Shown: one piece after another, positions 1 through 64,000 of the stretch
How positions within the stretch are numbered: position 1 is the stretch's first letter
Layout of the letters: every line of letters begins with the position of its first letter
Notes under the pieces: generated by a model
What the model saw: only the letters and a program-made list of their open reading frames with translations
Database searches by the model: none
What the model was told of the DNA's origin: nothing
Made by a program: the position numbers and the translations under genes
Source of the DNA: a virus
Length of the DNA: 64,000 bases
Virus record (IMG/VR): IMGVR_UViG_3300026088_000013
Direction: 5' to 3' (one strand)

Positions 1-235
1 TGATAGCAAAATGAACTTGCTCGTGGCGCAGTGTTGCCGGGTTCGCCGTCCTTGTCCAACTCTTTTCTGGCTCAAAGATGGCATAGGCAGTATCCTTCTC
101 TATTACTATTCCAGTGCAAGTACTTGCTGCATGGTCGTTCGTTGGCTTCCCTTTAAAGTCACTCCATTTTAGTTCACGGTAACCTATAGGAGTAGAAGTA
201 AATGGAAGTAAGAATATAATAAGGAGTAGTTTCAT
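1..235 (-). CDS. Secreted DUF922-like HExxH metallopeptidase, truncated by window edge (not in ORF track)
   Basis: Hand translation MKLLLIIFLLPFTSTPIGYRELKWSDFKGKP...EKSWTRTANPATLRHEQVHFAI; hydrophobic N-terminus; LxWxDFxGxP, SW and HExxH motifs; ATGA overlap with 232..471. Confidence 0.75.
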   Translation of the reverse strand, partial: MKLLLIIFLLPFTSTPIGYRELKWSDFKGKPTNDHAASTCTGIVIEKDTAYAIFEPEKSWTRTANPATLRHEQVHFAI

Positions 236-471
236 TCAGCAGCAGGTGTTGGTGTTGAAACCAATGCGTCCTTCAATGGCTTTACATCACAAGAATCTAT
301 CTCCCGATGGATATTTGCTGCATGGTCATCAATGATATCGTATAGAACTTTTGCTTTTGTGAATTTAACAGCCACCACTTCCCCCCAATACAATGGCGCA
401 TCTCCACTAACGTTGGGTATCGGGTAAAATTCTACCTCATCCCCTATTTGCATTTTACTTGGTAACTGCAT
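232..471 (-). CDS. Hypothetical protein, SH3/KOW-like beta-barrel
   Basis: 79 aa ORF, IGDEVEF...GEVVAVKF...YDI pattern. Confidence 0.6.
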   Translation of the reverse strand: MQLPSKMQIGDEVEFYPIPNVSGDAPLYWGEVVAVKFTKAKVLYDIIDDHAANIHREIDSCDVKPLKDALVSTPTPAAE

Positions 472-650
472 TTTCTAATTTATTTAGAGCAGCAAATTAC
501 AACGCTTATCCAATTCAAAAAAGAGGGAAAGTACTCGATTTTTAACCATTACGGTTTCCCGTACTATAAAATGCCGACAACTTCTTATCTTAGTCGGGCC
601 GTGACGAAACGCCGGGAACATTCATTCAAACATTTTAAAATTAAACATTT

Positions 651-950
651 ATGGATTCAAGAATTTCAATCAAGGGGGATTTCGTATCGAATACTCCCTT
701 CATAGACGTAGTTTACAACCCTTCCGATGATGCCCGCGATGAAATGGTAAGGGCTTTTGCCAGCAAACTTGACTATACTTCCTGTTGGGCTTATTTAGAC
801 TGGCAACCACAAAATAGCGACAATGGCCGGTTTAACTTTCGCATATACCCCCTCACACCAGACCAATTACAATCCCATATCGAACGAATGCAAGAGGCCT
901 TACGGGTTTACTCCGAACACCAGATAAGCAAGACAGCGCCCAAACAATAA
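651..950 (+). CDS. Hypothetical protein
   Basis: 99 aa ORF, AT-rich start context, followed by terminator. Confidence 0.75.
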   Translation: MDSRISIKGDFVSNTPFIDVVYNPSDDARDEMVRAFASKLDYTSCWAYLDWQPQNSDNGRFNFRIYPLTPDQLQSHIERMQEALRVYSEHQISKTAPKQ

Positions 951-952
951 CC

Positions 953-974
953 GCCGTTTCGGCACGGCTTTTTT
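953..974 (+). terminator. Intrinsic terminator
   Basis: gccgt-ttcggc-acggc then tttttt, right after stop at 950. Confidence 0.75.
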
Positions 975-1384
975 CTCCCACAAATTCCCACCCCATCTTT
1001 CTGCACCCCCCTAACTAATTGAACCCCACCCCCGTCACCGAAAAATAAAAGACCCCTACTTCTACTCTCCGAAACCACCCCCGCCCGAAACGAAGGCCGC
1101 CGCCCGTTGGGGATCGAGATTCTAGCGACTGGGTGGCTATCTTTTTGGTTTTCAGATTGCCTGTAGGAATTTATTTGCGCTGGCCGCGGGCTATTGGGAT
1201 TTGGGGTTAGGCTAACTGTTTGAGAGGCAATGATATGCTGTTGTGTTGGGGGCTACGGTGGAGGCTGTGTTGTGTTGTGTGAGAGAGGGATGGGGGTGGG
1301 GTAATAAGTGGGGGATAGGTGTAAGAGGAGAGGAGGGGTAAATTAGATTTGGATAGGGGGTTAGATGTTAGGGAAAAATTAGGG
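975..1384. other. Non-coding C-rich/G-rich mirror region, candidate origin or packaging/terminus site
   Basis: C-runs 977-1086, G-runs 1203-1384, no ORF in track. Confidence 0.45.
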
Positions 1385-1414
1385 TTTGATATTCTTAGAT
1401 ATTAGATATATTTG
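1385..1414 (+). promoter_or_regulatory. Bacteroidota primary-sigma promoter
   Basis: TTTG 1385-1388, 18 nt spacer, TATATTTG 1407-1414; ATG at 1421. Confidence 0.7.
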
Positions 1415-1420
1415 CAGCAG

Positions 1421-1636
1421 ATGAAGACAAGCAAGACATACAGGGCACAAGGGAATAACTATAGAGTGGTAGACCAATTGCCGCCGGATGCAATGACCAT
1501 TAGTGAATACTGCGTGCAGCGTGGTTGCACTAATCCTTATATCTATCAATTAGCTAAATCAGGGAAAGCCAACTTTGAGATAGTGATATTCAAGGGGATA
1601 AACTTTGTTATTAACGTTAACAAATCATTAACATAA
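1421..1636 (+). CDS. Small excisionase/Nu1-like winged HTH DNA-binding protein
   Basis: MTISEYCVQRGCTNPYIYQLAKSGK; start moved to ATG 1421 downstream of promoter. Confidence 0.6.
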   Translation: MKTSKTYRAQGNNYRVVDQLPPDAMTISEYCVQRGCTNPYIYQLAKSGKANFEIVIFKGINFVINVNKSLT

Positions 1637-1664
1637 ATAACTGCTGCAACTTAGATATATCTCA

Positions 1665-1672
1665 TATCTTTG
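1665..1672 (+). promoter_or_regulatory. -7 promoter element
   Basis: TATCTTTG, 19 nt before ATG 1691. Confidence 0.6.
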
Positions 1673-1690
1673 ATTTCTAAACCATCCATT

Positions 1691-2479
1691 ATGCTAACAT
1701 TAGGATTCACTACACAGTATTATACGCTTTGGGAAGTGGGCGAGCCATATAAGAAATATGGCGCGGGCATTGTATTGAATGGTGCATTTACTGGCAGCTA
1801 TGAGATGGTGCAGGATTGTACCTATCGGCAAAACCTATCAAAGGACTACGATGCCGCTATTACCAAGATTAGTGCAATGGGGGAATACGTTGTAGATCTT
1901 GATTTACGCGGCCATTATTCATTTGTTCGCTCTATCGGTCAAAGCGGTAATGATCTACCTGAATACGCTTTCACTTTTGGGCAGTTAATTGGGCAAGATA
2001 TTCGCATCGCTACTGACATATGGCAGCTTAAAAGGGCTATGACACAGGAATTAGGGGCCAAGAGGCGCGTTTATGCACGCAGGCGATTAATTGAATTGGG
2101 CGAGTTAGTGCGTAATACAATAGGCTTACAAGCTGGTACAGAGGCGTGGATTAATCCTTCACATTTCAGAGCCGTTAAGGAGCGCCTTGATGAGCAGGCA
2201 TTGGGCGGCCACTTTTATGATGATGGCAAACGTATCAGCCTTATTATCAAACGCATAGGCGGTTATGGTTGGGATTCTCAATATGGTTTCGTATACGTTG
2301 AAAAGTATTTAACCAATGATGGTAAGATTGTTAAGTACAAAGGCACTTCCCCGCTCAATATTACGGAAGAGTTTACAGAAGTCATGGCAACCGTTGAACA
2401 TGGCGACTATAAGGGCGTTCCCGAAACCCGTTTAAAAAGGATGAAAGTAATTGCCTCTAAACCCTTACAAACCGCTTAA
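1691..2479 (+). CDS. Phage protein with probable C-terminal OB-fold
   Basis: SQYG...DGKIVKYKG...ATVEHGDYKGVPETRLKR pattern; ATG 1691 preferred to TTG 1670. Confidence 0.55.
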   Translation: MLTLGFTTQYYTLWEVGEPYKKYGAGIVLNGAFTGSYEMVQDCTYRQNLSKDYDAAITKISAMGEYVVDLDLRGHYSFVRSIGQSGNDLPEYAFTFGQLIGQDIRIATDIWQLKRAMTQELGAKRRVYARRRLIELGELVRNTIGLQAGTEAWINPSHFRAVKERLDEQALGGHFYDDGKRISLIIKRIGGYGWDSQYGFVYVEKYLTNDGKIVKYKGTSPLNITEEFTEVMATVEHGDYKGVPETRLKRMKVIASKPLQTA

Positions 2480-2481
2480 AT

Positions 2482-2715
2482 ATGAAGAAAAAGCTATTAG
2501 TCGTAGCCCACTCTTTTACCTTTAATAACGGCGTATGTGTTACGTGGAAGCCCCTTAAAGAAGATGGGAAAGGACATGACTTGTTTAACGTAACTATTGA
2601 GTTTTCGCCTACCGATATCGTACACAGCCAACACCACGGGCCAGCATCCGCCCACAGTTCGCAGCATCTCCTTAAATGGGAGATAAGAGATAGAAAGAAG
2701 AAAGGAGATATATAA
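2482..2715 (+). CDS. Hypothetical protein
   Basis: 77 aa, tightly packed in operon. Confidence 0.65.
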   Translation: MKKKLLVVAHSFTFNNGVCVTWKPLKEDGKGHDLFNVTIEFSPTDIVHSQHHGPASAHSSQHLLKWEIRDRKKKGDI

Positions 2716-2748
2716 TTTGATTCGTTAACTTAACTAAATACAAATGTT

Positions 2749-2973
2749 ATGAATATTATATCAACATTGGCAACCCCTGAAGTAATGACAGGCCAATTAC
2801 CAGTATTATTTTATGAAAACCTCTGGCTTTCTGCCTTCCCCAAAGGTGAAACGCCTACAAAGAGGTATTATAAACAACGTCTTAAAGAGTTGGAAACATG
2901 GGATACCAGCAACAATAAGCCCAACGAACGACAGGGAAAGATTAACGCCTTAAAACAGCTTATAAATGGATAA
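2749..2973 (+). CDS. Hypothetical protein
   Basis: 74 aa, AT-rich start context. Confidence 0.65.
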   Translation: MNIISTLATPEVMTGQLPVLFYENLWLSAFPKGETPTKRYYKQRLKELETWDTSNNKPNERQGKINALKQLING

Positions 2974-2991
2974 GGCAACTAATATAACGTT

Positions 2992-3168
2992 ATGAAAACA
3001 TACGTCGATAATGGCTACAAGTACTGGTATGATATCTCATTAAGATTTTGGGTAATCTATTCAGTGGACGGTGAAATGAATCAAACCGACAATGCAGATT
3101 ATTACCCTAATAAACAACGTATGTTAATGGTATATCCATTCTTAAAATTTACTACTATTACTGAATAA
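2992..3168 (+). CDS. Hypothetical protein (58 aa, not in track)
   Basis: Hand translation MKTYVDNGYKYWYD...FTTITE; fills gap in operon. Confidence 0.65.
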   Translation: MKTYVDNGYKYWYDISLRFWVIYSVDGEMNQTDNADYYPNKQRMLMVYPFLKFTTITE

Positions 3169-3180
3169 AATGTTATAGTT

Positions 3181-3396
3181 ATGTCTAAAAGCATGTGGAT
3201 AGATGCGGTTTTAATAAAACCAGTTCAGGAAGATGCTAAAACAAGCATTAATGTCCTCTTTTGGCAAGAAGGGAATATGTGCCCTTGTTGGGGATATTAT
3301 AATTATGATAGCCATGTGTGGTTCTCCATAAGCAATAATTCCATTGCTCGCACTCCCGTTAAATACTTCGCCTACATCTCTAATCCTTATAAATAA
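3181..3396 (+). CDS. Hypothetical protein, DUF551-like pattern
   Basis: WID..KP...VLFW...GYY...WF...VKYF. Confidence 0.55.
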   Translation: MSKSMWIDAVLIKPVQEDAKTSINVLFWQEGNMCPCWGYYNYDSHVWFSISNNSIARTPVKYFAYISNPYK

Positions 3397-3432
3397 TTTG
3401 TTTAATTAATAAATGTTTAGTTACTTTACGAT

Positions 3433-3855
3433 ATGGAAGGAATGAGATTTATTTACTCTCTATCGGATAAGGGCCGCGTATTTTATGTAGGAATGACTAA
3501 AGATCTTCATAAACGGTACACATGGCACTGTAACGCATCTTCGTGCTCTTTTAATACGTATAAATACATCCATGTAATGCTAAAAAAGGGACGCCTGCCC
3601 ACTATTCATATAATCGATTATCTCCCTTATGAATTGGCCGGAAGAAGAGAGGCTGAAATTATTCAACTTTTTGCCACCGCAGGACATTCTTTAACTAATG
3701 ATACATTCAATTACAACAAACTCGTAACCTCTATTCCTTTGCCCGTTACCCAACGTAAAACCCCATTTAAAAGAGGCCAACTAGATTACATAAAAGAAAT
3801 GCAGGAACAATATATTGAACATTATAACTATACTACAAGATTAAAGAATGGCTAA
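3433..3855 (+). CDS. GIY-YIG nuclease family protein
   Basis: FIYSL...FYVGMT.DL.KR...H motif. Confidence 0.8.
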   Translation: MEGMRFIYSLSDKGRVFYVGMTKDLHKRYTWHCNASSCSFNTYKYIHVMLKKGRLPTIHIIDYLPYELAGRREAEIIQLFATAGHSLTNDTFNYNKLVTSIPLPVTQRKTPFKRGQLDYIKEMQEQYIEHYNYTTRLKNG

Positions 3856-4045
3856 GCAAACCAACCCAACTACTATAGATACAGAAATATGGCTTACTCA
3901 AAAAGCTTTGGCCGACCAATTAGGCATCCCGGTACAGAACGTCCATAATTGGATAAGAAGGGGGAAAATAGAAAGCAAAAAGATAGGCCCTAGAATTACT
4001 TTGGTTAATAAAAACACCATAACTATCAATAAATCAAATAGTTAA
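3848..4045 (+). CDS. HTH DNA-binding protein (excisionase/HTH_17-like)
   Basis: WLTQKALADQLGIPVQNVHNWIRRGKI. Confidence 0.8.
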   Translation: MAKQTNPTTIDTEIWLTQKALADQLGIPVQNVHNWIRRGKIESKKIGPRITLVNKNTITINKSNS

Positions 4046-4086
4046 TTATTATTAACTACCCTTTAAGAAATCATTAACAATATTTA

Positions 4087-4118
4087 TTTGTTTAGTAAGT
4101 AAACTAGTTGTACATTTG
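4087..4118 (+). promoter_or_regulatory. Consensus Bacteroidota promoter
   Basis: TTTG 4087-4090, 20 nt spacer, TACATTTG 4111-4118. Confidence 0.8.
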
Positions 4119-4159
4119 TTATGTCATCGGTTATTAATCACTCAAAACACTTTCAGAAT

Positions 4160-4480
4160 ATGACTACTCAAACTGCCACTAAAAAACTAACCCTTGCAAG
4201 TGTAAAATCATTTATCAAGGTTAATCGTAAGGACTTGCTTATCAATGTTAAGTCTAGTTTTGACGGTATGACTGATTGTGTGGAGCGTGTAGCGGGCGGC
4301 TTCGTCCCGGCTAAAGACGACAATGAAATGCCTTATGAAAATTGCTTGGGTATCAAAGGCGCTTGGTTTGTGGGGCACAGCCGGGATTACTTCTCCATCT
4401 ACGTTGAGGGAACCTATGCGGGCATAGAAGTATCTAACTCTTGCGGCTCGTTTATTTTGGCTATAAATAGGGCATTATAA
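4160..4480 (+). CDS. Phage hypothetical protein
   Basis: SFDGMTDCV...GIKGAWFVG.SRDYF...NSCGSF; ATG 4160 lies downstream of the promoter. Confidence 0.7.
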   Translation: MTTQTATKKLTLASVKSFIKVNRKDLLINVKSSFDGMTDCVERVAGGFVPAKDDNEMPYENCLGIKGAWFVGHSRDYFSIYVEGTYAGIEVSNSCGSFILAINRAL

Positions 4481-4533
4481 CCTTTAATCACTAATATATA
4501 AATACCTGTTTAATTTTAAATCAATCCTTTACT

Positions 4534-4806
4534 ATGGCACGTCTTACGCTCAAACAAGTTAATAAGCACATACAAACTAAATACCCTGATATATTCGTTC
4601 AAAGAATAGACGGTTATTTTTCTGTGTGGAGCGATGATGACGCTACGCAGTTAAAGATATCCAGCCTATTCTCTAGCGGCATATACTTCACACCAACTGT
4701 CAATAGTTTATCGCTGGAAAAGTGGATGGAATCGGTCGAATACGTCATAGAAGACACACAACGCAGCCCATCAGAACGTGAACCATTATATCCTGCAAAA
4801 TTATAA
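4534..4806 (+). CDS. Hypothetical protein
   Basis: 90 aa in operon. Confidence 0.65.
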   Translation: MARLTLKQVNKHIQTKYPDIFVQRIDGYFSVWSDDDATQLKISSLFSSGIYFTPTVNSLSLEKWMESVEYVIEDTQRSPSEREPLYPAKL

Positions 4807-4809
4807 ATC

Positions 4810-5049
4810 ATGGCAAAAGCAAAACTATCAAAGCTGGAAATCAGCATCCTTTCTGAACTGCATTACCGCGGTAGTTTGGATATTATTAAAAATGGCACTA
4901 CTATTATCTGTGTAAAGGGGGATAAATACCACAGTACGCCCATGATGGATCACGCTATTCATCAGGGCTGGGCTAAAGTAAAAAACGGATATCTCTGGGG
5001 CACACAAAAGGCTAGTGAGGTTTATCAGAAATCTATTTCCGACAAATGA
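4810..5049 (+). CDS. Hypothetical protein, possible winged helix
   Basis: 79 aa, ATGA overlap with next gene. Confidence 0.6.
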   Translation: MAKAKLSKLEISILSELHYRGSLDIIKNGTTIICVKGDKYHSTPMMDHAIHQGWAKVKNGYLWGTQKASEVYQKSISDK

Positions 5050-5882
5050 ACGTACTCTCTCTTTTCGACGGCATCAGCTGCGGTCAAGTCGCGTGTGAAC
5101 GTGCTGGGTTGATTATCGATAAATACGTCGCCTCTGAAATCGATAAGCATGCCATCGCAGTAACTCAATATCACTATCCGCATACAATTCAAGTTGGGGA
5201 TATAAGAAGCGTAAAAGTCACACAATGGTTTGACTTATGTTTTTCTGGATCGCCTTGTCAGGGGTTTAGTTTCGCCGGTAAGCAGTTGAATTTTGATGAC
5301 CCACGAAGCGCATTGTTCTTTGAATATGTAAGGGTGTTAAAAGAAGCACAAGCCATAAATCCAAATATCAAATTCGTCTTTGAAAATGTTAAAATGTCCG
5401 CTAAATGCGAAGATATAATAACCAGAATATTTGGGATGCGACCTATCAGGCTTAATTCAGCCAGAATAACCGCACAATCCAGGCAAAGATTATATTGGAC
5501 CAATATACTTGTAACATCTATACCTGAAAGAAAGTTAATAAGCCTTCAAGATATCTTAGAAGACGATTATGTAGCAGATAGGCAGAAAAGCTATTGTATA
5601 GATGCTAATTATGGTAAAGGAAGCAATCCACGTAGTTATGCAATGGGCAGGAGGCAAATAGTATTCAAAACACAAAAGGATATGATATTCTTTCTTAATC
5701 ATGGGAAAAATACAAAAACTAAAGATGTGGATTTCCGTATATTAACACCTATGGAATGCGAAACACTACAAACATTACCTAAAAACTATACTTCCATTCT
5801 TCCGAAGGTTCGCCGCTATCATGCAATAGGTAATGGGTGGACGGTAGATGTGGTAGCTCATATTTTAAAACATATAAAATGA
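5046..5882 (+). CDS. dcm: DNA cytosine-5 methyltransferase
   Basis: Motifs I LSLFDG, IV SPCQGFS, VI ENV, VIII QSRQR, IX LTPMECETLQ, X IGNGW. Confidence 0.95.
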   Translation: MNVLSLFDGISCGQVACERAGLIIDKYVASEIDKHAIAVTQYHYPHTIQVGDIRSVKVTQWFDLCFSGSPCQGFSFAGKQLNFDDPRSALFFEYVRVLKEAQAINPNIKFVFENVKMSAKCEDIITRIFGMRPIRLNSARITAQSRQRLYWTNILVTSIPERKLISLQDILEDDYVADRQKSYCIDANYGKGSNPRSYAMGRRQIVFKTQKDMIFFLNHGKNTKTKDVDFRILTPMECETLQTLPKNYTSILPKVRRYHAIGNGWTVDVVAHILKHIK

Positions 5883-6271
5883 AACTAATATTAGGAATGC
5901 GGGTTGCATATAAATCGCCGGATGACGGAAGTCCGCAGCAAGGTGTTATTGACCATATAACCAATACGAAGGTTTTTGTCTTTAACGATGACGATGATAT
6001 TGACGATTTCCCGCTCCCGCAGGCAAATCTGGACCTTGAGATTTTGCATCAGGAACACAATAATCCGGAAACTTATTTCGACAAAAACAAAAACGGTGGT
6101 CTATACAAAATAGGCACGTTAAAGTTCCCTCGTACCGTTCTGAAAGATGGCTGTAAGTTCATCTTTCTTCGCATAGCCACAAGGGCAATAGATGGAGAAA
6201 ATGGATTTTTATATCGGCAATATTCGCCCACCAAATATCAAGATGTTATAACTGATTCACCGTTAACTTAA
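5879..6271 (+). CDS. Hypothetical protein
   Basis: ATG 5879 overlaps dcm stop (ATGA). Confidence 0.65.
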   Translation: MKLILGMRVAYKSPDDGSPQQGVIDHITNTKVFVFNDDDDIDDFPLPQANLDLEILHQEHNNPETYFDKNKNGGLYKIGTLKFPRTVLKDGCKFIFLRIATRAIDGENGFLYRQYSPTKYQDVITDSPLT

Positions 6272-6282
6272 AACTCTAAATT

Positions 6283-6522
6283 ATGAAACACTTACTTATC
6301 GTTTGCCTCGTTGGTTTGATTTCTTTTTCTACTCTCGCTGGTGGCCCCTGTAAAGCCACTACAACTAAAGGCCAGCCATGCCACGGCGTTGCAGATTCAA
6401 CCGGATATTGCATGGTTCATGCTGTTAATGTCCTCCGTTGCGGAGCAATGACAGTTAAAAAACTACCCTGCAAAAACCGCGTAAATAAAGCAGGGGATAA
6501 ATGCAGGTATCATAATCATTAA
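6283..6522 (+). CDS. Small exported Cys/His-repeat protein
   Basis: Signal peptide ending TLA; two C-x-A-x-T-x-K-x-x-P-C...C-x-x-H units. Confidence 0.7.
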   Translation: MKHLLIVCLVGLISFSTLAGGPCKATTTKGQPCHGVADSTGYCMVHAVNVLRCGAMTVKKLPCKNRVNKAGDKCRYHNH

Positions 6523-6548
6523 TCAATACTTATTAATACCTATAAATC

Positions 6549-6797
6549 ATGAAACTTCACCACTTAATTATCTTAGCCCTTTGCGGATTAACATGGACAG
6601 CTTTTTACTTTAGCGGGCGTCCAGATAGCAACGCAGTCCCCTTTGAAGGACAAGACCCAACCCACGTTATAGTAGACGGGGACGAAATGCCCGGCATTGG
6701 AGCGGATAAAACTAACCCGGATACCGCATTGGTTTACTTTAACGAAACAGATAGGAAAATACATATAAAGTATTTAGCACCTTCAAAGCCCCAGTAA
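6549..6797 (+). CDS. Membrane-anchored/exported hypothetical protein
   Basis: N-terminal hydrophobic segment. Confidence 0.65.
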   Translation: MKLHHLIILALCGLTWTAFYFSGRPDSNAVPFEGQDPTHVIVDGDEMPGIGADKTNPDTALVYFNETDRKIHIKYLAPSKPQ

Positions 6798-6857
6798 CAT
6801 GTCGCATTTTGAACAATATTTAAACTAACCAGTACATTACTTAAATACCTATTTGTT

Positions 6858-7085
6858 ATGACACAACGTGCATTAATTGGAACAGCGTTTGAATACGCAA
6901 CTATTAGCAATCTTAGTGCGCGTATTCGTAATGACATACAAGAATTACTTTCGTTTTCAGACCCTTCCTATATTCCATTAGACGATCTTAAACGGTTGGC
7001 AGAGGTTAGGGATTTATTAACTAATTATCACTTCAAATTCAGTGCTACTAACTTAGATAAAATTATATCAGACAGCACTTTTTAA
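6858..7085 (+). CDS. Hypothetical protein
   Basis: 75 aa in operon. Confidence 0.6.
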   Translation: MTQRALIGTAFEYATISNLSARIRNDIQELLSFSDPSYIPLDDLKRLAEVRDLLTNYHFKFSATNLDKIISDSTF

Positions 7086-7092
7086 ATCATAA

Positions 7093-7317
7093 ATGATGAA
7101 CACCTTACACCAAAACGTATTAGAGGCTATTACCGGCCTTGAAAAAGTGGGCGATGAATTATCCCCGGCCAATGGTAAAAGCCTCCTAGTAACCGCCAAA
7201 TACACCTGTGACGACATTGTAGCAGGTAATACCTATGAGGTTATAAACCATTCAGGTCATTACTACTGGCTCGTATGTGGGGGAAGGTGGACTGACAAGG
7301 ATTTATTTAAAAAGTAA
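7093..7317 (+). CDS. Hypothetical protein
   Basis: 74 aa in operon. Confidence 0.6.
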   Translation: MMNTLHQNVLEAITGLEKVGDELSPANGKSLLVTAKYTCDDIVAGNTYEVINHSGHYYWLVCGGRWTDKDLFKK

Positions 7318-7330
7318 ACACTGTAAAAGT

Positions 7331-7609
7331 ATGTGCAATTATAACTTGGCATGGGTAGGAAATTGTGACAAACCTGCAACCAAAAATGGTATGTGCGAGG
7401 AACATTCAAAGGTAAAATGTAGTGTTTGCGGTAATGCAGCCACTCATCAATGTGCTGAAACTAATGGCCTAGTTTGTGGCGCTCCCCTCTGTAATGACTG
7501 CGAACACTTGTTAACAAAAGAAGGGGTTAACGATGGTTTTAACCACTGTAGAAAATCCGAACAGATTTACAAACCGTGGTATATTCAGGATATGGAAGCA
7601 AATAAGTAA
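7331..7609 (+). CDS. Cys-rich zinc-binding protein
   Basis: CxxH, CxxC, HxC, CxxC motifs; ATG 7331 avoids overlap. Confidence 0.7.
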   Translation: MCNYNLAWVGNCDKPATKNGMCEEHSKVKCSVCGNAATHQCAETNGLVCGAPLCNDCEHLLTKEGVNDGFNHCRKSEQIYKPWYIQDMEANK

Positions 7610-7641
7610 TAATAGTAAAATTATAAAATCCCCCTCACAGT

Positions 7642-7842
7642 ATGACAAAGAAACAAATACTTACAGGCTGTATACTTGGCTTCCTTATAATGGCTTTATG
7701 TATGTATATACCTGACTTGATATTTAAAGCACTACATGAACGCCCTGCAAGAGTAGATAATTACGGCTTAGGAATTGTAGGGGAGACGGCGGTAGGGAGT
7801 TCCTTATCTTATACTTTGGATTCGTTAAAATCAATCAAATAG
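7642..7842 (+). CDS. Small membrane protein
   Basis: N-terminal TM segment. Confidence 0.6.
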   Translation: MTKKQILTGCILGFLIMALCMYIPDLIFKALHERPARVDNYGLGIVGETAVGSSLSYTLDSLKSIK

Positions 7843-7845
7843 TAT

Positions 7846-8016
7846 ATGTTATACATTTTCATAAATGATGACGGTTATCTTAAAGTAAGTAAGAATATTA
7901 CAACAGAAGACATAGAATTATGCCATATTGACCGGCTTCGTATTATCAATCCAACCGAATTGACAGTATATGAAAATGGTAAATGGTACCCTATTGAAAC
8001 AAAAGACAACGATTAA
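7846..8016 (+). CDS. Hypothetical protein (56 aa, not in track)
   Basis: Hand translation MLYIFINDDG...ETKDND. Confidence 0.6.
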   Translation: MLYIFINDDGYLKVSKNITTEDIELCHIDRLRIINPTELTVYENGKWYPIETKDND

Positions 8017-8043
8017 TACTTTTAACTAAAAACTTTAAATACA

Positions 8044-8214
8044 ATGGCAGCAGTTATTATTTACGTTTTCTTTTGCGCCTTTGGCACTGTTGGTATGTTT
8101 TCCAAAGACGATCCTTTATTGGCAAAGATAGTCTTCTTTATTTTTTCGACTATCCATTTTCCAATGGCTATTGGTGCTGCAATAAGAGACATTTATAAAA
8201 ATACTTTAAAATAA
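8044..8214 (+). CDS. Two-TM small membrane protein (56 aa, not in track)
   Basis: MAAVIIYVFFCAFGTVGMF...KIVFFIFSTIHFPMAIGAAIRD. Confidence 0.65.
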   Translation: MAAVIIYVFFCAFGTVGMFSKDDPLLAKIVFFIFSTIHFPMAIGAAIRDIYKNTLK

Positions 8215-8228
8215 AAACAACGAATCAA

Positions 8229-8459
8229 ATGGACAATAAGAACTTACCAGCTTACCCAAACACAGGTAGCAAAGATATTACTGTAGGGGATTTAGGGTTG
8301 TCTAAACGCGAAATGATTGCCGCTATGTGCCTGCAAGGAATGCTCACTAATCCACATATTGTTGATGTGCTAACTAAAGATAGTGAAACATGGGTTATTG
8401 AAAAATCAACAGAACTAGCCGATGGTCTATTAACCCACCTTGAAAAAACGAACAAATGA
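8229..8459 (+). CDS. Phage hypothetical protein
   Basis: PAYP...GLSKRE..AAM.LQG pattern common in phage proteins. Confidence 0.75.
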   Translation: MDNKNLPAYPNTGSKDITVGDLGLSKREMIAAMCLQGMLTNPHIVDVLTKDSETWVIEKSTELADGLLTHLEKTNK

Positions 8460-8557
8460 AATCACAAAAACCTGTTCTTATTGCCCTCATAGTGTTCTGC
8501 GTATTTACAGCAGTAATGGGTATTGTTCATGTCATTAAACTTTTAAGTAATGGATAA
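8456..8557 (+). CDS. Single-TM micro-protein (33 aa, not in track)
   Basis: MKSQKPVLIALIVFCVFTAVMGIVHVIKLLSNG; overlaps both neighbours. Confidence 0.55.
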   Translation: MKSQKPVLIALIVFCVFTAVMGIVHVIKLLSNG

Positions 8558-8978
8558 GCACGAAGATATCATAGCGAAAGCATTACGACATGCTCTTTCC
8601 GTGTGTGATAACTGCGCCCCAAAACCGGAGGGTGTTATGGAGTATATACGACAAGCAATTAAAAAGTATAATGGGCTTCCGCAAGCAGCAGGCCCGGTAT
8701 GGGTGAAGGCAACCCGCAGGCGGCCCAAAAAATGCGTAAGAGTTATTGTAAGACGCATAGACGATCATGACATATTCACAAGAACTGAAAAAGGAAATGA
8801 GTCCGGGCAATGGAAAACAGAGGGATGGTTTTATGATGATACTGAATGGCTAGACGAATCCGGACAGCAGGTATTCACCCGGGAGCAATTACGCGATGCT
8901 ATTGAAAACGCTATCCGAAACGATGTTTATTACAAGGCTATTAACGAATACATGAACACCAATTACCCAATAAAATGA
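8550..8978 (+). CDS. Hypothetical mosaic phage protein
   Basis: 142 aa in operon. Confidence 0.65.
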   Translation: MDKHEDIIAKALRHALSVCDNCAPKPEGVMEYIRQAIKKYNGLPQAAGPVWVKATRRRPKKCVRVIVRRIDDHDIFTRTEKGNESGQWKTEGWFYDDTEWLDESGQQVFTREQLRDAIENAIRNDVYYKAINEYMNTNYPIK

Positions 8979-9415
8979 AGATAACAGCTGCACAAAAACG
9001 GGAGTTATTAATTCTAAAAGAGTGGGGTAACGTTACAACAAATGGTTATTCTTTACGACACTTAGTTTATATGAGATTAAAAGAAAAAGGTCTCGTTAAA
9101 AACGGTAGATGGTATCCGAATGTTTTTACCCTTACTAATATTGGAGAAGAGTATGTTAAACAATTACTCAATAAAATGAGCCTTCAAGACAATATTATTA
9201 AATTCCTGCAATCTCACTGGAGTGGCGGGACTGTTACCGAAGAAATAGCTGCTGAATTCAATTTATCAAATAGACAGGTAGGCGCTATTATGGGGAAACT
9301 AAACCGGTCAGGTCGCGTAAGAACTTATACCAAAGGCACACTATGGATACAACATGGCCTATCAGCTAATTGTGCTCCAACGGGTCTTTCAAACAGTTAT
9401 TATGAAGCAATTTAA
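8975..9415 (+). CDS. Protein with two winged-helix-like domains
   Basis: RLKEKGLVK...TLTNIG and EEIAAEFNLSNRQVGAIMGKLNRSGRV. Confidence 0.65.
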   Translation: MKITAAQKRELLILKEWGNVTTNGYSLRHLVYMRLKEKGLVKNGRWYPNVFTLTNIGEEYVKQLLNKMSLQDNIIKFLQSHWSGGTVTEEIAAEFNLSNRQVGAIMGKLNRSGRVRTYTKGTLWIQHGLSANCAPTGLSNSYYEAI

Positions 9416-9434
9416 TCTCTAAATAAAAAAAAAT

Positions 9435-9617
9435 ATGCGGCTAAGCAAACACGAATTCTTCAGTCAGGGTGTAGAAAATCAAAAGCACCCTGATATTGTA
9501 TTCACATTTCGTAGAAAAGCGAAATACAAGGCGGATAAAAGAAACTTAAAGAAATGGCTTGCTCACGTAGAAAGGAGTTTTATCCGTTTTAAAGAAGAAC
9601 TTTTAACCTCTAAATAA
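9435..9617 (+). CDS. Small basic hypothetical protein
   Basis: 60 aa in operon. Confidence 0.6.
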   Translation: MRLSKHEFFSQGVENQKHPDIVFTFRRKAKYKADKRNLKKWLAHVERSFIRFKEELLTSK

Positions 9618-9625
9618 AAATCAAA

Positions 9626-9781
9626 ATGACAAATTCACAGTACACCCAAACCCGGAACAGCATCACCCTTATTTTATTCGCAACCGTAGCCCTTATATTG
9701 GCGATGGCTTTGAACAGCTGCGCTTCTACACGTTACGGCTGTCCCGGTGTAGCTGGTAAGATGGCAGGCTACCATCCGTAA
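9626..9781 (+). CDS. Micro-lipoprotein (51 aa, not in track)
   Basis: Hydrophobic stretch, lipobox LNS-C, mature CASTRYGCPGVAGKMAGYHP. Confidence 0.7.
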   Translation: MTNSQYTQTRNSITLILFATVALILAMALNSCASTRYGCPGVAGKMAGYHP

Positions 9782-9831
9782 TACATTACCTTTATTTAAA
9801 TATTTCGCCTATCGAGTAAAACTCTACATAC

Positions 9832-10332
9832 ATGGAGCAGTCCACAACCATATATACGAAGCTCTTTAAAATGCATTGGCGAGCCATCTACGGCTTTGTT
9901 AACAAGCGCTTAAAAGATGAAGACGGTGCTAAAGACATCGCCGAAGATTGCTTTATAAAGTTGTGGGCCAACATGGAGAAGATGGAAAACGAAAACCACG
10001 CTAAGAAATTCTTATACGTATGCGCCAAAAACGGCTGTTTCAATCTAGAGGCAGCGATGAAACGGCACAGAAATGAACCTATTACCGCCGTGCATGAGTT
10101 ATTGCCGGAGCCGGACTATGAAATAATCGAAGCGGAGGTATTAGCTTTCATCGCGGAACAAATAGAATTACTGCCCCCACAATGCAAGATAACCGTTAAG
10201 CTGTTCATAGCTGGTGTAAAGAGCGATGAAATTGGGAAGCAAATGGGGCTGACCAGAAAGACAGCCTTGAATCAGAAATTAAAGGCCATTGGCATTATAA
10301 GAGAAAAATTAAAACTTAAATTCGGTATATGA
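9832..10332 (+). CDS. ECF-type sigma-70 factor
   Basis: Region 2 AEDCFIKLW / YVCAKNGCFN; region 4 LPPQCK...EIGKQMGLTRKTALNQKLKA. Confidence 0.88.
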   Translation: MEQSTTIYTKLFKMHWRAIYGFVNKRLKDEDGAKDIAEDCFIKLWANMEKMENENHAKKFLYVCAKNGCFNLEAAMKRHRNEPITAVHELLPEPDYEIIEAEVLAFIAEQIELLPPQCKITVKLFIAGVKSDEIGKQMGLTRKTALNQKLKAIGIIREKLKLKFGI

Positions 10333-10538
10333 GCTACAAATATCCAGATGTTGTAAATCAAATGCGTGTCTATTGGTTAGAGGGCCAATGCGGTGGCCAG
10401 CTCTTAAATGGCCATTACGGTTACCGAGAAATTGCACCCGAATCAACTGGGCTATTATTGCTGCTTGAATTTGAAGAATACCTACCATTTCTAATAGCTT
10501 GCGACTTTTACATTACACGTCCTGAAATGCTGAATTAG
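10329..10538 (+). CDS. Hypothetical protein
   Basis: 69 aa, ATGA overlap, no TM segment. Confidence 0.6.
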   Translation: MSYKYPDVVNQMRVYWLEGQCGGQLLNGHYGYREIAPESTGLLLLLEFEEYLPFLIACDFYITRPEMLN

Positions 10539-10584
10539 TCCCGAAAAACCTGCTTACCTCATTACCCCTGTGCTAACAAAAAGT

Positions 10585-10617
10585 GAAGCCGCTCTGTGAA
10601 AACAGGCGGCTTTCTTT
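10585..10617 (+). terminator. Intrinsic terminator ending the early block
   Basis: aagccgc...gcggctt stem then tcttt. Confidence 0.8.
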
Positions 10618-10621
10618 AATG

Positions 10622-10798
10622 TTACAGTTTAAAAATACAATCTTCAATGAGATTGATCGCGTCTTTTAATTCATTGATCCGTCTATCGGTAATTTTCTGT
10701 AGTTCTTCTATGGCTTGGGTAGTGGGGTTTTCAAAGGATTTGCGGAGGTCGAGCTGGTAATGTAGCTCTTCTTTGAGTTTTAATACTGCGTACATCAT
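10622..10798 (-). CDS. Helical hypothetical protein (58 aa, not in track)
   Basis: MMYAVLKLKEELHYQLDLRK...EDCIFKL, AT-rich start context. Confidence 0.55.
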   Translation of the reverse strand: MMYAVLKLKEELHYQLDLRKSFENPTTQAIEELQKITDRRINELKDAINLIEDCIFKL

Positions 10799-10904
10799 GA
10801 TTATTATTAAGGTTTATTTGATGCTTTGCAGTGAGCGGGTATAGAAAGGAGCCAGCATAAAAATGCAGCTCCGTTGTACTTGTACCTTATTAGCAAAGAG
10901 TTTA

Positions 10905-10932
10905 AAAGAAAGCGGCTTTTTACACCGCTTTC
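10905..10932 (-). terminator. Intrinsic terminator after endolysin
   Basis: gaaagcgg/ccgctttc 8 bp stem with U-tract on - strand. Confidence 0.8.
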
Positions 10933-10984
10933 GCTAATCAAAGCCTTAACCGTTTTTAACCTTACCTTATTATGAAAAAAGAAA

Positions 10985-11533
10985 TCAAATAAGTCCTTTT
11001 AAAAGCGCGGCCGCACCGATTTGGATGCTTATGGCTTTCGGATCGAAATGCCCATCCGCTACATACTTACCAATATTAGGCGCGTCTCCGTAATGATTTG
11101 TTGCAGCCCAAAGATAAGGCGTATTAATGCCCCTTTTAGCATATCCACCTCCATTGTATTTTTCCAGCGTTAAAAGAATATTGGGCACGCTCCAATCGGT
11201 TATTTTGGTCATACCCTGCATTGTAAGGGCGTCTACGGCGCTTTCTTCCCATGTGAAGGGTGGATTACCAGCAAGCGGCCGACCGGCAGGAACATGGGTT
11301 GTACGGGCTGTGAGCTTATCTCCGTTATGCAGATGCCGGGTGAAGTTAAGGGAGGCCTCCATATTATGGATTACGGCTATTACATACCACGGAACATGGG
11401 TTGCATTTGATACCGAAAGATAGCGTGTGCCGTTCTTTTTGATCTTAAAAAGGAGGGAGTTTATTTCGTCTTTGTTTTTCTCCCGGATGACGGCCGTATC
11501 CCAAAGCTGCTGATATTGTGCTGGTGTATTCAC
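10985..11533 (-). CDS. Endolysin, lysozyme-like (COG5526-type)
   Basis: PWYVIAVIH.ME...HLHNGD.L...VPAGRP...WEESAVDAL...LEKYNG.GY...PYLW...GKYVADG. Confidence 0.85.
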   Translation of the reverse strand: MNTPAQYQQLWDTAVIREKNKDEINSLLFKIKKNGTRYLSVSNATHVPWYVIAVIHNMEASLNFTRHLHNGDKLTARTTHVPAGRPLAGNPPFTWEESAVDALTMQGMTKITDWSVPNILLTLEKYNGGGYAKRGINTPYLWAATNHYGDAPNIGKYVADGHFDPKAISIQIGAAALLKGLI

Positions 11534-11793
11534 GGCTTCTTTGTTTTAGCCCGCGCAACACTGTCTTCCTGCTGGTAGCGGCGGTATTGTGCGTAAATTT
11601 GAGGCTGAATTGTTTCAGACAGTTCCTTGTAATCCTTCGCTGTCACCTGATCCAGCTGGCCGTTAATGACCATCAAGTACTGGTTTACCAGCCGCGCTGG
11701 TATTGTTGTAGTGTACTGCCGCTCCTGTTGTTGAGGCGACAAGACCACGCAGGTGAATAGAACTAACGCGCATAGGGTTTGCTTTATGGCCAT
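11530..11793 (-). CDS. Small exported protein
   Basis: Hydrophobic N-terminus followed by QQQ. Confidence 0.65.
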   Translation of the reverse strand: MAIKQTLCALVLFTCVVLSPQQQERQYTTTIPARLVNQYLMVINGQLDQVTAKDYKELSETIQPQIYAQYRRYQQEDSVARAKTKKP

Positions 11794-12137
11794 ACTTTTA
11801 TTTTGATGGGTTTTTTATTACCGTCTAACCATTGGAAGTGAACCGGCTCCCCGCCAATAGCGGTAAATTTATCTTTTATAATTTGCATATACCGGTTTTT
11901 ATAAATTCTTACTTCGTGTAGATACATAGCGGATACAGGATTCCAACGGCCTTTAGCGGTATCGCTGACTAAATGCCACCCTCCTATCGTGTCATATTTT
12001 TCAGGTGGTTCTTTATACACCTTTACTTTGGCGGTGTCATCGCTAGTAAGCCAGATACTATCTCCCGGCTCTTTGGTGGATTGCTGCCCCTTTACAGAGT
12101 AACCAATTACTAGCAGTATAAAAAGTAAGCATTTCAT
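11784..12137 (-). CDS. Small exported protein
   Basis: MKCLLFILLVIGYSVKG-Q signal peptide. Confidence 0.7.
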   Translation of the reverse strand: MKCLLFILLVIGYSVKGQQSTKEPGDSIWLTSDDTAKVKVYKEPPEKYDTIGGWHLVSDTAKGRWNPVSAMYLHEVRIYKNRYMQIIKDKFTAIGGEPVHFQWLDGNKKPIKIKVWP

Positions 12138-12142
12138 TTGTT

Positions 12143-12367
12143 TTACCATTTTGCTGGTTTATGTGAGTCAATATCTATGTGGGATAACCCTATTAACAAA
12201 CCCAAAACACCAACCGAAGCCCACGAGAAACAACAAATTCCTAATCCAAACGCCCTATCCCGTTCAGTATAAGTACCACTGTTAGATTTTACATAATTCT
12301 TCCACAGCGGGTATGCTACAACATAGCCGCTTGCCCAAATAAGGAATATAATAAGGTTGGTTTTCAT
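12143..12367 (-). CDS. Two-TM membrane protein
   Basis: Two hydrophobic segments. Confidence 0.65.
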   Translation of the reverse strand: MKTNLIIFLIWASGYVVAYPLWKNYVKSNSGTYTERDRAFGLGICCFSWASVGVLGLLIGLSHIDIDSHKPAKW

Positions 12368-12669
12368 TTCGTTACTTTATGTATAGCAATAATATCGTAT
12401 GACTTACCATTTACTATAAGCGTTTGTATGTGAGTATGCGTATCTGTCGTGATAGATGCTTTAGCGCCCATTGCAGGAAACGCTACATTAGATCGCGCAG
12501 TGAATTGCACTAGCCACTTAGTTCCCTTAGCACTTAAAACAACAACTGAATTGTTATTCGGAACTATGTTTTCTTGTCGAGCAATTATAGTCCAAGAACT
12601 ATCTTTTGCTTGCGCATTTGAAATAACAGTTGCAAATACGAATAGAATAGAAAGGAATATGCGTTTCAT
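12364..12669 (-). CDS. Small exported beta-rich protein
   Basis: MKRIFLSILFVFATVISNA-Q signal peptide. Confidence 0.7.
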   Translation of the reverse strand: MKRIFLSILFVFATVISNAQAKDSSWTIIARQENIVPNNNSVVVLSAKGTKWLVQFTARSNVAFPAMGAKASITTDTHTHIQTLIVNGKSYDIIAIHKVTK

Positions 12670-13157
12670 GATTTTGTAAATTCAATTATTTTAATTAAAG
12701 TAGTAGAACCATCGGAATTTTCAGCCCAATTCTCAATCGGGTAAGTGTTATGCTCAACTTCTGGATCGAAATCATCGGGAACGAGAATAACTAATTTCCC
12801 TCCTTCCTTAACTGCTTCTTTCATCCTATCTACATGCGCTTTTAAATCAATGCCATTCCCAAATGGAGGGTTAGCTATACACCCGGAATGTTTTGGTGTA
12901 ATGGGATATTCTAAGAAATCTTTTATTACTACCACATCTGCGCATTTCTTTAACTCATGCTCCCATTGTGGATCAAATTCACATGCAAAAACGAAGGCTT
13001 TGTGACATTTTTCCATTACTGCGCGAACTAACGCCCCGTCTCCCGCAGAAGGCTCTAAGATAACTTGTCCGGGTTGAGGATCTAAAAGTTCAGCCATGAC
13101 CTCCGCTACATCTGGATGGGTAAAAAACTTTCTATAGTCCCTTTTAGCTCCTGTCAT
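12666..13157 (-). CDS. Minimal N6-adenine/N4-cytosine-type SAM methyltransferase
   Basis: FFTHPDVA, ILEPSAGDG (motif I), NPPF (motif IV); 163 aa. Confidence 0.85.
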   Translation of the reverse strand: MTGAKRDYRKFFTHPDVAEVMAELLDPQPGQVILEPSAGDGALVRAVMEKCHKAFVFACEFDPQWEHELKKCADVVVIKDFLEYPITPKHSGCIANPPFGNGIDLKAHVDRMKEAVKEGGKLVILVPDDFDPEVEHNTYPIENWAENSDGSTTLIKIIEFTKS

Positions 13158-13606
13158 ATCTTATAAAATAAAAAGGTTATTACTGCCCACAGGAATACGG
13201 CTACTGCGCGTTGCTGCCAGAAAGATAGCTTTCGCCAAACGGGAAAATTATCAACTGTGTCATCCGTCTTTTCGGAAACATAGTCTAGCCGCACTGTGGG
13301 ATTTGTCTTTGTCAAGATGCGAAACAAATTAAGCGCAACCGGATATACGGCCAGTCTTACCAATGCGCACAACGGCCAGCCGAAAGTGTTTAACAAAAGC
13401 GCAAATTTAAGCCAACCCCAATGCTTTGGGTTGCCGTATACGTGGTGATAGATGGTAATGCTAAACAACACGGCGATAAGGGCTAAGTAATAGCTCACCT
13501 TGTGATCGATGTTTTCTTTTTTGCCGTATACAATCTTTATTCGTATGGCATCTACGATAGCCAATAGAATAGTAAACAGCAGATAAATGGCTGATAGTTG
13601 TATCAT
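13154..13606 (-). CDS. Multi-TM membrane protein
   Basis: About four hydrophobic segments; start MIQLSA. Confidence 0.7.
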   Translation of the reverse strand: MIQLSAIYLLFTILLAIVDAIRIKIVYGKKENIDHKVSYYLALIAVLFSITIYHHVYGNPKHWGWLKFALLLNTFGWPLCALVRLAVYPVALNLFRILTKTNPTVRLDYVSEKTDDTVDNFPVWRKLSFWQQRAVAVFLWAVITFLFYKI

Positions 13607-13803
13607 TTTTGACCCCTCCCCCATCCGGCAGCAAGTAAGGCAAGACTAGTGACGGCCAATACTGCGCCTATAACCGCTACAACAATCCAATGGTTAGCAG
13701 CGGCAACAGTAGTTACGGCGGCTGATTCAGAGGTTATCCAGCCTCCAAATCCAAGTATTACGCCTGCAATCAGCATTATGATAATAATTTTCCCTTTGCT
13801 CAT
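13603..13803 (-). CDS. Two-TM small membrane protein
   Basis: Two hydrophobic segments. Confidence 0.65.
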   Translation of the reverse strand: MSKGKIIIIMLIAGVILGFGGWITSESAAVTTVAAANHWIVVAVIGAVLAVTSLALLAAGWGRGQK

Positions 13804-13823
13804 TTTATTTTTGGTTTTAGTGT

Positions 13824-14123
13824 TTACCAGTTGTTGTAAAATCTTAATTTAGTGACACCTTCAGGCAGTTTAGTTAAGTCCACTTCGTACCCCTCAGAAT
13901 CTTCCGAAGTATAATCGATAAAGTGCGTACCCTTTGATAAGGCGATTTCCAGTTTATCTTCTAATAATGATTCATGTGGTATATCGCCACCCCCGAAATA
14001 TTCTGATGTTTCTTTTGGCAATGAAACATCGGCCTCAATACATATTAACAAAACCTTCTTATGCTTTTGAAACTCCGGATCTGTCTCAGGAATAAAAGCG
14101 CGTATATGTGTTGACATGCCCAT
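13824..14123 (-). CDS. Phage hypothetical protein
   Basis: 99 aa, MGMST...EVDLTKLP....LRFYN.W. Confidence 0.7.
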   Translation of the reverse strand: MGMSTHIRAFIPETDPEFQKHKKVLLICIEADVSLPKETSEYFGGGDIPHESLLEDKLEIALSKGTHFIDYTSEDSEGYEVDLTKLPEGVTKLRFYNNW

Positions 14124-14126
14124 TAT

Positions 14127-14396
14127 TTATACTTTTTCTGTTTTATAGTTCCGCTCCATTTCTGTTTCGTCTATCTCTGATAAGGGTATGAAAGAAGTAG
14201 CTTCAAACCCCTCGTCGTTAGCATCCGGCCATTCCACTAATATGTAATACAAAATTCCCTCTTCATAAACGTCCTTTATTTTTGTCACGATATCTCCGTA
14301 CTTAGGCCCTTTACAGTTTCTTTTATATGTAATAAGCCCAAATAATGCTTTTTTATCTTGATACCAACCGGTAGTGTTAATACACACCAATCGCAT
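14127..14396 (-). CDS. Hypothetical protein
   Basis: 89 aa in operon. Confidence 0.65.
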   Translation of the reverse strand: MRLVCINTTGWYQDKKALFGLITYKRNCKGPKYGDIVTKIKDVYEEGILYYILVEWPDANDEGFEATSFIPLSEIDETEMERNYKTEKV

Positions 14397-14403
14397 ATAA
14401 TTG

Positions 14404-15042
14404 CTATTTAAATATTGATCTAATTACTGCACCGGTCACAGCGCCTATCCCGGCCCACAAACCTTTTCCTCTCTTAGCTTTTTTTAACGCCGCATGATCC
14501 GCTTGCCGTTGGGCTTCATAATTTCCAACCAGCTCTGATGCGGCGCTACGGGTGTTTTTTAAATCATCCCGACAATGGGCCAGTGCCGTACTATCTGCTA
14601 TTCGTAATTGTTCGTTTAAAATGAGTTGCCGGTCAAGCTCTCTGTCTACGTTCCACTTTACTTGCGCTATGCTATCTATTTGGAAAGACAAGTATTCGCA
14701 ATTTGTATATACTCGTGGGGTATCGTGCGCTATGAGGGCGCTGTGAAGCTCCTTATTAGTCGCCAGTATCACCTTACCACGGGCATCGAATTTTTGCCTG
14801 ACTTCTGCCAAGGCTTTTGATGTGGTGTCTAAGGCAACAGTAAGGTTTTGTATTAAACCGCTGTCTTGTTTATATCGTGCTTCCCCCTCTATGCTGTCCG
14901 ATTTCATTTTTTCAAGGAGGCTGTCAATAGCCTTGTCTTTAGAAGTCGGTGCGGGTACGTTGCACTCTTTGTACAGCATAATAAGTATAATGCCTACACC
15001 GATTATGGTTACTAAAACAGCGGCTAGTTTGGATATTTTCAT
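14404..15042 (-). CDS. Spanin-like coiled-coil membrane protein
   Basis: N-terminal TM, long coiled coil, basic patch then C-terminal GLWAGIGAVTG; lysis neighbourhood. Confidence 0.6.
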   Translation of the reverse strand: MKISKLAAVLVTIIGVGIILIMLYKECNVPAPTSKDKAIDSLLEKMKSDSIEGEARYKQDSGLIQNLTVALDTTSKALAEVRQKFDARGKVILATNKELHSALIAHDTPRVYTNCEYLSFQIDSIAQVKWNVDRELDRQLILNEQLRIADSTALAHCRDDLKNTRSAASELVGNYEAQRQADHAALKKAKRGKGLWAGIGAVTGAVIRSIFK

Positions 15043-15287
15043 TTGTATGCTTCTTTACCTTCCATTTCTAAATATGCCTGTGATTTACCTGAATAAAAAT
15101 ACACGCTATCCCTATTCCCTTTACTCATGCAGTCAATAGCTTTCGATATATTTAAGTTCATGCTATCAGACAAAGAATCAAAATAGCTTTTTTCGGGTTT
15201 ATTCTTTTGCAAAACTAAAGGCTTGTAAGACTGTTTGCAGCCAATGCAGAAAAGAACAATGGTTATGTATTGGATTATATTTTTCAT
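15039..15287 (-). CDS. Lipoprotein (possible outer spanin partner)
   Basis: Lipobox-like CIG-C at residue 17; overlaps spanin-like start. Confidence 0.55.
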   Translation of the reverse strand: MKNIIQYITIVLFCIGCKQSYKPLVLQKNKPEKSYFDSLSDSMNLNISKAIDCMSKGNRDSVYFYSGKSQAYLEMEGKEAYK

Positions 15288-15439
15288 TGTTTTACATAAT
15301 TAGTTAATATGGCAGAGGCAACATATCCCAACGTCCGAACGCGCCTTTTAGCAATTGCCTCCAACTTTTTTTTAACCGTAGGAGTAACCCGCACAGGTAC
15401 AATTTCTGATTTAGTCTCTTTTTTCTCCTTTTCTTTCAT
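15284..15439 (-). CDS. Ribbon-helix-helix (Arc/CopG-like) regulator, 51 aa (not in track)
   Basis: SEIVPVRVTPTVKKKLEAIAKRRVRTLGYVASAILTNYV; ATGA overlap with 15287. Confidence 0.8.
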   Translation of the reverse strand: MKEKEKKETKSEIVPVRVTPTVKKKLEAIAKRRVRTLGYVASAILTNYVKQ

Positions 15440-15463
15440 ATTGTATGCAAAGTATACATTTAT

Positions 15464-15494
15464 TTTGGACTATCAAAAATATTTTTTACCTTTG
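15464..15494 (+). promoter_or_regulatory. Consensus Bacteroidota promoter
   Basis: TTTG 15464-15467, 19 nt spacer, TACCTTTG 15487-15494. Confidence 0.8.
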
Positions 15495-15541
15495 TTTTCT
15501 CTACTAATCAGCCCCGAAGGGGTGATAAAGAGGGATTACCA

Positions 15542-15574
15542 GCCCGGACGCGTGATAACGTTCGGGCATTTTTT
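15542..15574 (+). terminator. Terminator/attenuator hairpin in leader
   Basis: gcccggacg/cgttcgggc 9 bp stem, then atttttt, 11 nt before ATG 15586. Confidence 0.6.
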
Positions 15575-15585
15575 AAACATTTATA

Positions 15586-15960
15586 ATGGATAATTGCATA
15601 GAATATAAGTGTAAATGCACCCGTGCGTGTGACTTATTAAATAGATGTGTATTTACTCACCCTTTAATAGAAGGTGATTACTTTCAAGTATTGGAGTTGT
15701 TAAATCGGATTCATGGCGAAAAAGATAAACTTCGGGCAATATTGAACTTTTTTCATAAAAAACAGCCCCCAAAATATCCAACCAAACCTTTAATGCTTAA
15801 AGGACGGCGCGGAATGGCTAAGAGATTTCAAAAGGAATTAGGGAGACGAGCAATGACACAACTCAACGCAGGCATGGAAAGGGGGCGCACAATGAAAGAG
15901 TTAAATGAAATAAAAGAAGCGTTTCATAAAATTATTCAGCAAACTGGTAATAAGTTATAA
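15586..15960 (+). CDS. Hypothetical protein, counter-oriented moron-like gene
   Basis: 124 aa, own promoter and downstream hairpin, N-terminal Cys cluster. Confidence 0.65.
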   Translation: MDNCIEYKCKCTRACDLLNRCVFTHPLIEGDYFQVLELLNRIHGEKDKLRAILNFFHKKQPPKYPTKPLMLKGRRGMAKRFQKELGRRAMTQLNAGMERGRTMKELNEIKEAFHKIIQQTGNKL

Positions 15961-15961
15961 T

Positions 15962-15992
15962 AAAAAACCGGGCTAAGTACCCGGCTTCTTAT
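15962..15992. terminator. Bidirectional terminator
   Basis: A6-ccggg-ctaagta-cccgg-cttctt between convergent genes. Confidence 0.7.
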
Positions 15993-16191
15993 TTTTTCTC
16001 AAGTGCCTTTCGCGCCACCTTATATCTTGCCAACTTTTAATGCAATAAACTACAAATCGGGCACCCATATATAAGGCACCCAAACCAAAAAGAATAGCCG
16101 CTTTCCAGTCCCCAAGGTTAAGGAGTATGCCCCATACAAAAGACAGGATGCCCAATCCGTTTATCATCCCTATGATTAATTTTGTTTCCAC
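15973..16191 (-). CDS. Holin-like two-TM protein
   Basis: Two TM segments and basic C-tail RWRERHLRKNKK; start GTG 16191 or ATG 16167 (upstream part of track ORF is overlap). Confidence 0.55.
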   Translation of the reverse strand: METKLIIGMINGLGILSFVWGILLNLGDWKAAILFGLGALYMGARFVVYCIKSWQDIRWRERHLRKNKKPGT

Positions 16192-16565
16192 AGACGGCGT
16201 AGGTCTTTTATAGATAGGAAAAGAATGATACCTACGACTATCTCCCACAGCATAGTGATAGCTGGTTGCACGTTGATGTCCATCCCTAGAGAATAGGCTA
16301 TTATGTCCCATATAAAACGAATTGTAGCCAACCCAAGAATCAGGCTGATATATAACCGGAATTTCTTTTTTAACAAGAGCAACAGAAAAAGTGCTAAAAT
16401 ATCCTTTCCCTTGTCCCACAAGAAATATGCTTCCGTCCAGCCTTCTTTAGAGAAATCGGCCTTAGTTAAGAAAATCAATATTCCGACTATAAACAATGCA
16501 ATAAATATGCCTGTTAAAGCGTCACTAAGGCGTTTTTGGCCCGGTTGGAGGTCTGTCCCCTCCAT
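16176..16565 (-). CDS. Four-TM membrane protein
   Basis: Four hydrophobic segments; start uncertain (ATG 16565, 16571 or 16583). Confidence 0.7.
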   Translation of the reverse strand: MEGTDLQPGQKRLSDALTGIFIALFIVGILIFLTKADFSKEGWTEAYFLWDKGKDILALFLLLLLKKKFRLYISLILGLATIRFIWDIIAYSLGMDINVQPAITMLWEIVVGIILFLSIKDLRRLWKQN

Positions 16566-16686
16566 TGTCATCCAATTCCTCATCTTCAAGCGTAGATGCC
16601 TGATTTTCTTCTTTATCGGGTTCAATAATCGAAAAGGAGCCATCTTCGTAAACGGTTAGGATGAGTTTTATCTTTTTCTTTGCCAT
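16525..16686 (-). CDS. Acidic peptide ending GGDRPPTGPKTP (53 aa, not in track)
   Basis: MAKKKIKLILTVYEDGSFSIIEPDKEENQASTLEDEELDDNGGDRPPTGPKTP; AT-rich start context. Confidence 0.6.
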   Translation of the reverse strand: MAKKKIKLILTVYEDGSFSIIEPDKEENQASTLEDEELDDNGGDRPPTGPKTP

Positions 16687-16738
16687 TGTAAAAATAATTG
16701 ATAGTTATGAGATTATATACCGTGAAATATCGGGATTT

Positions 16739-17161
16739 TCAGAGTTTCGGATCTTTGGGCTTAGCGGCGGGCGTGGGGGTGTCTAGGGTTCCATCTACCT
16801 TATCGCTGTTGGTTGTTTTATAATCAATGGCAGCGTCAAACCGTTTGTTTACGGAGCTGAACAATTTTGACAGCATAAGATTGCCCCCCAATCCCAATAA
16901 CAAAAAGAACCCTATGACGAATAAATCTGCGTAATTGGCCGCTTTAGTGCCCACTCTATAAGGAAGAGCTATCCACGCCGCCAGAATGAGGAGGAGATTA
17001 CTTGCAGGTACGTACCAATCTTCCAAAAAAGCGGCCTTGTTACTGAATTCAAGATTTGCTAGTCTGGCTTTCTCCTTTAACCTTTTGAGCGTCCAAAATA
17101 CGCCGATAACTAATCCGATAAGGCCCACGAACAAACACGCTGTTGATAACGGTAATTTCAT
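16739..17161 (-). CDS. Three-TM membrane protein, holin candidate
   Basis: Three hydrophobic segments, charged C-tail. Confidence 0.55.
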   Translation of the reverse strand: MKLPLSTACLFVGLIGLVIGVFWTLKRLKEKARLANLEFSNKAAFLEDWYVPASNLLLILAAWIALPYRVGTKAANYADLFVIGFFLLLGLGGNLMLSKLFSSVNKRFDAAIDYKTTNSDKVDGTLDTPTPAAKPKDPKL

Positions 17162-17173
17162 ATATTTTGGGTT

Positions 17174-19402
17174 TTAGTTTGCTAACTGAATGGCGCTGAA
17201 TGGCGTTACCCACAGCAACGCGCCGGACTTGCCAAAGAAAAATGTCGGCTGCTCATCCTGCGTGGTCAAAAATAAGCTATTTAGTAATACAGGAGCCGTG
17301 ATACTCGTCCCATACAAAGCCGTGAATGACGGTACATACTTCTCCACCAAACTGTTCTTGCGATAGCCGATGCGTATCGTCTGGTTGCTTGCACTTGCTG
17401 CCTGCTGGCTGTTCTTCCACACAATGTCACAAATGCTGTCGGTGAGCCGTCCTGTGGCGCTATCTACCTTCTGCCAGTACTGGTGATGCAAGCCGGTCGT
17501 ATCGGCTGTGCCGGTAGCGCTTACCAGCCTGTACCACTTTAACCGGTTATAAATACTGGCCCGGTAGTACCACCACGGCGTAGGGGCGTGTAAGGCGAAG
17601 GGGGGCCCATTGTCGCGGTCATTTATGCGGCCGTAGCTCCTGAACAAGTTGGGGTAATTCGTCGTACCGGCGAACTCATTCATCATGTTAAACTCGTTAT
17701 AGCCGATCACCGGGGTTTCGTTCATTATAAGCTCACAACGGGCCATCATAATGGCTTTGTAGTGCAGTGAATCAAAACTACCGTGCCCCGGACTGCATCC
17801 CAAATCCCACGGATAGGATGCCTGTGTGGCGTCGATGGAGGGTGTCCCCCAATTGCCGTACCCCTGCTCTGTACAGTAAATAGCGAAGGACGTATCCCCA
17901 TCGGTATAGTTGTACACGGCCCTGCTGTACGCTATATAGGTGGCGGCAAGCCCTATGAGATTATCGCCTTCGGGAGAGCGCCCATAACCGCCTACCTGCT
18001 GCGCGGTTGATGGGCCATATCCCAAGTAATTAACACTACGCGGGTAGTGGTGGAAGTTAAAGGCGCTCACCGGGATGACGTGATCAGCTCTTAAAATACG
18101 ACTGAACCATACGAAGTTGTCCACCCATAGGCTGTCATATTCTGTGGTGCCGGACATTACCAGTTTCATCGTTGAACTGTAAGCGCGTAAACTATCCCAA
18201 TTCATTGAGGTGCGTAGCCAATAGCACAGACCGGACACGGTATAGTTATCCTCGTTACCGTTCTCTACATAGCTGATAATACTTTGCCATTGATTTGCAT
18301 ACCATCCGAAAAATTTTGAATCACGGGTATAATTATAACTTTCGGTTTCGCCGTTCCAGTTGTCTGTATTGGCGTAGGAGCCCGGATGTGTTTGATTCAG
18401 ATAATTAGAGTTTCCCCGAATACTCCACCAAAATTTCTTACCGGTTCTTTTATAAAATGGATATTGTGTTGGCCCGATATCCGAAAAGTAGTCGAGCGTA
18501 AAGGTGGCCGATGCAGTCGTAGTTTGAGCGCGGGTTGTGTCCCAATATCCGTGATCACCATACACCCGCACCATGCCGTCATAGGCAGAGTTTAGCGTAT
18601 CAATGCCGTTGCCTAGATTTGTACCTGTGAACTCCCCATAGGTATTAGCTCGTGGCGTAGCGCCGGTATACGTATCCGGTCGTTTGTCCAATGCTGTTGT
18701 ATCGTAATTATATGTGCCGTAGATAGACAATTCCGCAAAATCAGGAATGGTGAAATAACTTGTCCTATTTTTTTTGACCGCCCGGATCATCAGGTAACGG
18801 CAATTAACGTTACAAGTAGTGCTTACCCACGCACCGGGAGCCGAAGGGTTGACGGTAGTGACTATTTTAGCAAAAGCCGTCAACATAGAATCCGGCCGCG
18901 CTAAATACCATGATCGGTCACTGTATGCCGCCCGGAACATCACATCAAGATTATAAAAATAAAGCGTGTCCCCTGCATCAAAAGTGGCATTCCAGCCCCA
19001 CAAGTCAGTAATGTTTACAGTGTTTGTCGTATCCTCCATGTTTCGTGCGCCAGTCATGTCAAAAATTATATTCAGCCCTCTATTTCCCGGATAGTTATTA
19101 CCGTTAACTACGCCTTGTTTATAATAACTATCATACATGTGGCGAGGAAGCCCGAAGATGGTATCGAGGCCAATGCCGTTGGGTATTGCAGTGACGCCGT
19201 TGAGCGGATCAACTTGCCCAAAGAAGTTGAAAAACCCTTGCATTTTTGACTGATCTCCGCTCGGGACTGAAAATCCTACCCATTCCCGGAATATTTTGGG
19301 TTTGATAGGTGCCTTGGTAAACATCTTGCGCGCCGGAACAGCGCTAAAGTTGATTACCGTCAAGACAAAAAGTATTCCCAGTATTACATATAGATTTTTC
19401 AT
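17174..19402 (-). CDS. Exported clan GH-A glycoside hydrolase with N-terminal discoidin/CBM32-like domain
   Basis: Signal peptide; RYLMIR...FAELSIYG; YVENGNE (acid/base), AFNFHHY, IYCTEQGY (nucleophile). Confidence 0.7.
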   Translation of the reverse strand: MKNLYVILGILFVLTVINFSAVPARKMFTKAPIKPKIFREWVGFSVPSGDQSKMQGFFNFFGQVDPLNGVTAIPNGIGLDTIFGLPRHMYDSYYKQGVVNGNNYPGNRGLNIIFDMTGARNMEDTTNTVNITDLWGWNATFDAGDTLYFYNLDVMFRAAYSDRSWYLARPDSMLTAFAKIVTTVNPSAPGAWVSTTCNVNCRYLMIRAVKKNRTSYFTIPDFAELSIYGTYNYDTTALDKRPDTYTGATPRANTYGEFTGTNLGNGIDTLNSAYDGMVRVYGDHGYWDTTRAQTTTASATFTLDYFSDIGPTQYPFYKRTGKKFWWSIRGNSNYLNQTHPGSYANTDNWNGETESYNYTRDSKFFGWYANQWQSIISYVENGNEDNYTVSGLCYWLRTSMNWDSLRAYSSTMKLVMSGTTEYDSLWVDNFVWFSRILRADHVIPVSAFNFHHYPRSVNYLGYGPSTAQQVGGYGRSPEGDNLIGLAATYIAYSRAVYNYTDGDTSFAIYCTEQGYGNWGTPSIDATQASYPWDLGCSPGHGSFDSLHYKAIMMARCELIMNETPVIGYNEFNMMNEFAGTTNYPNLFRSYGRINDRDNGPPFALHAPTPWWYYRASIYNRLKWYRLVSATGTADTTGLHHQYWQKVDSATGRLTDSICDIVWKNSQQAASASNQTIRIGYRKNSLVEKYVPSFTALYGTSITAPVLLNSLFLTTQDEQPTFFFGKSGALLWVTPFSAIQLAN

Positions 19403-19441
19403 ATATTTATACTGGTTTAATATGCAATGGTTCTTTTCTTG

Positions 19442-19473
19442 ACAGGGGTAATGGGAACTACCCCTGTTTTTTT
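19442..19473 (+). terminator. Hairpin with U-tract on the + (antisense) strand
   Basis: acaggggta/tacccctgt 9 bp stem then tttttt. Confidence 0.5.
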
Positions 19474-22400
19474 ATGGTGCTACATAAGTGTATGAAAAAC
19501 TAAATCCAATTGAAAAAGTGGCTGTGCCGGGCGCGTAATACGAAACACTTGCATTCCCGCTTCCTGTATCAGCAGAAATTCCACCGGAAGTTCCCGTAGA
19601 AGCAGTTACGCCCATATGCCCTGATAAATCATACACTGAACCAAAAGTGGATATTCCGGTTGGCAAACTTATATTGAATGCCGTAATAGTTGCTCCGGCT
19701 GTAGCCGTAACATCTACCGTTCCCTCTACGAATACCTCATCTCCGATTCTATGCCAGTGTGTCTTTCTGCCAGTACTACTTGCTACGTTGGTTCCATTAG
19801 TTATAGTCGGCGTGTACGTTCCCGATGTAACATTCGCATCTGTAAATAGTGTTGATAGTGGAATTTGCGCTACTGAGCTATCAGTATTATGCACCAATAA
19901 TGTATATCCTGATATGGCCGGCTTTGTTCCATTTAGTTTAAATAACCCTGTGGATGTGCCGGTAAAAATAAGATTATTTGAGCCTAACGTAAGCGTAGTA
20001 TTTCCCGTTAATGCACCGCCTAAAACAATATGATTTGTACTATCTGCATCAGTTGTTGCTGTTAAACCATTATCGGCTTTAAGTGTCTTTGAGGCCAATG
20101 TGTCAGTAGGCAGTACGTATACCGTGTTTAAACCGCTACCGGCGTTTATAACGTTTAATGTCCCTCCGCCGGAAATGGAGCTTTGCGCTACTTTCCTCAC
20201 TATACTATCAGCACCAATGACTAATATCGAATCTGTGCCAACGCCCACTCCGGTGAAACCCATTTTTAATTTTCCGAACAAGTTTAATGCAACCGAATCA
20301 ACAACATTTTTTACGATAAGCTGCCCCGGTGCCAGTTGAGTGTTAGAAGATACTACGACAGGTGAGCCTATCTGCCATTTACCATTTGTGTATCCGATTG
20401 CCGACATAGCATTACCTGCAATTAAATGCAGTTGTCCATATTGGTCTGCGGTTTGCGTTGAAGCCAATGTTGTATTACCCGTACCGGGATTGTATAATTC
20501 CACGTAGCCATTCGGGCCGCTCATCCGATTATTCGTAGTTCCATCAATAGACAGCCCGCTTCCTACTTGTAAATCAGAAGTAACCTTTGCATTTCCTATA
20601 ACAAGAAAGTTAAAAGTAGTCGGCACGGTGCAATTGACGCATACGTTCTGCCCCAGCTTCGCATATTGACCATCGTTTTTAAATGCCCATTCTTCTAAAC
20701 CGGTATGACCGCCATCGTTGAAGGTTGCGTTAATCCATAGCGCAGCATGTTTTTGATTGTCCGCGCTGTAGTTTATTATAGGGTTTATAATAGTTGAACC
20801 GGTCAATGTTGCTGCGGCTGTAAAAGAACCGCTAAACGCGTTCGTATTTGTATAAGTGTTGTTTCCGTATAGAAAAGATATGTCACGCACACTTGATTTA
20901 GTTACCTTATTATCAACGCCTATTCTTAGAAATTCGTCATTGGGCCCTGATGCTATAGCGGTGTTTATGTACGTAGAATACGTTGCCGTTGGCAGTATTT
21001 CCGGGGCATCGGCCATTATCTTTGAGGCAATGGCGTAATGCCCTGCGTCATTGGGGTGAATCCCGTCGCTTTGGTATTGAGATTTCCAACCCGTTCCACT
21101 CCTAAGAATGTCAAACGTATTTATATATTTCAACGACCTACGGGTAGCGATAGCCAGTAGTGTATCATTGTAGGGCGTTAGATCTACGTTATTATTTGGG
21201 CATGCCGATACTATAATGGCGGTTATTGAGTGCAATGCGAGACTGTCTAATATACGATTTATATTAACGCTAAAAGTCGGCGTTGTAACAAGCGCTTGCG
21301 CGTCATTCACCCCTATATTCAGTAATGCATACTGCGCTCCAAGGGTGCCTATTTCTGCCAAATTAGAAACGACATCGGCACTTTTATCTCCGGGGCCGCC
21401 GCTTATGTTATAAAAGCTCCTGTCTGGAAACATTGTTCCCACGTAGGACGTAGAGATAGAAGCGGCATTAAATCCAGCTGTGATAGAGTTTCCTATCACC
21501 ACAGTGCCGCCCATGCGTTCGTTACTCTCTATTTTATCCAGTGTATAATGTTGGTGGCCTCCGACAAACCAGAGCATAAATTGCCCTGAATTGCTTTCGT
21601 AGCTCATGCCCAAGGGCGGCCCGTAAAAAGCCTGTGTCTTAGCCCCACTCGTCAGGTTTGTCAGCGTAGCTACGTATACGTTGTCCAGTCGTTCGATGGT
21701 TCCTAACAGACTATCGTTGTTGTTTATTTTTATTGACGGAGAGGTGGATAATATTGTACCAGCAATATTTTGTCCCTCCAACAAAGTTATCGTACCTCTT
21801 GTAGCGGCCCTTAAATCAAAGTACGCAAATATAGAAGCCGCGAAAAAGGTAGAGGTGCTATTGGTGCCAATGGCTACGCCGTAACTGCTGCTGGTTGAAT
21901 CAATCGCCGTGAATCGTATTGACTTCTTCCATTGGGTGCGGCCAGTATGCTGGTTTAAAACAATGTAATCGTTTGTGTTATTTGTTCCCCCCGTTACGTC
22001 CATATATGTACCCGGAAAAGTTATTGTCACAGTAGCCGTTGCAGCTGTGTATGTCGCTGGCAAAGATCCAACTGCAAAACTTTGATTCACCAATGTACCG
22101 GCTATAGTCGGGGGAGTCCCCATAATAACGTCCTGATTAAACCGTTTTGAGCTGTTGATGGTGTCCTTATCGCGTACATCGGTTCCTATTACCTGCAAGT
22201 TATTGCTGGCCGTTGTGATACCTCCGCCGCCTCCACTGCCATTCGCCGCTGCTGTAATCCGCCCCTTGCTATCCACGGTAATGTTTGCACTCGTATAACT
22301 GCCGGGTGTTACGGCGGTATTGGCTAAAGTTGCTGCCGCACTTCCGGGCCCTGTTGCCGTAACATCTCCTGTGAGTGCGGTAATATAGTTACCTGCTGGT

Positions 22401-23530
22401 TGTTTGTTATTAAAGGTAGTCCAATCTGTGTTGGATAGTTTACCTGTATTTGTGCCGGATGCTACAGGTAAGTTAAAGGTATGAGTAGCCGTGGCTGACG
22501 ATATATTAAAATCAGTTCCGCTTGTTCCTGTTGCGAATACTTGGGTTGCAGCAGTCAATGTATTAAGATTAGTTATCCCCCCTCCTCCACCCCCACCAGA
22601 TCCATACCCTTGTTGTTTTACCCATTCAGTTGTTGCTACTCTATTTGAACTATCTAACAGCCCCATTGTAGTTGCAGTAAGTGTATCAAGTATAGTTACC
22701 GGATGATAGAACTTAGAGGCCAATGCCTTTACTGAAAATAGGGCTGTTGGGCTTTCTATCCCTACCGAATCACCTCCCGTAATATTCACATAACTAGGAG
22801 CAAATAGAACCGTAGCTTGCCCTGCATCGGAAAATATTTTAGTCCTTATTAAGTATCTTACATCGAAGTTGTGGATATTGGTGAATAGCAAGTTTTCTGA
22901 TCCTACACTACCCGTCAAGGTCGTATTAGCGTCTATTAATGTACCCCCCAATTTTGCATTACTACCCGTAGCGGTCAACCCATTAGAGACTGTTTTTAAC
23001 TGATTAATGACTGAAAAAGATCCCCCGGAGGTCATGGTGACATCTCCTCCCGGCGTAACTTGCGCCGCATTTCCAGACAAGTCCCCGGCCCATATTTTAC
23101 CCGTAGCAAGTGTATTTTGGAGTTTCCCAGCTATTGATGCGCGAAGATTTAACTTGGCAGTATCTACCCTATAATTGGTTGCAAATACTGTACTATCCGT
23201 AGACCCTCCTACGGTTTGTATGAATTTTAAACAGCTATCCAATGTGCAATCTTGAAACCAAAAAATACCGGTATGCCCTGCTGTGTCTACATAGATAGGG
23301 AATCTACCACTACGATATTTTGCCAAATTAAGATAGGACAAAACCTCTGCCCTATTAGCATAATTTCTATAAACAAACGTCGATGAATTAAAATATTGTG
23401 ACCGGCTATCAGTAGGAACAGCTTGAGCTACTCCCAAAGCATCATTGACGGTGACATGAATAGCTGGATTATATTGCGCTTTAGAAAAAAAGCCAATTAA
23501 AAGCAATAGTGCTGTTATTATTCTTTTCAT
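19472..23530 (-). CDS. Tail fibre/spike with SGNH esterase domain and N-terminal Sec signal peptide
   Basis: Fibre motifs GKLSNTDWTTFNNKQ and GSYTSANITVDSKGRITAA; SGNH blocks GNSITAG, GVND, DGIHPN; fibre-type C-end HRIGDEVFV; SP MKRIITALLLLIGFFSKA-Q. Confidence 0.8.
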   Translation of the reverse strand: MKRIITALLLLIGFFSKAQYNPAIHVTVNDALGVAQAVPTDSRSQYFNSSTFVYRNYANRAEVLSYLNLAKYRSGRFPIYVDTAGHTGIFWFQDCTLDSCLKFIQTVGGSTDSTVFATNYRVDTAKLNLRASIAGKLQNTLATGKIWAGDLSGNAAQVTPGGDVTMTSGGSFSVINQLKTVSNGLTATGSNAKLGGTLIDANTTLTGSVGSENLLFTNIHNFDVRYLIRTKIFSDAGQATVLFAPSYVNITGGDSVGIESPTALFSVKALASKFYHPVTILDTLTATTMGLLDSSNRVATTEWVKQQGYGSGGGGGGGITNLNTLTAATQVFATGTSGTDFNISSATATHTFNLPVASGTNTGKLSNTDWTTFNNKQPAGNYITALTGDVTATGPGSAAATLANTAVTPGSYTSANITVDSKGRITAAANGSGGGGGITTASNNLQVIGTDVRDKDTINSSKRFNQDVIMGTPPTIAGTLVNQSFAVGSLPATYTAATATVTITFPGTYMDVTGGTNNTNDYIVLNQHTGRTQWKKSIRFTAIDSTSSSYGVAIGTNSTSTFFAASIFAYFDLRAATRGTITLLEGQNIAGTILSTSPSIKINNNDSLLGTIERLDNVYVATLTNLTSGAKTQAFYGPPLGMSYESNSGQFMLWFVGGHQHYTLDKIESNERMGGTVVIGNSITAGFNAASISTSYVGTMFPDRSFYNISGGPGDKSADVVSNLAEIGTLGAQYALLNIGVNDAQALVTTPTFSVNINRILDSLALHSITAIIVSACPNNNVDLTPYNDTLLAIATRRSLKYINTFDILRSGTGWKSQYQSDGIHPNDAGHYAIASKIMADAPEILPTATYSTYINTAIASGPNDEFLRIGVDNKVTKSSVRDISFLYGNNTYTNTNAFSGSFTAAATLTGSTIINPIINYSADNQKHAALWINATFNDGGHTGLEEWAFKNDGQYAKLGQNVCVNCTVPTTFNFLVIGNAKVTSDLQVGSGLSIDGTTNNRMSGPNGYVELYNPGTGNTTLASTQTADQYGQLHLIAGNAMSAIGYTNGKWQIGSPVVVSSNTQLAPGQLIVKNVVDSVALNLFGKLKMGFTGVGVGTDSILVIGADSIVRKVAQSSISGGGTLNVINAGSGLNTVYVLPTDTLASKTLKADNGLTATTDADSTNHIVLGGALTGNTTLTLGSNNLIFTGTSTGLFKLNGTKPAISGYTLLVHNTDSSVAQIPLSTLFTDANVTSGTYTPTITNGTNVASSTGRKTHWHRIGDEVFVEGTVDVTATAGATITAFNISLPTGISTFGSVYDLSGHMGVTASTGTSGGISADTGSGNASVSYYAPGTATFSIGFSFSYTYVAP

Positions 23531-24381
23531 TATTCTGAATATATTACTGAATATGGTGATTGAACAGAATCCCCTTTTGATACTACGTATTTTTTAGTGG
23601 CAATAGTAGCAATAGGATTATACGCCGTCCCCGGAATGGGCCCATAATTGAATCCAACTATATTTACCCATGATACCATATCGGCTTCTGCTACAGGGTA
23701 TCTTACCACTCTATATTTATTGTTGGCTGATAATGCAGGCCACGGAATAACAATTGGCCCTCCCGGATTAAAATTAACTGAACCTAAATATGTTAAATTA
23801 TCAGTTCCGGTAGATATGTCAGGCCACGGGTCTGTATCTCCCCACCACCAATTCGCAACAAGTTGTGCAATATTTACTGTCAAAGTTGCGTTCACACTTG
23901 TTAATACTTGTCCATTAGCATCGGTAATTACGCAAGAGTATGCCCCCGCATCCCCTGAATCCACGTTTGTTAAGTTAAGGGTTGGGTTTGTTTCTCCACC
24001 AATAGGCGTTCCATTAAATCGCCATTGATAAGAGTACGGTTGTGTTCCACCGGCTACTGCCACTAAGAAACTGGCATTATCTCCACTATCTACTGTCAAA
24101 TTGGTTGGTTGAATAATGATTATAAATGTCGTTATCGGTGGGACTGGTGTAACATTTCGCCCTCTAGATAATGCGTACATATAATTAGCCGTAGATTCCA
24201 AACTAGCATCATTCGGGCTTTGATCATACTTCCATTGAACAGATCGACGAACAAGATATAATAACCGTACATATCTATTGACGGAAGTTCCCCCGTTAAA
24301 TATTTGCCTATTTGCATTAACATAGGCATCTACCTCTTGAGCGACTTCGGCATATTGAAGGTATAAAGGGACGTCAACCAT
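23530..24381 (-). CDS. Virion protein with I-set immunoglobulin domain
   Basis: QPTNLTVDSG...YQWRFNG...LNLTNV...DAGAYSCVITD. Confidence 0.8.
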   Translation of the reverse strand: MVDVPLYLQYAEVAQEVDAYVNANRQIFNGGTSVNRYVRLLYLVRRSVQWKYDQSPNDASLESTANYMYALSRGRNVTPVPPITTFIIIIQPTNLTVDSGDNASFLVAVAGGTQPYSYQWRFNGTPIGGETNPTLNLTNVDSGDAGAYSCVITDANGQVLTSVNATLTVNIAQLVANWWWGDTDPWPDISTGTDNLTYLGSVNFNPGGPIVIPWPALSANNKYRVVRYPVAEADMVSWVNIVGFNYGPIPGTAYNPIATIATKKYVVSKGDSVQSPYSVIYSE

Positions 24382-24888
24382 TTAAAAGAATTTATTTTGG
24401 TTAACTATATAGTTCCTTGCACGATCAATAGCAGCCTGCGCATTTACAATACTTCCATAAGTAACAGATAATTCTACATTTGACACTTCCGTATACATAT
24501 TGCTTAAACTGCTATAATATTGTTCATCATTTATTATTGCGGCATTGGCAGAAATATCTTGTACTCTTTCGTAAATAAATTGTTGGGTATAGCCTGTAAA
24601 TCCGTATAAAGTTGTTTCTGTATAAGTGCTAGGTGCAGCCAACGGGCTACTAGATACCCATACCACCGTTATATTAAGGGCATAATCTTTTGGCAGTAAG
24701 TCAACAGTAATAGTAGCATCTGCAATGGGCCATACTATATAAGACGAAGTTAATAGGGAGCCATTTGCTTTATATGGATAAATACGGCGTTCAGTCAAAT
24801 TCCCATCCGAACCCGTACTTGTATCGGTGAATAGCACATCGCTATTATTAGGGTTTTGTACTGCTGTGAAGGCTCCATTAAATGACAT
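24382..24888 (-). CDS. Putative virion/fibre adaptor protein
   Basis: 168 aa, beta-rich N-half, position in tail module. Confidence 0.55.
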   Translation of the reverse strand: MSFNGAFTAVQNPNNSDVLFTDTSTGSDGNLTERRIYPYKANGSLLTSSYIVWPIADATITVDLLPKDYALNITVVWVSSSPLAAPSTYTETTLYGFTGYTQQFIYERVQDISANAAIINDEQYYSSLSNMYTEVSNVELSVTYGSIVNAQAAIDRARNYIVNQNKFF

Positions 24889-24930
24889 TGTAATTCGGTT
24901 TGTTAAAATTACTAAAATTAAATTATAATC

Positions 24931-27900
24931 TTACTTCTTATGTGGCCTTTTCCTACTTACTTTTTTGTGTTTTTCCTTTGTACTTTTAGTGCTTTTAGGC
25001 TCGCCTCCATATGTAGATACTCCCACCCCCAAAGACGAAGGCAATCCTACTGTAAATAAAGACTTAAATCCTTCATCTTTCCATGCCTCTTTTACGTCAT
25101 TTACAATCATAGGCGTGAAAAGATCCAATGCTTTTTTAGAGGCATCAAACTTTTCTCCCGTGGCTGTTTTTTGCGCCATATAATCCCATACAGTTGCGGG
25201 AACAGGGGCCAATTTCCCACGTAAAAACGTTATTGCCACATCTGCTCTTGTTTTTCTTACCTTGTCTCTTGTTAATTCATTTATTTTACCGGTTGTAGAA
25301 GATTTGGTTTGACCGGCAATTAATTGAGAGGCCAAACGTATATATTGCTGAAAGCCTCCCCAAATATCCCATCTTGTATTACCTACGTGGATTTTCCCGA
25401 AATCCGGACTTCTTGGATCAAGTTCCACATTCGCACCAGCCAATCCGGCAATAGCTAAAACCGAACTCCCAAATGCTATAAATTTACCCATTTCCTTTAA
25501 AGCCATTATTCTAACTGGCTTCGGCAATTTTGTATAATATACTGGATTTAATAGCTGCAATCTAGACGCAATTAAACGCGGAGAGAAAAATAAAGAATTC
25601 ATTAAAGGTGCAGCATCTTTCATTGCTCCGGCTAACTCACCGCGACCAGTTGAGGCATTAATGAATTTTGCGAATGCCTTGTATAATTCAGGGCTATTCT
25701 CAAAAGTTTTTCCTTCTTCTTGAAATGCTTTAACTCCGTTATTAAATAAATCCACGCGCATCTTGTTAAGATATGCAACATAAGCGCGTTCACTTCCCTT
25801 AACCACACGGCCTATCAATGGTATTTTTTCGGCCATATTACTCATAAATGCTTCTTCTTTAGCAGCCAGATTAAGATTTGACGGGTCAGCCACATATAAT
25901 CCTGATTTTTCTATAATAGGATAATCTGAACTTTCTCTTAAATCATATAGCCAACGATCAAAATTCTTTTGAGATACCGCCGATTTAAGCATTTCTATGG
26001 CTGCCTTTGAAGCAACTATCGGATGTCCTATGGTGGCTACTGCGCCTTGACGTAAAGGAGCCGACAAATCGGCAGATGCCATAATCGTTCTTGGCACATT
26101 AACCGTCTCCATAAGTGCATCCTTAATTTTCCCCCCCGTAGTTTTAAGGGCGTACTTATCCTTCATTAAGGTCGTTTCAATCTCTGTTTTGATTTTAATT
26201 AATCGATCTTTTGCATCCAACTCCTCTTTACTTAAAGGGCGCGGTGTCGGTTTTGATTTGTACTTACCCGCCATTATATCAAATACATCCTTTTCGGTAG
26301 CTTCTGGTATTACATCTTTAACTAAAGGATGAATGTTTTTAATCAATTCGGCAACATTATCAACGCCTTCACTGACTAAACTTTTAACCAATTTGGCTAC
26401 ATGCGGAGCAATTGCTATTAATTGAGCAGCATAGGGGACATTTGCCATAGCTCCTTGTGAGCCTTTGGCAACCTTTAAATTAGCCGCCCTCATTTCAGAT
26501 AAAATATCTTTTCTTTCCTTTACATATTCCTCATGTGATTTTTTTATTGATTTAATAGTGGGAGATTTCATTTTATTAATCTCTTGCTCCACTTGGGCCT
26601 GTTCTTTCTTTTCAACTATATTTTGATACTCTTTTTTGGCCGCTTCCAATTCAGCGTGTTGTTCTACTACTTCCGACTTTTGTTCCGGCGTTAATGTTTC
26701 CACCTGATTTGCTTCCATTTTACGAATCAACAAATCAGGCAATGTTTCTTCTACCGGAACTTCCCCCTGTCTAGCTCTCAAACTTTTTGCAACTTCCCGG
26801 CCGCCTACTATATTGCTTAAATCTTTGGCTCGTTTTAATTGGGTCAATAATTCATCAGATGGGTTAACCCGAATCTTTGCCTTCAAATCTGAAATGTACT
26901 TAATCATCATGCGTTGTTCTACAGCATCCGGTTGCTCACCATTACGCATTCGGTTAAGTAATTTATTCATTGCTTGAGGATCTTTTGCGAACCGTTCATC
27001 GGCTTGCTTATCCCATGTAACAACTTTTTCGGGAGATTCCTGATAAGTAGTCAATCCAAATTCTCTTGCTGTATCATCCATTTGGGCATGCGTGATTCCC
27101 GTCATATCAGCCGTTCCCGCCACAGGATTAGTTATTTCTTCTTGACCTTGATTTTGACCTTTGGTTTGCTCCCCTTGTGGGCTGGTAGTTTCTTCTGTTC
27201 CGGATACTCCTTCGTCCAACGCTCCGCTATTTCCGGATGTTTCGCCAAAAGGAATCTCCTCTGTGCTTCCGACTGGAATGGCATTGTCTTTAAGTTTTAC
27301 GTTTTTAACAATTGGATAATGTGCTTCTTGTTGTGATAATTCAACAATATCTTTCCCAAACTCACTTTCCATTTCAGCCCGCTTTCCTGCGTTCACTTCT
27401 TCTCTTATATGAGATAGAAAATGATCTGCATGTTCCACAAAGGGGGCATATTCTTGATCGATTGTCCCGTTCTCAATCCCTTGTTGTAAAAACCCTTTAG
27501 CCGCTTCTACTTGTGCATTAGAAAAGGGAGCAGGCTCATTACTTCCTGCCCCTTCGGTTTTTACTTCATCGGCTTGGTTGGCTTGGGTTTCGGTTTCATC
27601 TTGAGGTGTGTTGTTCTTCTCATGTTGTTTGCCATAATTATCGTAATAATCATTGATTATTTTCTTTTGATCTTCAAGGGCTTTTTTCTTTGTCCCGTAA
27701 TCGGCAGATTCGCTGTTTAACTTCTTTATTTCATCATCTACTTCTTTTAAATCAAACTTACGATTGGATTCAATGAGTGATGGTATATCTTCATGGGGGT
27801 ATAACTGTTTAGCAACGCTTACAAGGTCGTCCCCAAATACTTCGGCAGTATGTTCGGCTGTTTTGGGATCATAGGCCCGATCTGCTATATCCTTTAAATG

Positions 27901-29619
27901 GTTGGCAAATTGTTCCGGATTATTCAAGGCTGCGTCTTGCAATGGTACCCCTGATATTCCTCCGACCTTTCCCTTGGCTACAATTTCTTTAGCATTGTTT
28001 ATTAGTTCTTCATTGTGCTGTCTCTTTTCATTGATAATATTATAGATCTCATTGGCTTTTTCCACGCTTAATTCCCCACTCTCTACTTGTTCACCGATGG
28101 CTTTATTTACATCATCTTCTGGCAGTTTTGCCATATTATCTACCGATGATTTGAATAACGATCCTCCGACTATTTTCGCCCCCGCTCCAATGGTTTTTAT
28201 ACCAAAATGAAAAGCAACCGGGATTAGGGCCGCTTCCACCACGCCTTCACCAGCTTTTTTATCGGAATGTATGTTTTTGGCCGCCTGCGTAATTCCCCCC
28301 AAAACACCCACCCCGGCAGCTTCCGGCGAAGACGCCGCCATTTCTTTTACAGCCCCCTTTACCGCTCCTAAAAATCCGGGGGTCATTCTGCCCGTTGCGC
28401 CCGCCGGAAGGCCCATTTTAGCTCCGGTAGCTGTCATAAGGGCCCCCATAGTCACATCTGCCTTAGCATCAAAGGCGGCCCTATTCTTCGCCATTGCAAG
28501 TGCATCTTCCGGGCTATGTCCTTGATCTCTTAATTCTTTATAGAAATGATTAAAGGAATTAGCGTATCCTCTTTCATAGAAGTCGGGAGAGGTTAGCAAT
28601 GCAGATAACCACGGTACAGCAGGAGTTGCACCGCCACCGGTAGCCACGTCTAAAATGGCGGGCAAAGCGCCCTTGCCTAACGTGGCTCCTTCCGAACCGG
28701 CCATATGTCCGAACCCACCTCCAAATCCTTCTGCCACGGGTTCCGGTTCATCTTCATTATGTGGTGTATTTTGGCGCTTTTCGTATTCCGCGATTATATC
28801 TTCATCTTTTGCATTATGCAGGAAATCATAATCATTAAACTGTTGTTTTCTTTGGGAAAGTCCCCGTTTAAATGATTCGATTAATCCTTCTGGTTTTTTA
28901 ACTCCACCACCACTTAATATATTGTATTCATTTTCTCCCTTTTCTATCCCCTCTTTATTCTTTAATATTTGACCTGTATTCGTTCCTTTGGCGCGCCCTT
29001 CGGAATCTATTAAATAGGTATCCGCTGCTATTTTTTTATGCTCCGATGGATTGAGGCTAGCGTGTTCATACAACGTCTCGCGGGCAAGATTGGGATCTTG
29101 TTCCATTTTAGCCCGGAAGTCTTGTATCTCCTTAGCGCCTACTTGAATACTGGCTTTTGGTATCAGGCTCTCTATTCTCGATAAATCTATTTTATTAGCA
29201 GTTGCATCTATTCCTTTTTGCTGCAATTCATTTTGAATATTTGCCATTTGTTCCTGCTTCTTATGTTTCGTTATCAAACTTTTGATAGCAGGGTCGGCAT
29301 TTTTCAATATATCATTTATTCTAACTTTTGCAGCAGCGGCCTCATATTGGTGTTTTGTTTCCAGTTCTTTAGGATAGTCCGGGGCTATATAACTAATGGG
29401 ATTAGAGAAGTCTACCGTCCCTTTTATCGGTGGTTCAAAAGCGGGCGCAGCTGTTTGGTTTGTTCTGGATACAACGCCAAAATCAACCCGTTCTTTATAT
29501 TCGGGATGTTTGGCGATGATCCGATTTACTAAATCAGTATCTGGAATATCCTTATAATCAGGATATTTGGCTTTTATCCTTGCGGCAAATTGTTCTATCG
29601 TTTCTTTATCTCCGGGCAT
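24931..29619 (-). CDS. Large internal virion/ejection protein
   Basis: 1562 aa helical; N-terminal FAARIKAKYPDY motif; C-terminal DPRSPDFGKI..GNTRWDIWGGFQQY; position after nozzle. Confidence 0.7.
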   Translation of the reverse strand: MPGDKETIEQFAARIKAKYPDYKDIPDTDLVNRIIAKHPEYKERVDFGVVSRTNQTAAPAFEPPIKGTVDFSNPISYIAPDYPKELETKHQYEAAAAKVRINDILKNADPAIKSLITKHKKQEQMANIQNELQQKGIDATANKIDLSRIESLIPKASIQVGAKEIQDFRAKMEQDPNLARETLYEHASLNPSEHKKIAADTYLIDSEGRAKGTNTGQILKNKEGIEKGENEYNILSGGGVKKPEGLIESFKRGLSQRKQQFNDYDFLHNAKDEDIIAEYEKRQNTPHNEDEPEPVAEGFGGGFGHMAGSEGATLGKGALPAILDVATGGGATPAVPWLSALLTSPDFYERGYANSFNHFYKELRDQGHSPEDALAMAKNRAAFDAKADVTMGALMTATGAKMGLPAGATGRMTPGFLGAVKGAVKEMAASSPEAAGVGVLGGITQAAKNIHSDKKAGEGVVEAALIPVAFHFGIKTIGAGAKIVGGSLFKSSVDNMAKLPEDDVNKAIGEQVESGELSVEKANEIYNIINEKRQHNEELINNAKEIVAKGKVGGISGVPLQDAALNNPEQFANHLKDIADRAYDPKTAEHTAEVFGDDLVSVAKQLYPHEDIPSLIESNRKFDLKEVDDEIKKLNSESADYGTKKKALEDQKKIINDYYDNYGKQHEKNNTPQDETETQANQADEVKTEGAGSNEPAPFSNAQVEAAKGFLQQGIENGTIDQEYAPFVEHADHFLSHIREEVNAGKRAEMESEFGKDIVELSQQEAHYPIVKNVKLKDNAIPVGSTEEIPFGETSGNSGALDEGVSGTEETTSPQGEQTKGQNQGQEEITNPVAGTADMTGITHAQMDDTAREFGLTTYQESPEKVVTWDKQADERFAKDPQAMNKLLNRMRNGEQPDAVEQRMMIKYISDLKAKIRVNPSDELLTQLKRAKDLSNIVGGREVAKSLRARQGEVPVEETLPDLLIRKMEANQVETLTPEQKSEVVEQHAELEAAKKEYQNIVEKKEQAQVEQEINKMKSPTIKSIKKSHEEYVKERKDILSEMRAANLKVAKGSQGAMANVPYAAQLIAIAPHVAKLVKSLVSEGVDNVAELIKNIHPLVKDVIPEATEKDVFDIMAGKYKSKPTPRPLSKEELDAKDRLIKIKTEIETTLMKDKYALKTTGGKIKDALMETVNVPRTIMASADLSAPLRQGAVATIGHPIVASKAAIEMLKSAVSQKNFDRWLYDLRESSDYPIIEKSGLYVADPSNLNLAAKEEAFMSNMAEKIPLIGRVVKGSERAYVAYLNKMRVDLFNNGVKAFQEEGKTFENSPELYKAFAKFINASTGRGELAGAMKDAAPLMNSLFFSPRLIASRLQLLNPVYYTKLPKPVRIMALKEMGKFIAFGSSVLAIAGLAGANVELDPRSPDFGKIHVGNTRWDIWGGFQQYIRLASQLIAGQTKSSTTGKINELTRDKVRKTRADVAITFLRGKLAPVPATVWDYMAQKTATGEKFDASKKALDLFTPMIVNDVKEAWKDEGFKSLFTVGLPSSLGVGVSTYGGEPKSTKSTKEKHKKVSRKRPHKK

Positions 29620-31085
29620 TAGAATATCCCTAACGGGTCATTTTTAGGTTTAGTTGTCGTTGGCTTACTTCCCGACAAAGCGGCTTTAATCTCTTTTGCC
29701 CTAGCTTTACCGGTGGCATTTTTTGCACCCAAATTAACGGCGAACTGAACATCGCTTATAGGCCTACTTAAATCTTCATCTGCGACATAGCCACCTTTAC
29801 TATATTGCAGCGGTTTTCCCTTGTCATCATATTGATAATATATGGGCAACAATTTATCATCATCTGTAATGTACACCCTGTCAGGCACGTTTTTACCGAC
29901 AGTTAAAGCATCTACTATGACTTTATTCAACGGCACTCTATGACCATAAACCTTAGCACCACTTTGGGCTTTTTCTGTAATCTTCACCAATGGCGTGGCC
30001 TTGGCCTCCTCAAATACCTTATCGCGGAAAGTATTTGCCCACGTATCGTTTAATTGAGTGTCATTGGGATCGATTTTCTTTCTATAGTCAATAAGTTCCT
30101 TTGCATTTGCTTGTCGAATAGCTTCTGTTTGCCTCATCCGATTAGTTTCCATTGCGAATTTCTTGGCCTCATTCGTTTTATATTGGGGAATACCCTCTTT
30201 GGGTTCATTCGCTAAGAAATATTTTTTGGCCTGAAAATTGGCAAAATCCACGGCATCATTCCCTGTGTTGGTTGGCAAGTCTTGCGCATCCGGGATACCA
30301 GCTTTTTGCCATTTTTCTTTTGGAATGGCAGCGAAATCCTGATTTATCTTATCTCTTTCTTGTTGTGTTACATGGTTCCATAGATAACTAGCTGCTTTAG
30401 ATGCCTTATGGGTTCCCAATCCAGCCAAAACCGTTTCCGCATATTGCTTTGGTGAATTACCAAATAAATACGGCGTAATTTTAGTTTGCAATCCCATTTG
30501 GTCTATAGGTGCTTCGGCTGAATAAACCTGCTTGGGTTGTCCGGCGGCGGCGGTAAATATTTTAGAAAAGTCTTGATCGGGCCCTTTATACATATAAGTA
30601 TCCATATTGGATAAGTCACCTAGTTTATGCGACTTTAATTGTTTTAAAGGCGTATCTTGCGCGGCGCTAATAAGCTCCCCATAATTATCCGTAAAGTTAT
30701 CCGGATGTGTGCTATGTGCTTGGTTAAGTCCTTTAAGAATATCTTTATACTCTTTGCTTCCATTAATAGTACTATGTGTATCTGCTAACGCTTCATTAGC
30801 CTGCTGTTGGATTTGGGCGTATTTTTTGGGGTCTTGCTGTAACGTCTTATCAAACAGAAGTTGCTTTTTAAGCCCTTTATATTTATTCCATGAATCCACA
30901 ACGTCTGGAACATCTTTAGCTCTTACATTAGCAAATTCTTTTTGCATTTGAGCATCGGCTACAGCATTTTCTTGTTGCGCTTTTGCTTGCCGTTGACGCT
31001 GTTCTTGATACAACAACGCGGCCGTCCTGTCTAACGAGGGCGTCCCCACTAAAAAAATATCACCGAATGCAGCCTGTTGGGCCAT
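29619..31085 (-). CDS. Internal virion/ejection protein
   Basis: 488 aa Q/K-rich helical, between small and large ejection genes. Confidence 0.6.
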   Translation of the reverse strand: MAQQAAFGDIFLVGTPSLDRTAALLYQEQRQRQAKAQQENAVADAQMQKEFANVRAKDVPDVVDSWNKYKGLKKQLLFDKTLQQDPKKYAQIQQQANEALADTHSTINGSKEYKDILKGLNQAHSTHPDNFTDNYGELISAAQDTPLKQLKSHKLGDLSNMDTYMYKGPDQDFSKIFTAAAGQPKQVYSAEAPIDQMGLQTKITPYLFGNSPKQYAETVLAGLGTHKASKAASYLWNHVTQQERDKINQDFAAIPKEKWQKAGIPDAQDLPTNTGNDAVDFANFQAKKYFLANEPKEGIPQYKTNEAKKFAMETNRMRQTEAIRQANAKELIDYRKKIDPNDTQLNDTWANTFRDKVFEEAKATPLVKITEKAQSGAKVYGHRVPLNKVIVDALTVGKNVPDRVYITDDDKLLPIYYQYDDKGKPLQYSKGGYVADEDLSRPISDVQFAVNLGAKNATGKARAKEIKAALSGSKPTTTKPKNDPLGIF

Positions 31086-31106
31086 TTTTTTCTTTTTATT
31101 TCTTTT

Positions 31107-31700
31107 TTAATATCCTGTCCATCCGCTTCTTGTAGTACCTCCACGTCCCCCCCCTATCCCCATTAATGCACCTGATGCCAATTTGTCAATACCTCCGGTT
31201 AAGTTCTGATTGCCTGCGCCCAATAAACCAAGTGCATACGACCTGTCTTGTTCGTATGGTTGCATCTGATTTATCTGGAAAGCCTTATCCTTATACCCTG
31301 CCACTTGGTTGTTTATTCCATACAAGGTGTTTTGATTTTTAAGCCTTGCATTGGCATTTGCTACATCCAAATTCAGCGATGCATCATTCCCCATTTGCTG
31401 TGTCCCGGCGACTGCCAGCAATCCTCCTCGTCTATCGGAAGCCCTTTGTAATGCAGTATTTTGTTGACGCGCAATATTCTGCATGCCCTGTTGATATTGT
31501 TCTGATGGCAATCCTTGCCGGGCATTCAATTCTGCCTGTTTCTGATTCTGCATCACTTCATTTGGTATCGTATATTGTGGCCTGTTCAAACGAGATAATA
31601 ATTTATTGGCCTTGTGCTTTTGGAAAAGTCCGGTAATACCGGAAATTAATCCACTAGCCGCACTGGCTATTCCTGATGTCATTAAGCCGCCCGCTGGCAT
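31107..31700 (-). CDS. Small ejection protein (P22 gp7/T7 gp14-like position)
   Basis: Gly/Ala hydrophobic termini, Q/N-rich coiled middle. Confidence 0.7.
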   Translation of the reverse strand: MPAGGLMTSGIASAASGLISGITGLFQKHKANKLLSRLNRPQYTIPNEVMQNQKQAELNARQGLPSEQYQQGMQNIARQQNTALQRASDRRGGLLAVAGTQQMGNDASLNLDVANANARLKNQNTLYGINNQVAGYKDKAFQINQMQPYEQDRSYALGLLGAGNQNLTGGIDKLASGALMGIGGGRGGTTRSGWTGY

Positions 31701-31711
31701 ATATGTAAATT

Positions 31712-32137
31712 TTAATTATGTTGTAATATTGTTACATTATCAAATACGATATCCATCCCGCATTTTTTCAGGAAGTTTATCGCTCGATCATTATAGGAAT
31801 ACAAGATGCTTTGAAACCCACTACCTAACGTAGCCTTTATAATATTCCAAAATTCAATTAAATTGTCCTTTGTTCTTTCATTCACATCTAAACCAAAACT
31901 AACTAATAAGGTATTACAATAAGCAAAATATCCCACCGGGCGATCCCCTATTTGAAGTCCATATAAAATAGCTTCCGGATAATTATTTTTTATTTTTTGA
32001 AACACGTTTTCACAAGCTTCTTCTAGTGTACTTATATTTTCACCTTTGTCATAATACGCCAACAGGTCAATATCTTCTATAAAGGCTGCATAAATATATT
32101 CCTTTAGCCGATCAATATGTATTTTAATTCTTTCCAT
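31712..32137 (-). CDS. GNAT-fold virion-module protein
   Basis: VGYFAY...NDRAINFLKKCGM; typical position between nozzle and ejection genes; start MERIK. Confidence 0.6.
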   Translation of the reverse strand: MERIKIHIDRLKEYIYAAFIEDIDLLAYYDKGENISTLEEACENVFQKIKNNYPEAILYGLQIGDRPVGYFAYCNTLLVSFGLDVNERTKDNLIEFWNIIKATLGSGFQSILYSYNDRAINFLKKCGMDIVFDNVTILQHN

Positions 32138-32138
32138 T

Positions 32139-35100
32139 TTAAAAGTTTCTAGGGTTTGGTTGCCACGTAACATATGGAGCAAAGAACCATGCAAAATTTG
32201 AAATTCCATACCTGAATTTTACCCTAATCCAATTTCCAGTTAAAAAATCACCTTCCACAAGGGCTAGTTGTGTATTTTGCATACTAGCCTTATCCCGTAA
32301 AAATGACGCATACCTGACATTATCCATTATTTCATAATCCGATGCCAATAATGTACTGTATTGCTGGATACCGGTTTGCGGATTAATCATTGATGTTACG
32401 ATATCAAAGTTTGTATTATTATCCCAAACCCGATTGCTTTGGTATGCTACATTATTATACGTTTTCTTGATAGCCTCTTTGTCATTGAATACCAGATCTA
32501 TCATTGAATAATAAGTCGTCCCGTAAAAGGTGTTTCTGTTTATTTCATCGTTATGAATATATAATTGACCATTTAACCATGAAAAAACGGTGTCTTCTGC
32601 GGATGCCATCCAATCAGGTGTGAAATCATAAAAGCAGGAATACGCATTTCTTTTTTCATTAAACCCAAATACATTCGCTTGCGTCTCTGTAGAGTTTTGC
32701 AAATAACAAACATATTCTTCTTCAAAATAATCATAATATCCTAATACATTTGAGCGACTACCGTTTGCTCTTAATAGGTCTTTGCTATAAGGAGTTAGTA
32801 GGTTTTTAATGGTATATTGGCCCTTATACAATTCCGATATAGGTATAATTCCATCATTACTCAACCTTAACTGATATCCTCGTATGGGATCGACGAAGTA
32901 ATCCTGAATTTTCCCGTGGACAATGCTTTCGGGCCGGTTATACACTCCGTATTCACCGGAATAATATTGAACATTATTGGACGTGATTATACTATCCGTT
33001 GTGGTAAGGGTATTTTGCCCGCTACTATCCTGTATGAACTTCGCATAAATACCCATTTGAAAACAATATCTTTCCTGCCACCCTCTTAAAATTCTATCTC
33101 TCACCTTCAGCTTTTTAATTGCTCCTTTGCCACGGTCAAGGGTATCAAAATCAGTAGAATAAAACCGATTGCTTTGATTTATATTGGTGTCCACCAAATA
33201 AGACTGCCCCCACCTTAATAGTGTCGGGAAGGTTACAGTAGCGGCATTCGGATCATGGATTAATTGTCTCCCGTTTGAATTTACGGCGCTAGGATAAAAA
33301 TCAGAAAAATTAGGGTCTATCATTCCTTGGGAAAAGAATTGCTGGCTTGTAATTGTCAAATTAGTTGTCGCCATACTCCTCGTGTGGTCAAAATCCGGAT
33401 ACGAAAACCCTAAAGGGGTTACAAATTGGCCGGTTGTTAATGTAAAGGTAGTATCAACCAAAAATGTATATGTATTTGCTTTTGAATTATCAAATACGGG
33501 GCTTAATGCAATGACCGCTCCATCACTTCTCTGTAATAAAAATTGATACAAATCATCCGATCTATCATCTGGAAATGTTATTTGCAAAGTGCCTTGTATT
33601 CTAAAGGTATAATTTCCAGAAACTACCTTTAAAACCAATCGGGATGAATTAGAAAAAGACCAGCCTATAAGATTGTTATAGGGTGACGTTCCGGTTTGTA
33701 TATTCGGATCGTTATACGATATACTTGTGGGGGTCATGCCTAGTGTAACTCGTCCTGCATTACCATCGGCTCCACCCCCCGGAGAAATCGCATATATAAT
33801 CTCCACGCCGGTATTAACCTTCCGCTCTCTAAAATAGTAATCCCCTTTAGTTAAAATGAAGGTTGCTGGTGTTACTAAGTTAGAAGTTTGGTTCTGTGTT
33901 TGGCCCTGATGATACTGATTCCCCGTTCCCGGAGATATAATATCATAACGTTCGCTAAATTCAAAATACGCATCCAATCCATTGGCTACCGGTTGTGCCG
34001 GGCTATACAATTCAATGAAATAATTATTAAACCCTGTACCGAAATCGAACGTACCGCTTGTAGCTGGTAGTATTATTTTAATGAATTGTCCGGTTTGTTG
34101 AACGCCATTTATTATTGGATTTAAAAGCTGTCCTTGAATCTCAAAATCCTTGTCTGTATAAACCGGATTTACTAATGACAAGTTAAATAGTTTAATAAAC
34201 CTAATCCTGTCATTGGCCGAAAACTGATAAGTTAAAGGGGAATTGGGATTGTTTTTTACAAAGGTATTAAGATTTTCAATAGATATGTACGCGTATTGAA
34301 CCCCCGAAGATGAAACACTGGCATCCTTAATAGTCCTATCGCTTATCCATTGTGTTATTTTTGATTTGGATAGGTTTTTAGTTCTTACTATCCGAAATGA
34401 TCTGGCCCAAAGAGGGGGCCTATGGTAAATATTTAATGTAAACTTGGGCAACTGTAATACAAAACTAACTTCCTCGTATTTGTTAGATTGTACGGCCATC
34501 TGCACATTTGTGTCTATGCCATTTGTGCGCATCTTTTCATCTGCGTACTCTATCCCAAAATCATAATTACTCCACCAATCATAAACGGCATAAGAGCTTT
34601 TATCCGTAATAAGGGTAGAAGACTGAATTGAATTATACCTGTCTAATACGGTGGCAGCTTTGATTATAAATAAGTTATTATTGTCAGAGCTTATTACAGT
34701 AAATCCATTACTTACCGCGCTTGCCGCTAATCCACTAATCACATTAGCGGATGATTCGCCAACGCCAGCCGAATAAGATACCGTTGTCGCTCCAAAATAA
34801 GCGGCAAAGAAATCTGCCTGTGATATTTTACCGGCAACCACCATATGAACAACTCCACTCCCATTAGCTGTATCGCCTCCTTGTGTTGCGATGAACAAAA
34901 AGAATTTATTTGTTCTATTAACCTCTATTTTATCAGAGGCAACGTTGGTTGTATTAGTGCCATTGGTTAATTGGGTTAAGTTTGGATAGCCTTCTGTAAT
35001 ATTGGCGTAGATAAGGGTATTCCCATTTAATATTTCTTGTGCTTGAGCTGCTTGTGGCACTAAGTCAAATAGTAAAATACTTTCATTAATAAGTGGATTG

Positions 35101-36017
35101 GTGTTTGTTTCTACATAATTGTATTGTTTGTCATTATAGAACCGGAACAAATAAATATCATTGCTAGGTATATTTAATTCAGCTTTGTTAAGAACGGCAA
35201 TCGTAAAGAAATCACTAAACCCATTCCCCACACTAACGGCTGCCGCAATTTCTATTTTTTTTACATTAGGTTTACCCGTTTGTACGACTACGGCTATATC
35301 TGCGTTTTTTGTCGGGTCTGCATCATTGGTATTATCAAATGGATTTAATGGTAATGGCAATTCACTGTGTTCCCCCCAAGTACTTTTATCATTATCATCA
35401 AACCATTCCCTTGCCTTGAATACAAACAGCTTTTTCCGCATGTTGTTGACGGTAACAGTAGGGTCGTCTTCATAGGATACTATCGGCGGGATGCTTGGGG
35501 GTTCTTTTGCCACATCTAAATAAGACCTTTCAATAGTTCCATACCCACCGGACAATGCCCGGTCAATATTTATTTTACAGGGTTGGCCTTGACAATTAAG
35601 GAAGTAATAAATATCCCCTTGTGTATTGTCGCCATATATTATCCCAACATGAATTATTGGGTGCAGCAAATCAAAATTCAAGATATCCCCGCTAGTTCCG
35701 GAGTTACTTTTAACTATTCTTTGAATGGTTCCCGTAGAGAGTTGATAAAAATATATTCCATGATTTCCGTTGGAATTATAATTGTGATAAATAAGTCGGC
35801 CTTTAACTTGATCGTAGTAGTGCCCTATACAAACGTTGGTTCCGTCTGGTAAATCAGTATTCGGTATAAGAGTAGTGCCGGGGAGGTTTTCTATCCTCAT
35901 GTGCGGCGGCGTCCCTCTAAATCTTATGTTCCTAGCATTAGCATGATGAACCGAAGGAATTATTTCTTCCGGGTCGTCCAAATTCATTATGCCTGCTATT
36001 TGTTTTGCTTCTATCAT
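32139..36017 (-). CDS. Tail nozzle/muzzle (stabilization) protein
   Basis: 1292 aa beta-rich; MNLDD...ARNIR N-terminus; QYYSGEYGV..PES; FNEKRNAY.CFYDF.P. Confidence 0.8.
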   Translation of the reverse strand: MIEAKQIAGIMNLDDPEEIIPSVHHANARNIRFRGTPPHMRIENLPGTTLIPNTDLPDGTNVCIGHYYDQVKGRLIYHNYNSNGNHGIYFYQLSTGTIQRIVKSNSGTSGDILNFDLLHPIIHVGIIYGDNTQGDIYYFLNCQGQPCKINIDRALSGGYGTIERSYLDVAKEPPSIPPIVSYEDDPTVTVNNMRKKLFVFKAREWFDDNDKSTWGEHSELPLPLNPFDNTNDADPTKNADIAVVVQTGKPNVKKIEIAAAVSVGNGFSDFFTIAVLNKAELNIPSNDIYLFRFYNDKQYNYVETNTNPLINESILLFDLVPQAAQAQEILNGNTLIYANITEGYPNLTQLTNGTNTTNVASDKIEVNRTNKFFLFIATQGGDTANGSGVVHMVVAGKISQADFFAAYFGATTVSYSAGVGESSANVISGLAASAVSNGFTVISSDNNNLFIIKAATVLDRYNSIQSSTLITDKSSYAVYDWWSNYDFGIEYADEKMRTNGIDTNVQMAVQSNKYEEVSFVLQLPKFTLNIYHRPPLWARSFRIVRTKNLSKSKITQWISDRTIKDASVSSSGVQYAYISIENLNTFVKNNPNSPLTYQFSANDRIRFIKLFNLSLVNPVYTDKDFEIQGQLLNPIINGVQQTGQFIKIILPATSGTFDFGTGFNNYFIELYSPAQPVANGLDAYFEFSERYDIISPGTGNQYHQGQTQNQTSNLVTPATFILTKGDYYFRERKVNTGVEIIYAISPGGGADGNAGRVTLGMTPTSISYNDPNIQTGTSPYNNLIGWSFSNSSRLVLKVVSGNYTFRIQGTLQITFPDDRSDDLYQFLLQRSDGAVIALSPVFDNSKANTYTFLVDTTFTLTTGQFVTPLGFSYPDFDHTRSMATTNLTITSQQFFSQGMIDPNFSDFYPSAVNSNGRQLIHDPNAATVTFPTLLRWGQSYLVDTNINQSNRFYSTDFDTLDRGKGAIKKLKVRDRILRGWQERYCFQMGIYAKFIQDSSGQNTLTTTDSIITSNNVQYYSGEYGVYNRPESIVHGKIQDYFVDPIRGYQLRLSNDGIIPISELYKGQYTIKNLLTPYSKDLLRANGSRSNVLGYYDYFEEEYVCYLQNSTETQANVFGFNEKRNAYSCFYDFTPDWMASAEDTVFSWLNGQLYIHNDEINRNTFYGTTYYSMIDLVFNDKEAIKKTYNNVAYQSNRVWDNNTNFDIVTSMINPQTGIQQYSTLLASDYEIMDNVRYASFLRDKASMQNTQLALVEGDFLTGNWIRVKFRYGISNFAWFFAPYVTWQPNPRNF

Positions 36018-36562
36018 TATAAATATTCCACTAGATATCCCTTAATAGATTTCCTAGTTCCATTTAAAACATTACCGATAGCACCACTACTTGTGTTAAA
36101 GTATTTTGCTGCTGATAATCCCGAATTAAAAGAAATCGTACTATGGTCTTTGATTAACACTACAGGTTTCCTAGATTTATGTATTCTTTCTTTGAATAGC
36201 CCATTATTAATGGCATGTTCCATATTGTATGAATTATCACACCATTCCAAGTTTTCAACTCTATTATCGGTTTTAATACCATTGATATGGTTGACTTGGG
36301 GATTATTTTGTGTATTTTTAACCCACCCATTAGCTACAATCCTATGAACAACCAAAGTACGATCTACTCCATTTTTACACAACATAACTGTTAAATAACC
36401 CTTTCCGTTGGGAGCACTTTTAAGAATACGGCCTTTTCTCTTTATAGCGCCCTTCGTAGGATGATTTATTACCCTATCAATACTTCTAATATTACCCATA
36501 TTAGAAACTTCATAATAGCCTTCGTAATCTTTTATTGTTTTCCATAATTCAATCATAACCAT
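36017..36562 (-). CDS. NUMOD4-HNH homing endonuclease
   Basis: WKTIKDYEGYYEVSNMGNIRS; VNHINGIKTDNRVENLEW. Confidence 0.92.
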   Translation of the reverse strand: MVMIELWKTIKDYEGYYEVSNMGNIRSIDRVINHPTKGAIKRKGRILKSAPNGKGYLTVMLCKNGVDRTLVVHRIVANGWVKNTQNNPQVNHINGIKTDNRVENLEWCDNSYNMEHAINNGLFKERIHKSRKPVVLIKDHSTISFNSGLSAAKYFNTSSGAIGNVLNGTRKSIKGYLVEYL

Positions 36563-36572
36563 ATAATTATTA

Positions 36573-37301
36573 CTATGAAAGTAGTTTAAACCCGTTTGAT
36601 TCTCTAATTATTTGATTGAATGTTTGTAATGTGAATTTCTTCCCCGGCAATGTCCTGCGGGCTTCGACTGCTTCTGCATAAAATTCTTCTCTTGTCCCTA
36701 ATTTCATCTTCCACTTTATGAAGGCAATCACGGCTTCTTTTAGGCTATCCCTTATTTGATAATCTCCATCCATTTGGGGTGAGCTAATATATTCCAATAT
36801 GATACTATCGTACCTGAAATCAGGTGATAATATAATGACATTATTGACATCATCTACCCGGCATTCTCCGTATTGTATTAAGCCTCCACCCACGCCAAAC
36901 AGCGGCATATACATTCCGTTGTAATAATAATTAAGGAAATAACTTGTATTTGCCAATAGCGGTAACCCATCACCAACATCCCCGTTTATTTGAGATAATC
37001 TATTAGGGTTTGTATCCTTGAAAGTAGTTAAGGCGTTATTAATTTTAAGTGTGCTTACTTCGCCATTATCATTCAATACACCAATTTTAGACCACGACCT
37101 ACAATCACTTGGGAATGCGACGGTTTTGTTCCCGCTTACTGGCAAACGAACTGTCTTTGGTTCAAATGCCATAGCGTACCCTAGTTTATCCATAGCACGG
37201 AAAGCTAAAATCCAACATTTATCAAAGTCCCCCATGCTCTTATCATTTTCGTCTAAGAACATAGAAACAATTGATTTTAAATATATATATTTAGCTGCCA
37301 T
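36573..37301 (-). CDS. Tail ring/adaptor protein
   Basis: 242 aa, ILEYIS.P...I..SLKEAV.AFIKW; synteny. Confidence 0.65.
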   Translation of the reverse strand: MAAKYIYLKSIVSMFLDENDKSMGDFDKCWILAFRAMDKLGYAMAFEPKTVRLPVSGNKTVAFPSDCRSWSKIGVLNDNGEVSTLKINNALTTFKDTNPNRLSQINGDVGDGLPLLANTSYFLNYYYNGMYMPLFGVGGGLIQYGECRVDDVNNVIILSPDFRYDSIILEYISSPQMDGDYQIRDSLKEAVIAFIKWKMKLGTREEFYAEAVEARRTLPGKKFTLQTFNQIIRESNGFKLLS

Positions 37302-37303
37302 AT

Positions 37304-37957
37304 TTAACTTGTTTTATTCCCGGCTGGAAGATCGTCTTTTATAATGTCCTTTGGCAATTGATACCGTTGTGATAACTCCTTTATAACAGTGTCGAAAATA
37401 GACATAATAATATCATCCGGCATATTCATTGGGTCTGTTAAATTTGCACTCCTATTAACTGGCATTTGCACATAACAGGTAGCGCCAGAAAGCGACTGAC
37501 CATTATTAGCTGATACCCATAAAATGCTATTCTCCACCCTATAACTAATTCCGGCAGGCTTTGGCATATAGTTCCTATATGGTACTCGTTTATTCCTAAT
37601 AGGGAAAGCGGATTCACTTCTACCCATTGTAGCGGATGCAAAATAAACATCTGCTATACTATATCCTAATGGCAATGACAATGGCGGTTGGGGCAAAGTG
37701 GCATACCATTCGTTTGTTATATCGTTTTGGGACAGAATGCCTAAATTATAAGTCACTTCGAATGCTTCAGGAACGGCTAAAACACCTTCAATTTTAGCAT
37801 TTTCATACGCTTTGCCCACTATTGCAAAGGCTATGGCTTGATCGATATAAAGATTTATTTCATTAGAGGTGGGGGCAAAAGAATCATTAGGAAACCCATC
37901 TGACATGTGTTTCGCTATTCTTTCTATTAACTGCTTTCTATTATATGGTACTGCCAT
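37304..37957 (-). CDS. Tail ring/adaptor protein
   Basis: 217 aa, EINLYIDQA...NMPDDII; synteny. Confidence 0.65.
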   Translation of the reverse strand: MAVPYNRKQLIERIAKHMSDGFPNDSFAPTSNEINLYIDQAIAFAIVGKAYENAKIEGVLAVPEAFEVTYNLGILSQNDITNEWYATLPQPPLSLPLGYSIADVYFASATMGRSESAFPIRNKRVPYRNYMPKPAGISYRVENSILWVSANNGQSLSGATCYVQMPVNRSANLTDPMNMPDDIIMSIFDTVIKELSQRYQLPKDIIKDDLPAGNKTS

Positions 37958-37959
37958 AA

Positions 37960-38655
37960 TTAATCTCCGGTTACAATATTACTTTGTCCAAATTGATCGA
38001 AATCTTGATCTTTATATGAGACACCTAATGATTTAAGTGTTCTCTTTGTTATTTCTATTATAGTGTTTTGATTCCACTTTGGCTGTATACTATTAGCAGG
38101 GTCATACACTTGCCTACCATTTCCATCGAATGTATAAGCCCAAACAACATCGGTACAAGAAGCTACGTAATCCAAATTTGCAGTTGTTGCCGTATTAGGA
38201 AGAAATTCATATTGCCCACAAATCCCATCCGTGGCGCTCATATATTCAGTATAGTAATAACAATTATCAGAAATGCTAGGTGGATCTATTACGGAATCCT
38301 CTATCGCCCAACGTTCGTCTTTATTGAAATAAGTAACCTTTGCCCCATTTATGCGTAAAGCCACTTGATAGATGAAATCCGACGGCCAATCTGAAAATCC
38401 AGATGTGATTGTTAAGGTTATAGGAATAGTAAAAGGGGCCAACTTTGTCAAAACCGTTTGATCTTGAATTAGGCCGATATTGGCTCCGGTTTTACCATTT
38501 GAACGTAGCTGCCATTTACCCAATAGATCCTCATGCATAGAGTACTGTTCGGCATTCCATGAATAAAAAAAGTCAGTAGAAGAAATTAACCCTGTTTGGT
38601 TCTTTCTCACCAACCATCTTTGAAACCTATAAATTTGGTCAACGTTCCAACCCAT
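37960..38655 (-). CDS. Tail ring/adaptor protein
   Basis: KNQTG.IS..DF...WN.EQ; synteny; start MGWNV. Confidence 0.65.
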   Translation of the reverse strand: MGWNVDQIYRFQRWLVRKNQTGLISSTDFFYSWNAEQYSMHEDLLGKWQLRSNGKTGANIGLIQDQTVLTKLAPFTIPITLTITSGFSDWPSDFIYQVALRINGAKVTYFNKDERWAIEDSVIDPPSISDNCYYYTEYMSATDGICGQYEFLPNTATTANLDYVASCTDVVWAYTFDGNGRQVYDPANSIQPKWNQNTIIEITKRTLKSLGVSYKDQDFDQFGQSNIVTGD

Positions 38656-38666
38656 TTTATTTATTG

Positions 38667-38697
38667 AAAAAAGTCCCCACACTGAAGCAGGGACTTT
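38667..38697 (-). terminator. Intrinsic terminator
   Basis: aaagtccc/gggacttt stem with U-tract on - strand. Confidence 0.7.
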
Positions 38698-38724
38698 AGT
38701 TTTTAAAAGTTGTTTGAAAGAACT

Positions 38725-39675
38725 TTAATCAAACAATGCCGTCAATTGTAGTTTAAATTCTTCACCTTCCGCTGTTTGGCTGAATTCAAATACTTTTTCG
38801 GCAATTGCCTCATTTGATTTTAACCCGGAAATATCACAAATAACACTATTACTATCTTTCCAAGTAGCCTTATTGGGATTGAATTTATTAGAAATCAACC
38901 CTTTTCCAACCGCCTTATCGATGTAATACTTTATTTCGATATTCTTGTTGCCATATGATTTTATAAATTCTTCCGAATTTTTTATGGCCCATTGTCGATA
39001 CGCTGTCCTTATTTCCTTATCAGTTAAGTCATTCCCGGATTCGTAATCTGTTGTTGGGATACCCAAATAATGGGAATGGATACGCATCTTAGTATCGCTA
39101 GCTTCTTTGGCATATTGTAATGCTTCTTCGATTTGATCCAATTTGCTGGATTCCGCAAGCGCTTGTTTGCTTTTATCCAGTGGTTTAAATATACTGTTGG
39201 CCGTACGCGTTCTAAACTCCGATTCGCCATTCCAACTACATATAATCAAATAACGCAATAACTGTTTTTCATCTCCATTCACTCCGAATCTACCTTCCAG
39301 AAAAGCACGAACACGTGTTTGCTTTATAAACTGATCGATAACATCTTTTTCTTTGGGCTGCTGTGATACGAAAATAGAATCACAGCCATCATAATACCGG
39401 ATATTCACCCGGCTTCCGTTCCATACGATTTGGGAAGTAAGAACTATGTTTTGATAGGGCTTAAATTTTTGATGCGGGACAGGGCGCTTTTCCCTAACAT
39501 CAATAATGGGTAATTCCCGTTCCAGATTTGGTTCGGCCAACTCAAACATATACTTTTTGTCGGCATCGAATTCTGTGGTAAGGAAAATGTGTTCTTTTGA
39601 CCCCTTTTCAACTTCGTGCCCCTCGATCTTTACGATCTCTTTTTTTCTTGGGGCTACTACTGTAGCGTCTGCCAT
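38725..39675 (-). CDS. Virion-associated protein downstream of capsid gene
   Basis: 316 aa; position as in crAss-like head modules. Confidence 0.55.
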   Translation of the reverse strand: MADATVVAPRKKEIVKIEGHEVEKGSKEHIFLTTEFDADKKYMFELAEPNLERELPIIDVREKRPVPHQKFKPYQNIVLTSQIVWNGSRVNIRYYDGCDSIFVSQQPKEKDVIDQFIKQTRVRAFLEGRFGVNGDEKQLLRYLIICSWNGESEFRTRTANSIFKPLDKSKQALAESSKLDQIEEALQYAKEASDTKMRIHSHYLGIPTTDYESGNDLTDKEIRTAYRQWAIKNSEEFIKSYGNKNIEIKYYIDKAVGKGLISNKFNPNKATWKDSNSVICDISGLKSNEAIAEKVFEFSQTAEGEEFKLQLTALFD

Positions 39676-39687
39676 TTTTTGTTTATT

Positions 39688-39720
39688 TTAAAATTAGGAG
39701 GCACCAATATTGATGCCCCC
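39688..39720 (-). terminator. Probable leaky terminator after capsid gene
   Basis: gggggcatc/ggtgcctcc stem then taatttt on - strand. Confidence 0.5.
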
Positions 39721-39745
39721 TTTTATCTTACTACCCTATCAAAAC

Positions 39746-41155
39746 TTAGCTCACAAGCCCCCTTAAAAGGGCGAATTGTTCTGCTGCTATTGTACGAGAT
39801 CCGGGATAACAAATCTGTTCGTATTTGTTAGATGCCTCCGTAGTCTTTGTAGGCTGCGTATAACCCAAAGACCAGCTATAGATGCGTTGGCCCGCTGTTA
39901 TATCCGGGTTCTGCTGATATACCCATTGCATGTAGGGGCGTGTGGCATCGCCGTCTTTGGCATCTACTACAGTACCTTGAGGCACACCTACGCCAAAGTT
40001 TGCGCGGTAATCGCCCACAGTAGGCACATAACCAAATACGGCTTGGGCGGTGAATCCCTTGTAACGATGAAAGTGGAAATCAAAAGTATCAGTAGAGAAA
40101 CTTTTGAAGCCATATGATACGGAGGCTTCTGCACTCATACCCACACTGCCATAGCTGATAGCGCCATTACGGTAGATACCAAACAACAGGTTATTAATAT
40201 CCTGACGCTGTTTTAAGTCCTGAATGAAATGATATTCACGAGGGCCGCCGTTGGCATCCAATACATTGGTGAAATTCTGGAAATCACCTATAGCGAACAT
40301 GGTTGATACATAATCCACCTCCGAACCACGAGCGCCTATATCTGTAAGAATACCAACTGTACCGGTAGTTCCAGAAATGTTGGCGTAAGGTACGCCTTCA
40401 AATACCGCATCTTCCACGTTCATCATCATGTTGATGTTCATGGTTTGAACGGCCAAGGCCGGTTCGTAGAATTTGCCGCCGCCGAAATCAATCTGCGTTT
40501 TATTCATGGCAGCCAGATCCGAAGATTTGGTGGATGCCCGCAGGACAGTACAAGTATTGTCGTAGCGGAACATTTTTTGCTGCATTGTGCCTTGCGAATC
40601 AGAGCTTTCTCCGGCCAATTGGTTACCAAAGGTTTCCAATCCTTCACCGGCCAGAATGGACGTTCCTGTTCCAGAACGAACCGTGTAGGCTCCTAAAGGA
40701 GTGAGTTCTATTACAAAAGCGCCGGTTGTTCGAGTAATATTTGTAACCTTGTATTTTAAGCCGTTAGAACGTACTTTGACGGTTTGATTCAGCAGGAATG
40801 GCGATTGTGTGCCCGCTGCGCCATCATTATACGATTGTGGGCTTTTAAGTGTTACGCTTATGGCTGCGCCAGAAGCGCCGCTGGCTACAGTATTCAAAAC
40901 AATACCAGAACCGAACGGACGACCTTTTTCAAAGTGAGAAAAGGTATTGGTGGTTGTGTTGGTTTCTTCTACTGTAGAGCGGCCTAAAATGTCACTCACT
41001 AACATATACGAGCTATTGCCGTATTTGGCGATAATGCCGGGGATATAATCGGGAATGACGAAGTTGAGTTCATTAAAAATGCCGGTCGTTATCCCTGAAG
41101 GATACGCGGCGGGGCCCGGTTGTCCGGTTGCACCCCTAACTATTGCTGATGGCAT
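39746..41155 (-). CDS. Major capsid protein
   Basis: 469 aa, T/G-rich, visibly GC-richer codons, follows acidic scaffold gene, followed by hairpin. Confidence 0.8.
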   Translation of the reverse strand: MPSAIVRGATGQPGPAAYPSGITTGIFNELNFVIPDYIPGIIAKYGNSSYMLVSDILGRSTVEETNTTTNTFSHFEKGRPFGSGIVLNTVASGASGAAISVTLKSPQSYNDGAAGTQSPFLLNQTVKVRSNGLKYKVTNITRTTGAFVIELTPLGAYTVRSGTGTSILAGEGLETFGNQLAGESSDSQGTMQQKMFRYDNTCTVLRASTKSSDLAAMNKTQIDFGGGKFYEPALAVQTMNINMMMNVEDAVFEGVPYANISGTTGTVGILTDIGARGSEVDYVSTMFAIGDFQNFTNVLDANGGPREYHFIQDLKQRQDINNLLFGIYRNGAISYGSVGMSAEASVSYGFKSFSTDTFDFHFHRYKGFTAQAVFGYVPTVGDYRANFGVGVPQGTVVDAKDGDATRPYMQWVYQQNPDITAGQRIYSWSLGYTQPTKTTEASNKYEQICYPGSRTIAAEQFALLRGLVS

Positions 41156-41183
41156 GAGTGTTTGAGTTTAAAATTGAAGAACA

Positions 41184-42347
41184 TTATGGGTTTCTTCGTA
41201 TTCCAGCCGCTGCCATTGCCTTATCCAATTCGGTAGGCTCACCAGATTGAACATTCATTTGTCGAACCACGCCACCGGAGTTATCCGGTAACATAGCTTT
41301 AATGGTGGCATTTTTACCTTGCTTTATGGCCTCAAGAAGCATTTTATCCTTGTTTTTGGCAAAATAAATTGCCTCTAAAAAGCCTTTATGATCCGGGGTT
41401 CCATCCGGATTTTTGAAGCTGTTAAAAAAGGATTGCTCATCGGTTACCATTGCTTGCGCCTTCCCAAAACTTTCTGCATCTGGCTCATACTGAAACTCGA
41501 AGTTGATTTTATTGGGTTCATCAATAAAAGGGAGTTTAGTTTCCAGTGTTTTAGGTGTGAAGGACTTGTATATTGCGGCTATTTCGGCATCCCGTTTTGC
41601 TTGCTCTGCTTGGAATTGGGTTTGTTGCTCCAACGATTTCTTGTATTGGACATACCCTTCATCTTCAGAAGCTATTTCGGGGAATACGAGTTTACTTTTT
41701 GCTGCGGAGAGTTCCGGTTTTGCCAACTTGGCCTCAATTAAGAGTTCCATTTTTTTATCGTTGGCTAATTCCTCCCATGCAGAAAGGCGCTGGTTGTAAT
41801 CAGTTTCATCTTCTTCGGCGCTTTGTATGGGCTTGGGAGGAACGGAAAAGGTCTTTTTAAATTTATAGTCAATTTCTGCCGGGCTAAGGTCTTTATACTT
41901 TAGCTGCATCCCTAATTTCACGATATCGGCGGCAGATTCGGGAGTTACATCGGCATTGAGGTATTGATCAATTTGATGTTCCCTTTGAAGATATTCCCGA
42001 ACCTCATTAGTTTTACCTTTCTGCCATGCTTCAAACAGCTTCTTACTTTGCTCATTCTCAAATTCGTATTCGATGACGGGAGGGGCGGCTTTTAAAGCCC
42101 GTAGTTCCTCTATTTCTTTTATGGCATCTTCGTGGCTTTGGTAGCCGAACTTCTCCTTAATGGGGGTAAAATAGTCTATGGCCTGCGCTTGCTGTGCGGC
42201 AGCGGCGGCCGTTTCTTCGGCGGTAGGGGCGGCTGCTTGTTGAGTTTCTGGCATTTTGCCACCAAGGGCTATTGCCATCTGTTGCGCGAGTTCGGCAGCC
42301 GCATCGGGTTGCTGAACTTCTTGGGTTTCTACGACATTGTCGGCCAT
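41184..42347 (-). CDS. Scaffolding-like acidic protein
   Basis: 387 aa E/Q/A-rich helical, immediately upstream of capsid gene. Confidence 0.65.
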   Translation of the reverse strand: MADNVVETQEVQQPDAAAELAQQMAIALGGKMPETQQAAAPTAEETAAAAAQQAQAIDYFTPIKEKFGYQSHEDAIKEIEELRALKAAPPVIEYEFENEQSKKLFEAWQKGKTNEVREYLQREHQIDQYLNADVTPESAADIVKLGMQLKYKDLSPAEIDYKFKKTFSVPPKPIQSAEEDETDYNQRLSAWEELANDKKMELLIEAKLAKPELSAAKSKLVFPEIASEDEGYVQYKKSLEQQTQFQAEQAKRDAEIAAIYKSFTPKTLETKLPFIDEPNKINFEFQYEPDAESFGKAQAMVTDEQSFFNSFKNPDGTPDHKGFLEAIYFAKNKDKMLLEAIKQGKNATIKAMLPDNSGGVVRQMNVQSGEPTELDKAMAAAGIRRNP

Positions 42348-42377
42348 GTTATTGGGAATGTTTTTTAATTATACTCC

Positions 42378-42385
42378 CAAATTTA
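42378..42385 (-). promoter_or_regulatory. -7 element for scaffold/capsid operon
   Basis: TAAATTTG on - strand, no TTTG -33 box at the expected distance. Confidence 0.55.
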
Positions 42386-42404
42386 TAAATTATATGTGGG
42401 GGAT

Positions 42405-42436
42405 TTTGGAGATGTGACCCGGTCGTACTACTTTTA
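42405..42436 (+). promoter_or_regulatory. Promoter of antisense RHH gene
   Basis: TTTG 42405-42408, 20 nt spacer, TACTTTTA 42429-42436, ATG 42441. Confidence 0.6.
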
Positions 42437-42440
42437 AGGC

Positions 42441-42599
42441 ATGAAAAAACCCAAAATAGTCAAATTCAGCATTTCTATGAGGCAAGAAACCCAACAGTTG
42501 CTTGACCAAATGGCCTTCCAAGAAGGACGCACCAGAAGTAACATAATTGAATATTTGTGTAAAAAGGCCATAAAAACAGCGCCTAAGCCATCATCTTAA
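42441..42599 (+). CDS. Ribbon-helix-helix (CopG-like) regulator, 52 aa (not in track)
   Basis: VKFSISMRQETQQLLDQMAFQEGRTRSNIIEYLCKKA. Confidence 0.85.
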   Translation: MKKPKIVKFSISMRQETQQLLDQMAFQEGRTRSNIIEYLCKKAIKTAPKPSS

Positions 42600-44697
42600 T
42601 CTTGTATTGTGGAAGTACTTTAGGTTTGATTTCTTGCGATTGGGGTACTTGTGTTTCACCAAATACCGCCACTAAAGCCATCTGCAATGCCACCCATAAG
42701 TCACTTTTGGTACGATCTAAGTGATCATATTCTAACCCCTGCTGCAACAATCCGATATGTTTAATCCTATGAACATGCCCATTATAAACTTCGTCGCTAT
42801 CCCCGTCAATATATAATTTACTTATCTGAAGCATTTGACCTAATTGGAAAGGATCGCCGCTTCGGCTCCCATATTCCAGTTTAAAGTTTTTCTTTTTAAG
42901 TGGGTTGATTAGACCTATGGGTGTCCATGTAAGAAAGGCCTGACATTTTTGATTGCAAAAAAACCTATAAAAATCAGTACGCCTATCCACTTCATAGTTC
43001 GCTTTGCAGCCATACCAAAGACAGGCTTTCATTACCTCTTCATCGAAATGAATATCTAATCGGGTAGGTGAAATCCATAAGGCAACCGGGTAATTTCCGG
43101 TTTCAATTCCATCAACTATTAACGATTTTTTAAAAACTACTATAGCAGGGTTAGAGCCATTAACCGCTATTCGATCTTGAGTTGTATCCACTCCTATCTG
43201 ATACAACATTGTATTTTTGGGCTCTAAATAACCTCCTCGATCTTCAAATTTATTTGGATTAATCGGAGTTTCTAATATAAACCAACCACCCTTTTCGTCA
43301 TCCATCATCCTCGCTTCTTTTATCTCTTTTGCCTTTTTCCCGATTACTACCGATGGAATAGTTTTCTTTTTAAGATTAAGGCGGCATTGTCTCCAAAATG
43401 GTGGATCGTCTTCTAAATCTTGAATCTGATTCGTAATATTTTGCGCATTGTATTCACATCTATCATTACCAGCATAAAAAGCCTCTTTAATTGTTCTGGC
43501 TTCTTTACGAATACGAGCGGCTAAGGAACGCTGATTATGCTTTACAGTTTCCCTGTCGGCTAAAATTTCTTTTATTGTTTTTTCAACATTTGGATCTCCA
43601 TATTTATCGAAATTTTTAGCTCTGTCTGCGGTCATAAAAAACCTGTATAAACCACTGGCCGTTCTTCCATTCTCCCCTTTATTTAACTGATCGCTATCAT
43701 TCCAAAGTCTAATCGCCGCCTCTTGAACGCCCTCTTTTTCAGTATCCAACACTTCTACAGTAGATGTGTATAATACTTTACCGATTATTCGACCCTCATC
43801 ATCCATTAAACAATAACGGGTAACTTCATGCCGATCATATATATTACACTCTACAGTTTTAGCCCACTCATCGTCGAGTTTTCTATGTATTTTTTGACCG
43901 TCAGTAGCAAGGGCTTCCGCACTATAAAAATCTATCAAGGAACCAAGTTCCTCCTTTTCTAAATTTTCTTCCGCTTTCTTGCCTCTTATATTTGTATTTT
44001 GGAACCGTAATTCAGACTTAGGTGTTACGCCTCCCGATAAATCATATTCAGGCTTAAAAAATCTCGGCCATTTTTTAAACGGGTCTACTACTGCTTTGGC
44101 AAAAACCTTTTTGGCATCCGCTCCTGTTTTAGATTGAATTGTGCCATTTGTCATTTTTGTCCTTGTAGGATAGTCTAAGACAAAAACTCCCCCTCTGAAT
44201 GTTTTACCAAAACGACGTTTGGTTATTTCCAACATTCCAAGACATTCGGGATCTTCTATGACATATTGCAGAAAATAAAAATATTCCAAATCGGGTTCTC
44301 TATAATTCGGATACCCTATATCTATTTGCGTATGTTGCATGAATAGATAATGGGGGCCAACCAAATAAACAGGCTTGCCCTTTTTCATGTACCAAAATCC
44401 ATGTAATCGTCTATCCCATTCTTGTTGCTTATATTCTTCGTATTTCTTATTGAAGAAGGGTTCGGAATCGTCCTTTTTTCTTTTATTATAAATATCTTCT
44501 TCTTTGAGAACATCAAAATACCAAGCGGGAGGCTTGATTCGTTCCCAATATTGTTCCAATGGATTATCAGATCTGGAATACACTCCCACCTCTCGTAGCT
44601 CTTTTGTTACAACATCCACGACAAAACCAACAGGTGGGATGTGGCAATCTAACCCCTGAATATTAACTGTAGAACCTCCTTTTATTGGTAGAAACAT
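42583..44697 (-). CDS. terL: Terminase large subunit
   Basis: Walker A KRRFGKT, Walker B LDDEW, nuclease IGVDT and SDLWVA. Confidence 0.9.
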   Translation of the reverse strand: MFLPIKGGSTVNIQGLDCHIPPVGFVVDVVTKELREVGVYSRSDNPLEQYWERIKPPAWYFDVLKEEDIYNKRKKDDSEPFFNKKYEEYKQQEWDRRLHGFWYMKKGKPVYLVGPHYLFMQHTQIDIGYPNYREPDLEYFYFLQYVIEDPECLGMLEITKRRFGKTFRGGVFVLDYPTRTKMTNGTIQSKTGADAKKVFAKAVVDPFKKWPRFFKPEYDLSGGVTPKSELRFQNTNIRGKKAEENLEKEELGSLIDFYSAEALATDGQKIHRKLDDEWAKTVECNIYDRHEVTRYCLMDDEGRIIGKVLYTSTVEVLDTEKEGVQEAAIRLWNDSDQLNKGENGRTASGLYRFFMTADRAKNFDKYGDPNVEKTIKEILADRETVKHNQRSLAARIRKEARTIKEAFYAGNDRCEYNAQNITNQIQDLEDDPPFWRQCRLNLKKKTIPSVVIGKKAKEIKEARMMDDEKGGWFILETPINPNKFEDRGGYLEPKNTMLYQIGVDTTQDRIAVNGSNPAIVVFKKSLIVDGIETGNYPVALWISPTRLDIHFDEEVMKACLWYGCKANYEVDRRTDFYRFFCNQKCQAFLTWTPIGLINPLKKKNFKLEYGSRSGDPFQLGQMLQISKLYIDGDSDEVYNGHVHRIKHIGLLQQGLEYDHLDRTKSDLWVALQMALVAVFGETQVPQSQEIKPKVLPQYKIKMMA

Positions 44698-44699
44698 AT

Positions 44700-45047
44700 T
44701 TAGGACATATTTTTCCCCGCTGTATTACCTATGTTTTCGGCTATGCTCTCTGGTGTGGTAATTCTGCGATTTATTTTAACATCCTTTTCTTCATCCCCCG
44801 AAATTCCAATTGAATCTCCTAACGCCTTCACCGCTGCTGATATACTGGAACTGTCATTCCAGATTACCTTAAGACGTTCAAAGGTCTTATCTTTGGGGTC
44901 TTCAAGATTCAGGTTTTTTAGATTGGTAGCATTTAAGATATCGGCCATTTCCCATGACTTTCTATTAAGAGCATAGTAAAGTTTCGCAGGCCCATTTTCT
45001 TCGTACCGCTTTATAATATCTTCACATTCTTCAATCGTTCTTGCCAT
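44700..45047 (-). CDS. Possible terminase small subunit
   Basis: 115 aa helical, directly upstream of terL; positional call only. Confidence 0.35.
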   Translation of the reverse strand: MARTIEECEDIIKRYEENGPAKLYYALNRKSWEMADILNATNLKNLNLEDPKDKTFERLKVIWNDSSSISAAVKALGDSIGISGDEEKDVKINRRITTPESIAENIGNTAGKNMS

Positions 45048-45050
45048 GTT

Positions 45051-47543
45051 TTATTGCATTTGTGGTTGTTCGGCTTGTTGCTCTTGAGGGTTTTCCATTC
45101 CTTGTTCTTGCTGCTGTTCTGCCATTTGTTGTTGCTGGGCTTCCATCATTTCCTGCTGCTGATTCATGGCTATATTCTTTTGCATTTCCTGATTCTCTAC
45201 CGTTAGAGGAATGGTAATATTAGGTATTAGCTGTTGTATAACAGGCAGCGCAATATCAGGTGATATAACACCTTTTCCTATGGCTTGCCACAGGCCATTA
45301 ACCGTTGCCAATTCTTTATCTTTTGTCGCCTTAAAATCAAGCATTTCTTTTTCGGCGGCTAGTTTTTCTTTCTGCAATTCAGCTTCTTGTTGTTGGGCCT
45401 GCATGGCTGATTGCTGTTGTAATTCGGCATTTTGCTGTTGGAGACGTTGACTTTCCTCTATTGCGCGCTGCCGGTTCTTTTTGAAGGTAGAATCAAGATA
45501 TAAGCAGGCTAGTTTATAGTTGTCGATATTTCGGAGCATGATAGCATCCTTAATGGTAAGGGAGGGATTGCCTTGTGCATCCGGCATTTGGCTATAACGT
45601 TGTATATCCTGTTCTAATAGTTCCTTTTCATATTCGGTGGATTTGGTTTTGATAGCTACCTTAAACCGGGTATTAAGCATGTCTTCTTGGGATTCCGGTT
45701 CTTTTTTTACTACATCATTCCAGTGCAGGAGACATATTTTATAGAAGGTATCTTCCCATCCTTTGTTGTTTCCTACAACTATGAAGTCAGTTACATTATA
45801 GGAACTTTCGTTTTGGCCCTCTGCCAGTTTGCCGGAAGTACGATCACCCACATCGCTACCATCCCGGTACATTGGAACGCCAACCAATTGACGTATCTCA
45901 TTTACGATTTGTAGCATCACGTTGGTACAGCCTACAATCTTTTCTATGGATTCATCCCGGACGGTATTGCTTAATGGCGGCGCTTCTCGTTGAAGTGGAT
46001 CAAGACCCTTGCTACTCCATATTTCATTACCTGTTTGGTTGTAGATCCTTACCACTTCTTCCCATGCTACGGTATCTCCAGTACCTAAATCAATATTGCG
46101 GGCTGATTCCACATCAATACGGATGCCACTTGGTTTTAATAAAGCGATCAATTGCTTACGTTTCATCTTTACCAACTGGTATTCCCGTAAACACTCCATC
46201 ATGCGTTCTCCCAATGATGGCATATATTCTCCGTCATTTCCGGGGATTACTACTGTATAAGAAGACAGGGGCCTTGAAACATTGGTATATGGCGTAATAA
46301 TCAAATCTGGTGGCCCCCAATAAAGCAGCGTATCACCATAAGGAGCATATACCCCACGCATCCATGTATTTTTCTTACGCTTTATTATTTCTGTGTCATC
46401 AGGTTTGGGTTGCTCTATAACTGTTCCGTCCTTTTTGGTTTGTTGATACGGGATGTTCTTTTTTTGTTCGTAGTTTTTCTTCCCAAAGGCATCCGTTTTT
46501 TCAACGTAATACATATCCTCCCCGCAATCTATTTCAGCATCGAGTAATAGGATGCAACAATCATCATAGGGTCGATTGTAATTATATGGCATTAGCGACC
46601 AATTCTCATTCCACATATAATTAAATGTGCCAATGTTTTTATTGGTGGACATTTTAGCCAGTTCAAAGATTTGCTTTTCCGTGAGGCCATCGGGTTTATA
46701 TTCACTCTTGCCATATTTCGCCCGAAAGTCCCGCACCTTTACGCTGATAAACTCCCCGATTTGGTCTATCTCTGCTTCTCCGGTATCATTCATGAAGAAG
46801 TTATAAACCATATTTGTAGGGATACATTTTCTTACTGAATATTCACCGGGGGCAAGACATTCTATTTTAGTGCAGAAAAAGTTGAGCGCAGCCAAATCGA
46901 AGATGGTTTTCCGGTTCATGACGGATTCGAAGCTGATATCATCCTTTAACTTTTCGATTATTTTTTCAAACCGTATTTCTTTGGGTAGGCGGTCTTCTAA
47001 TTCAAAATAAACCTGCGCAGACAATTCATCATCGGGGACATAGGCGTTAGGGGGTTCTAATTGTATTCCTGCTGCCTGTTGGGTTTGGTTAATCGTTTCT
47101 ACATCGTGCATCCTGAAAAGCGCATCGTGCAATCTTTCTCGTTTTTCATTTATCGAATCTGCGTCAATGGCATTTACACAAGCGTAGGTTTTACTTTTTG
47201 ACATTGATTCCACTAATGTACCCATGAATTGAGCCGCAATACGGGAAGGGGTGGTATCTATATTTACCCATGCTTTATTGGCATCTGAAACCGATAAGTA
47301 GTCTAAGAATTCGTTCATCTTCTGACTACCCTTCATCCATAGCAAAATTTCAATCCATCGTTGGGAGCGCAGCCGGAAGAAATTAAGGCTCGTATCGTTT
47401 GAGTACTGTGTACGATAAAATTGCTGCATTATTAGCTTCCCTTTTTCTTTGGAAGCCTTTTCTTCGGGCGACATAAAAAACCTTGCTAATAAAGGATCTG
47501 ATGGCAGAGATGCCGGGCTATAAGAAGGGATGTTATCGGCCAT
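45051..47543 (-). CDS. Portal protein
   Basis: 830 aa, Q-rich coiled-coil barrel at C-terminus, adjacent to terminase. Confidence 0.8.
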   Translation of the reverse strand: MADNIPSYSPASLPSDPLLARFFMSPEEKASKEKGKLIMQQFYRTQYSNDTSLNFFRLRSQRWIEILLWMKGSQKMNEFLDYLSVSDANKAWVNIDTTPSRIAAQFMGTLVESMSKSKTYACVNAIDADSINEKRERLHDALFRMHDVETINQTQQAAGIQLEPPNAYVPDDELSAQVYFELEDRLPKEIRFEKIIEKLKDDISFESVMNRKTIFDLAALNFFCTKIECLAPGEYSVRKCIPTNMVYNFFMNDTGEAEIDQIGEFISVKVRDFRAKYGKSEYKPDGLTEKQIFELAKMSTNKNIGTFNYMWNENWSLMPYNYNRPYDDCCILLLDAEIDCGEDMYYVEKTDAFGKKNYEQKKNIPYQQTKKDGTVIEQPKPDDTEIIKRKKNTWMRGVYAPYGDTLLYWGPPDLIITPYTNVSRPLSSYTVVIPGNDGEYMPSLGERMMECLREYQLVKMKRKQLIALLKPSGIRIDVESARNIDLGTGDTVAWEEVVRIYNQTGNEIWSSKGLDPLQREAPPLSNTVRDESIEKIVGCTNVMLQIVNEIRQLVGVPMYRDGSDVGDRTSGKLAEGQNESSYNVTDFIVVGNNKGWEDTFYKICLLHWNDVVKKEPESQEDMLNTRFKVAIKTKSTEYEKELLEQDIQRYSQMPDAQGNPSLTIKDAIMLRNIDNYKLACLYLDSTFKKNRQRAIEESQRLQQQNAELQQQSAMQAQQQEAELQKEKLAAEKEMLDFKATKDKELATVNGLWQAIGKGVISPDIALPVIQQLIPNITIPLTVENQEMQKNIAMNQQQEMMEAQQQQMAEQQQEQGMENPQEQQAEQPQMQ

Positions 47544-47574
47544 TAATAGGAATTTAACCTAAAAATAGCATTTT

Positions 47575-48117
47575 TTACTTTACAAAGCCTACAATGAAGT
47601 CAGAATGCACTTTTGTAACTCTGGTTTCCACGCCGTTATAATTATATACTATATCGTACCCGGCGTTGGGCTTATGGAATATTAATTGCCCCGGTTGATA
47701 CGGCTGTGTGCCTGCGTCTATGACTTTTGCCCGATCAATATACGTTTTACGATATTCTATCGGTACAGGTAATGGGGTAGGAATTTCTACCCGTTCGCAA
47801 ATGATATTCCCGCACATGGGTTTTATTTTGCCCCCTTCAGTTAAAACCCCAAATACTGTTTGGTTAAAAGGAACGCTAAAAAGATCGTCTTGAAGGAAAT
47901 ATGGTGAGGGGGCGTAAAAATGATTATGGTGGAAAATAGCTATCTGGCCCGGCTTAATGACACGATTCCCTTCCACTATCAAGGCAACGACCGGTGATCG
48001 CTCCCTATAGTTCGTTTCAAACTTCAGGGCAGTTGAAACGGTAATACCCCCGATTGAGAATGTGTCCTTTTGACGCATATCAACCCTAACCAAGATTCGT
48101 TCATTAACTGGAATCAT
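47575..48117 (-). CDS. Tandem two-domain GroES-like co-chaperonin
   Basis: PVNERILVRV..GGI..KPGQIAIF and KPMCGNIICER..KVIDAG..PGQLIF..IVGFV. Confidence 0.7.
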   Translation of the reverse strand: MIPVNERILVRVDMRQKDTFSIGGITVSTALKFETNYRERSPVVALIVEGNRVIKPGQIAIFHHNHFYAPSPYFLQDDLFSVPFNQTVFGVLTEGGKIKPMCGNIICERVEIPTPLPVPIEYRKTYIDRAKVIDAGTQPYQPGQLIFHKPNAGYDIVYNYNGVETRVTKVHSDFIVGFVK

Positions 48118-48383
48118 ACAATACCAATTATGTGCCCCGCATCCAAAACAAGATAGGTTTGCCCTTCATATTCTATTTCCTGTCCTGTTCCTTTATGAAA
48201 CAGGGCTTTCTTCCCCTTGCTGCGCTTGATTTCCGGATCTTTAACCAAACCACCCACGCCATAAACAACGCCTGTATGGGGCTTTTCCCGCCCGCTGCCG
48301 GGGATGAACAACTTACTAGCTGTTTCGGTTTCGGTTTTATCCCGGATTACAAAGACTGAATTGTTAACTACTTTTATGGGCAT
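48114..48383 (-). CDS. groES: Co-chaperonin GroES
   Basis: KLFIPGSGREKP.TGVVYGVG...GQEIEYEGQTYLVL...IIGIV. Confidence 0.9.
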   Translation of the reverse strand: MPIKVVNNSVFVIRDKTETETASKLFIPGSGREKPHTGVVYGVGGLVKDPEIKRSKGKKALFHKGTGQEIEYEGQTYLVLDAGHIIGIV

Positions 48384-48396
48384 ATCGTATTGATTA

Positions 48397-49998
48397 TTAG
48401 GCCACTGCCTCTATTAAGCATTCGGAAATTATCAGCATACCCGCAATGGAAGCCGCATTTATCAAAGCGCAGCGGAGAGCTTTGGTGGAATCAATAATGC
48501 CGGATTCTACTAGGTCTTCTATTTTAGCAGTTTTGGTATTGTAACCGTAATTGCCTTCTACTTTCAAAACCTGTTGCTGGATTAAGTCCGGTTCTACGCC
48601 ACTATTTTGAGCCATTTGCCGTAAAGGAGCAAGCAGTATTGTGTGGATTAATCGTTGCCCCTTATCAAAATCATTAGCAACCATTTCTGCCCAAAGTTTC
48701 TGACCTATACGGGTGAAAGCCGTGCCGCCGCCTGCCACAAAACCTTCGGCGATAGCCGCCTTTGTTGAACGTACAGCATCATCAAATCGATCAAGTTTTT
48801 CCTTCATTTCCGTCTCCGTGGCAGCCCCTACCTGAATAACTGCCACGCCGCCTGTCAATTTGGCAATACGCTTTTCAATGGGGAAACGCTCTTCTTCATT
48901 TTTGGCCTGCGCTAAATTCATCCTAAGCTCATTCAGGAGGTTTTCCAGCCCTTCGCCGTCATGGATACCTCCAATAATGATCGTTTCCTCTTTGCTTACT
49001 ATACACTTTCTGGCCTGCCCTAAATTCTCCAATTCAATTTCCTTGATATCAACCCCTCTTATATCGCTTACATAAGTACCCCCCGTTAAAAGGGCTAAAT
49101 CTTCCATTTCTATACGGCGTTCTTCACGGAAGGCGGGGGCCTTCGTCACACATACCCGGATAGCCTTATTGTGGTTATTTATTGCCAAAAATGCTAGTCC
49201 TTCTCCTTCAGCATCTTCACAGACAATAAGGAGGGGGCGACCATTGGCGTTTGCCAGTTCTACGGCCCGTTTCACTTGGGTATGATGGGTTATCCGGCTT
49301 TGGTACAGCAGGATAAGGGGGTCTTCAAATTCGCATACTTGCTTATCGGGTTTATTGACGAAAAATGGACTTATCCAATTATCATAAGTCCATTTATAGC
49401 CGTCGGCTATCTTGATCTCTGTTTTGACACTTTTACCGGCCTCAATGTCTATAATTCCTTCAGGGCCAATCTTTTTGAAAGCGTCTGCGATAAGACGGCC
49501 TATAGCGGGATCATTGTTGGCGCTCACACTGGCTACTTGGAATATCTTATCGTTATCGTCCCCAATGATAATAGACATTTCTTTTAATTCAGCCACAGCT
49601 TTTTCTACGGCGCTATCGATCCCCTTTTTTACCTCTTGGGAGTTAGCGCCCTCATTGACGAGTTGCATCCCCCCGGAAACAATAGCTTCGGCCAATACAC
49701 AGGTGCAGGTGGTAGCATCCCCCGCTGCTTCTACGGTACGAAAGGCTGCTTCCTTTATCAATAAGGCTCCCCGATTCTCAATGGGATCAGTCAGCGAAAA
49801 ATGCTTGGTTACCGTGAAACCATCTTTTGTAATGATTGTTGGAAGTTGCCGGATAAATCCATCCTGATAGATTGCCTCGCCGATTAAAACGCATTTTCCT
49901 GACCCACCCATAGTAACACGAACCGCGTCAGTTATTTTTTTAACCCCTACTAGTATCCTTTGCCTTGCTTCATTTGAAAATAAAACGGTCTTATCCAT
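48397..49998 (-). CDS. groEL: Chaperonin GroEL
   Basis: VRVTMGG.GK, ITKDG.TV, SANND..IG.LI, RIAKLTGGVAVIQVGAATETEMKEK, VAGGG, GIID..K..R.AL.NAAS. Confidence 0.97.
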   Translation of the reverse strand: MDKTVLFSNEARQRILVGVKKITDAVRVTMGGSGKCVLIGEAIYQDGFIRQLPTIITKDGFTVTKHFSLTDPIENRGALLIKEAAFRTVEAAGDATTCTCVLAEAIVSGGMQLVNEGANSQEVKKGIDSAVEKAVAELKEMSIIIGDDNDKIFQVASVSANNDPAIGRLIADAFKKIGPEGIIDIEAGKSVKTEIKIADGYKWTYDNWISPFFVNKPDKQVCEFEDPLILLYQSRITHHTQVKRAVELANANGRPLLIVCEDAEGEGLAFLAINNHNKAIRVCVTKAPAFREERRIEMEDLALLTGGTYVSDIRGVDIKEIELENLGQARKCIVSKEETIIIGGIHDGEGLENLLNELRMNLAQAKNEEERFPIEKRIAKLTGGVAVIQVGAATETEMKEKLDRFDDAVRSTKAAIAEGFVAGGGTAFTRIGQKLWAEMVANDFDKGQRLIHTILLAPLRQMAQNSGVEPDLIQQQVLKVEGNYGYNTKTAKIEDLVESGIIDSTKALRCALINAASIAGMLIISECLIEAVA

Positions 49999-50000
49999 AA

Positions 50001-50615
50001 TTATATATATTTAAACGAGTACCCTCCTGTATGATTTCTGCTCCCTAAGCAAACTTTGTTGATTGACCTCCTAGATAATTTCATTTTTTGGGCCGCCTCT
50101 GCTATTGATTTATAATTTACGCCCGTTTCCAAACATATTATCTTTTTAGAAGTCTGCCCAATGAAATTCTTTTTCCAATTATCGGATGGGGTTTTTCCTA
50201 AAACCCGATATGAATGTAATTCATCCTCAGATCTTGTAGCCCACTCAAGCATAAAATACCGATTATCAGATCTATCTCCTAATAAATGGTTAACATGGGG
50301 CTTTAATTCAATATTGGGAATAAAGGCAGCCGCCACTAATCGATGAGCCTGAAAGGATTTCATCTTAGAATTTTTGCTTAAAGTAAGACGTATATATCTG
50401 TGAGATATTCGCCCTTTTTTTATCTGTAATTTACGTTTAACTATAAGGCCCTTCTTTGATTCCCAAGTTTTGGGCATACTTCTACAACGACCAAAACTGC
50501 TAATCTCATACAGGCCTTCATATCCTTTAATCAGCCGCCACTCTTCCGTATGAACCACCCCGTCAATTTCCTCAATAATGTTTTCCAGTGATAGGTTTTT
50601 ATAATGTTCGGCCAT
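50001..50615 (-). CDS. NUMOD4-HNH homing endonuclease
   Basis: WRLIKGYEGLYEISSFGR; VNH..GDRSDN...LEW; NUMOD1-like tail. Confidence 0.9.
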   Translation of the reverse strand: MAEHYKNLSLENIIEEIDGVVHTEEWRLIKGYEGLYEISSFGRCRSMPKTWESKKGLIVKRKLQIKKGRISHRYIRLTLSKNSKMKSFQAHRLVAAAFIPNIELKPHVNHLLGDRSDNRYFMLEWATRSEDELHSYRVLGKTPSDNWKKNFIGQTSKKIICLETGVNYKSIAEAAQKMKLSRRSINKVCLGSRNHTGGYSFKYI

Positions 50616-50618
50616 GAA

Positions 50619-50894
50619 CTATTTTTTATTCTTCTTTGCTTGTTTTAACCGTTTCATACCGTGAATAGCGGCATTATAAACCATCGAAAGGAAATACATT
50701 CGTAAATAGTTCTTTTCTTCTTCGGTTCCTTTATCTGGAACAGAGCATTCTATGTAGGCCTCCCGGTCAAGTGGGGATGTAAGTTTTATTTCAAACTTTC
50801 CATCTACCGAAAGTTCAGTATAGGATAATCCTGTTTTATTAAGCGCAGATAAATCCTTTTGCGCAGCCTGTTTTAAAATGTCTCCAAGCGTCAT
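50619..50894 (-). CDS. Hypothetical protein
   Basis: 91 aa in operon. Confidence 0.65.
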   Translation of the reverse strand: MTLGDILKQAAQKDLSALNKTGLSYTELSVDGKFEIKLTSPLDREAYIECSVPDKGTEEEKNYLRMYFLSMVYNAAIHGMKRLKQAKKNKK

Positions 50895-51034
50895 GGTGTG
50901 CTTTTAAAAAATTGATTGATTATCATTCTTATAGCGCCAACAACTGTCAGCCCGTTTTCATCGGCATACAGCTTCAATTTCTCATAGATCCAGAAATTCA
51001 AGCTGATTAATATTGGCTTCATGGATGATTTCAT
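50891..51034 (-). CDS. Ribbon-helix-helix regulator, 47 aa (not in track)
   Basis: MKPILISLNFWIYEKLKLYADENGLTVVGAIRMIINQFF; ATGA overlap with 50894. Confidence 0.75.
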   Translation of the reverse strand: MKSSMKPILISLNFWIYEKLKLYADENGLTVVGAIRMIINQFFKSTP

Positions 51035-51128
51035 ATATTCAGGATATATTGGTGCAATATACGGAAAATATCAAATACCCAAATCAGTATAAAAAGAAAG
51101 ATAATTTTAAGCTCTAAAACTTATAATT

Positions 51129-51392
51129 ATGGCAAGCAATGTAACCGCGGGGATCAATGTATATCAAATAAACCAGACCGTATTAGATCGTGATTCCCCC
51201 AAAAAATTATCCTTCCCGACTACTGGATGTATTTTACAGGACGTTTCGGCCTCTCCGACTCGCAGCCTTAGTTCCGGCTACAATGTCTACAGTTTGATTA
51301 TCGTGCCTTCTAGCGCCGCCGCAAACTCACAGGGAACACTTTACTATTGCGCTGAAACTATCGCGCAATTGACGACTATCTTTAATGCCTAA
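51129..51392 (+). CDS. Small S/T-rich protein, possible virion decoration, counter-oriented
   Basis: 87 aa, beta-rich, ends YCAETIAQLTTIFNA; own terminator. Confidence 0.65.
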   Translation: MASNVTAGINVYQINQTVLDRDSPKKLSFPTTGCILQDVSASPTRSLSSGYNVYSLIIVPSSAAANSQGTLYYCAETIAQLTTIFNA

Positions 51393-51406
51393 GAAAGGCC
51401 AATCAT

Positions 51407-52258
51407 TTATAAAGGCTGCTCCTTGTGGGCGGCTTTTATTTTGCCTATATATTCGTCTAGATCTCCATACAACTTATGGAAATAGTACTCTAATCCGGCC
51501 TGCGCTAAAAAATCATACCGATCTTCTCCAATAGGAATACAGTTGGGGGCATAGGTGCAAACCTCCAATATTGAAGGATGCATTAACCCGGTAGAAATTT
51601 GATTCGCCATCGTTTGATTGGTGATATGAAACCGGCTCTGCTTTATGGCTTGCGCAAGGGTGAGAAAGTTATCTACGGTTAACTTTTTGATGTTTAAATC
51701 AAACTGCATGCAGAAATTGTTGTATTCCCGCATGGTTCCGGAAAATATAAGATTGTCTTCATAGGGTTTTAGAAATGAATAGTCTATGCTTTCGTTTCTA
51801 TAACGTTCTGTGCGAGTAATAATTACTTTCCCTTTTGCTAAGTCTTTGTCGCTGTCCGGAACAGTCAACCACGGCTTAGACAGATCACAAGCCAAATCAG
51901 GAAATACATAAAAATACCAACGATTAATCGACAGTCCGGGCATCCCTACATTTGTTTCCCTTATTGAATCCAAATCACAACCTATTTCTTCATCTACCCA
52001 TGTTTTCACATCTTCCAAAAATGGCTGCGATTTTAACAGAGGGGTCAGCATATCAACCATTTGCTGATTAAGCATCACATTTTTACCTTCAGTTTTGACT
52101 GGATGTACGGCCCCTTCATAATAAAACGCTTCTACATCTTTTCGCAAAAATAGGGTAGGCTTAATCCCTGTTTTTCTGTAAAATTCTTTCATGGAAGGCA
52201 ATGCGGCCAATGTGTCGCCACTATTTCCACTTGAAAGAAATGAACTATTAATTGTCAT
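51407..52258 (-). CDS. GT-B glycosyltransferase (GT9/heptosyltransferase-like)
   Basis: SGNSGDTLAALPSMK; TLAQAIKQSRFHITNQT..N.IS.GL.HP. Confidence 0.7.
   Translation of the reverse strand: MTINSSFLSSGNSGDTLAALPSMKEFYRKTGIKPTLFLRKDVEAFYYEGAVHPVKTEGKNVMLNQQMVDMLTPLLKSQPFLEDVKTWVDEEIGCDLDSIRETNVGMPGLSINRWYFYVFPDLACDLSKPWLTVPDSDKDLAKGKVIITRTERYRNESIDYSFLKPYEDNLIFSGTMREYNNFCMQFDLNIKKLTVDNFLTLAQAIKQSRFHITNQTMANQISTGLMHPSILEVCTYAPNCIPIGEDRYDFLAQAGLEYYFHKLYGDLDEYIGKIKAAHKEQPL
51411..51442 (+). terminator. Intrinsic terminator overlapping last codons of GT gene
   Basis: aaaggctgctc/gggcggctttt stem with G-U pairs then atttt. Confidence 0.6.
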
Positions 52259-53276
52259 CTTTTATTTTTTGATGTTCTGGTAATGAGTTATACAGTTGTT
52301 CGATTTGGTTCTTTTTAAATTCATACACATCATTCATTTCCGTTCCTTTCATGTCTAAATAAGAGGAACCCGCCCATATATGTTTAAACCCATTTTCCAT
52401 TAGGGTGTACTCTTGCTGTTGGTCTTCTCTATTGTGTAACCACTTTATTTCTGTAGGAATTTCAAATATCTTATAGCCCATTGCTTTCTGCCACCATGCC
52501 AGCCATTGCCCCGGCTCTGCGCCAATCCTTTTAATGATTTTCCATTTATTATCTAATAGGACATTACCGACTTCGCTTTCCATTGTGCGCTGTCCGTAGG
52601 TGTGGATTGATTCATTATTCTTTCCCATTCCATTATGAAATGGGCCCACAACAGGAGAATAATGCGCAGCTTTTTTTTCTGCTAATTGAGGATAATAAGG
52701 CTTATATCCATCAGCCAATTCAATGAAATCTTCCGGTTCGGCCAATACTTCGTTGATAATTGACTTATGAACCATAGTGTGACAGGCGAACCCTTCCGAC
52801 ATAGCCATATTAGGGAAATAGAAATACTCCAAACTCCGGCAATACTTCCATGCTTCCATCCATATACTACGTTTGTATAAAGCTCCGGCAGGATGAATAT
52901 ATGTGCCTCCCGAAAGTTTAAGAAGAGAGCCGGCACAATCATACCCTTCATTAATCAATCGCACATAATAGTCTAGCCAATTAACGTCTGTAGGAAACGA
53001 ATCTGATTCTGCCGTTATTACCCATTCTGTCTCTGCAACTTCCATTCCCATATCAAGGGCTATACCGTGAGAAGATATTTTATCAGAAAAATTTGGTAAA
53101 ACTTGCTTTAATTGATCCCGATAAGGCAATAGCTCATTTATACTTGAATCAGGAAATGAATTGTCAATTATGACAATATCAACAAAATGTTTCCTTTTGC
53201 ATTTAAGAAATTGGGATACGGCATACGCTGTTGCTTTACCGTTTTTATAGTGAGGTATAAGTATAGTTATGCGCAT
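52248..53276 (-). CDS. GT-A glycosyltransferase (GT2-like)
   Basis: ITILIPHYK, IVIIDNS, SHGIALD.G, WVITAESDSF. Confidence 0.8.
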   Translation of the reverse strand: MRITILIPHYKNGKATAYAVSQFLKCKRKHFVDIVIIDNSFPDSSINELLPYRDQLKQVLPNFSDKISSHGIALDMGMEVAETEWVITAESDSFPTDVNWLDYYVRLINEGYDCAGSLLKLSGGTYIHPAGALYKRSIWMEAWKYCRSLEYFYFPNMAMSEGFACHTMVHKSIINEVLAEPEDFIELADGYKPYYPQLAEKKAAHYSPVVGPFHNGMGKNNESIHTYGQRTMESEVGNVLLDNKWKIIKRIGAEPGQWLAWWQKAMGYKIFEIPTEIKWLHNREDQQQEYTLMENGFKHIWAGSSYLDMKGTEMNDVYEFKKNQIEQLYNSLPEHQKIKDDN

Positions 53277-53279
53277 GAT

Positions 53280-54101
53280 TTATTTTTTTCCTAAAAACAT
53301 AGGTGATGCTTGGTACTCAATCAATAAAGAGCTTTCAAGGCGTTCCTTTTCAAATTCCGGATTTTCAAAAACGTATTTCATCAATAAATTTAAATCTCCT
53401 TCAAGAAATGCCCTGTAAAAATCTCCCTTCTTTTCTAATCTCTCTGTAAACGAATCGTAATTATCACGAGCGAACGCCAGCCACCCACTATCAGTAAATC
53501 CCTGTTGTTCCGGGAAGTCGATTAATTTTTTGTAGTTGTGAAAGTAGCAACATTCTTTTGCAAAGTCGTAACATCGAGCTTTTAGTAAATCGTTGTTATC
53601 CTTCGGAAGATCGGCCATAGTGAAAAGGGGACGATGAAAAGGACGGAACAGATCTTCGGGCCCACACTGTTCATGTATATTACCAGCCCAATGTAATTCT
53701 GATTTTCGGTTGAGGCGATACCAATGATGTCGATCCTCCAAATGATCAAAGTAAAAAGTATTGCATTCGCTATTAGCTTGTACTATTTCGACTACCTTTT
53801 CTTTACCCTTAGAAATTATCTCACTGCAATTCATGTATATATTCCAATCATTGCTAGAGTGGCTTATCATATCATTAAGAATAGCAGAAAACCCGTTTTT
53901 GAAAATATAGTTAAAAGGGTACTGTACTATTTTTAAATTAAAGTCATTTTGGTAGGAATAAATAAGCCTTCGATCTTCCTCAAATAGACAAAGATCTCCA
54001 AAAATAATTTCATCTGCAACGCCTTCAAATGATTTGAAAGTCTCTTTCAAGGCAAGCGGATTCCCTTGTGCCATCGTAACCAAACTTATTCCCGTCTTCA
54101 T
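53280..54101 (-). CDS. Divergent GT-A glycosyltransferase (GT2-like)
   Basis: ISLVTM, ADEII..D, F....N..I, W.GNIHEQ; DxD replaced by NCSE. Confidence 0.65.
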   Translation of the reverse strand: MKTGISLVTMAQGNPLALKETFKSFEGVADEIIFGDLCLFEEDRRLIYSYQNDFNLKIVQYPFNYIFKNGFSAILNDMISHSSNDWNIYMNCSEIISKGKEKVVEIVQANSECNTFYFDHLEDRHHWYRLNRKSELHWAGNIHEQCGPEDLFRPFHRPLFTMADLPKDNNDLLKARCYDFAKECCYFHNYKKLIDFPEQQGFTDSGWLAFARDNYDSFTERLEKKGDFYRAFLEGDLNLLMKYVFENPEFEKERLESSLLIEYQASPMFLGKK

Positions 54102-54748
54102 CTAGTCAGTTTTTGATAGTGGCTTACATAATTTGAAAATCTTTGTCGGGGAAAAAACCCATGTGTGCAAAGTAAAACGTCAAGGCCATGCAAACTAAAT
54201 ATGGTACTGTGTCCGGCGTCGGGATTCACATAAAACCAATCATCAATAGTGTGCCCGTCTTCAATAGCTGCGTCGATTATGCCTGTTTCAATCATTAACC
54301 GGCCCCCATTGACCAGTGATTTCCATATAACATCCAGTTCGATATAGTTTGCTGATAAGTGTTCTATCGTTTCTACCATTGTAACGATATGATACATCTC
54401 CTTAGCGGGAAGTTGACAATATTTTTCATTGTAGGCGTCAAATCCATCAACATGGACATAGCCAGCTTCTTTGAGGTCGTTTATTAACAGTCCATTGCCA
54501 CAGCCAAAATCTAAAATCCTTACTTCTTGCTTCGGGATTCCAAAAGTCATTTTATTGATCCGATCTATACGGAGATAGTTTTGTCTTTCATTTCTTTCCA
54601 CTTCGTGTTCGCCGCCTACAAGGCCATCTTGATCCAACACCCCCGCATAAAGAGAATGACAGTTGCTACATTCATAGTATTCTGTTATTCCTTTTGTAAG
54701 GCGAAGGGACGACCCATTGAAGCATATCGGGCAATAGTGATCGCTCAT
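54098..54748 (-). CDS. Class I SAM methyltransferase with N-terminal Zn ribbon
   Basis: CPIC...CSNC; ILDFGCGNG; VETIEHL; GGRLMI; HSTIFS. Confidence 0.88.
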   Translation of the reverse strand: MSDHYCPICFNGSSLRLTKGITEYYECSNCHSLYAGVLDQDGLVGGEHEVERNERQNYLRIDRINKMTFGIPKQEVRILDFGCGNGLLINDLKEAGYVHVDGFDAYNEKYCQLPAKEMYHIVTMVETIEHLSANYIELDVIWKSLVNGGRLMIETGIIDAAIEDGHTIDDWFYVNPDAGHSTIFSLHGLDVLLCTHGFFPRQRFSNYVSHYQKLTR

Positions 54749-55140
54749 TTTATGGTTACTTTAAAGTATGCCCAATTGCTTTTTCTGTCACGATCTAAAA
54801 CTTCCATACTGAAGTTATAGTCTCCGGGTTTATCTACGGTGGCAGTTATGGGAATGAATTTAAGGGTGCCGGGAACATATTTGTCGTCTTTTTTATCTCC
54901 CCATACGGAGCTATTTGGGGAGAAGGTTATATGGGCTCCGTCGGGACTACCGGCAGCCATATCGAAACCATAAGAGCAAACATCGCCTTCGCTTTTATCG
55001 GCGGTTAGGGTTATGTTGCGCCCATTAACGACAAATTCAGGAACAGCCTTTAATGGCTTTATTGCTTCACTCATGGCGTTGTTTGTTTTATTGCAGGATA
55101 TAAGTGCAAAGGTAGAGAGAATTAAGAATAGTGTTTTCAT
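54745..55140 (-). CDS. Lipoprotein with PKD/Ig-like domain
   Basis: Lipobox LIS-C; ITLTADKS...PGDYNFSMEVLD. Confidence 0.7.
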   Translation of the reverse strand: MKTLFLILSTFALISCNKTNNAMSEAIKPLKAVPEFVVNGRNITLTADKSEGDVCSYGFDMAAGSPDGAHITFSPNSSVWGDKKDDKYVPGTLKFIPITATVDKPGDYNFSMEVLDRDRKSNWAYFKVTIK

Positions 55141-55343
55141 ATTAACGGTGATTTTTGTTCGTCATTTATCCAATCCAAAAGTTTATTGGCATCGGAAATG
55201 AGTTGATATACGGAAGAAGGCTTTTGATTTGTATTGGCAACCATTTTTAAAAGTTCATATCTAGTTCTAGATCCGTCTGTCCTAAATTTCAATGGCTGAC
55301 TTCCAAATTCATCAATGATCGATTTTAACTTTTCTGCTTCCAT
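55137..55343 (-). CDS. Hypothetical protein
   Basis: 68 aa, overlapping neighbours. Confidence 0.65.
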   Translation of the reverse strand: MEAEKLKSIIDEFGSQPLKFRTDGSRTRYELLKMVANTNQKPSSVYQLISDANKLLDWINDEQKSPLI

Positions 55344-55545
55344 TATTCTTTAGGTTTAGTGGGTATTGTCCAATGGGTTACAACGCCTTCAATTACGTTC
55401 CCTTCGCTATCGTGAAATATAAATTCCTTTCCCGATGCGTTATGCTTTATTTCAGCGAGTATGCCTTCTGCCCACGAAGGTATTTCAAACCACAGAACCA
55501 ATGCTTGCTGAAAAGGGGGTTCTTTACCGGGTAGTTTATTCCATT

Positions 55546-55549
<4 letters not shown>
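55343..55549 (-). CDS. Hypothetical protein, DUF551-like pattern
   Basis: MKWNKL..K.PP...VTHW. Confidence 0.6.
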
Positions 55550-56347
<798 letters not shown>

Positions 56348-56370
56348 TTATTGGGTTTTATTGTTTGGGG

Positions 56371-56583
56371 TTATGAAATTGTCCACGACTTTTTTTCAGC
56401 AACGTTTCCGGGGGATTGAGCGCCGCCATACCAATTATCCCTAAGTCTTGTTGCAGTAGTGAATGCGGTCAGGGAATCTTGGATATATTTGCAAAGAATA
56501 AAGTCGGGAGTATTGCTATCGTTTTCTTTGTTGTGTTTGTTGATTAAATTTTCCAACTCACGCTCAAAACTTAATTCTGGCAT
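56371..56583 (-). CDS. Phage hypothetical protein
   Basis: LENLIN.H.KEN.SNTPDFIL...RDNWY; start moved to ATG 56583. Confidence 0.75.
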   Translation of the reverse strand: MPELSFERELENLINKHNKENDSNTPDFILCKYIQDSLTAFTTATRLRDNWYGGAQSPGNVAEKKSWTIS

Positions 56584-56596
56584 ATTAGGAGTTTTG

Positions 56597-56723
56597 TTCT
56601 TGCAGCGGCCCCGTTGTAGTAGTCCAGACACCATGAAGGAGAGAGGGCATCGGCACCGCTGCAAGAAAATATATAATTTATGTTTTGTTTTTATTTTTCA
56701 TGGTTCATATTCGACTACTACAA
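56597..56723 (-). ncRNA. Candidate structured RNA/leader
   Basis: Perfect 12 bp inverted repeat 56597-56608/56656-56667 and perfect 11 bp inverted repeat 56614-56624/56713-56723. Confidence 0.55.
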
Positions 56724-56752
56724 GGCTAAGATAAGCACTATTCCGGATTAAC

Positions 56753-56760
56753 CAAATTTA
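56753..56760 (-). promoter_or_regulatory. -7 element upstream of structured leader
   Basis: TAAATTTG on - strand. Confidence 0.5.
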
Positions 56761-56763
56761 TTT

Positions 56764-57282
56764 TTACGAATATTCGATGTTTTCGCCCCAACAAAGAATC
56801 TGGCCACGAAATTCTTTGGGTTTATCAAAGTTAGGCATAAGCCAATACATCATATCCTCCACCGAAAGTCCGTCGTTTCTGGCAAGCTCTTCCACTTCGT
56901 GATCTTCCATCCAATATTTTCCGTTGATTGAGTATACCCCGTTTAAATCCATTTCAAAATTCCAAATCTTTTTAATCTGAATAGGTGGTGCAAACTGTAT
57001 TTGTTTACTTGTATATGGTTTTCCAGACCACACACGCGGACTAAACCAATCGCCAACTTTCCATCGGTTTCCTCTACGAATGGTATGATATTTAGGCCAT
57101 ATGGTATCTGTTTTTAATTGGCTAACAGCTAGATCACATTCAGGAAGTTTTCTATAATATTCATCTTCCATCTCAATTCCTTCTACGGCAATATATTCCC
57201 ATATCTTTTCAACGAAATAAGTTGGCTGTCCCTTGCGTGGATGTTTTGCAGGAAAATTTCTACTAAAAGTTATCACCTTCAT
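56764..57282 (-). CDS. ASCH/PUA-like domain protein
   Basis: FVEKI...KYHTIRRG.RWKVGD...RVWSGKPY. Confidence 0.55.
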   Translation of the reverse strand: MKVITFSRNFPAKHPRKGQPTYFVEKIWEYIAVEGIEMEDEYYRKLPECDLAVSQLKTDTIWPKYHTIRRGNRWKVGDWFSPRVWSGKPYTSKQIQFAPPIQIKKIWNFEMDLNGVYSINGKYWMEDHEVEELARNDGLSVEDMMYWLMPNFDKPKEFRGQILCWGENIEYS

Positions 57283-57458
57283 AACTTAGGAGATTTAATA
57301 GTTATATAAAAGAATAAAAGGTAAATATGAAAGAAGCCTTTACCCAAATGGAATCCCAATAGAGCCCCTTCATATCCTTCTATTTCTATCCCTAGTATCT
57401 CAAAAGTAAAATGGTTCCATTGATTCCATTCTAACTGTATGGGGGTTATTCTTTTCAT
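57279..57458 (-). CDS. Hypothetical protein (59 aa, not in track)
   Basis: MKRITPIQLEWN...SPKL; TAATG and ATGA overlaps with both neighbours. Confidence 0.65.
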   Translation of the reverse strand: MKRITPIQLEWNQWNHFTFEILGIEIEGYEGALLGFHLGKGFFHIYLLFFYITIKSPKL

Positions 57459-57970
57459 TAAAGTTTAATTGGGTTAAAAATTACCAGCATAGAAGGGAAT
57501 GGAGCCGGATTCTTTTTACCTATTTTACCGTATAGTGTATTTAGTTTGCCGTTTATAATTTCCTGTTCCCAAACCCATTGCCAATAAGCATCGGAACCGA
57601 AGATAAGACGCCCCTTTAAAAATTCAACCTCAACATTCTTTTTACGATAAATGTAGTTGTGAAAAAACAATGTATCTGTACGTGCGGGCATTAAGCCAAC
57701 TATCATAGCATTCCCATCTGCGGCTTCTGACCATGCTTTTTTAACCCACGTTCCAAGAGGTCTTCCATAGGGGCTGTTCATCCAGCATCTTCCCGACCAC
57801 TTTTGTTCCAACCCGTTATCTGATTCAGTAAAATACTTTTCGCACTTAGCACTTTCTATGGAAGCAGCTACATCTAAAGTAAATCCGAATCTTGCATTTT
57901 GCTTATCAAAGAATTCTTGCGGAGTATCCCATGCCTGATTTTTCGATGAAAACATTAGTTGGTTGTTCAT
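57458..57970 (-). CDS. Phage N6-adenine DNA methyltransferase
   Basis: WDTPQEFFD, FTLDVAAS, WMNSPYG, PARTDT, FLKGRL.F, APFPS. Confidence 0.92.
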   Translation of the reverse strand: MNNQLMFSSKNQAWDTPQEFFDKQNARFGFTLDVAASIESAKCEKYFTESDNGLEQKWSGRCWMNSPYGRPLGTWVKKAWSEAADGNAMIVGLMPARTDTLFFHNYIYRKKNVEVEFLKGRLIFGSDAYWQWVWEQEIINGKLNTLYGKIGKKNPAPFPSMLVIFNPIKL

Positions 57971-57979
57971 TCTTTATGT

Positions 57980-58258
57980 TTAATGGGTGGATCTTCTTAA
58001 TACTCTACTAATTGTGTTTTCACTTACGCCGTACTTTTTTCCTAGTGTTGCCATAGCATACCCTCTATCATATTGTTCTTTTATTCTTTGAATTTGTTTA
58101 TCACTTAAATTAGAAGGCATAAAACCCGGAGTGTTCATTAACGACTGCCTTACATCAAATATTTCATACGGGGTAGTAAGATTGTATTGGACTATTTTTG
58201 TTAATTCTAATAGTTCCTCATTCTTAATTACAAAGCCGTCTAGATGGAGTTCGTACAT
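57980..58258 (-). CDS. Protein with C-terminal HTH
   Basis: LSDKQIQRIK...LGKKYGVSENTISRVL. Confidence 0.75.
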   Translation of the reverse strand: MYELHLDGFVIKNEELLELTKIVQYNLTTPYEIFDVRQSLMNTPGFMPSNLSDKQIQRIKEQYDRGYAMATLGKKYGVSENTISRVLRRSTH

Positions 58259-58270
58259 AAATAAATAACA

Positions 58271-58477
58271 TTATTCCGGCCTAAATTTAGACCTGATATT
58301 ATTTAAAAATTCATCCGCTTCATTTCTTGTTTCAAATAAGCCAATAGGAATATAATCAGTTTCAATGCCTAATAATCCATTTTCGGTATTTGCTTCTAAC
58401 ATAGACTTTACAGTGTGAGAGTGAAATGCCTTTTGTTTTACAGAATATTCTACTACTATTAGTTTTGTAATATCCAT
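58271..58477 (-). CDS. Hypothetical protein
   Basis: 68 aa in operon. Confidence 0.65.
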   Translation of the reverse strand: MDITKLIVVEYSVKQKAFHSHTVKSMLEANTENGLLGIETDYIPIGLFETRNEADEFLNNIRSKFRPE

Positions 58478-58479
58478 GT

Positions 58480-59937
58480 TTAATCATTTATTGGTTTCCA
58501 ATTTTGTTGCGAATGTTGAGGAGTATAAACCTCCACATAATTATCACTAAAAAACATAGTTGGGCCTGTAAACCTCATTGCAACGTGCTTAGTAGAACCG
58601 TGTCTATTTTTTGCAATATTCCCTATGCATAGTCCTAAAGGGTGATATTCTGTTTCTCCGATTTGCACAGGTTCGGTCATATGATAATATTCCGGACGCA
58701 TTAAAAAAACAACCTCATCAGCGTCTTGTTCTATACCGCCTGATTCTCTTAAATCGCTTAATTGGGGCATTTTGTCAGGACGTGATTCTACGGCTCGACT
58801 TAATTGACTTAGGGCTATAACTGGAATTTCCAATTCCTTTGCGATACATTTTAATGCGCGACTTATATCAGATACGATTTGTTCTCGATTTTTTCCTTTA
58901 GTGTCTGTACCATTCATTAGTTGAATGTAATCAACTACAAGATATTTAATCCCATGTTTTTTTTTAAGTAGGGCACACCGGGTTCGAATATCTCTTACAT
59001 TAATGCTCGTTTTATCCTCTATAAAAATAGGGCAAGCAGAAATTTTATCCACGCTTGCACCTAAAATTAAATCTTGCTCTTTTGATGTTGTTCCATTTCT
59101 GATTTGTTCGTGAGGTATCCCGCTGTCAATAGATGCTAATCTCCTCATAAGTTGCACACCATCCATTTCTAAAGAAAACCATGCACAAGGAATATTGTTT
59201 TTTACTGATGTATTGTAAGTTATGGATAATGCGCAAGCCGTTTTACCTTGTCCCGGCCTTGCGGCAAGTATAATTAAATCCGGCGCAACCAATCCACAGA
59301 TAGTTTTATCTAATGCCGTGAGGCCAGTTTTAATGCCCAATACACCGGTTTCTTTTACGGATGCATGTTGTTCCAATACTTTCATGCCATAATAGGCCAT
59401 ATCCCTAGTAGTGCCTCCCAATACCCGTTCCTGAATGTTCTGTAATGCGGTATCGGTATCTCTGATTATATCAAATGCATCCGTTGAATCTTCGTAGGCT
59501 TCGGCCAAAGCAGTTTGGCAAGTTTGGATTGTTTCCCGCTTCAAATACATTTCAGAAATGATAAGTATATGGGATTCGATATTAGCACCGCTTACTACTG
59601 AATTAGTTATTCTTACTACGGCATAAGGGCCACCTACTATTTCAAGATTACTATCTTTTTTTAGTTGCTCTATTACGACGCCTATATCAATGGGATGATT
59701 CCTATCATATATTTTTTGAATAGCAGAAAATATTCTTTGATGAGAATCCAAATAAAACATTTCTGGAAAGACACGGGACATACAGGTGGTTACACAGTTA
59801 GCATCTAACATAAGAGCCCCTAAAATAACTTCTTCAATATCTTTTGCTTGTGGAGGAATTTTCCCGTAAATCAATGTTGAAAGATCAATCCCATTTCGGC
59901 GCTTATTTCGGTCTTTATTCAAATTAGTTAAGTCCAT
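58480..59937 (-). CDS. dnaB: Replicative DNA helicase
   Basis: PPQAKDIEE.ILGAL; AARPGQGKT; FSLEM; VVDYIQLM; LSQLSR; SDLRESGGIEQDAD; AKNRHG. Confidence 0.97.
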   Translation of the reverse strand: MDLTNLNKDRNKRRNGIDLSTLIYGKIPPQAKDIEEVILGALMLDANCVTTCMSRVFPEMFYLDSHQRIFSAIQKIYDRNHPIDIGVVIEQLKKDSNLEIVGGPYAVVRITNSVVSGANIESHILIISEMYLKRETIQTCQTALAEAYEDSTDAFDIIRDTDTALQNIQERVLGGTTRDMAYYGMKVLEQHASVKETGVLGIKTGLTALDKTICGLVAPDLIILAARPGQGKTACALSITYNTSVKNNIPCAWFSLEMDGVQLMRRLASIDSGIPHEQIRNGTTSKEQDLILGASVDKISACPIFIEDKTSINVRDIRTRCALLKKKHGIKYLVVDYIQLMNGTDTKGKNREQIVSDISRALKCIAKELEIPVIALSQLSRAVESRPDKMPQLSDLRESGGIEQDADEVVFLMRPEYYHMTEPVQIGETEYHPLGLCIGNIAKNRHGSTKHVAMRFTGPTMFFSDNYVEVYTPQHSQQNWKPIND

Positions 59938-60788
59938 TAGCCGTTAAGTTTGAGTTTAATTTTTGTTGGATCTTTTTCTTTTTGAGCTGTAGACATTTTT
60001 TGAACAAGCCGTTGCCACTCCTTAACGGTACTCAAGTCTGTTAAAGAACGAGTAATTAACCAGTCGTCTTTTTTAATAAACTCTATTATTTTATCCCAAC
60101 TTGCCAGCACATCAGGCATTTTACCATTTAGAATTTCTGATTTTTTAAATTTTTTCATACCTCCAATATGATAAGCTATTTGCAAGGCGGCTGAATAATC
60201 GGTCTCTTTGTCGAAGAAATACCCCGGATTTTTATCGGTAAATCTTCTTACCATTTCGACTACTAAATACATAAAAACGTTTTTTTCATTTTCGGCAATC
60301 TTTATACTATTCTTACTCTCTAATTGATCTATAATCCTTAATAGATCTTCATTTTCAACTTCAGGGTTTGCTGCTGGTTTTGCTAGGGCAAATTTTACTA
60401 ATTTTTCTTTCGTTATGGCCCCCCCCTTACTACCTGACTTAGAACGAGTTAAACTAATTTCACCATCCCTTACCATACGTTTTTGAACTAAATAATCCCC
60501 CTCAATAAATAGGCATTTTTCGGCTAAAAGTTCCCCAAGTGCAAGCAAAATAGTATCAAGCGGGTAAGGAAAGTGCCTAGCAAGTTTAGCAGCAAAATCC
60601 TGAATTTGCTGCCCGGTTTGCTTATCTTTTTGCCTAAGCAAAATAGTCCCATATGGGTCTGACTTGTGCATAACGCACATAATTCTTATATATACTCCCG
60701 TTGCTGCCGCCGAACATTCCATTAGTTTTTCATCTGTTAGAAAATCCTGAATATACAAAGGCAGATATGGTTGATCCCTTAAAGCCAT
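59937..60788 (-). CDS. Replication initiator (YdaU/DUF1376-like N-terminus)
   Basis: PYLPLYIQDFL.D....CS....GVYIRIMC; upstream of dnaB. Confidence 0.75.
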   Translation of the reverse strand: MALRDQPYLPLYIQDFLTDEKLMECSAAATGVYIRIMCVMHKSDPYGTILLRQKDKQTGQQIQDFAAKLARHFPYPLDTILLALGELLAEKCLFIEGDYLVQKRMVRDGEISLTRSKSGSKGGAITKEKLVKFALAKPAANPEVENEDLLRIIDQLESKNSIKIAENEKNVFMYLVVEMVRRFTDKNPGYFFDKETDYSAALQIAYHIGGMKKFKKSEILNGKMPDVLASWDKIIEFIKKDDWLITRSLTDLSTVKEWQRLVQKMSTAQKEKDPTKIKLKLNG

Positions 60789-61105
60789 TGAGTATTATAT
60801 TTAGGTTGTATGGACTTGATTAATTCCTTCTCAATAGCCTTAAAATTCTCTTTTTCTAAAAAAAAGAATTGGATGTAGTTGTATGTTTTTTTTAATGCTC
60901 TAAGAACTTCATGTTTTCCATATCTTATCTGTAAATTATTTGAACTTCCCACATATAAAATGTTATGTATTACACTCTTGTCAAAAAGGGTTATATCCGT
61001 ATGAACTAAAAGATAAACGCCTGAAGCGGCCGGAGGAAGTTTAAAATTTCTATCATACGTATTTAGAGTAAACCATTCTTCTGGATTAAATTCAAATTTG
61101 GCCAT
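60779..61105 (-). CDS. GIY-YIG nuclease family protein
   Basis: SGVYLL...YVGSS.NL..R...HE...EKELIK..QPKYN. Confidence 0.85.
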   Translation of the reverse strand: MAKFEFNPEEWFTLNTYDRNFKLPPAASGVYLLVHTDITLFDKSVIHNILYVGSSNNLQIRYGKHEVLRALKKTYNYIQFFFLEKENFKAIEKELIKSIQPKYNTQWL

Positions 61106-61123
61106 TCTAATTGGTTATTGGGC

Positions 61124-61146
61124 AAAAAAACGCCCCTGAAAAGGGC
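61124..61146 (-). terminator. Terminator in leader of replication operon
   Basis: gccctt-ttc-aggggc then g ttttttt on - strand. Confidence 0.55.
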
Positions 61147-61325
61147 TGTGTCGGCAGCGCACTTTAAAGAGGCGAGAAGGTTTTTACTTTCTTCTAAAAG
61201 GAAACCTCATATCAGATCGTCCGACAACGAAAGTGTTATGAGGTTGTAGTAAATCATATACACTAAACTATGAATGATCCTTATCATGGCAAAATCTATT
61301 TTAAATACTTGCCTGTAATCAAGAA

Positions 61326-61718
61326 TTAAAGGATATCCTGCCACTCCATAAGTTCTCCTCCTATATAATCGGAATCTGTCTTTGATTCATACTTATCACA
61401 TTCTAAAGGCATACGTATGGTATCGGGTTCAGTTACAACAGGATGACGCTTTCTTTCTGCTATATAAGAGTACATTTTTTGCCCGGTTAGCTGGCAGGTA
61501 AAAGTGGTGCGGGTTCCGGTGAACTTTATTTCATCCTTGCATCCTTCATATTCCTCCTTCCCTTGGACTAAATTTTTACACATTTGGAAACATAGGTGAT
61601 TATTCGCCGGGTTCTGGCTGCAATACTTTTCGTGTCGGGTAGCATCTCCTTTTCGGAAATGTTTCTTTCCACAATAGTCGCATTTATGTACTGTATAATT
61701 TGGTAGAGGGGTAGGCAT
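61326..61718 (-). CDS. Zinc-finger protein
   Basis: CDYC...HEKYC, C..MC, CQ...C. Confidence 0.7.
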   Translation of the reverse strand: MPTPLPNYTVHKCDYCGKKHFRKGDATRHEKYCSQNPANNHLCFQMCKNLVQGKEEYEGCKDEIKFTGTRTTFTCQLTGQKMYSYIAERKRHPVVTEPDTIRMPLECDKYESKTDSDYIGGELMEWQDIL

Positions 61719-61737
61719 AAGTATTTATTTTATATGG

Positions 61738-62244
61738 TTAAATATTTAGCCATTCCGGACGGGATAAGGTTTGTCTTTTTTCTCTTAGTTTTTTGTATTC
61801 ACTTTCTTTTAATAAGCAACTTCCTGCATCGTCCCAAATGCGTTGTTTTGTAAAGTCATCTTCCGGGAGCTTAATTCCGTACTCCGATAGCCATTCTGGT
61901 ATAAGGTCGTAACTCCACCATGTCGCTCCATTAAGGTATTCATTAATTAGTTTCCTGTTAGTGGCATCAGAAGTTTTAACCCCATCATACAAGGTAAAAT
62001 TCGCAGCAACATTTCCATAATCAATGTCATATCCTTTGTATTTTACAAGGAGCCAATTACCGGAGGGGCTATCGGGGGCCATATTTACAAACATAGTATG
62101 GCCGTCTTCTGTTCTTAGTGACTCCCATTTTGCCGTATGCTTTCGTGTGCAAACTATAATTGGATGATAGGGCGCATTGTGGTGTTTGGATTTGGGGCCA
62201 CGAACTATTAAGTATAGGCTTCTGGCAGTTATTAATTTAGTCAT
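61738..62244 (-). CDS. Hypothetical protein
   Basis: 168 aa in operon. Confidence 0.7.
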   Translation of the reverse strand: MTKLITARSLYLIVRGPKSKHHNAPYHPIIVCTRKHTAKWESLRTEDGHTMFVNMAPDSPSGNWLLVKYKGYDIDYGNVAANFTLYDGVKTSDATNRKLINEYLNGATWWSYDLIPEWLSEYGIKLPEDDFTKQRIWDDAGSCLLKESEYKKLREKRQTLSRPEWLNI

Positions 62245-62247
62245 ATG

Positions 62248-62679
62248 TTATTTTATAGGGTTAAGTAATTCAGGATTGTCGTGGATATTTCCAATTACGA
62301 CCCATTGATCTTTATCTATTATAATATCGTTATTAAACCAGTACGTTTTTATAATATCCATACTGGTATTTAAACAAGCACCAAATGATGCCGATTCTGT
62401 ATTAAATCCAACCAAAAGATTACTTGCGAAAGCACCCATAATAATATCCCCACTATATATTTTTAAACCATTTTTGTCACTTAACCCTATGTATTGCCCT
62501 ACTGATCCTTGTATTACTTCATAATATTCATTTTTGGGCTCCCAAAGATTTACTGAAGCGTCAGTACACTCCAGCACCCAAAAGCTAATGAAAGTACTTT
62601 TATCATATTCTATACTAAGACTTCCGTAAATCCATTCTCCATTGTCTTTTCTTTTACCACGGAATAAAATTTCACGCAT
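62248..62679 (-). CDS. YopX family protein
   Basis: MREILFRGK...GEWIYG...GQYIG.SDKNG..IY.GDI...VIGNIHDNPELL. Confidence 0.92.
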   Translation of the reverse strand: MREILFRGKRKDNGEWIYGSLSIEYDKSTFISFWVLECTDASVNLWEPKNEYYEVIQGSVGQYIGLSDKNGLKIYSGDIIMGAFASNLLVGFNTESASFGACLNTSMDIIKTYWFNNDIIIDKDQWVVIGNIHDNPELLNPIK

Positions 62680-62710
62680 ATAATTTTTTATTTAATAGGG
62701 GTTAATAGAG

Positions 62711-62968
62711 TTAAATCAATGGGGCTACCACGTTAAAAGTTACGCAATAACCAAGATTACCATCTGCTGCCTTTTTAATTGGATAAAGCTCGTCCATAAG
62801 AATATAGTAAACGATTTTGGGTAATCCTTTCCACTTAGTTTTATCTACGAACTCTTTAAATAAAACATGTTTTGGCGTGGCATCATTGGCTGGTGTGTAA
62901 TATTGCTCTATAGCTACGTCCCTTTTAGCCATTTCTATAACATCTGGACTTAAATTTAATGCTTGCAT
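62711..62968 (-). CDS. Hypothetical protein
   Basis: Start moved to MQALN. Confidence 0.6.
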   Translation of the reverse strand: MQALNLSPDVIEMAKRDVAIEQYYTPANDATPKHVLFKEFVDKTKWKGLPKIVYYILMDELYPIKKAADGNLGYCVTFNVVAPLI

Positions 62969-62969
62969 A

Positions 62970-63338
62970 TTAAAATAGTTGAGTTTGTTTGATGATTTGT
63001 TTTGAATAATCACTAACTGATTTTCCCGGTAAAGCCTTTTCCACTACTGTTTCACTAGACTGTCCGGGTTGGGTGAGTTTCCATGTATAGCCCATAGATC
63101 CAGAAGACATTAAACGCTTAGTTCCGGGACGGTAGATTAATTCCATGCGGGCCATTTCTGAAACTCTTTTCCAAATTTTAGCATGGGGCACCCGGAGGGC
63201 GTCTGCGATCTGCTCTGTAGTACCTTCATCTATTTGAGATAAGGCAAATAGTATATCCTTGTAGGTTTGACGAAGTTGTTCGGGTTGGAGAGCTTTGTAA
63301 GCCTCCTGCGATGTTTCAATTAGTGGTCTTTTAGCCAT
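62970..63338 (-). CDS. Winged-helix DNA-binding protein
   Basis: TS.EAY...IL..L...GT.EQIA..L.......KR.SEM....LI; start MAKRP. Confidence 0.75.
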   Translation of the reverse strand: MAKRPLIETSQEAYKALQPEQLRQTYKDILFALSQIDEGTTEQIADALRVPHAKIWKRVSEMARMELIYRPGTKRLMSSGSMGYTWKLTQPGQSSETVVEKALPGKSVSDYSKQIIKQTQLF

Positions 63339-63517
63339 GTGTTTAAAGTATAAGAAGTTTCTGAAGGCTGATTTTCGTTCGTCCACCTAACTAAAAACCC
63401 TGTTAAGGACTTCCATCCCATTTCTTCCTTTGCCTTAAATAAGGCCCGCTCAAGTCGCATATATTCAGGCTCACTACTTATTAGAACGTTTTTTTGTTTG
63501 GGTTTTATTTTTGCCAT
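63320..63517 (-). CDS. Hypothetical protein, possibly RHH-like
   Basis: KNVLIS..EYMRLERAL.KAK..MG..SLTGFL. Confidence 0.5.
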   Translation of the reverse strand: MAKIKPKQKNVLISSEPEYMRLERALFKAKEEMGWKSLTGFLVRWTNENQPSETSYTLNTWLKDH

Positions 63518-63821
63518 TTGGTTTCTTTTTTAACTCAATTAATCCTTGTTTGTAGATATCTTTGGCAGAATCGGAAACATATTCAGGGGCGCAAATAGCG
63601 AAGCAAACGGATGGTGTTTCCCTAAAGGCCAAATCCCTAACGTCTCCTTTTCTAACCCACGCATCAGCGGCGAATCCGAAGCTAACCGACTTTTGATTTT
63701 TCTTTTCGTTGGCTGTTACGGAACCTACCATATCCATTGTCATAAACACATAATCAGTTGGCTTTATATTGTTTTGTACCCATTTAAGGAATTCCTTTTT
63801 CTTGTAGATAATTGTTGACAT
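63474..63821 (-). CDS. Hypothetical protein
   Basis: Start moved to MSTII. Confidence 0.6.
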   Translation of the reverse strand: MSTIIYKKKEFLKWVQNNIKPTDYVFMTMDMVGSVTANEKKNQKSVSFGFAADAWVRKGDVRDLAFRETPSVCFAICAPEYVSDSAKDIYKQGLIELKKKPNGKNKTQTKKRSNK

Positions 63822-63822
63822 A

Positions 63823-63924
63823 TCAATTACATTTACAGATTGCAAAACATATTATTACCATGAGAAATATTAAAAAGAAGTTCTCATCAAGGAATTGAAA
63901 AAAAGTCATTTTATCTTTTGCCAT
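63823..63924 (-). CDS. Single-TM micro-protein (33 aa, not in track)
   Basis: MAKDKMTFFQFLDENFFLIFLMVIICFAICKCN. Confidence 0.5.
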   Translation of the reverse strand: MAKDKMTFFQFLDENFFLIFLMVIICFAICKCN

Positions 63925-63939
63925 TAGGAGTAGTATTAT

Positions 63940-64000
63940 TTATGGTTCATTTAATTTGGCTGCTTCCATAGCGCGAAACAATGTGGCAACAGCAACCTTT
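63940..64000 (-). CDS. 3' end of a gene entering from beyond the window
   Basis: ...KVAVATLFRAMEAAKLNEP-stop. Confidence 0.4.
   Translation of the reverse strand, partial: KVAVATLFRAMEAAKLNEP

Follow-up and report, generated by a model that had tools for sequence, protein, structure and literature searches.

A candidate Sec-exported and O-glycosylated receptor-binding fibre in a crAss-like podovirus of Bacteroidota

The morphogenesis of tailed phages is taught as a wholly cytoplasmic process, and the classical fibres and tailspikes, for example gp208 of Det7, the receptor-binding protein (RBP) of Listeria phage PSA, the lactococcal RBPs and the R-pyocin fibres, have no signal peptide and are assembled in the cytoplasm. 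In filamentous phages the receptor-binding virion protein pIII carries a Sec leader and matures outside the cytoplasm, and these phages are assembled at the membrane and leave by extrusion. Among cellular proteins, the mosaic adhesive trimer (MAT) fibres of Bdellovibrio bacteriovorus have a signal peptide that leads directly into a conserved N-terminal domain, behind which come a shaft and a tip of mosaic, phage-fibre-like make-up (PMC10769870). As for Bacteroidota, the substrates of their signal peptidase I (SPase I) carry a leader whose n-region is basic and whose core is hydrophobic, with small residues at -3 and -1, and by a Q-rule specific to the SPase I substrates of this phylum the mature protein begins with Gln (+1) (PMC5837995, PMC10653852). 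These bacteria also have a general O-glycosylation system (PMC12871550, PMC8550257, PMC8729774), and the sequon D-[ST]-[AILVMT] marks their non-cytoplasmic, periplasm-glycosylated proteins (PMC12871550, PMC8550257). A review of O-glycosylation does not mention phages. Q-rule proteins of unknown function have been noted in Porphyromonas phages.

Here we analysed a window of 64,000 nucleotides from the IMG/VR record IMGVR_UViG_3300026088_000013, where a mosaic fibre of 1352 aa (P0001) is encoded at 19472-23530 (-), next to frames of 283 aa (23530-24381, -) and 168 aa (24382-24888, -); the three together fill exactly the span given in the initial annotation. The muzzle domain PF25729, TerL and portal identify the phage as a crAss-like podovirus; P0001 is the last gene of its structural module, and no other fibre-like gene was found in the 74-kb genome. 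P0001 resembles the classical fibres and tailspikes in its modular mosaic build, in a conserved N-terminal region that presumably serves as anchor, in the enzyme domain at its centre, in a C-terminal head of trimeric type, whose fold matches theirs with Z 7.5-9.6, and in a gene ending the structural module, but it differs from them by a predicted cleavable leader and by glycosylation sequons. It has the leader features of Bacteroidota Sec/SPase I substrates, and its family shows the roughly 2.5-fold sequon enrichment of the hosts' non-cytoplasmic O-glycosylated proteins; those substrates, however, are envelope proteins, whereas P0001 appears to be the receptor-binding fibre of a tailed phage. 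Compared by the architecture described in PMC10769870, MAT fibres have the same layout, yet they are cellular and sit on the predatory proteobacterium's own surface or on vesicles, while P0001 lies in a phage structural module. Unlike the filamentous phages with their pIII, the present phage is a tailed, lytic, terminase-packaging podovirus.

The leader occupies residues 1-18 (23477..23530, -), with a predicted cut between SKA and Q19. In fact the N-terminus, MKRIITALLLLIGFFSKA followed by QY, has a basic n-region with K2 and R3, a 12-residue h-region (IITALLLLIGFF) and then S16-K-A18, so that S, A and Q occupy positions -3, -1 and +1, in agreement with the Sec/SPase I pattern. As the ATG overlaps the stop codon of the upstream Ig gene (TAATG), it is the natural start of P0001. 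This stop coupling and the conservation of the leader in the family rule out a translation start downstream of the hydrophobic stretch, which the initial annotation had named as a way for its export proposal to fail. About three quarters of the listed family members have a leader, and Gln stands at the junction in 124 of the 125 leader-bearing ones; Q19 is invariant in the family alignment, and 120 of 124 members (97%) have A, G or S at -1. Considering both positions together, the family leader is not a chance feature, and the proposal of an SPase I signal with Gln at +1 holds. The leaderless homologues, a minority, begin with MSYNPS or MAYNPS, exactly where the mature protein is predicted to start, and in-frame stops closely precede them; the shared starting residue lends indirect support to cleavage at that point. 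In one apparent exception (P0080) a miscalled start conceals a leader.

Moreover, the sequons follow the leader. P0001 contains 15 D-[ST]-[AILVMT] sites against 6.3 expected, and the ratio of observed to expected sites is 2.47-fold in the 123 leader-bearing members compared with 0.59-fold in the 19 leaderless ones, or 2.43 against 0.31 when only the part past residue 200 is counted; five control motifs in the leader-bearing members gave 0.5-1.2. The same tendency is seen in other proteins of the same phages, where the leader-bearing ones (n=9) reach a ratio of 2.94 and the leaderless ones (n=60) a ratio of 0.84, and in the window both leader-bearing proteins are enriched whereas the 11 cytoplasmic proteins tested are not, the portal being marginal (5 sites against 2.0 expected). 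A comparison of leader and sequon density in phylogenetically independent pairs yielded three well-supported pairs, too few for significance. An enrichment that follows the leader among family members and unrelated neighbours alike can be understood only if these proteins arrive in the periplasm. At the level of sequence, then, the prediction that P0001 would be exported to the periplasm and modified there, as had been proposed, is strongly supported by the Q-rule leader of the family, by the leaderless starts at the predicted cleavage site and by the sequons.

Behind the predicted cut lies a conserved mature N-domain (residues 19-106; 23213..23476, -), probably the virion-docking domain, which is present on 385 cluster representatives and nearly always at the extreme N-terminus. 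The parts behind it vary widely and include GDSL, pectate-lyase beta-helix, DUF5907 and PTL_trimer domains. Modelling of residues 1-340 with AF2 gave good confidence for just two parts, the leader helix and a small alpha/beta domain at residues 40-105 (pLDDT 81-88 for the latter); for the fold of the N-region no clear match was obtained, with VIA-align Z values of at most 5 and BFVD matches of low TM-score. A scan of IMG/VR with one of the alignments (A3) gave only four loci. Genome contigs scanned with the N-domain alignment contained no confirmed relative, and in the collection of cultured phages neither P0001 nor its N-domain found a match even at E 1.

The remainder of the protein has a mosaic structure. 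The shaft (residues 107-470; 22121..23212, -) contains hinges rich in Gly together with fibre repeat modules that are shared in a mosaic manner. It is followed by a middle domain (473-670; 21521..22114, -), which is co-inherited with the esterase block and has no Pfam match; a PDB sequence search and Pfam searches on sub-regions also gave no match. Residues 1-430 match P0005, P0006 and P0016, with the module 319-440 common to many other family members at 52-80% identity; for residues 473-1099 the aligned proteins are P0119 (36% identity) and P0007 (24%); and over residues 1098-1352 the C-terminus of P0018 shows 53% identity. The nearest relatives thus differ for the three blocks, which indicates mosaic module exchange behind a conserved N-terminal domain, the presumed anchor.

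The SGNH/GDSL esterase predicted earlier from a Ser/Asp/His set is borne out at residues 677-838 (21017..21502, -). PF13472 matches residues 678-831 with 63.1 bits against a cut-off of 32.9 (E 6e-17) and PF00657 matches with E 5e-6, and the catalytic blocks were located as GNS682, SGGPG (710-714), GVN742D and D822GIH825, giving Ser682, Asn742, Asp822 and His825. Next comes the distal shaft (839-1232; 19835..21016, -), where the C-terminal monomer model is of low confidence, and finally a C-terminal knob (1233-1352; 19475..19834, -), modelled by AF2 with pLDDT 70-87. In VIA-align the modelled knob resembles the head of avian reovirus sigmaC (Z 10.8, rmsd 2.6 A over 114 aligned residues), the C-domain of the Det7 tailspike (Z 9.6), the RBP of Listeria phage PSA (Z 8.2), the lactococcal RBP head (Z 7.9) and the R2 pyocin fibre tip (Z 7.5), with Foldseek E-values that are weak (8e-3 at best), and seven other family members end in the same tip. 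What had been described as a fibre-type C-terminus is confirmed by this match of its modelled fold to receptor-binding heads of viruses and phages. Taken together, the head-type fold, the exchange of modules and the place of the gene in the genome support the view that P0001 is the receptor-binding fibre of this phage.

It had also been suggested that cysteine pairs in P0001 could form disulfides. The pairs exist (C95/C100 and C964/C967), but C95/C100 is found in only 3 of 22 aligned homologues, C964/C967 lies within an insert missing from the closest homologue of that region, and Cys makes up 0.35% of the leader-bearing and 0.36% of the leaderless members. Since the pairs are not conserved and the Cys content is the same with and without a leader, maturation by disulfides is not supported, and disulfide-driven export is rejected.

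The gene directly upstream of the fibre merits attention as a source of the docking partner. Its product, the 283-aa protein (P0002), contains a confirmed Ig domain at residues 88-168 (23878..24120, -; PF13927, E 8e-12), for which PHROG gave Hoc-like proteins and Ig proteins of the major-tail kind as matches, and ends in a domain, called A5 here (residues 160-283; 23533..23904, -), which on the evidence of co-occurrence is a probable docking platform for the fibre. A5 is conserved at the C-terminus of the gene directly upstream of the fibre in 11 contexts, and it accompanies the fibre in all 12 contexts with readable DNA upstream. It is fused to various scaffolds, namely a major-tail-like or tail-tube-like protein (L011), a head-closure protein (L007) or an Ig protein, and never to a leader. 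A word-based homologue search for A5 found close relatives only, and an atlas search with the domain gave no usable match. From the co-occurrence we consider it probable that the fibre N-domain docks on the A5 of the leaderless Ig protein, although A5 could alternatively be a decoration domain of the kind common on virion proteins. Further upstream, the 168-aa protein (24382..24888, -) is a conserved partner, with homologues at the same position in three relatives (L002, L003 and L010; E 1e-18 to 1e-44). Like the Ig protein it has no leader, just as the initial annotation claimed for both.

Attachment to the virion is further suggested by two other lines. The leaderless homologues of P0001 are the closing genes of siphophage tail modules, and their products bear pectate-lyase beta-helix domains. 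In the cultured Cellulophaga phage phi18:3 (NC_021794.1, Pachyviridae), which is distantly related to the present phage by TerL, three consecutive genes directly before the lysis genes (gp085-gp087) encode proteins with Q-rule leaders, ending in Ser or Ala and followed by Gln, and the GenBank annotation, which is the sole source for this, records them as virion, structural or tail proteins by 'experimental MS/MS proteomics'. They belong to other families, have no sequence similarity to P0001 and no Pfam domains, and are not sequon-rich, in contrast to P0001. From the tail-module homologues, the co-occurrence and fusions of A5 and these leader-bearing virion proteins, we infer that P0001 is attached to the virion. 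Our literature search found no paper that discusses the leaders of gp085-gp087 and none that describes an exported, sugar-tagged fibre of a tailed phage; the initial suggestion of an undescribed system is thus upheld as regards the literature, while the phi18:3 records already list leader-bearing virion proteins detected by mass spectrometry.

On this basis we lean, by a modest degree, towards the reading that P0001 is a Sec-exported, O-glycosylated receptor-binding fibre which meets cytoplasmic particles at holin lesions or at lysis. From N to C, the protein would consist of the docking domain, the mosaic shaft, the SGNH esterase, which probably removes O-acetyl groups from a glycan of the host surface, and a trimeric knob of RBP type. 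Its preprotein would cross the inner membrane of the Bacteroidota host by Sec and be cut by SPase I before Gln19, which would then probably be cyclised to pyroglutamate, and the general periplasmic system of the host would O-glycosylate it at the 15 D-[ST]-[AILVMT] sites. Meanwhile the A5 domain on the leaderless Ig protein would stay in the cytoplasm, on or with the particle. If the partner is cytoplasmic, fibre and particle can meet only once holin lesions or lysis merge the two compartments, and from the lack of a leader on the partner one may reasonably infer that docking would follow rupture of the inner membrane, as the initial annotation proposed. As a counterpoint, joining after lysis would dilute both partners and looks inefficient. 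In a wider form, to which we give even weight for and against, a large group of Bacteroidota tailed phages would build heads and tails in the cytoplasm and, in the periplasm, receptor-binding fibres capped by pyroglutamate and coated with the host's own O-glycan, and these exported fibres would engage a docking domain that has no leader, doing so only once holin action has breached the inner membrane.

Several other scenarios should be weighed against this one. P0001 might be exported and yet be no part of the virion, acting as a free adhesin-esterase of the periplasm or envelope. By removing or covering the receptor glycan on the infected cell it would, with the neighbouring exported enzymes, serve superinfection exclusion or keep the progeny from sticking to debris. 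Such a role would suit the leader-bearing enzymes without an N-domain that adjoin the fibre in most relatives, as well as the MAT fibres of Bdellovibrio, which have the same layout and are cell or vesicle proteins (PMC10769870). It would, however, leave the genome without a recognisable RBP, and it sits poorly with the RBP-head fold of the tip, with the leaderless A5 partner that is kept and translationally coupled in leader-bearing phages, and with the N-domain that, without a leader, is found on classic tailspikes ending tail modules. We regard this scenario as unlikely, though deserving of serious attention.

Considerably less probable is that the leader does not serve export but is a transient tether to the inner membrane or a propeptide cut by another protease, the fibre being assembled in the cytoplasm. 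The signal-peptide-like N-termini of Porphyromonas phage capsid proteins are indeed thought to be removed by prohead proteases (PMC10367356), and it is clear from the leaderless homologues that export is no precondition for a working mature protein; nevertheless the near-perfect fit to the -3/-1 rule of SPase I and to the Q-rule argues against it, and so does the sequon enrichment that follows the leader in the family and in unrelated neighbours. Finally, since the host phylum has a type IX secretion system and P0001 combines a Sec leader with a conserved extreme C-terminal domain, P0001 could in principle be a type IX cargo reaching the outer surface of the infected cell, but no NCBIfam model matched it at E up to 0.1 (sorting domains of type A, TIGR04183, and type B, TIGR04131) and the C-terminal fold is best matched by receptor-binding heads of viruses and phages. 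On these two grounds we rejected the type IX cargo, which seems very improbable.

If the exported-fibre reading is true, there would be a new assembly checkpoint linked to lysis, and the host genes for Sec, signal peptidase, glutaminyl cyclase and O-glycosylation would become dependency factors of the phage, with a bearing on resistance, host range and phage therapy in Bacteroidota. The progeny would bear host-made glycans on the very organs of host recognition, and the fibre enzyme would be kept apart from cytoplasmic glycan precursors. Moreover, fibres or depolymerases made recombinantly in the cytoplasm of E. coli may miss their native modifications, and pipelines that drop signal-peptide proteins from virion predictions would miss the RBPs of this group. 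The leader-bearing and leaderless pairs within one family provide a natural experiment.

Besides the fibre, the 742-aa protein encoded downstream (17174..19402, -) has a hydrophobic N-terminus and 13 sequons against 2.6 expected, which makes it a second exported glycan-active candidate. Diverse leader-bearing proteins occupy the position of its gene in the relatives, and such neighbours without the N-domain suggest a wider set of exported enzymes, not necessarily bound to the virion.

ORF calling on the window reproduced exactly the gene positions proposed in the initial annotation, and the fibre start held as well: the ATG of the fibre P0001 (1352 aa, 19472-23530, minus strand) has one base in common with the stop codon of the upstream gene (TAATG), which encodes a 283-aa Ig protein (23530-24381, minus strand) and is itself preceded by the gene of a 168-aa protein (24382-24888, minus strand). 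P0001 is headed by a textbook Sec/signal peptidase I leader with predicted cleavage at A18/Q19; neither neighbour has a leader, and the Ig domain of the 283-aa protein is present, all as had been claimed. The SGNH esterase was also recovered, with a Pfam SGNH/GDSL match well over threshold and intact catalytic blocks (Ser682, Asn742, Asp822 and His825); the suggested maturation of the fibre through disulfides is not supported.

The family of the fibre was gathered by a word-based search and by an exhaustive HMMER search with residues 1-330 of P0001 as the query, the latter giving 385 representatives at E < 1e-3. The N-domain, the conserved region just after the leader (residues 19-106 of P0001), lies at the extreme N-terminus almost without exception, and about three quarters of the members inspected carry a leader, basic and then hydrophobic. 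At the junction a Gln is found in 124 of the 125 leader-bearing members, with A, G or S at position -1 in 120 of 124. Gln at +1 is the Q-rule for signal peptidase I substrates of Bacteroidetes (PMC5837995, PMC10653852), which the predicted leaders of the family match. A minority of members have no leader and start with MSYNPS, MAYNPS or MPYNPS, which is exactly the predicted mature N-terminus of the leader-bearing ones; in the three contexts examined, in-frame stops are found just upstream of such starts, and the proteins concerned are thus genuinely leaderless. The apparent exception P0080, a homologue beginning MAQTYNPS, was rejected, as its start is miscalled and a normal leader is hidden upstream. 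On well-supported branches of the N-domain tree, the leader has been gained or lost at least four times.

Moreover, the leader goes together with the sequon D-[ST]-[AILVMT], the O-glycosylation signal of Bacteroidota, to which glycans are attached in the periplasm and which non-cytoplasmic proteins of the phylum contain in excess (PMC12871550, PMC8550257). In P0001 there are 15 sequons against 6.3 expected, and in the 742-aa protein encoded directly downstream (17174-19402, minus strand) 13 against 2.6, while 11 cytoplasmic proteins of the window stay at or below expectation with the exception of the portal (5 against 2.0). Across the family, the members with a leader (n=123) hold 1277 sequons against 517 expected, a ratio of 2.47, and those without (n=19) hold 20 against 34, a ratio of 0.59; past residue 200 the two ratios are 2.43 and 0.31, and five control motifs give 0.5-1.2 in the leader-bearing members. 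Other proteins of at least 250 aa from the same phage loci behave likewise, with ratios of 2.94 with a leader (n=9) and 0.84 without (n=60). This association is strong in the raw data, and repeated co-evolution is not yet proven, because a phylogenetically independent-pairs test found only three supported pairs and hence has no power. Taken together, the sequon association and the Q-rule make it very likely that the leader-bearing fibres are exported, and the proposal of export and periplasmic modification is strongly supported.

Several lines indicate that P0001 is a fibre. It is a mosaic whose nearest relatives differ for residues 1-430, 473-1099 and 1098-1352, and the modules behind the same N-domain in homologues are glycan-active or fibre modules, namely pectate-lyase beta-helix, DUF5907, PTL_trimer and GDSL. 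The last 120 residues are common to seven other members, where they also form the extreme C-termini, and their predicted fold (pLDDT 70-87) groups by VIA-align with receptor-binding heads, in agreement with the fibre-type C-terminus of the initial annotation: avian reovirus sigmaC head (Z 10.8, rmsd 2.6 A over 114 residues), Det7 tailspike C-domain (Z 9.6) and Listeria phage PSA RBP (Z 8.2), as well as lactococcal RBP heads, reovirus sigma1, R-pyocin fibre tips and adenovirus knobs. These proteins also lead the Foldseek ranking, with weak E-values. No T9SS sorting domain was detected in P0001, and the genome of the window phage holds neither another fibre-like gene nor counterparts of the phi38:1 fibres.

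As for a link to the virion, the leaderless members are the last gene of tail modules in temperate siphovirus-like phages, after tape-measure-like and distal-tail genes. A5, the domain formed by residues 160-283 of the 283-aa Ig protein, recurs in eleven contexts as the conserved C-terminal domain of the protein encoded just upstream of the fibre, whether or not the fibre has a leader; one siphovirus-like phage has it fused to a major-tail-like protein, and every A5-bearing protein is without a leader. This co-occurrence is the pattern expected of a virion-borne docking platform with its fibre and falls short of proof, and A5 could alternatively be a decoration domain. In one leaderless, siphovirus-like relative (L007, 2508-3185), A5 sits on a head-closure (Hc1-like) protein and not on the gene adjoining the fibre, which hints that fibres may be attached at the neck. 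Another related phage (L012, 49-9501) encodes two leader-bearing fibres of 1154 and 931 aa with the same N-domain; they are separated by a 330-aa protein and followed, before the lysis genes, by a beta-helix protein of 733 aa, both of which also have leaders.

The most economical reading, of which we infer all but the first step, is that the fibre and its docking partner would be translated together by translational coupling; that Sec would carry the fibre out, with cleavage in front of Gln19 and O-glycosylation in the periplasm; that holding it there would keep its esterase from cytoplasmic glycan precursors which it might attack; and that it would join the A5 domain on finished particles once the inner membrane is breached. 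The architecture of P0001 mirrors that of the Bdellovibrio MAT fibres, which are Sec-exported (PMC10769870). The idea that the fibre is exported and yet not bound to the virion stays alive because of leader-bearing enzymes encoded nearby that do not have the N-domain, namely the 742-aa protein in the window phage and, in relatives, esterase-like, beta-helix and fn3 proteins. They suggest that such phages export a complete set of glycan-processing proteins, some of which may work unbound in the envelope. For the 742-aa protein, no match was found in Pfam, PHROG or NCBIfam, and its N-terminus is hydrophobic but lacks a clear Gln +1; its position in relatives is taken by unrelated leader-bearing proteins of 485-1037 aa.

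That leader-bearing proteins at such a genomic position can occur in purified Bacteroidota phage particles is shown by the cultured Cellulophaga phage phi18:3, since its record annotates gp085, gp086 and gp087 as virion, structural or tail proteins "based on experimental MS/MS proteomics analysis". These three consecutive genes (L019, 892-6584) lie just before the lysis genes, and each of their leaders ends in Ser or Ala followed by Gln, as by the Q-rule. They have no sequence relation to P0001 and are not rich in sequons, with a single site per protein where 2.7-3.9 would be expected. Attachment of the window fibre to the virion after membrane rupture is no more than plausible.

In the literature searched, no description was found of Sec-exported or host-glycosylated tail fibres of tailed phages, and the nearest published statement concerns Porphyromonas phages, in which some proteins of unknown function follow the Q-rule (PMC10367356). 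New here are the leaderless homologues whose starts coincide with the cleavage site, the contrast in sequons between leader-bearing and leaderless members of one family together with its controls, the conserved leaderless A5 partner on different virion scaffolds, and the predicted RBP-head fold of the fibre tip.

The window from position 1254 to 64000 corresponds to one end of an IMG/VR virus record of 74,033 bp, which is rated complete and has a 120-bp inverted repeat at both ends; positions 1-1253 are absent from it. Among the products of the record are a large terminase, a portal, a GroEL and proteins of several "virion structural" PHROG families. The element is identified as a podovirus of a Bacteroidota host, crAss-like or Pervagoviridae-like, by the following marks: its terminase shares 25-27% identity with the enzymes of Cellulophaga and Flavobacterium podoviruses; a 1292-aa structural protein (32139-36017, minus strand), which resembles gp097 of Cellulophaga phage phi38:1, contains PF25729, the crassvirus muzzle C-terminal domain; and the gene order around it is that of gp097-gp101 in that phage. 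The muzzle-like protein links the Pervagoviridae-like phages with the tail architecture of crAss phages. Directly upstream of its gene, an HNH homing-endonuclease gene (36017-36562, minus strand; PHROG 59, E 8e-45) interrupts the structural genes. The phage GroEL (47575-49998, minus strand; PHROG 5725, E 5e-128) has a GroES-like small ORF downstream, at 48114-48383, an arrangement as in Cellulophaga phages. The stretch from the fibre module to the end of the genome contains a series of small ORFs (11530-12669 and 14404-17161, minus strand), presumably lysis genes and other envelope proteins, whose N-termini are leaders ending in Gln, lipoprotein-like or TM.

Follow-up and report, generated by a model that had tools for sequence, protein, structure and literature searches.

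The window, a 64-kb stretch analysed as part of a 74-kb IMG/VR phage record, carries on its minus strand a leader of about 176 nt, counted from an invariant TTTGG to the start codon of the downstream gene. Upstream of this leader lies a replication module which encodes DnaB, Dam and an HTH protein, and downstream follow the genes of a small protein and of an exoribonuclease. Read on the minus strand, the locus features the following parts:

56752-56760, minus strand: promoter-like -7 box, TAAATTTG(G), with TAAATTTG itself at 56760-56753
56724-56729, minus strand: TTAGCC motif adjoining box1, conserved in the alignments
56713-56723, minus strand: box1, UUGUAGUAGUC (TTGTAGTAGTC in DNA), the 5' strand of the pseudoknot helix
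56691-56708, minus strand: mini-ORF MNHEK*, present in the window and unconserved among relatives
56678-56701, minus strand: short upstream ORF (uORF) MKNKNKT*, with an ATG invariant in 8/8 leaders
56597-56667, minus strand: GC-rich 71-nt hairpin with 12 perfect pairs, a 5-pair extension and a 37-nt loop
56631-56647, minus strand: pyrimidine-rich loop motif, conserved in the alignments at the corresponding place of the 7 homologues, with the core CUCUCCUUC, then A/G/U, then UGG
56614-56624, minus strand: box2, GACUACUACAA (GACTACTACAA in DNA), the 3' strand of the pseudoknot helix, within the hairpin loop
56584-56596, minus strand: A-rich unstructured spacer linking the hairpin to the start codon of P0001, 13 nt in the window
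56371-56583, minus strand: first downstream gene, P0001, 70 aa, true start at ATG 56583
55763-56347, minus strand: second downstream gene, an Rv2179c-like DEDD 3'-5' exoribonuclease (PF16473, 7e-13; phrog_2259)

A previous sequence-only reading of this DNA had described the -7 box at 56753, box1 at 56713-56723, the ATG at 56708 opening MNHEK*, a 71-nt domain closed by 12 perfect pairs and holding the exact complement of box1 in its loop, as well as a conserved small protein (P0001) and a 3'-5' exoribonuclease encoded downstream, all of which we could confirm.

Box1 (56723-56713) and box2 (56624-56614) are perfectly complementary, and the order of the strands, i.e., box1, 5' arm, box2 and 3' arm, corresponds to a long-range pseudoknot of the H type, both helices of which covary. 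The 12-nt hairpin arms (56667-56656 and 56608-56597) are extendable to arms of 20 nt with 85% complementarity. For the 71-nt domain a fold of -32.2 kcal/mol was predicted (z = -4.24), with none of 200 shuffles being as good, and the box1:box2 duplex of the window reaches -14.3 kcal/mol. The pyrimidine-rich loop motif remained unpaired in every predicted fold. It contains the hexamer CUCCUU, a hexamer also present in the anti-Shine-Dalgarno tail of 16S rRNA. A purine tract complementary to the motif was not found in the leader.

A helix of this length could also reflect chance complementarity beside an ordinary hairpin, as about 2.7 perfect inverted repeats of at least 11 nt within 120 nt are expected per 64-kb window. 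Here, five were counted, two of which fall in this single leader, and at most 0.06% of the shuffles produced a Watson-Crick match of 11 bp between the upstream segment (84 nt) and the loop (37 nt). The recurrence of this helix at one and the same position, in seven sequences across eight diverged leaders, already refutes this explanation, to which we assign practically no likelihood.

The hairpin is also distinct from an intrinsic terminator, since in 8/8 copies the stem is followed by the A-rich spacer and not by a U tract; likewise, a terminator scan of positions 55500-58000 gave no terminator-like site. Ordinary short GC-rich terminator-like hairpins are located on the minus strand at 39690-39730, 19440-19470 and 61120-61150, between late genes or before the replication operon (contexts which apply to the three spots as a set), and look unlike the 71-nt domain.

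For the comparative analysis, eight distinct leaders were available, namely those of the window and of L094, L130, L092, L149, L153, L152 and L159, all of them from metagenomic phage contigs of one clade, which comprises uncultivated Bacteroidota phages of about 70-78 kb. Identical duplicates were found in L091, matching the leader of the window, and in L095. In the protein database, the best homologue of P0003, the product of the gene upstream of the leader, was 67% identical and no close relative of the window phage was present; the contig of this homologue, L094, features a homologous leader in the same place with a different gene behind it. L130 and L092 were obtained by a profile search together with a single pattern scan of metagenomes, and L149, L153, L152 and L159 by using the methyltransferase encoded about 2 kb downstream as an anchor. 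In L092, which encodes the closest homologue of P0001, no leader is located directly upstream of this homologue, the leader being found one gene further up.

Synteny in IMG/VR via P0003 and the exoribonuclease led to 63 loci, none of them with a leader, and scans of IMG/VR with three exact patterns retrieved only chance palindromes or coding matches. A pattern scan of the genome collection yielded only chance matches in unrelated high-GC bacteria, and an IMG/VR scan with the Acb2-like protein returned the L149 record only. Among cultured phages, blastn gave an exonuclease match only and tblastn with the methyltransferase no match. In Flavobacterium phages, e.g., FCV-1, the gap upstream of the Acb2-like genes measures only 56 nt, and no cultured phage of the phage collection carries the leader. 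Within a genome the leader is single-copy, as seen in G000 and in the L149 record with one copy each, and no other box1-like site with up to one mismatch was detected in the window or in the 74-kb genome.

Some further sites were recorded during these searches. A repeat pair in L068 was considered as a leader copy and rejected as an unrelated AT-rich hairpin. At the end of an IMG/VR contig (L023:7770-7855, minus strand) an 86-nt hairpin was found, with a 20-21-bp stem and an ACUAC-containing loop; it has CUUGCAGCGGUG in common with the stem of the window and, with the DNA upstream of it missing, represents a hairpin-only candidate. Within the window, 'Leader C' before the replication operon contains at 61244-61252 (minus strand) the sequence TACTACAAC, i.e., 9 nt of box2 plus flank, with which box1 could also pair; one such 9-mer per 64 kb is about the level of chance.

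Across the leaders, the distances between all parts vary within narrow ranges:

TTTGG to box1: 28-32 nt in 8 copies
box1 to hairpin: 42-47 nt in 8 copies
invariant ATG to hairpin: 32-34 nt in 8 copies
box1 run to invariant ATG: 8-13 nt
hairpin length: 67-75 nt in 8 copies
end of box2 to 3' arm of the hairpin: 0-3 nt in 8 copies
hairpin to main start codon (A-rich spacer): 13-17 nt in 8 copies

As box2 adjoins the 3' arm, the box1:box2 helix and the hairpin stem would be able to stack on each other.

A box1:box2 helix of 11-13 bp, counting Watson-Crick and G.U pairs, is formed in 8/8 leaders from seven different sequences (box examples UUGUAGUAGUC, UGUUGACAUUCU, GUUGUAGUUCAA, UGUAGGCGUUCAA, GUUGUUCAAUU, UCGUCAAAGUUU and UGCAAAACAUA), a common box core being present only in the window and L094. 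The energies of these duplexes are similar across the copies, ranging from -11.5 to -17.6 kcal/mol. In an alignment-free test, the longest run of Watson-Crick and G.U pairs joining the loop to the upstream segment was always located at the same position in the eight leaders, with p <= 0.016 per copy. In a MAFFT alignment of five copies (A6), 92.7% of the cells were paired, a value reached by 0/500 shuffles and set against at most 57% in slid controls. In the alignment of seven sequences for the pseudoknot helix, 91% of the cells were paired and 9/13 pairs were compensatory, i.e., changed on both sides; for the hairpin, five diverse sequences gave 95% paired cells and 17/17 compensatory pairs. 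The two latter alignments were fitted by covariance models and are thus biased towards structure, a bias of which the alignment-free run test is free. MAFFT combined with RNAalifold on all eight leaders misaligned the diverged stems and recovered the hairpin only partly; the stems of L159 and L149, for example, have almost no sequence in common with that of the window. The covariance-model alignments and the alignment-free test were consequently used in its place. RNAalifold on the 5' segment indicated no conserved local structure or partner competing for box1.

Further hints on the selected molecule come from the cells deviating from Watson-Crick pairing, which in both helices, read on the sense strand, comprise 14 G.U versus a single A.C. 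Allowing G.U pairs lengthened the helix in four copies; allowing A.C added at most three pairs. This asymmetry argues for folds of the sense-strand RNA and against DNA repeats or an antisense transcript. A coding explanation was rejected as well, with stops in all six frames in all copies. The proposal that the loop pairs with an upstream site of its own leader is therefore substantiated by compensatory change in eight leaders and by the G.U excess on the sense strand, and the covariation anticipated among relatives was found in both helices. From the comparison of these sequences we conclude that both helices are kept by compensation, as sense-strand RNA with fixed spacing.

The same data bear on the idea of an element acting at the DNA level, for instance as the target of a recombinase, as an inversion site, as an origin of replication or as a binding site for a protein. 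Its location in the replication module would be in line with such a function, as would the different genes flanking it in each phage, reminiscent of a recombination hot spot. However, the preference for G.U over A.C is that expected of RNA, and the sequences of the arms drift freely while their pairing is kept, so that we consider a DNA-level element very unlikely.

Among the known RNA elements, the parallel drawn by the sequence-only reading was that to the P1 c4 and P4 CI RNAs (Rfam C4). These are stem-closed domains of about 70 nt, encoded in phage leaders, whose loops are complementary to their own transcript near the ribosome-binding region. By analogy, the 71-nt domain could be excised as a small RNA, the box2 of which would pair with box1 in cis or in trans, thereby blocking translation or causing termination. 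Several features fit an immunity RNA of this type, including the closed domain with a loop complementary to its own transcript, the selection on this pairing and the position of the target just upstream of a conserved AUG. Moreover, the closing stem of 12 bp has the length of the stack of acceptor stem and T-stem which is recognised by RNase P.

The assignment to this class, however, was not supported. At gathering score, no family of Rfam 15, C4 included, matched the window or the seven homologous loci; a search for C4 at E <= 10 on positions 56500-56850 gave no C4 match either, the only matches being to miRNA and snoRNA families at chance level, and ARAGORN reported no tRNA or tmRNA. The leader contains one box instead of two and a single target located upstream, with no second downstream site in the window or in the 74-kb genome. 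An RCCA-like tail is absent 3' of the stem, there is no lysogeny context around the leader, RNase P processing and an immunity function are evident only for the C4 RNAs, and the hosts are Bacteroidota instead of enterobacteria. Furthermore, a diffusible antisense RNA would not require box1, hairpin and box2 to be spaced as strictly as they are. It is this fixed spacing of every part which favours an intramolecular pseudoknot. The data can be explained without an excised antisense RNA, which appears less likely than a pseudoknot acting in cis and which we regard as improbable.

The position of box1 relative to a start codon was likewise part of the sequence-only reading, which had placed it at the start of a mini-ORF. 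The ATG of MNHEK is indeed present in the window but unconserved among the relatives; instead, the ATG at 56701, seven bases downstream of it, is invariant in 8/8 leaders, and box1 covers roughly positions -12 to -24 relative to this AUG. The uORF starting there comprises 7-9 codons and stops 1-10 nt before the hairpin in 6/8 copies, with the peptides MKNKNKT, MQIQTKHKL, MQIKNNT, MQNQTNN, MKIKQKHKS and MSLQKQNIV. The longer uORFs of L152 and L159, with 38 and 24 codons, respectively, extend into the hairpin. Since neither the peptide nor the frame is conserved, any function would have to lie in initiation or translation as such; short ORFs occur frequently where a sequence is rich in A.

With regard to transcription, TTTGG is invariant in 8/8 leaders, and TAnnTTTG, the -7 box of Bacteroidota primary-sigma promoters, is exact in four of them, including that of the window, the others deviating by one mismatch. 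The TAAATTTGG of the leader also heads the capsid operon at 42385. For the window copy alone, inspection by eye showed no -33 TTTG at the expected spacing of about 19-21 nt upstream. With the -7 box exact in only half of the copies and no such -33 element seen in the window, the leader may be read through from upstream. In the window, L094, L092 and L149 the stop codon of the upstream gene is located at or just before the start of the leader, and in L130 about 30 nt inside it, which makes read-through transcripts likely. On the antisense (plus) strand of the window copy alone, a 10/12 match to a sigma-70 promoter (TCGGCA, 16-nt spacer, TATAAT) lies at 56650-56677 in the 5' half of the hairpin; to our knowledge, promoters of this sigma-70 type (TCGGCA/TATAAT style) are not used in Bacteroidota.

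Transcripts of this kind could be subject to processing, and the hairpin might represent an RNase III-type site or a structure protecting the mRNA, with the pseudoknot only shaping the fold. A stem of 17-18 pairs between two cistrons would suit such a role, as would the conserved length of the hairpin and the read-through suggested by the upstream stop positions; in the early mRNA of T7, RNase III sites are located between cistrons. An element for RNA processing or stability would nevertheless leave unexplained why the AUG is invariant and keeps its distance, why the loop motif is conserved and why the strength of the helix between loop and upstream segment is constant, and we hold it to be unlikely.

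On balance, we tend towards a pseudoknotted leader acting in cis, which probably controls how a variable early cassette is translated or how stable its mRNA is. In this model, the box1:box2 helix would stack on the hairpin stem and thereby close the region 12-24 nt upstream of the uORF AUG. As this region would have to be open for ribosome loading in the Shine-Dalgarno-poor Bacteroidota, formation of the pseudoknot would gate translation of the uORF. Ribosomes ending at the foot of the hairpin could in turn promote or limit initiation beyond it, or alter the stability of the mRNA. The net role would be the control in cis of an early, exchangeable cassette of accessory and counter-defence genes.

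A more detailed version, which we consider quite unlikely in its full extent, would be a translation device in which ribosomes load at the upstream AUG, end at the hairpin foot and are passed over the stem to the start codon located 13-17 nt behind it, either by a bacterial form of shunting or by termination-reinitiation. Here, box1:box2 would serve as a gate, and the CUCUCCUUC loop with its CUCCUU could act as a decoy or be bound by a protein of the ribosome or an RNA-binding protein of the host. If this were true, any gene behind the leader, including Acb2/Tad1-like sponges, would receive early regulated translation.

Leaders of related logic are described for other systems. In the repZ/repA leaders of IncI-alpha and IncB plasmids, which encode the leader peptide repY/repB, a short leader ORF similarly ends at the foot of a stem-loop, the loop of which pairs with a distant site by a ribosome-binding region; for the main gene to be translated, both the leader ORF and the long-range pseudoknot are required. 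The phage leader has the reversed polarity, as the loop of a downstream hairpin pairs upstream of the start of the leader ORF; furthermore, it lacks an evident antisense RNA gene, its main start codon is not buried and the sequences are unrelated. The leaders of rpsO and the alpha operon of E. coli and of T4 gene 32 also feature a 5' pseudoknot near the initiation region, and the single-stranded motif could, as in these cases, bind a protein. In contrast to them, the enclosed start codon belongs to the uORF and not to the regulated gene, and autoregulation by the downstream product is unlikely since the downstream gene is variable. The PeSL cassettes of T4-type phages are likewise conserved modules of promoter and hairpin which border hypervariable accessory genes and possibly act as points of gene swapping, but they are simple hairpins occurring many times per genome, whereas the leader is single-copy and pseudoknotted. 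Finally, the ribosome shunt of CaMV and other plant pararetroviruses combines a short ORF, which stops only a few nucleotides in front of a long, stable hairpin, with a main start just beyond; given the eukaryotic scanning mechanism and the two of eight leaders in which the uORF reads into the hairpin, this is an analogy only.

In the literature searched, no description of such a motif was found. The leader is a new, unnamed RNA family of a known general kind, i.e., a pseudoknotted regulatory leader, and unusual in its polarity, leading from a downstream loop to a site upstream of the leader ORF, and in its host group. The mRNAs of Bacteroidota and their phages are largely devoid of Shine-Dalgarno pairing, and little is known about translation control in these organisms. 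With two helices, one AUG and one loop motif, the leader offers a defined test object for leader-mediated control in Bacteroidota.

The leader also sits exactly where early accessory genes are swapped between phages, as the genes on both of its sides differ from phage to phage. Behind the leader of the window, P0001 features a conserved ENDSNTPDFIL motif and matched only unnamed viral clusters in the protein atlas. Gene callers report it as 87 aa from ATG 56634 inside the hairpin; the additional 17 residues (56581-56634, minus strand) are unconserved and represent translated RNA structure, an artefact recurring in a 95-aa call in L092 and an 87-aa ORF in L130. In three phages, the first gene encodes an Acb2/Tad1 hairpin-domain protein scoring above the family cut-off of PF24729 (L094:3200-3442, L149:2805-3053 and L153:3900-4136), and members of the Acb2/Tad1 family are sponges for defence signalling nucleotides. 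In the other copies the first gene encodes unknown proteins, with a WDGH-domain protein second in L130. Genes for DUF3850, PKD-like and methyltransferase proteins follow further downstream and are variously common to the phages, the methyltransferase being present in 6/8 loci and a chaperonin in several. Thus, the leader heads an exchangeable slot of accessory genes, in which counter-defence genes are probably located, and as an RNA family for databases it could serve as a marker of such variable, probably counter-defence, gene slots in this clade.

The DEDD exoribonuclease in the slot of the window might degrade signalling nucleotides instead of sponging them. On a related phage contig, an IS605 OrfB / TnpB (Cas12f-like) gene (L096:4342-5451) is located a few genes downstream of the P0003 homologue.

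Follow-up and report, generated by a model that had tools for sequence, protein, structure and literature searches.

What is encoded in the short non-coding gap in front of a viral replication operon, and does its transcript fold into a leader that controls the genes behind it? The question is raised by a gap of 220 nt lying between the gene of a 130-aa protein and a GIY-YIG-type nuclease gene. The gap belongs to the window, i.e., the whole stretch of 64,000 nt of DNA that was analysed, which comes from a 74-kb IMG/VR virus record carrying inverted terminal repeats. Positions 1-62747 of the contig of this record correspond to positions 1254-64000 of the window; positions 1-1253 of the window lie outside that stretch and consist of real bases, not N. 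The original prediction placed in the gap a hairpin whose loop is complementary to a site abutting a terminator, and interpreted this arrangement as attenuation of the DNA replication genes at the RNA level.

The leader (Table 1) is followed by a tightly packed set of genes. The GIY-YIG gene overlaps the start of the initiator-like gene by 10 nt with its 3' end, and the DnaB gene is translationally coupled to the initiator-like gene. DnaB is followed by small genes, an HTH protein and a Dam methylase, the operon reaching approximately position 56764. Because the open reading frames overlap or abut and the gene identities fit together, the GIY-YIG/initiator-like/DnaB unit is regarded as one operon. 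The GIY-YIG protein of the window gives Pfam GIY-YIG matches slightly below the cut-off. Among its homologues the catalytic positions (G-Y/YVGS, R61, E92 and N104) are invariant, and PF01541 is carried by the more distant homologues P0006 and P0007. Homologues of the initiator-like protein show weak PHROG matches to primosomal protein (5/8) and replisome organizer (4/8). On the upstream side of the gap, the N-terminus of the 130-aa protein gives a short zinc-finger-like match (DUF7128, E 0.004), and the protein also matches phrog_12523. Its position may be compared to that of lambda Q ahead of PR'-tR'; no homologue of it was found beside the other leaders examined.

The minus-strand genes within 64000-47000 have no Shine-Dalgarno sequence, and their upstream regions are A-rich or A/U-rich. 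Absence of the Shine-Dalgarno sequence and A-rich upstream regions are typical of Bacteroidota and their phages. The label "Bacteroidota-type" is used here on account of the missing Shine-Dalgarno sequences and the promoter box. Searching cultured phages by tblastn with the initiator-like protein and DnaB gave nothing useful as a clue to the host. The TAGATTTTG region, situated approximately 45 nt before the first hairpin, is like the Bacteroidota -33/-7 consensus with one T too many; the window leader has no exact TAnnTTTG box, this near-match being the only one. From this resemblance we infer that the promoter is used in the window. Among the related leaders described below, the exact TAnnTTTG box (mostly TATATTTG) was found in 19/39 independent leaders vs. 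4.2 expected; the homologous leaders L137/L150 have it unchanged. Another leader of the window, Leader B (56584-56760, minus strand), opens with TATATATTTTCTTGCAG, which is similar to the promoter/start region TATAT(T)TGCAG found in L121, L132 and L137. Judging by this resemblance, the next transcription unit seems to start with the same type of promoter.

Table 1. Elements of the leader and adjoining genes in the window, and loop pairs of related leaders (upstream element / loop of the start-proximal hairpin).
Feature	Position	Strand	Description
130-aa protein	61326-61718	-	function unassigned; adjoins the leader gap on its upstream side
Promoter-like region	61290-61322	-	TTG 61322-61320, 21-nt spacer, TAGATTTTG 61298-61290
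Mini-ORF MIYYNLITLSLSDDLI	61207-61257	-	16 codons; ATG 61257, TGA 61207; spans H1
Hairpin H1	61203-61245	-	9-bp outer stem, 2-bp and 4-5-bp inner stems, hexaloop
H1 outer stem	61245-61237 with 61211-61203	-	AACCUCAUA with UAUGAGGUU
H1 inner stem	61230-61227 with 61220-61217	-	UCGU with ACGA
H1 hexaloop	61226-61221	-	UGUCGG
Linker H1-H2	61175-61202	-	28 nt, purine/A-rich; weak 5-bp hairpin within it in the MFE fold
Hairpin H2 (predicted terminator stem)	61131-61174	-	16 bp, small internal loops; G+C-rich base CGCCUCU/AGGGGCG; MFE fold CGCCUCU..AAAG.G.GCUG[CCGACA]CAGC.C.CUUU..AGGGGCG
H2 apical hexaloop	61154-61149	-	CCGACA; fully complementary to the H1 loop
U7 tract	61124-61130	-	immediately 3' of H2; putative intrinsic terminator tail
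GIY-YIG-type nuclease domain protein	60779-61105	-	108 aa; first gene past the leader
Initiator-like / replisome-organiser-like protein	59937-60788	-	283 aa; N-terminal 140 aa highly conserved
DnaB-type replicative helicase	58480-59937	-	PF03796 5e-84, PF00772 5e-25
Leaders L121/L135/L143			GUGGAAG / CUUCCAC
Leader L130			GGUCUGAC / GUCAGACC
Leader L137			CUUCUCAC / GUGAGAAG
Leader L142			GUGGUAC / GUACCAC
Leaders L149/L152			GUAAGGAG / CUCCUUAC
Leaders L150/L156			CGUUCCAC / GUGGAACG
Leader L210			CGGCAC / GUGCCG
Leaders L183/L187			UGCCAUG / CAUGGCA
Leader L180			UGUGCAA / UUGCACA

Reading the minus strand, the predicted hairpin (H1) with its outer and inner stems, the loop UGUCGG and the hexamer CCGACA were all found where they had been placed. 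The energy of H1 is -15.9 kcal/mol, or -13.9 kcal/mol if the hexaloop is kept open. The minimum free energy (MFE) fold of the intergenic region retains H1 (z = -3.15), and 0/200 shuffles fold equally well. The short GCCC...GGGC hairpin with its U7 was also present as predicted, and a promoter/terminator scan independently flagged it as a terminator-like site. The position of CCGACA relative to the terminator had to be revised. According to the fold, the hexamer does not abut the terminator: a longer terminator hairpin of 16 bp (H2) has it as its apical loop. The energy of H2 is -19.1 kcal/mol vs. -6.8 kcal/mol for the short hairpin, and the same U7 ends both. The AUG of the GIY-YIG gene is located 18 nt past the U-tract, which agrees with the earlier placement of a terminator-like hairpin in front of the GIY-YIG/initiator-like/DnaB operon. 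Folded as the minus-strand transcript, H2 is more stable than on the plus strand (-22.4 vs. -15.8) owing to a U.G pair. The leader structure is specific to the minus-strand transcript, since the U.G pair and the U-tract occur there only; the minus strand is also the one that codes for the operon.

The loops of the two hairpins complement each other at 6/6 positions, both hexaloops being used in full. In the ensemble, both loops are at least 98% unpaired, with the exception of a U.G closing pair in H1, and a duplex of the six loop pairs would have about -7.8 kcal/mol. H1 and H2 are predicted to form a kissing complex in which the stems remain intact. Approximately 170 Å long when extended, the 28-nt linker would be sufficient in such a model for the tips of H1 and H2 to meet in cis.

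How readily such a match arises by chance depends on the test applied. In the apical-loop test, complementarity to all 6 nt of the H2 loop within the 80 nt upstream of that hairpin had a shuffle p of 0.016, and 1/22 of the non-cognate upstream regions matched the window H2 loop equally well. A loose test, which accepted any kissing pair with k>=6 between presentable hairpins in 200 nt, found such a pair in 22/200 shuffles (11%, p ~0.1). This last result speaks for a reading in which an ordinary terminator stands beside an inverted repeat unconnected with it (a DNA-level operator or an element of an origin), and the 6-nt match is coincidental. Replication origins are often located near initiator genes, which was also counted in its favour. 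A strict scan for kissing-hairpin pairs gives less room to coincidence: across both strands of the 64-kb window (128 kb), 7 such pairs were revealed, and H1/H2 was the sole one of them with both hexaloops fully paired. The same scan listed a 7-bp pair, GUUUCGG/CCGAAAC, at 956-1091 of the window (minus strand) in a non-coding C-rich/G-rich region. A match of GTTGTCGG/CCGACAAC to Leader A was considered as a sign of cross-talk between the two leaders and dismissed; 23/100 shuffles share an 8-mer of this kind, which is not significant, and the copy in Leader A is merely part of a stem there. Taken by itself, the window leader makes the kiss suggestive, and comparison with the sequences of other leaders makes it solid.

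No DNA homologue of the window leader was found in cultured phages (blastn), in IMG/VR and JGI loci (blastn and nhmmer) or in stretches of DNA analysed earlier. The 14-mer of the H1 apex gave chance matches only in IMG/VR, and the scan of genome contigs for homologues yielded a single irrelevant Verrucomicrobiota match. With Rfam 15, 0 matches were obtained in the window and 0 in 11 analogue loci; the region 60600-61500 gave noise only (E>=0.3, far under the gathering thresholds). The Cobalamin, C4 and group I intron families of Rfam have no match at the leader, and, for want of any Rfam signal, the idea that the GIY-YIG reading frame lies in a group I intron or a ribozyme was rejected. In the literature searched, full-text queries on kissing loops together with phage leaders or terminators returned nothing describing such an element. 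The window leader is a sequence-unique member of an uncatalogued leader class that is not in Rfam.

Since the window leader is without a DNA homologue, the genes downstream of it were used as bait. The GIY-YIG homologues (A1) gave 21 loci and the initiator N-terminal domain (A2) 80 more. The module of the window is orthologous to the modules behind the analogous leaders. In front of these orthologous GIY-YIG/initiator modules, one architecture recurs on many IMG/VR and JGI contigs: a promoter box, an upstream element and a U-tailed hairpin whose apical loop pairs with the element, the letters being unrelated between lineages. In most related leaders, 5-30 nt separate the end of the start-proximal hairpin from the start codon, and a U-rich stretch follows the hairpin. 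The kisses of the analogues comprise 6-9 bp, and the partner is usually the loop of a first hairpin (Table 1). In some leaders of GIY-YIG orthologues (the L123 family, the L162 family and L138), a single-stranded 5' segment takes the place of the H1 loop and pairs with the terminator-like hairpin in its apical region; L162 has two pairing segments, one of 8 bp and one of 7 bp.

The statistics cover those independent leaders, 23 in all, whose start-proximal hairpin is strong. The apical-loop test gave p<=0.05 in 8/23 of them (binomial P ~1e-5, Fisher P=1.6e-8), and cognate upstream regions outscored non-cognate ones (P=0.001). The detectors retained were local presentation, the apical-loop test and the cognate/non-cognate test; those based on contiguous stems only, on MFE loops only or on constrained global folds were discarded as too crude or permissive.

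Covariation was found in two groups of these leaders. The leaders L137 and L150/L156 can be aligned from the promoter box through the terminator; L137 precedes a GIY-YIG gene, and L150/L156 directly precede the initiator. Their 8-bp kiss is paired in all the sequences, with both partners altered at three pairs between L137 and L150. In the L123 family, represented by five distinct sequences (alignment A4, consisting of L123-L129 and L139), a 5' segment and the apical region of the terminator-like hairpin form a 9-bp pseudoknot with three double and two single compensatory changes. This pseudoknot is 99.3% paired, with 0/500 shuffles as good and slid controls at <=46%. The covariation evidence comes from these related leaders (L137/L150 and the L123 family), not from the six pairs of the window leader itself. 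Because related phages keep the design with different letters, the kissing-loop leader is, on comparative grounds, a real control element. The loop-target pairing proposed for the window is borne out as one case of a design that recurs and covaries among the leaders of orthologous genes. The coincidental, DNA-level reading is regarded as highly improbable in view of this recurrence in independent leaders, together with the full use of both hexaloops; the strand asymmetry of the U.G pair and the U-tract suits RNA better than duplex DNA.

The comparison of loci also changes the place of the nuclease in this arrangement. GIY-YIG was found in 16/80 initiator loci (L142-L221), and two of the 16 genes are decayed (L167 and L169, remnants of 16 and 51 residues). 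Where the gene is present, it ends 4-10 nt within the start of the next gene. In most loci the overlap is 10 nt and falls at the near-invariant initiator start (MALRDQPYLPLY...); in the L123 group it is 4 nt, and the downstream protein is not detectably similar to the initiator. As far as the sequences tell, this overlap and sporadic spread is the pattern of a free-standing homing-type nuclease, and it suggests the conserved 5' end of the initiator gene as the target. The nuclease cassettes appear to have been inserted behind the leader. The leader itself is part of the replication operon rather than of the nuclease cassette, because it is also found directly before the initiator without any nuclease (L149, L150). 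In the original prediction the terminator stood ahead of GIY-YIG, initiator and dnaB; of these, GIY-YIG is an optional passenger, homologous leaders standing directly before the initiator in phages that do not have it. The existence of such leaders without a nuclease likewise led to rejection of the leader as a guide or partner RNA of the enzyme. A near-perfect inverted repeat of ~30 bp, with arms ~110 nt apart, was observed in locus L002 (2160-2330), ~660 nt upstream of an initiator homologue without GIY-YIG. It is unlike the kissing leaders and could be an origin or operator.

The reading preferred here, considered moderately probable, is that of a kiss-organised terminator which throttles or gates the replication operon, read-through being low or conditional. 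Transcription, probably from the Bacteroidota-type promoter, would yield H1 first. After the 28-nt spacer, the G+C-based H2 with U7 would follow as an intrinsic terminator, leaving 18 nt to the first start codon. The loop of H1 would then pair with that of H2, both stems remaining intact, and the leader would close as a compact kissing complex. Most likely, the kiss would pre-organise and stabilise the terminator hairpin and the released ~165-nt leader RNA. Most transcripts would stop at this point; a set fraction, or those rescued by a factor, would reach the nuclease and replication genes. A stabilising effect of the kiss is expected because the pairing is compatible with the terminator hairpin. 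By its sequence context, such a terminator could be promoter-proximal if the non-canonical box is real, and intercistronic otherwise. The sequences establish the features themselves, the predicted fold, the recurrence of the design and, in related phages, covariation of the tertiary pairing; that the promoter is used, that transcripts do stop and which way the kiss acts are what we infer in this scheme.

The RNA-level control assumed by the original prediction stays reasonable as gating, since the pairing recurs and covaries and a strong terminator-like hairpin precedes the operon. Several points weigh against the kiss-organised terminator. Termination at ~61124 is known as a model prediction only, and the six base pairs are modestly improbable (p from 0.016 to 0.1, depending on the test). 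With 44 nt and internal loops, H2 exceeds the typical length of an intrinsic terminator. Moreover, efficient termination would demand a read-through route for essential replication genes.

One part of the original claim that found no support is attenuation in the classical sense. The kiss touches neither arm of the terminator, short or long, in the window or in any analogue. As the loop is used and the arms never are, the kiss is not a mutually exclusive antiterminator, and this candidate was dismissed. A kinetic form of antitermination may still be imagined, in which the H1 loop captures the emerging CCGACA and blocks the terminator, turning the operon on, and masking of H1 by a ribosome, RNA or protein turns it off. 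The pairing partner is transcribed ahead of the 3' arm of the terminator, which makes a kinetic effect conceivable, and in the window the mini-ORF spans H1. This switch is nevertheless rather unlikely, given that mutually exclusive pairing is absent and that the nearest studied kiss stabilises the hairpin it engages, promoting the terminator in a repressing riboswitch (PMC10327014). Nor is the mini-ORF conserved: other kissing leaders have uORFs elsewhere or none at all. The 16-codon frame is present where the original prediction had it, and is judged incidental, because the place and presence of uORFs vary among kissing leaders. A leader-peptide attenuator of the trp/his type was excluded for the same reason and because no alternative helix uses the paired site. 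The mini-ORF was also considered as a type I toxin and rejected, 16 residues being too short for a membrane helix and the frame not being conserved.

The kissing leader might also act after transcription, as protection from nucleases, as a processing site or as a means of tuning ribosome access to the start 18 nt further on, the U-run then being part of an A/U-rich initiation region. The genes here lack Shine-Dalgarno sequences and have A/U-rich upstream regions, which fits such a role. In several relatives H1 begins 5-9 nt from the promoter box, like 5' stabiliser hairpins, and the fold of the L123 family additionally pairs the start codon. In the window fold, however, neither the start codon nor the preceding 18 nt are paired. 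The U7 of the window, as well as UUUUUUAU and UUUCUUUUUU, directly follow a G+C-rich stem base and are classic terminator signatures. A post-transcriptional role is therefore held to be unlikely.

Since a loop and its complement occur together in each leader, pairing between leader molecules is possible. A trans-acting leader RNA similar to the CI RNA of phage P4 could be supposed on this ground: terminated leaders would pair with nascent ones, and termination would depend on genome dosage. Pairing in cis is, however, kinetically favoured, Rfam shows no match of C4/CI type, accumulation of the leader is hypothetical, and the 8-mer shared with Leader A is not above the shuffled level. These points make the trans-acting reading quite improbable. 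Equally conjectural, and given very little credence, is the extension to a self-addressed sensor of replication dosage, in which terminated leaders released from each genome copy would bind, in trans, those still being transcribed that bear the same address, and so set read-through into the initiator and helicase genes. If true, it would be the sense-strand equivalent of copy control by countertranscripts in plasmids, the lineage-specific loop letters serving as incompatibility codes.

Returning to the kiss-organised terminator, its significance lies in its position. The kissing leader fronts the replication genes of many uncultured Bacteroidota-type phages and also optional nuclease cassettes. 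If the kiss sets read-through, it would provide a simple mutational handle on the timing of phage replication, as well as a clean natural system for studying the effects of tertiary contacts on intrinsic termination. It would also explain a sporadic GIY-YIG gene riding on a tightly throttled transcript.

The layout has counterparts in several known systems. In the PR' - 6S RNA - tR' region of phage lambda, a promoter is followed by a strong terminator, and a short leader RNA results unless Q licenses read-through. The window leader would share this promoter-then-terminator layout; the lambda region is without kissing loops, and its promoter has to contain an element bound by Q. No protein resembling Q was identified here.

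In phage T4, an internal terminator limits the transcripts of the free-standing homing endonuclease gene mobE (PMC2790892). As proposed for the window, an intrinsic terminator restrains a small optional nuclease gene beside a conserved gene of DNA metabolism. Compared to the T4 case, the GIY-YIG gene of the window module is sporadic (16/80) and always abuts the initiator gene at its invariant 5' end. The T4 elements differ in being single hairpins without a loop-loop partner, whereas leaders of the window type exist also without the nuclease (L149, L150). In phage P4, RNA-RNA pairing (CI RNA, seqA/seqC) in an untranslated leader stops transcription before the replication genes (PMC4825925). 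P4 immunity is similar to the role proposed for the window leader, i.e., RNA-level control of a replication operon through pairing in the leader. Unlike the window leader, P4 relies on a processed antisense factor with two target sites that serves lysogenic immunity, and the CI RNA has no likeness to the window leader in sequence or in Rfam.

The corrinoid riboswitch has the most similar contact. Its L5-L13 kiss stabilises a downstream regulatory hairpin and promotes a terminator or an RBS-hairpin, switching expression off (PMC10327014). In both the riboswitch and the window leader, the kiss joins an upstream loop to the apical loop of a regulatory hairpin further down the same 5' leader. The riboswitch differs in having a large ligand-binding aptamer and conserved loop letters, UCCCG, and its P13 is separate from the terminator (PMC10327014). 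The window leader has a plain H1 without a conserved core, its loop letters vary with the lineage, and the kissed hairpin is the predicted terminator itself. No ligand is implied for it, and it has no Rfam Cobalamin match. Leaders ended by a terminator and kissing loops that steer regulatory hairpins are each already known. What is absent from Rfam, and was not found in the literature searched, is a ligand-free leader of two hairpins, in which the first loop addresses the terminator's own loop and the address is rewritten in each lineage.
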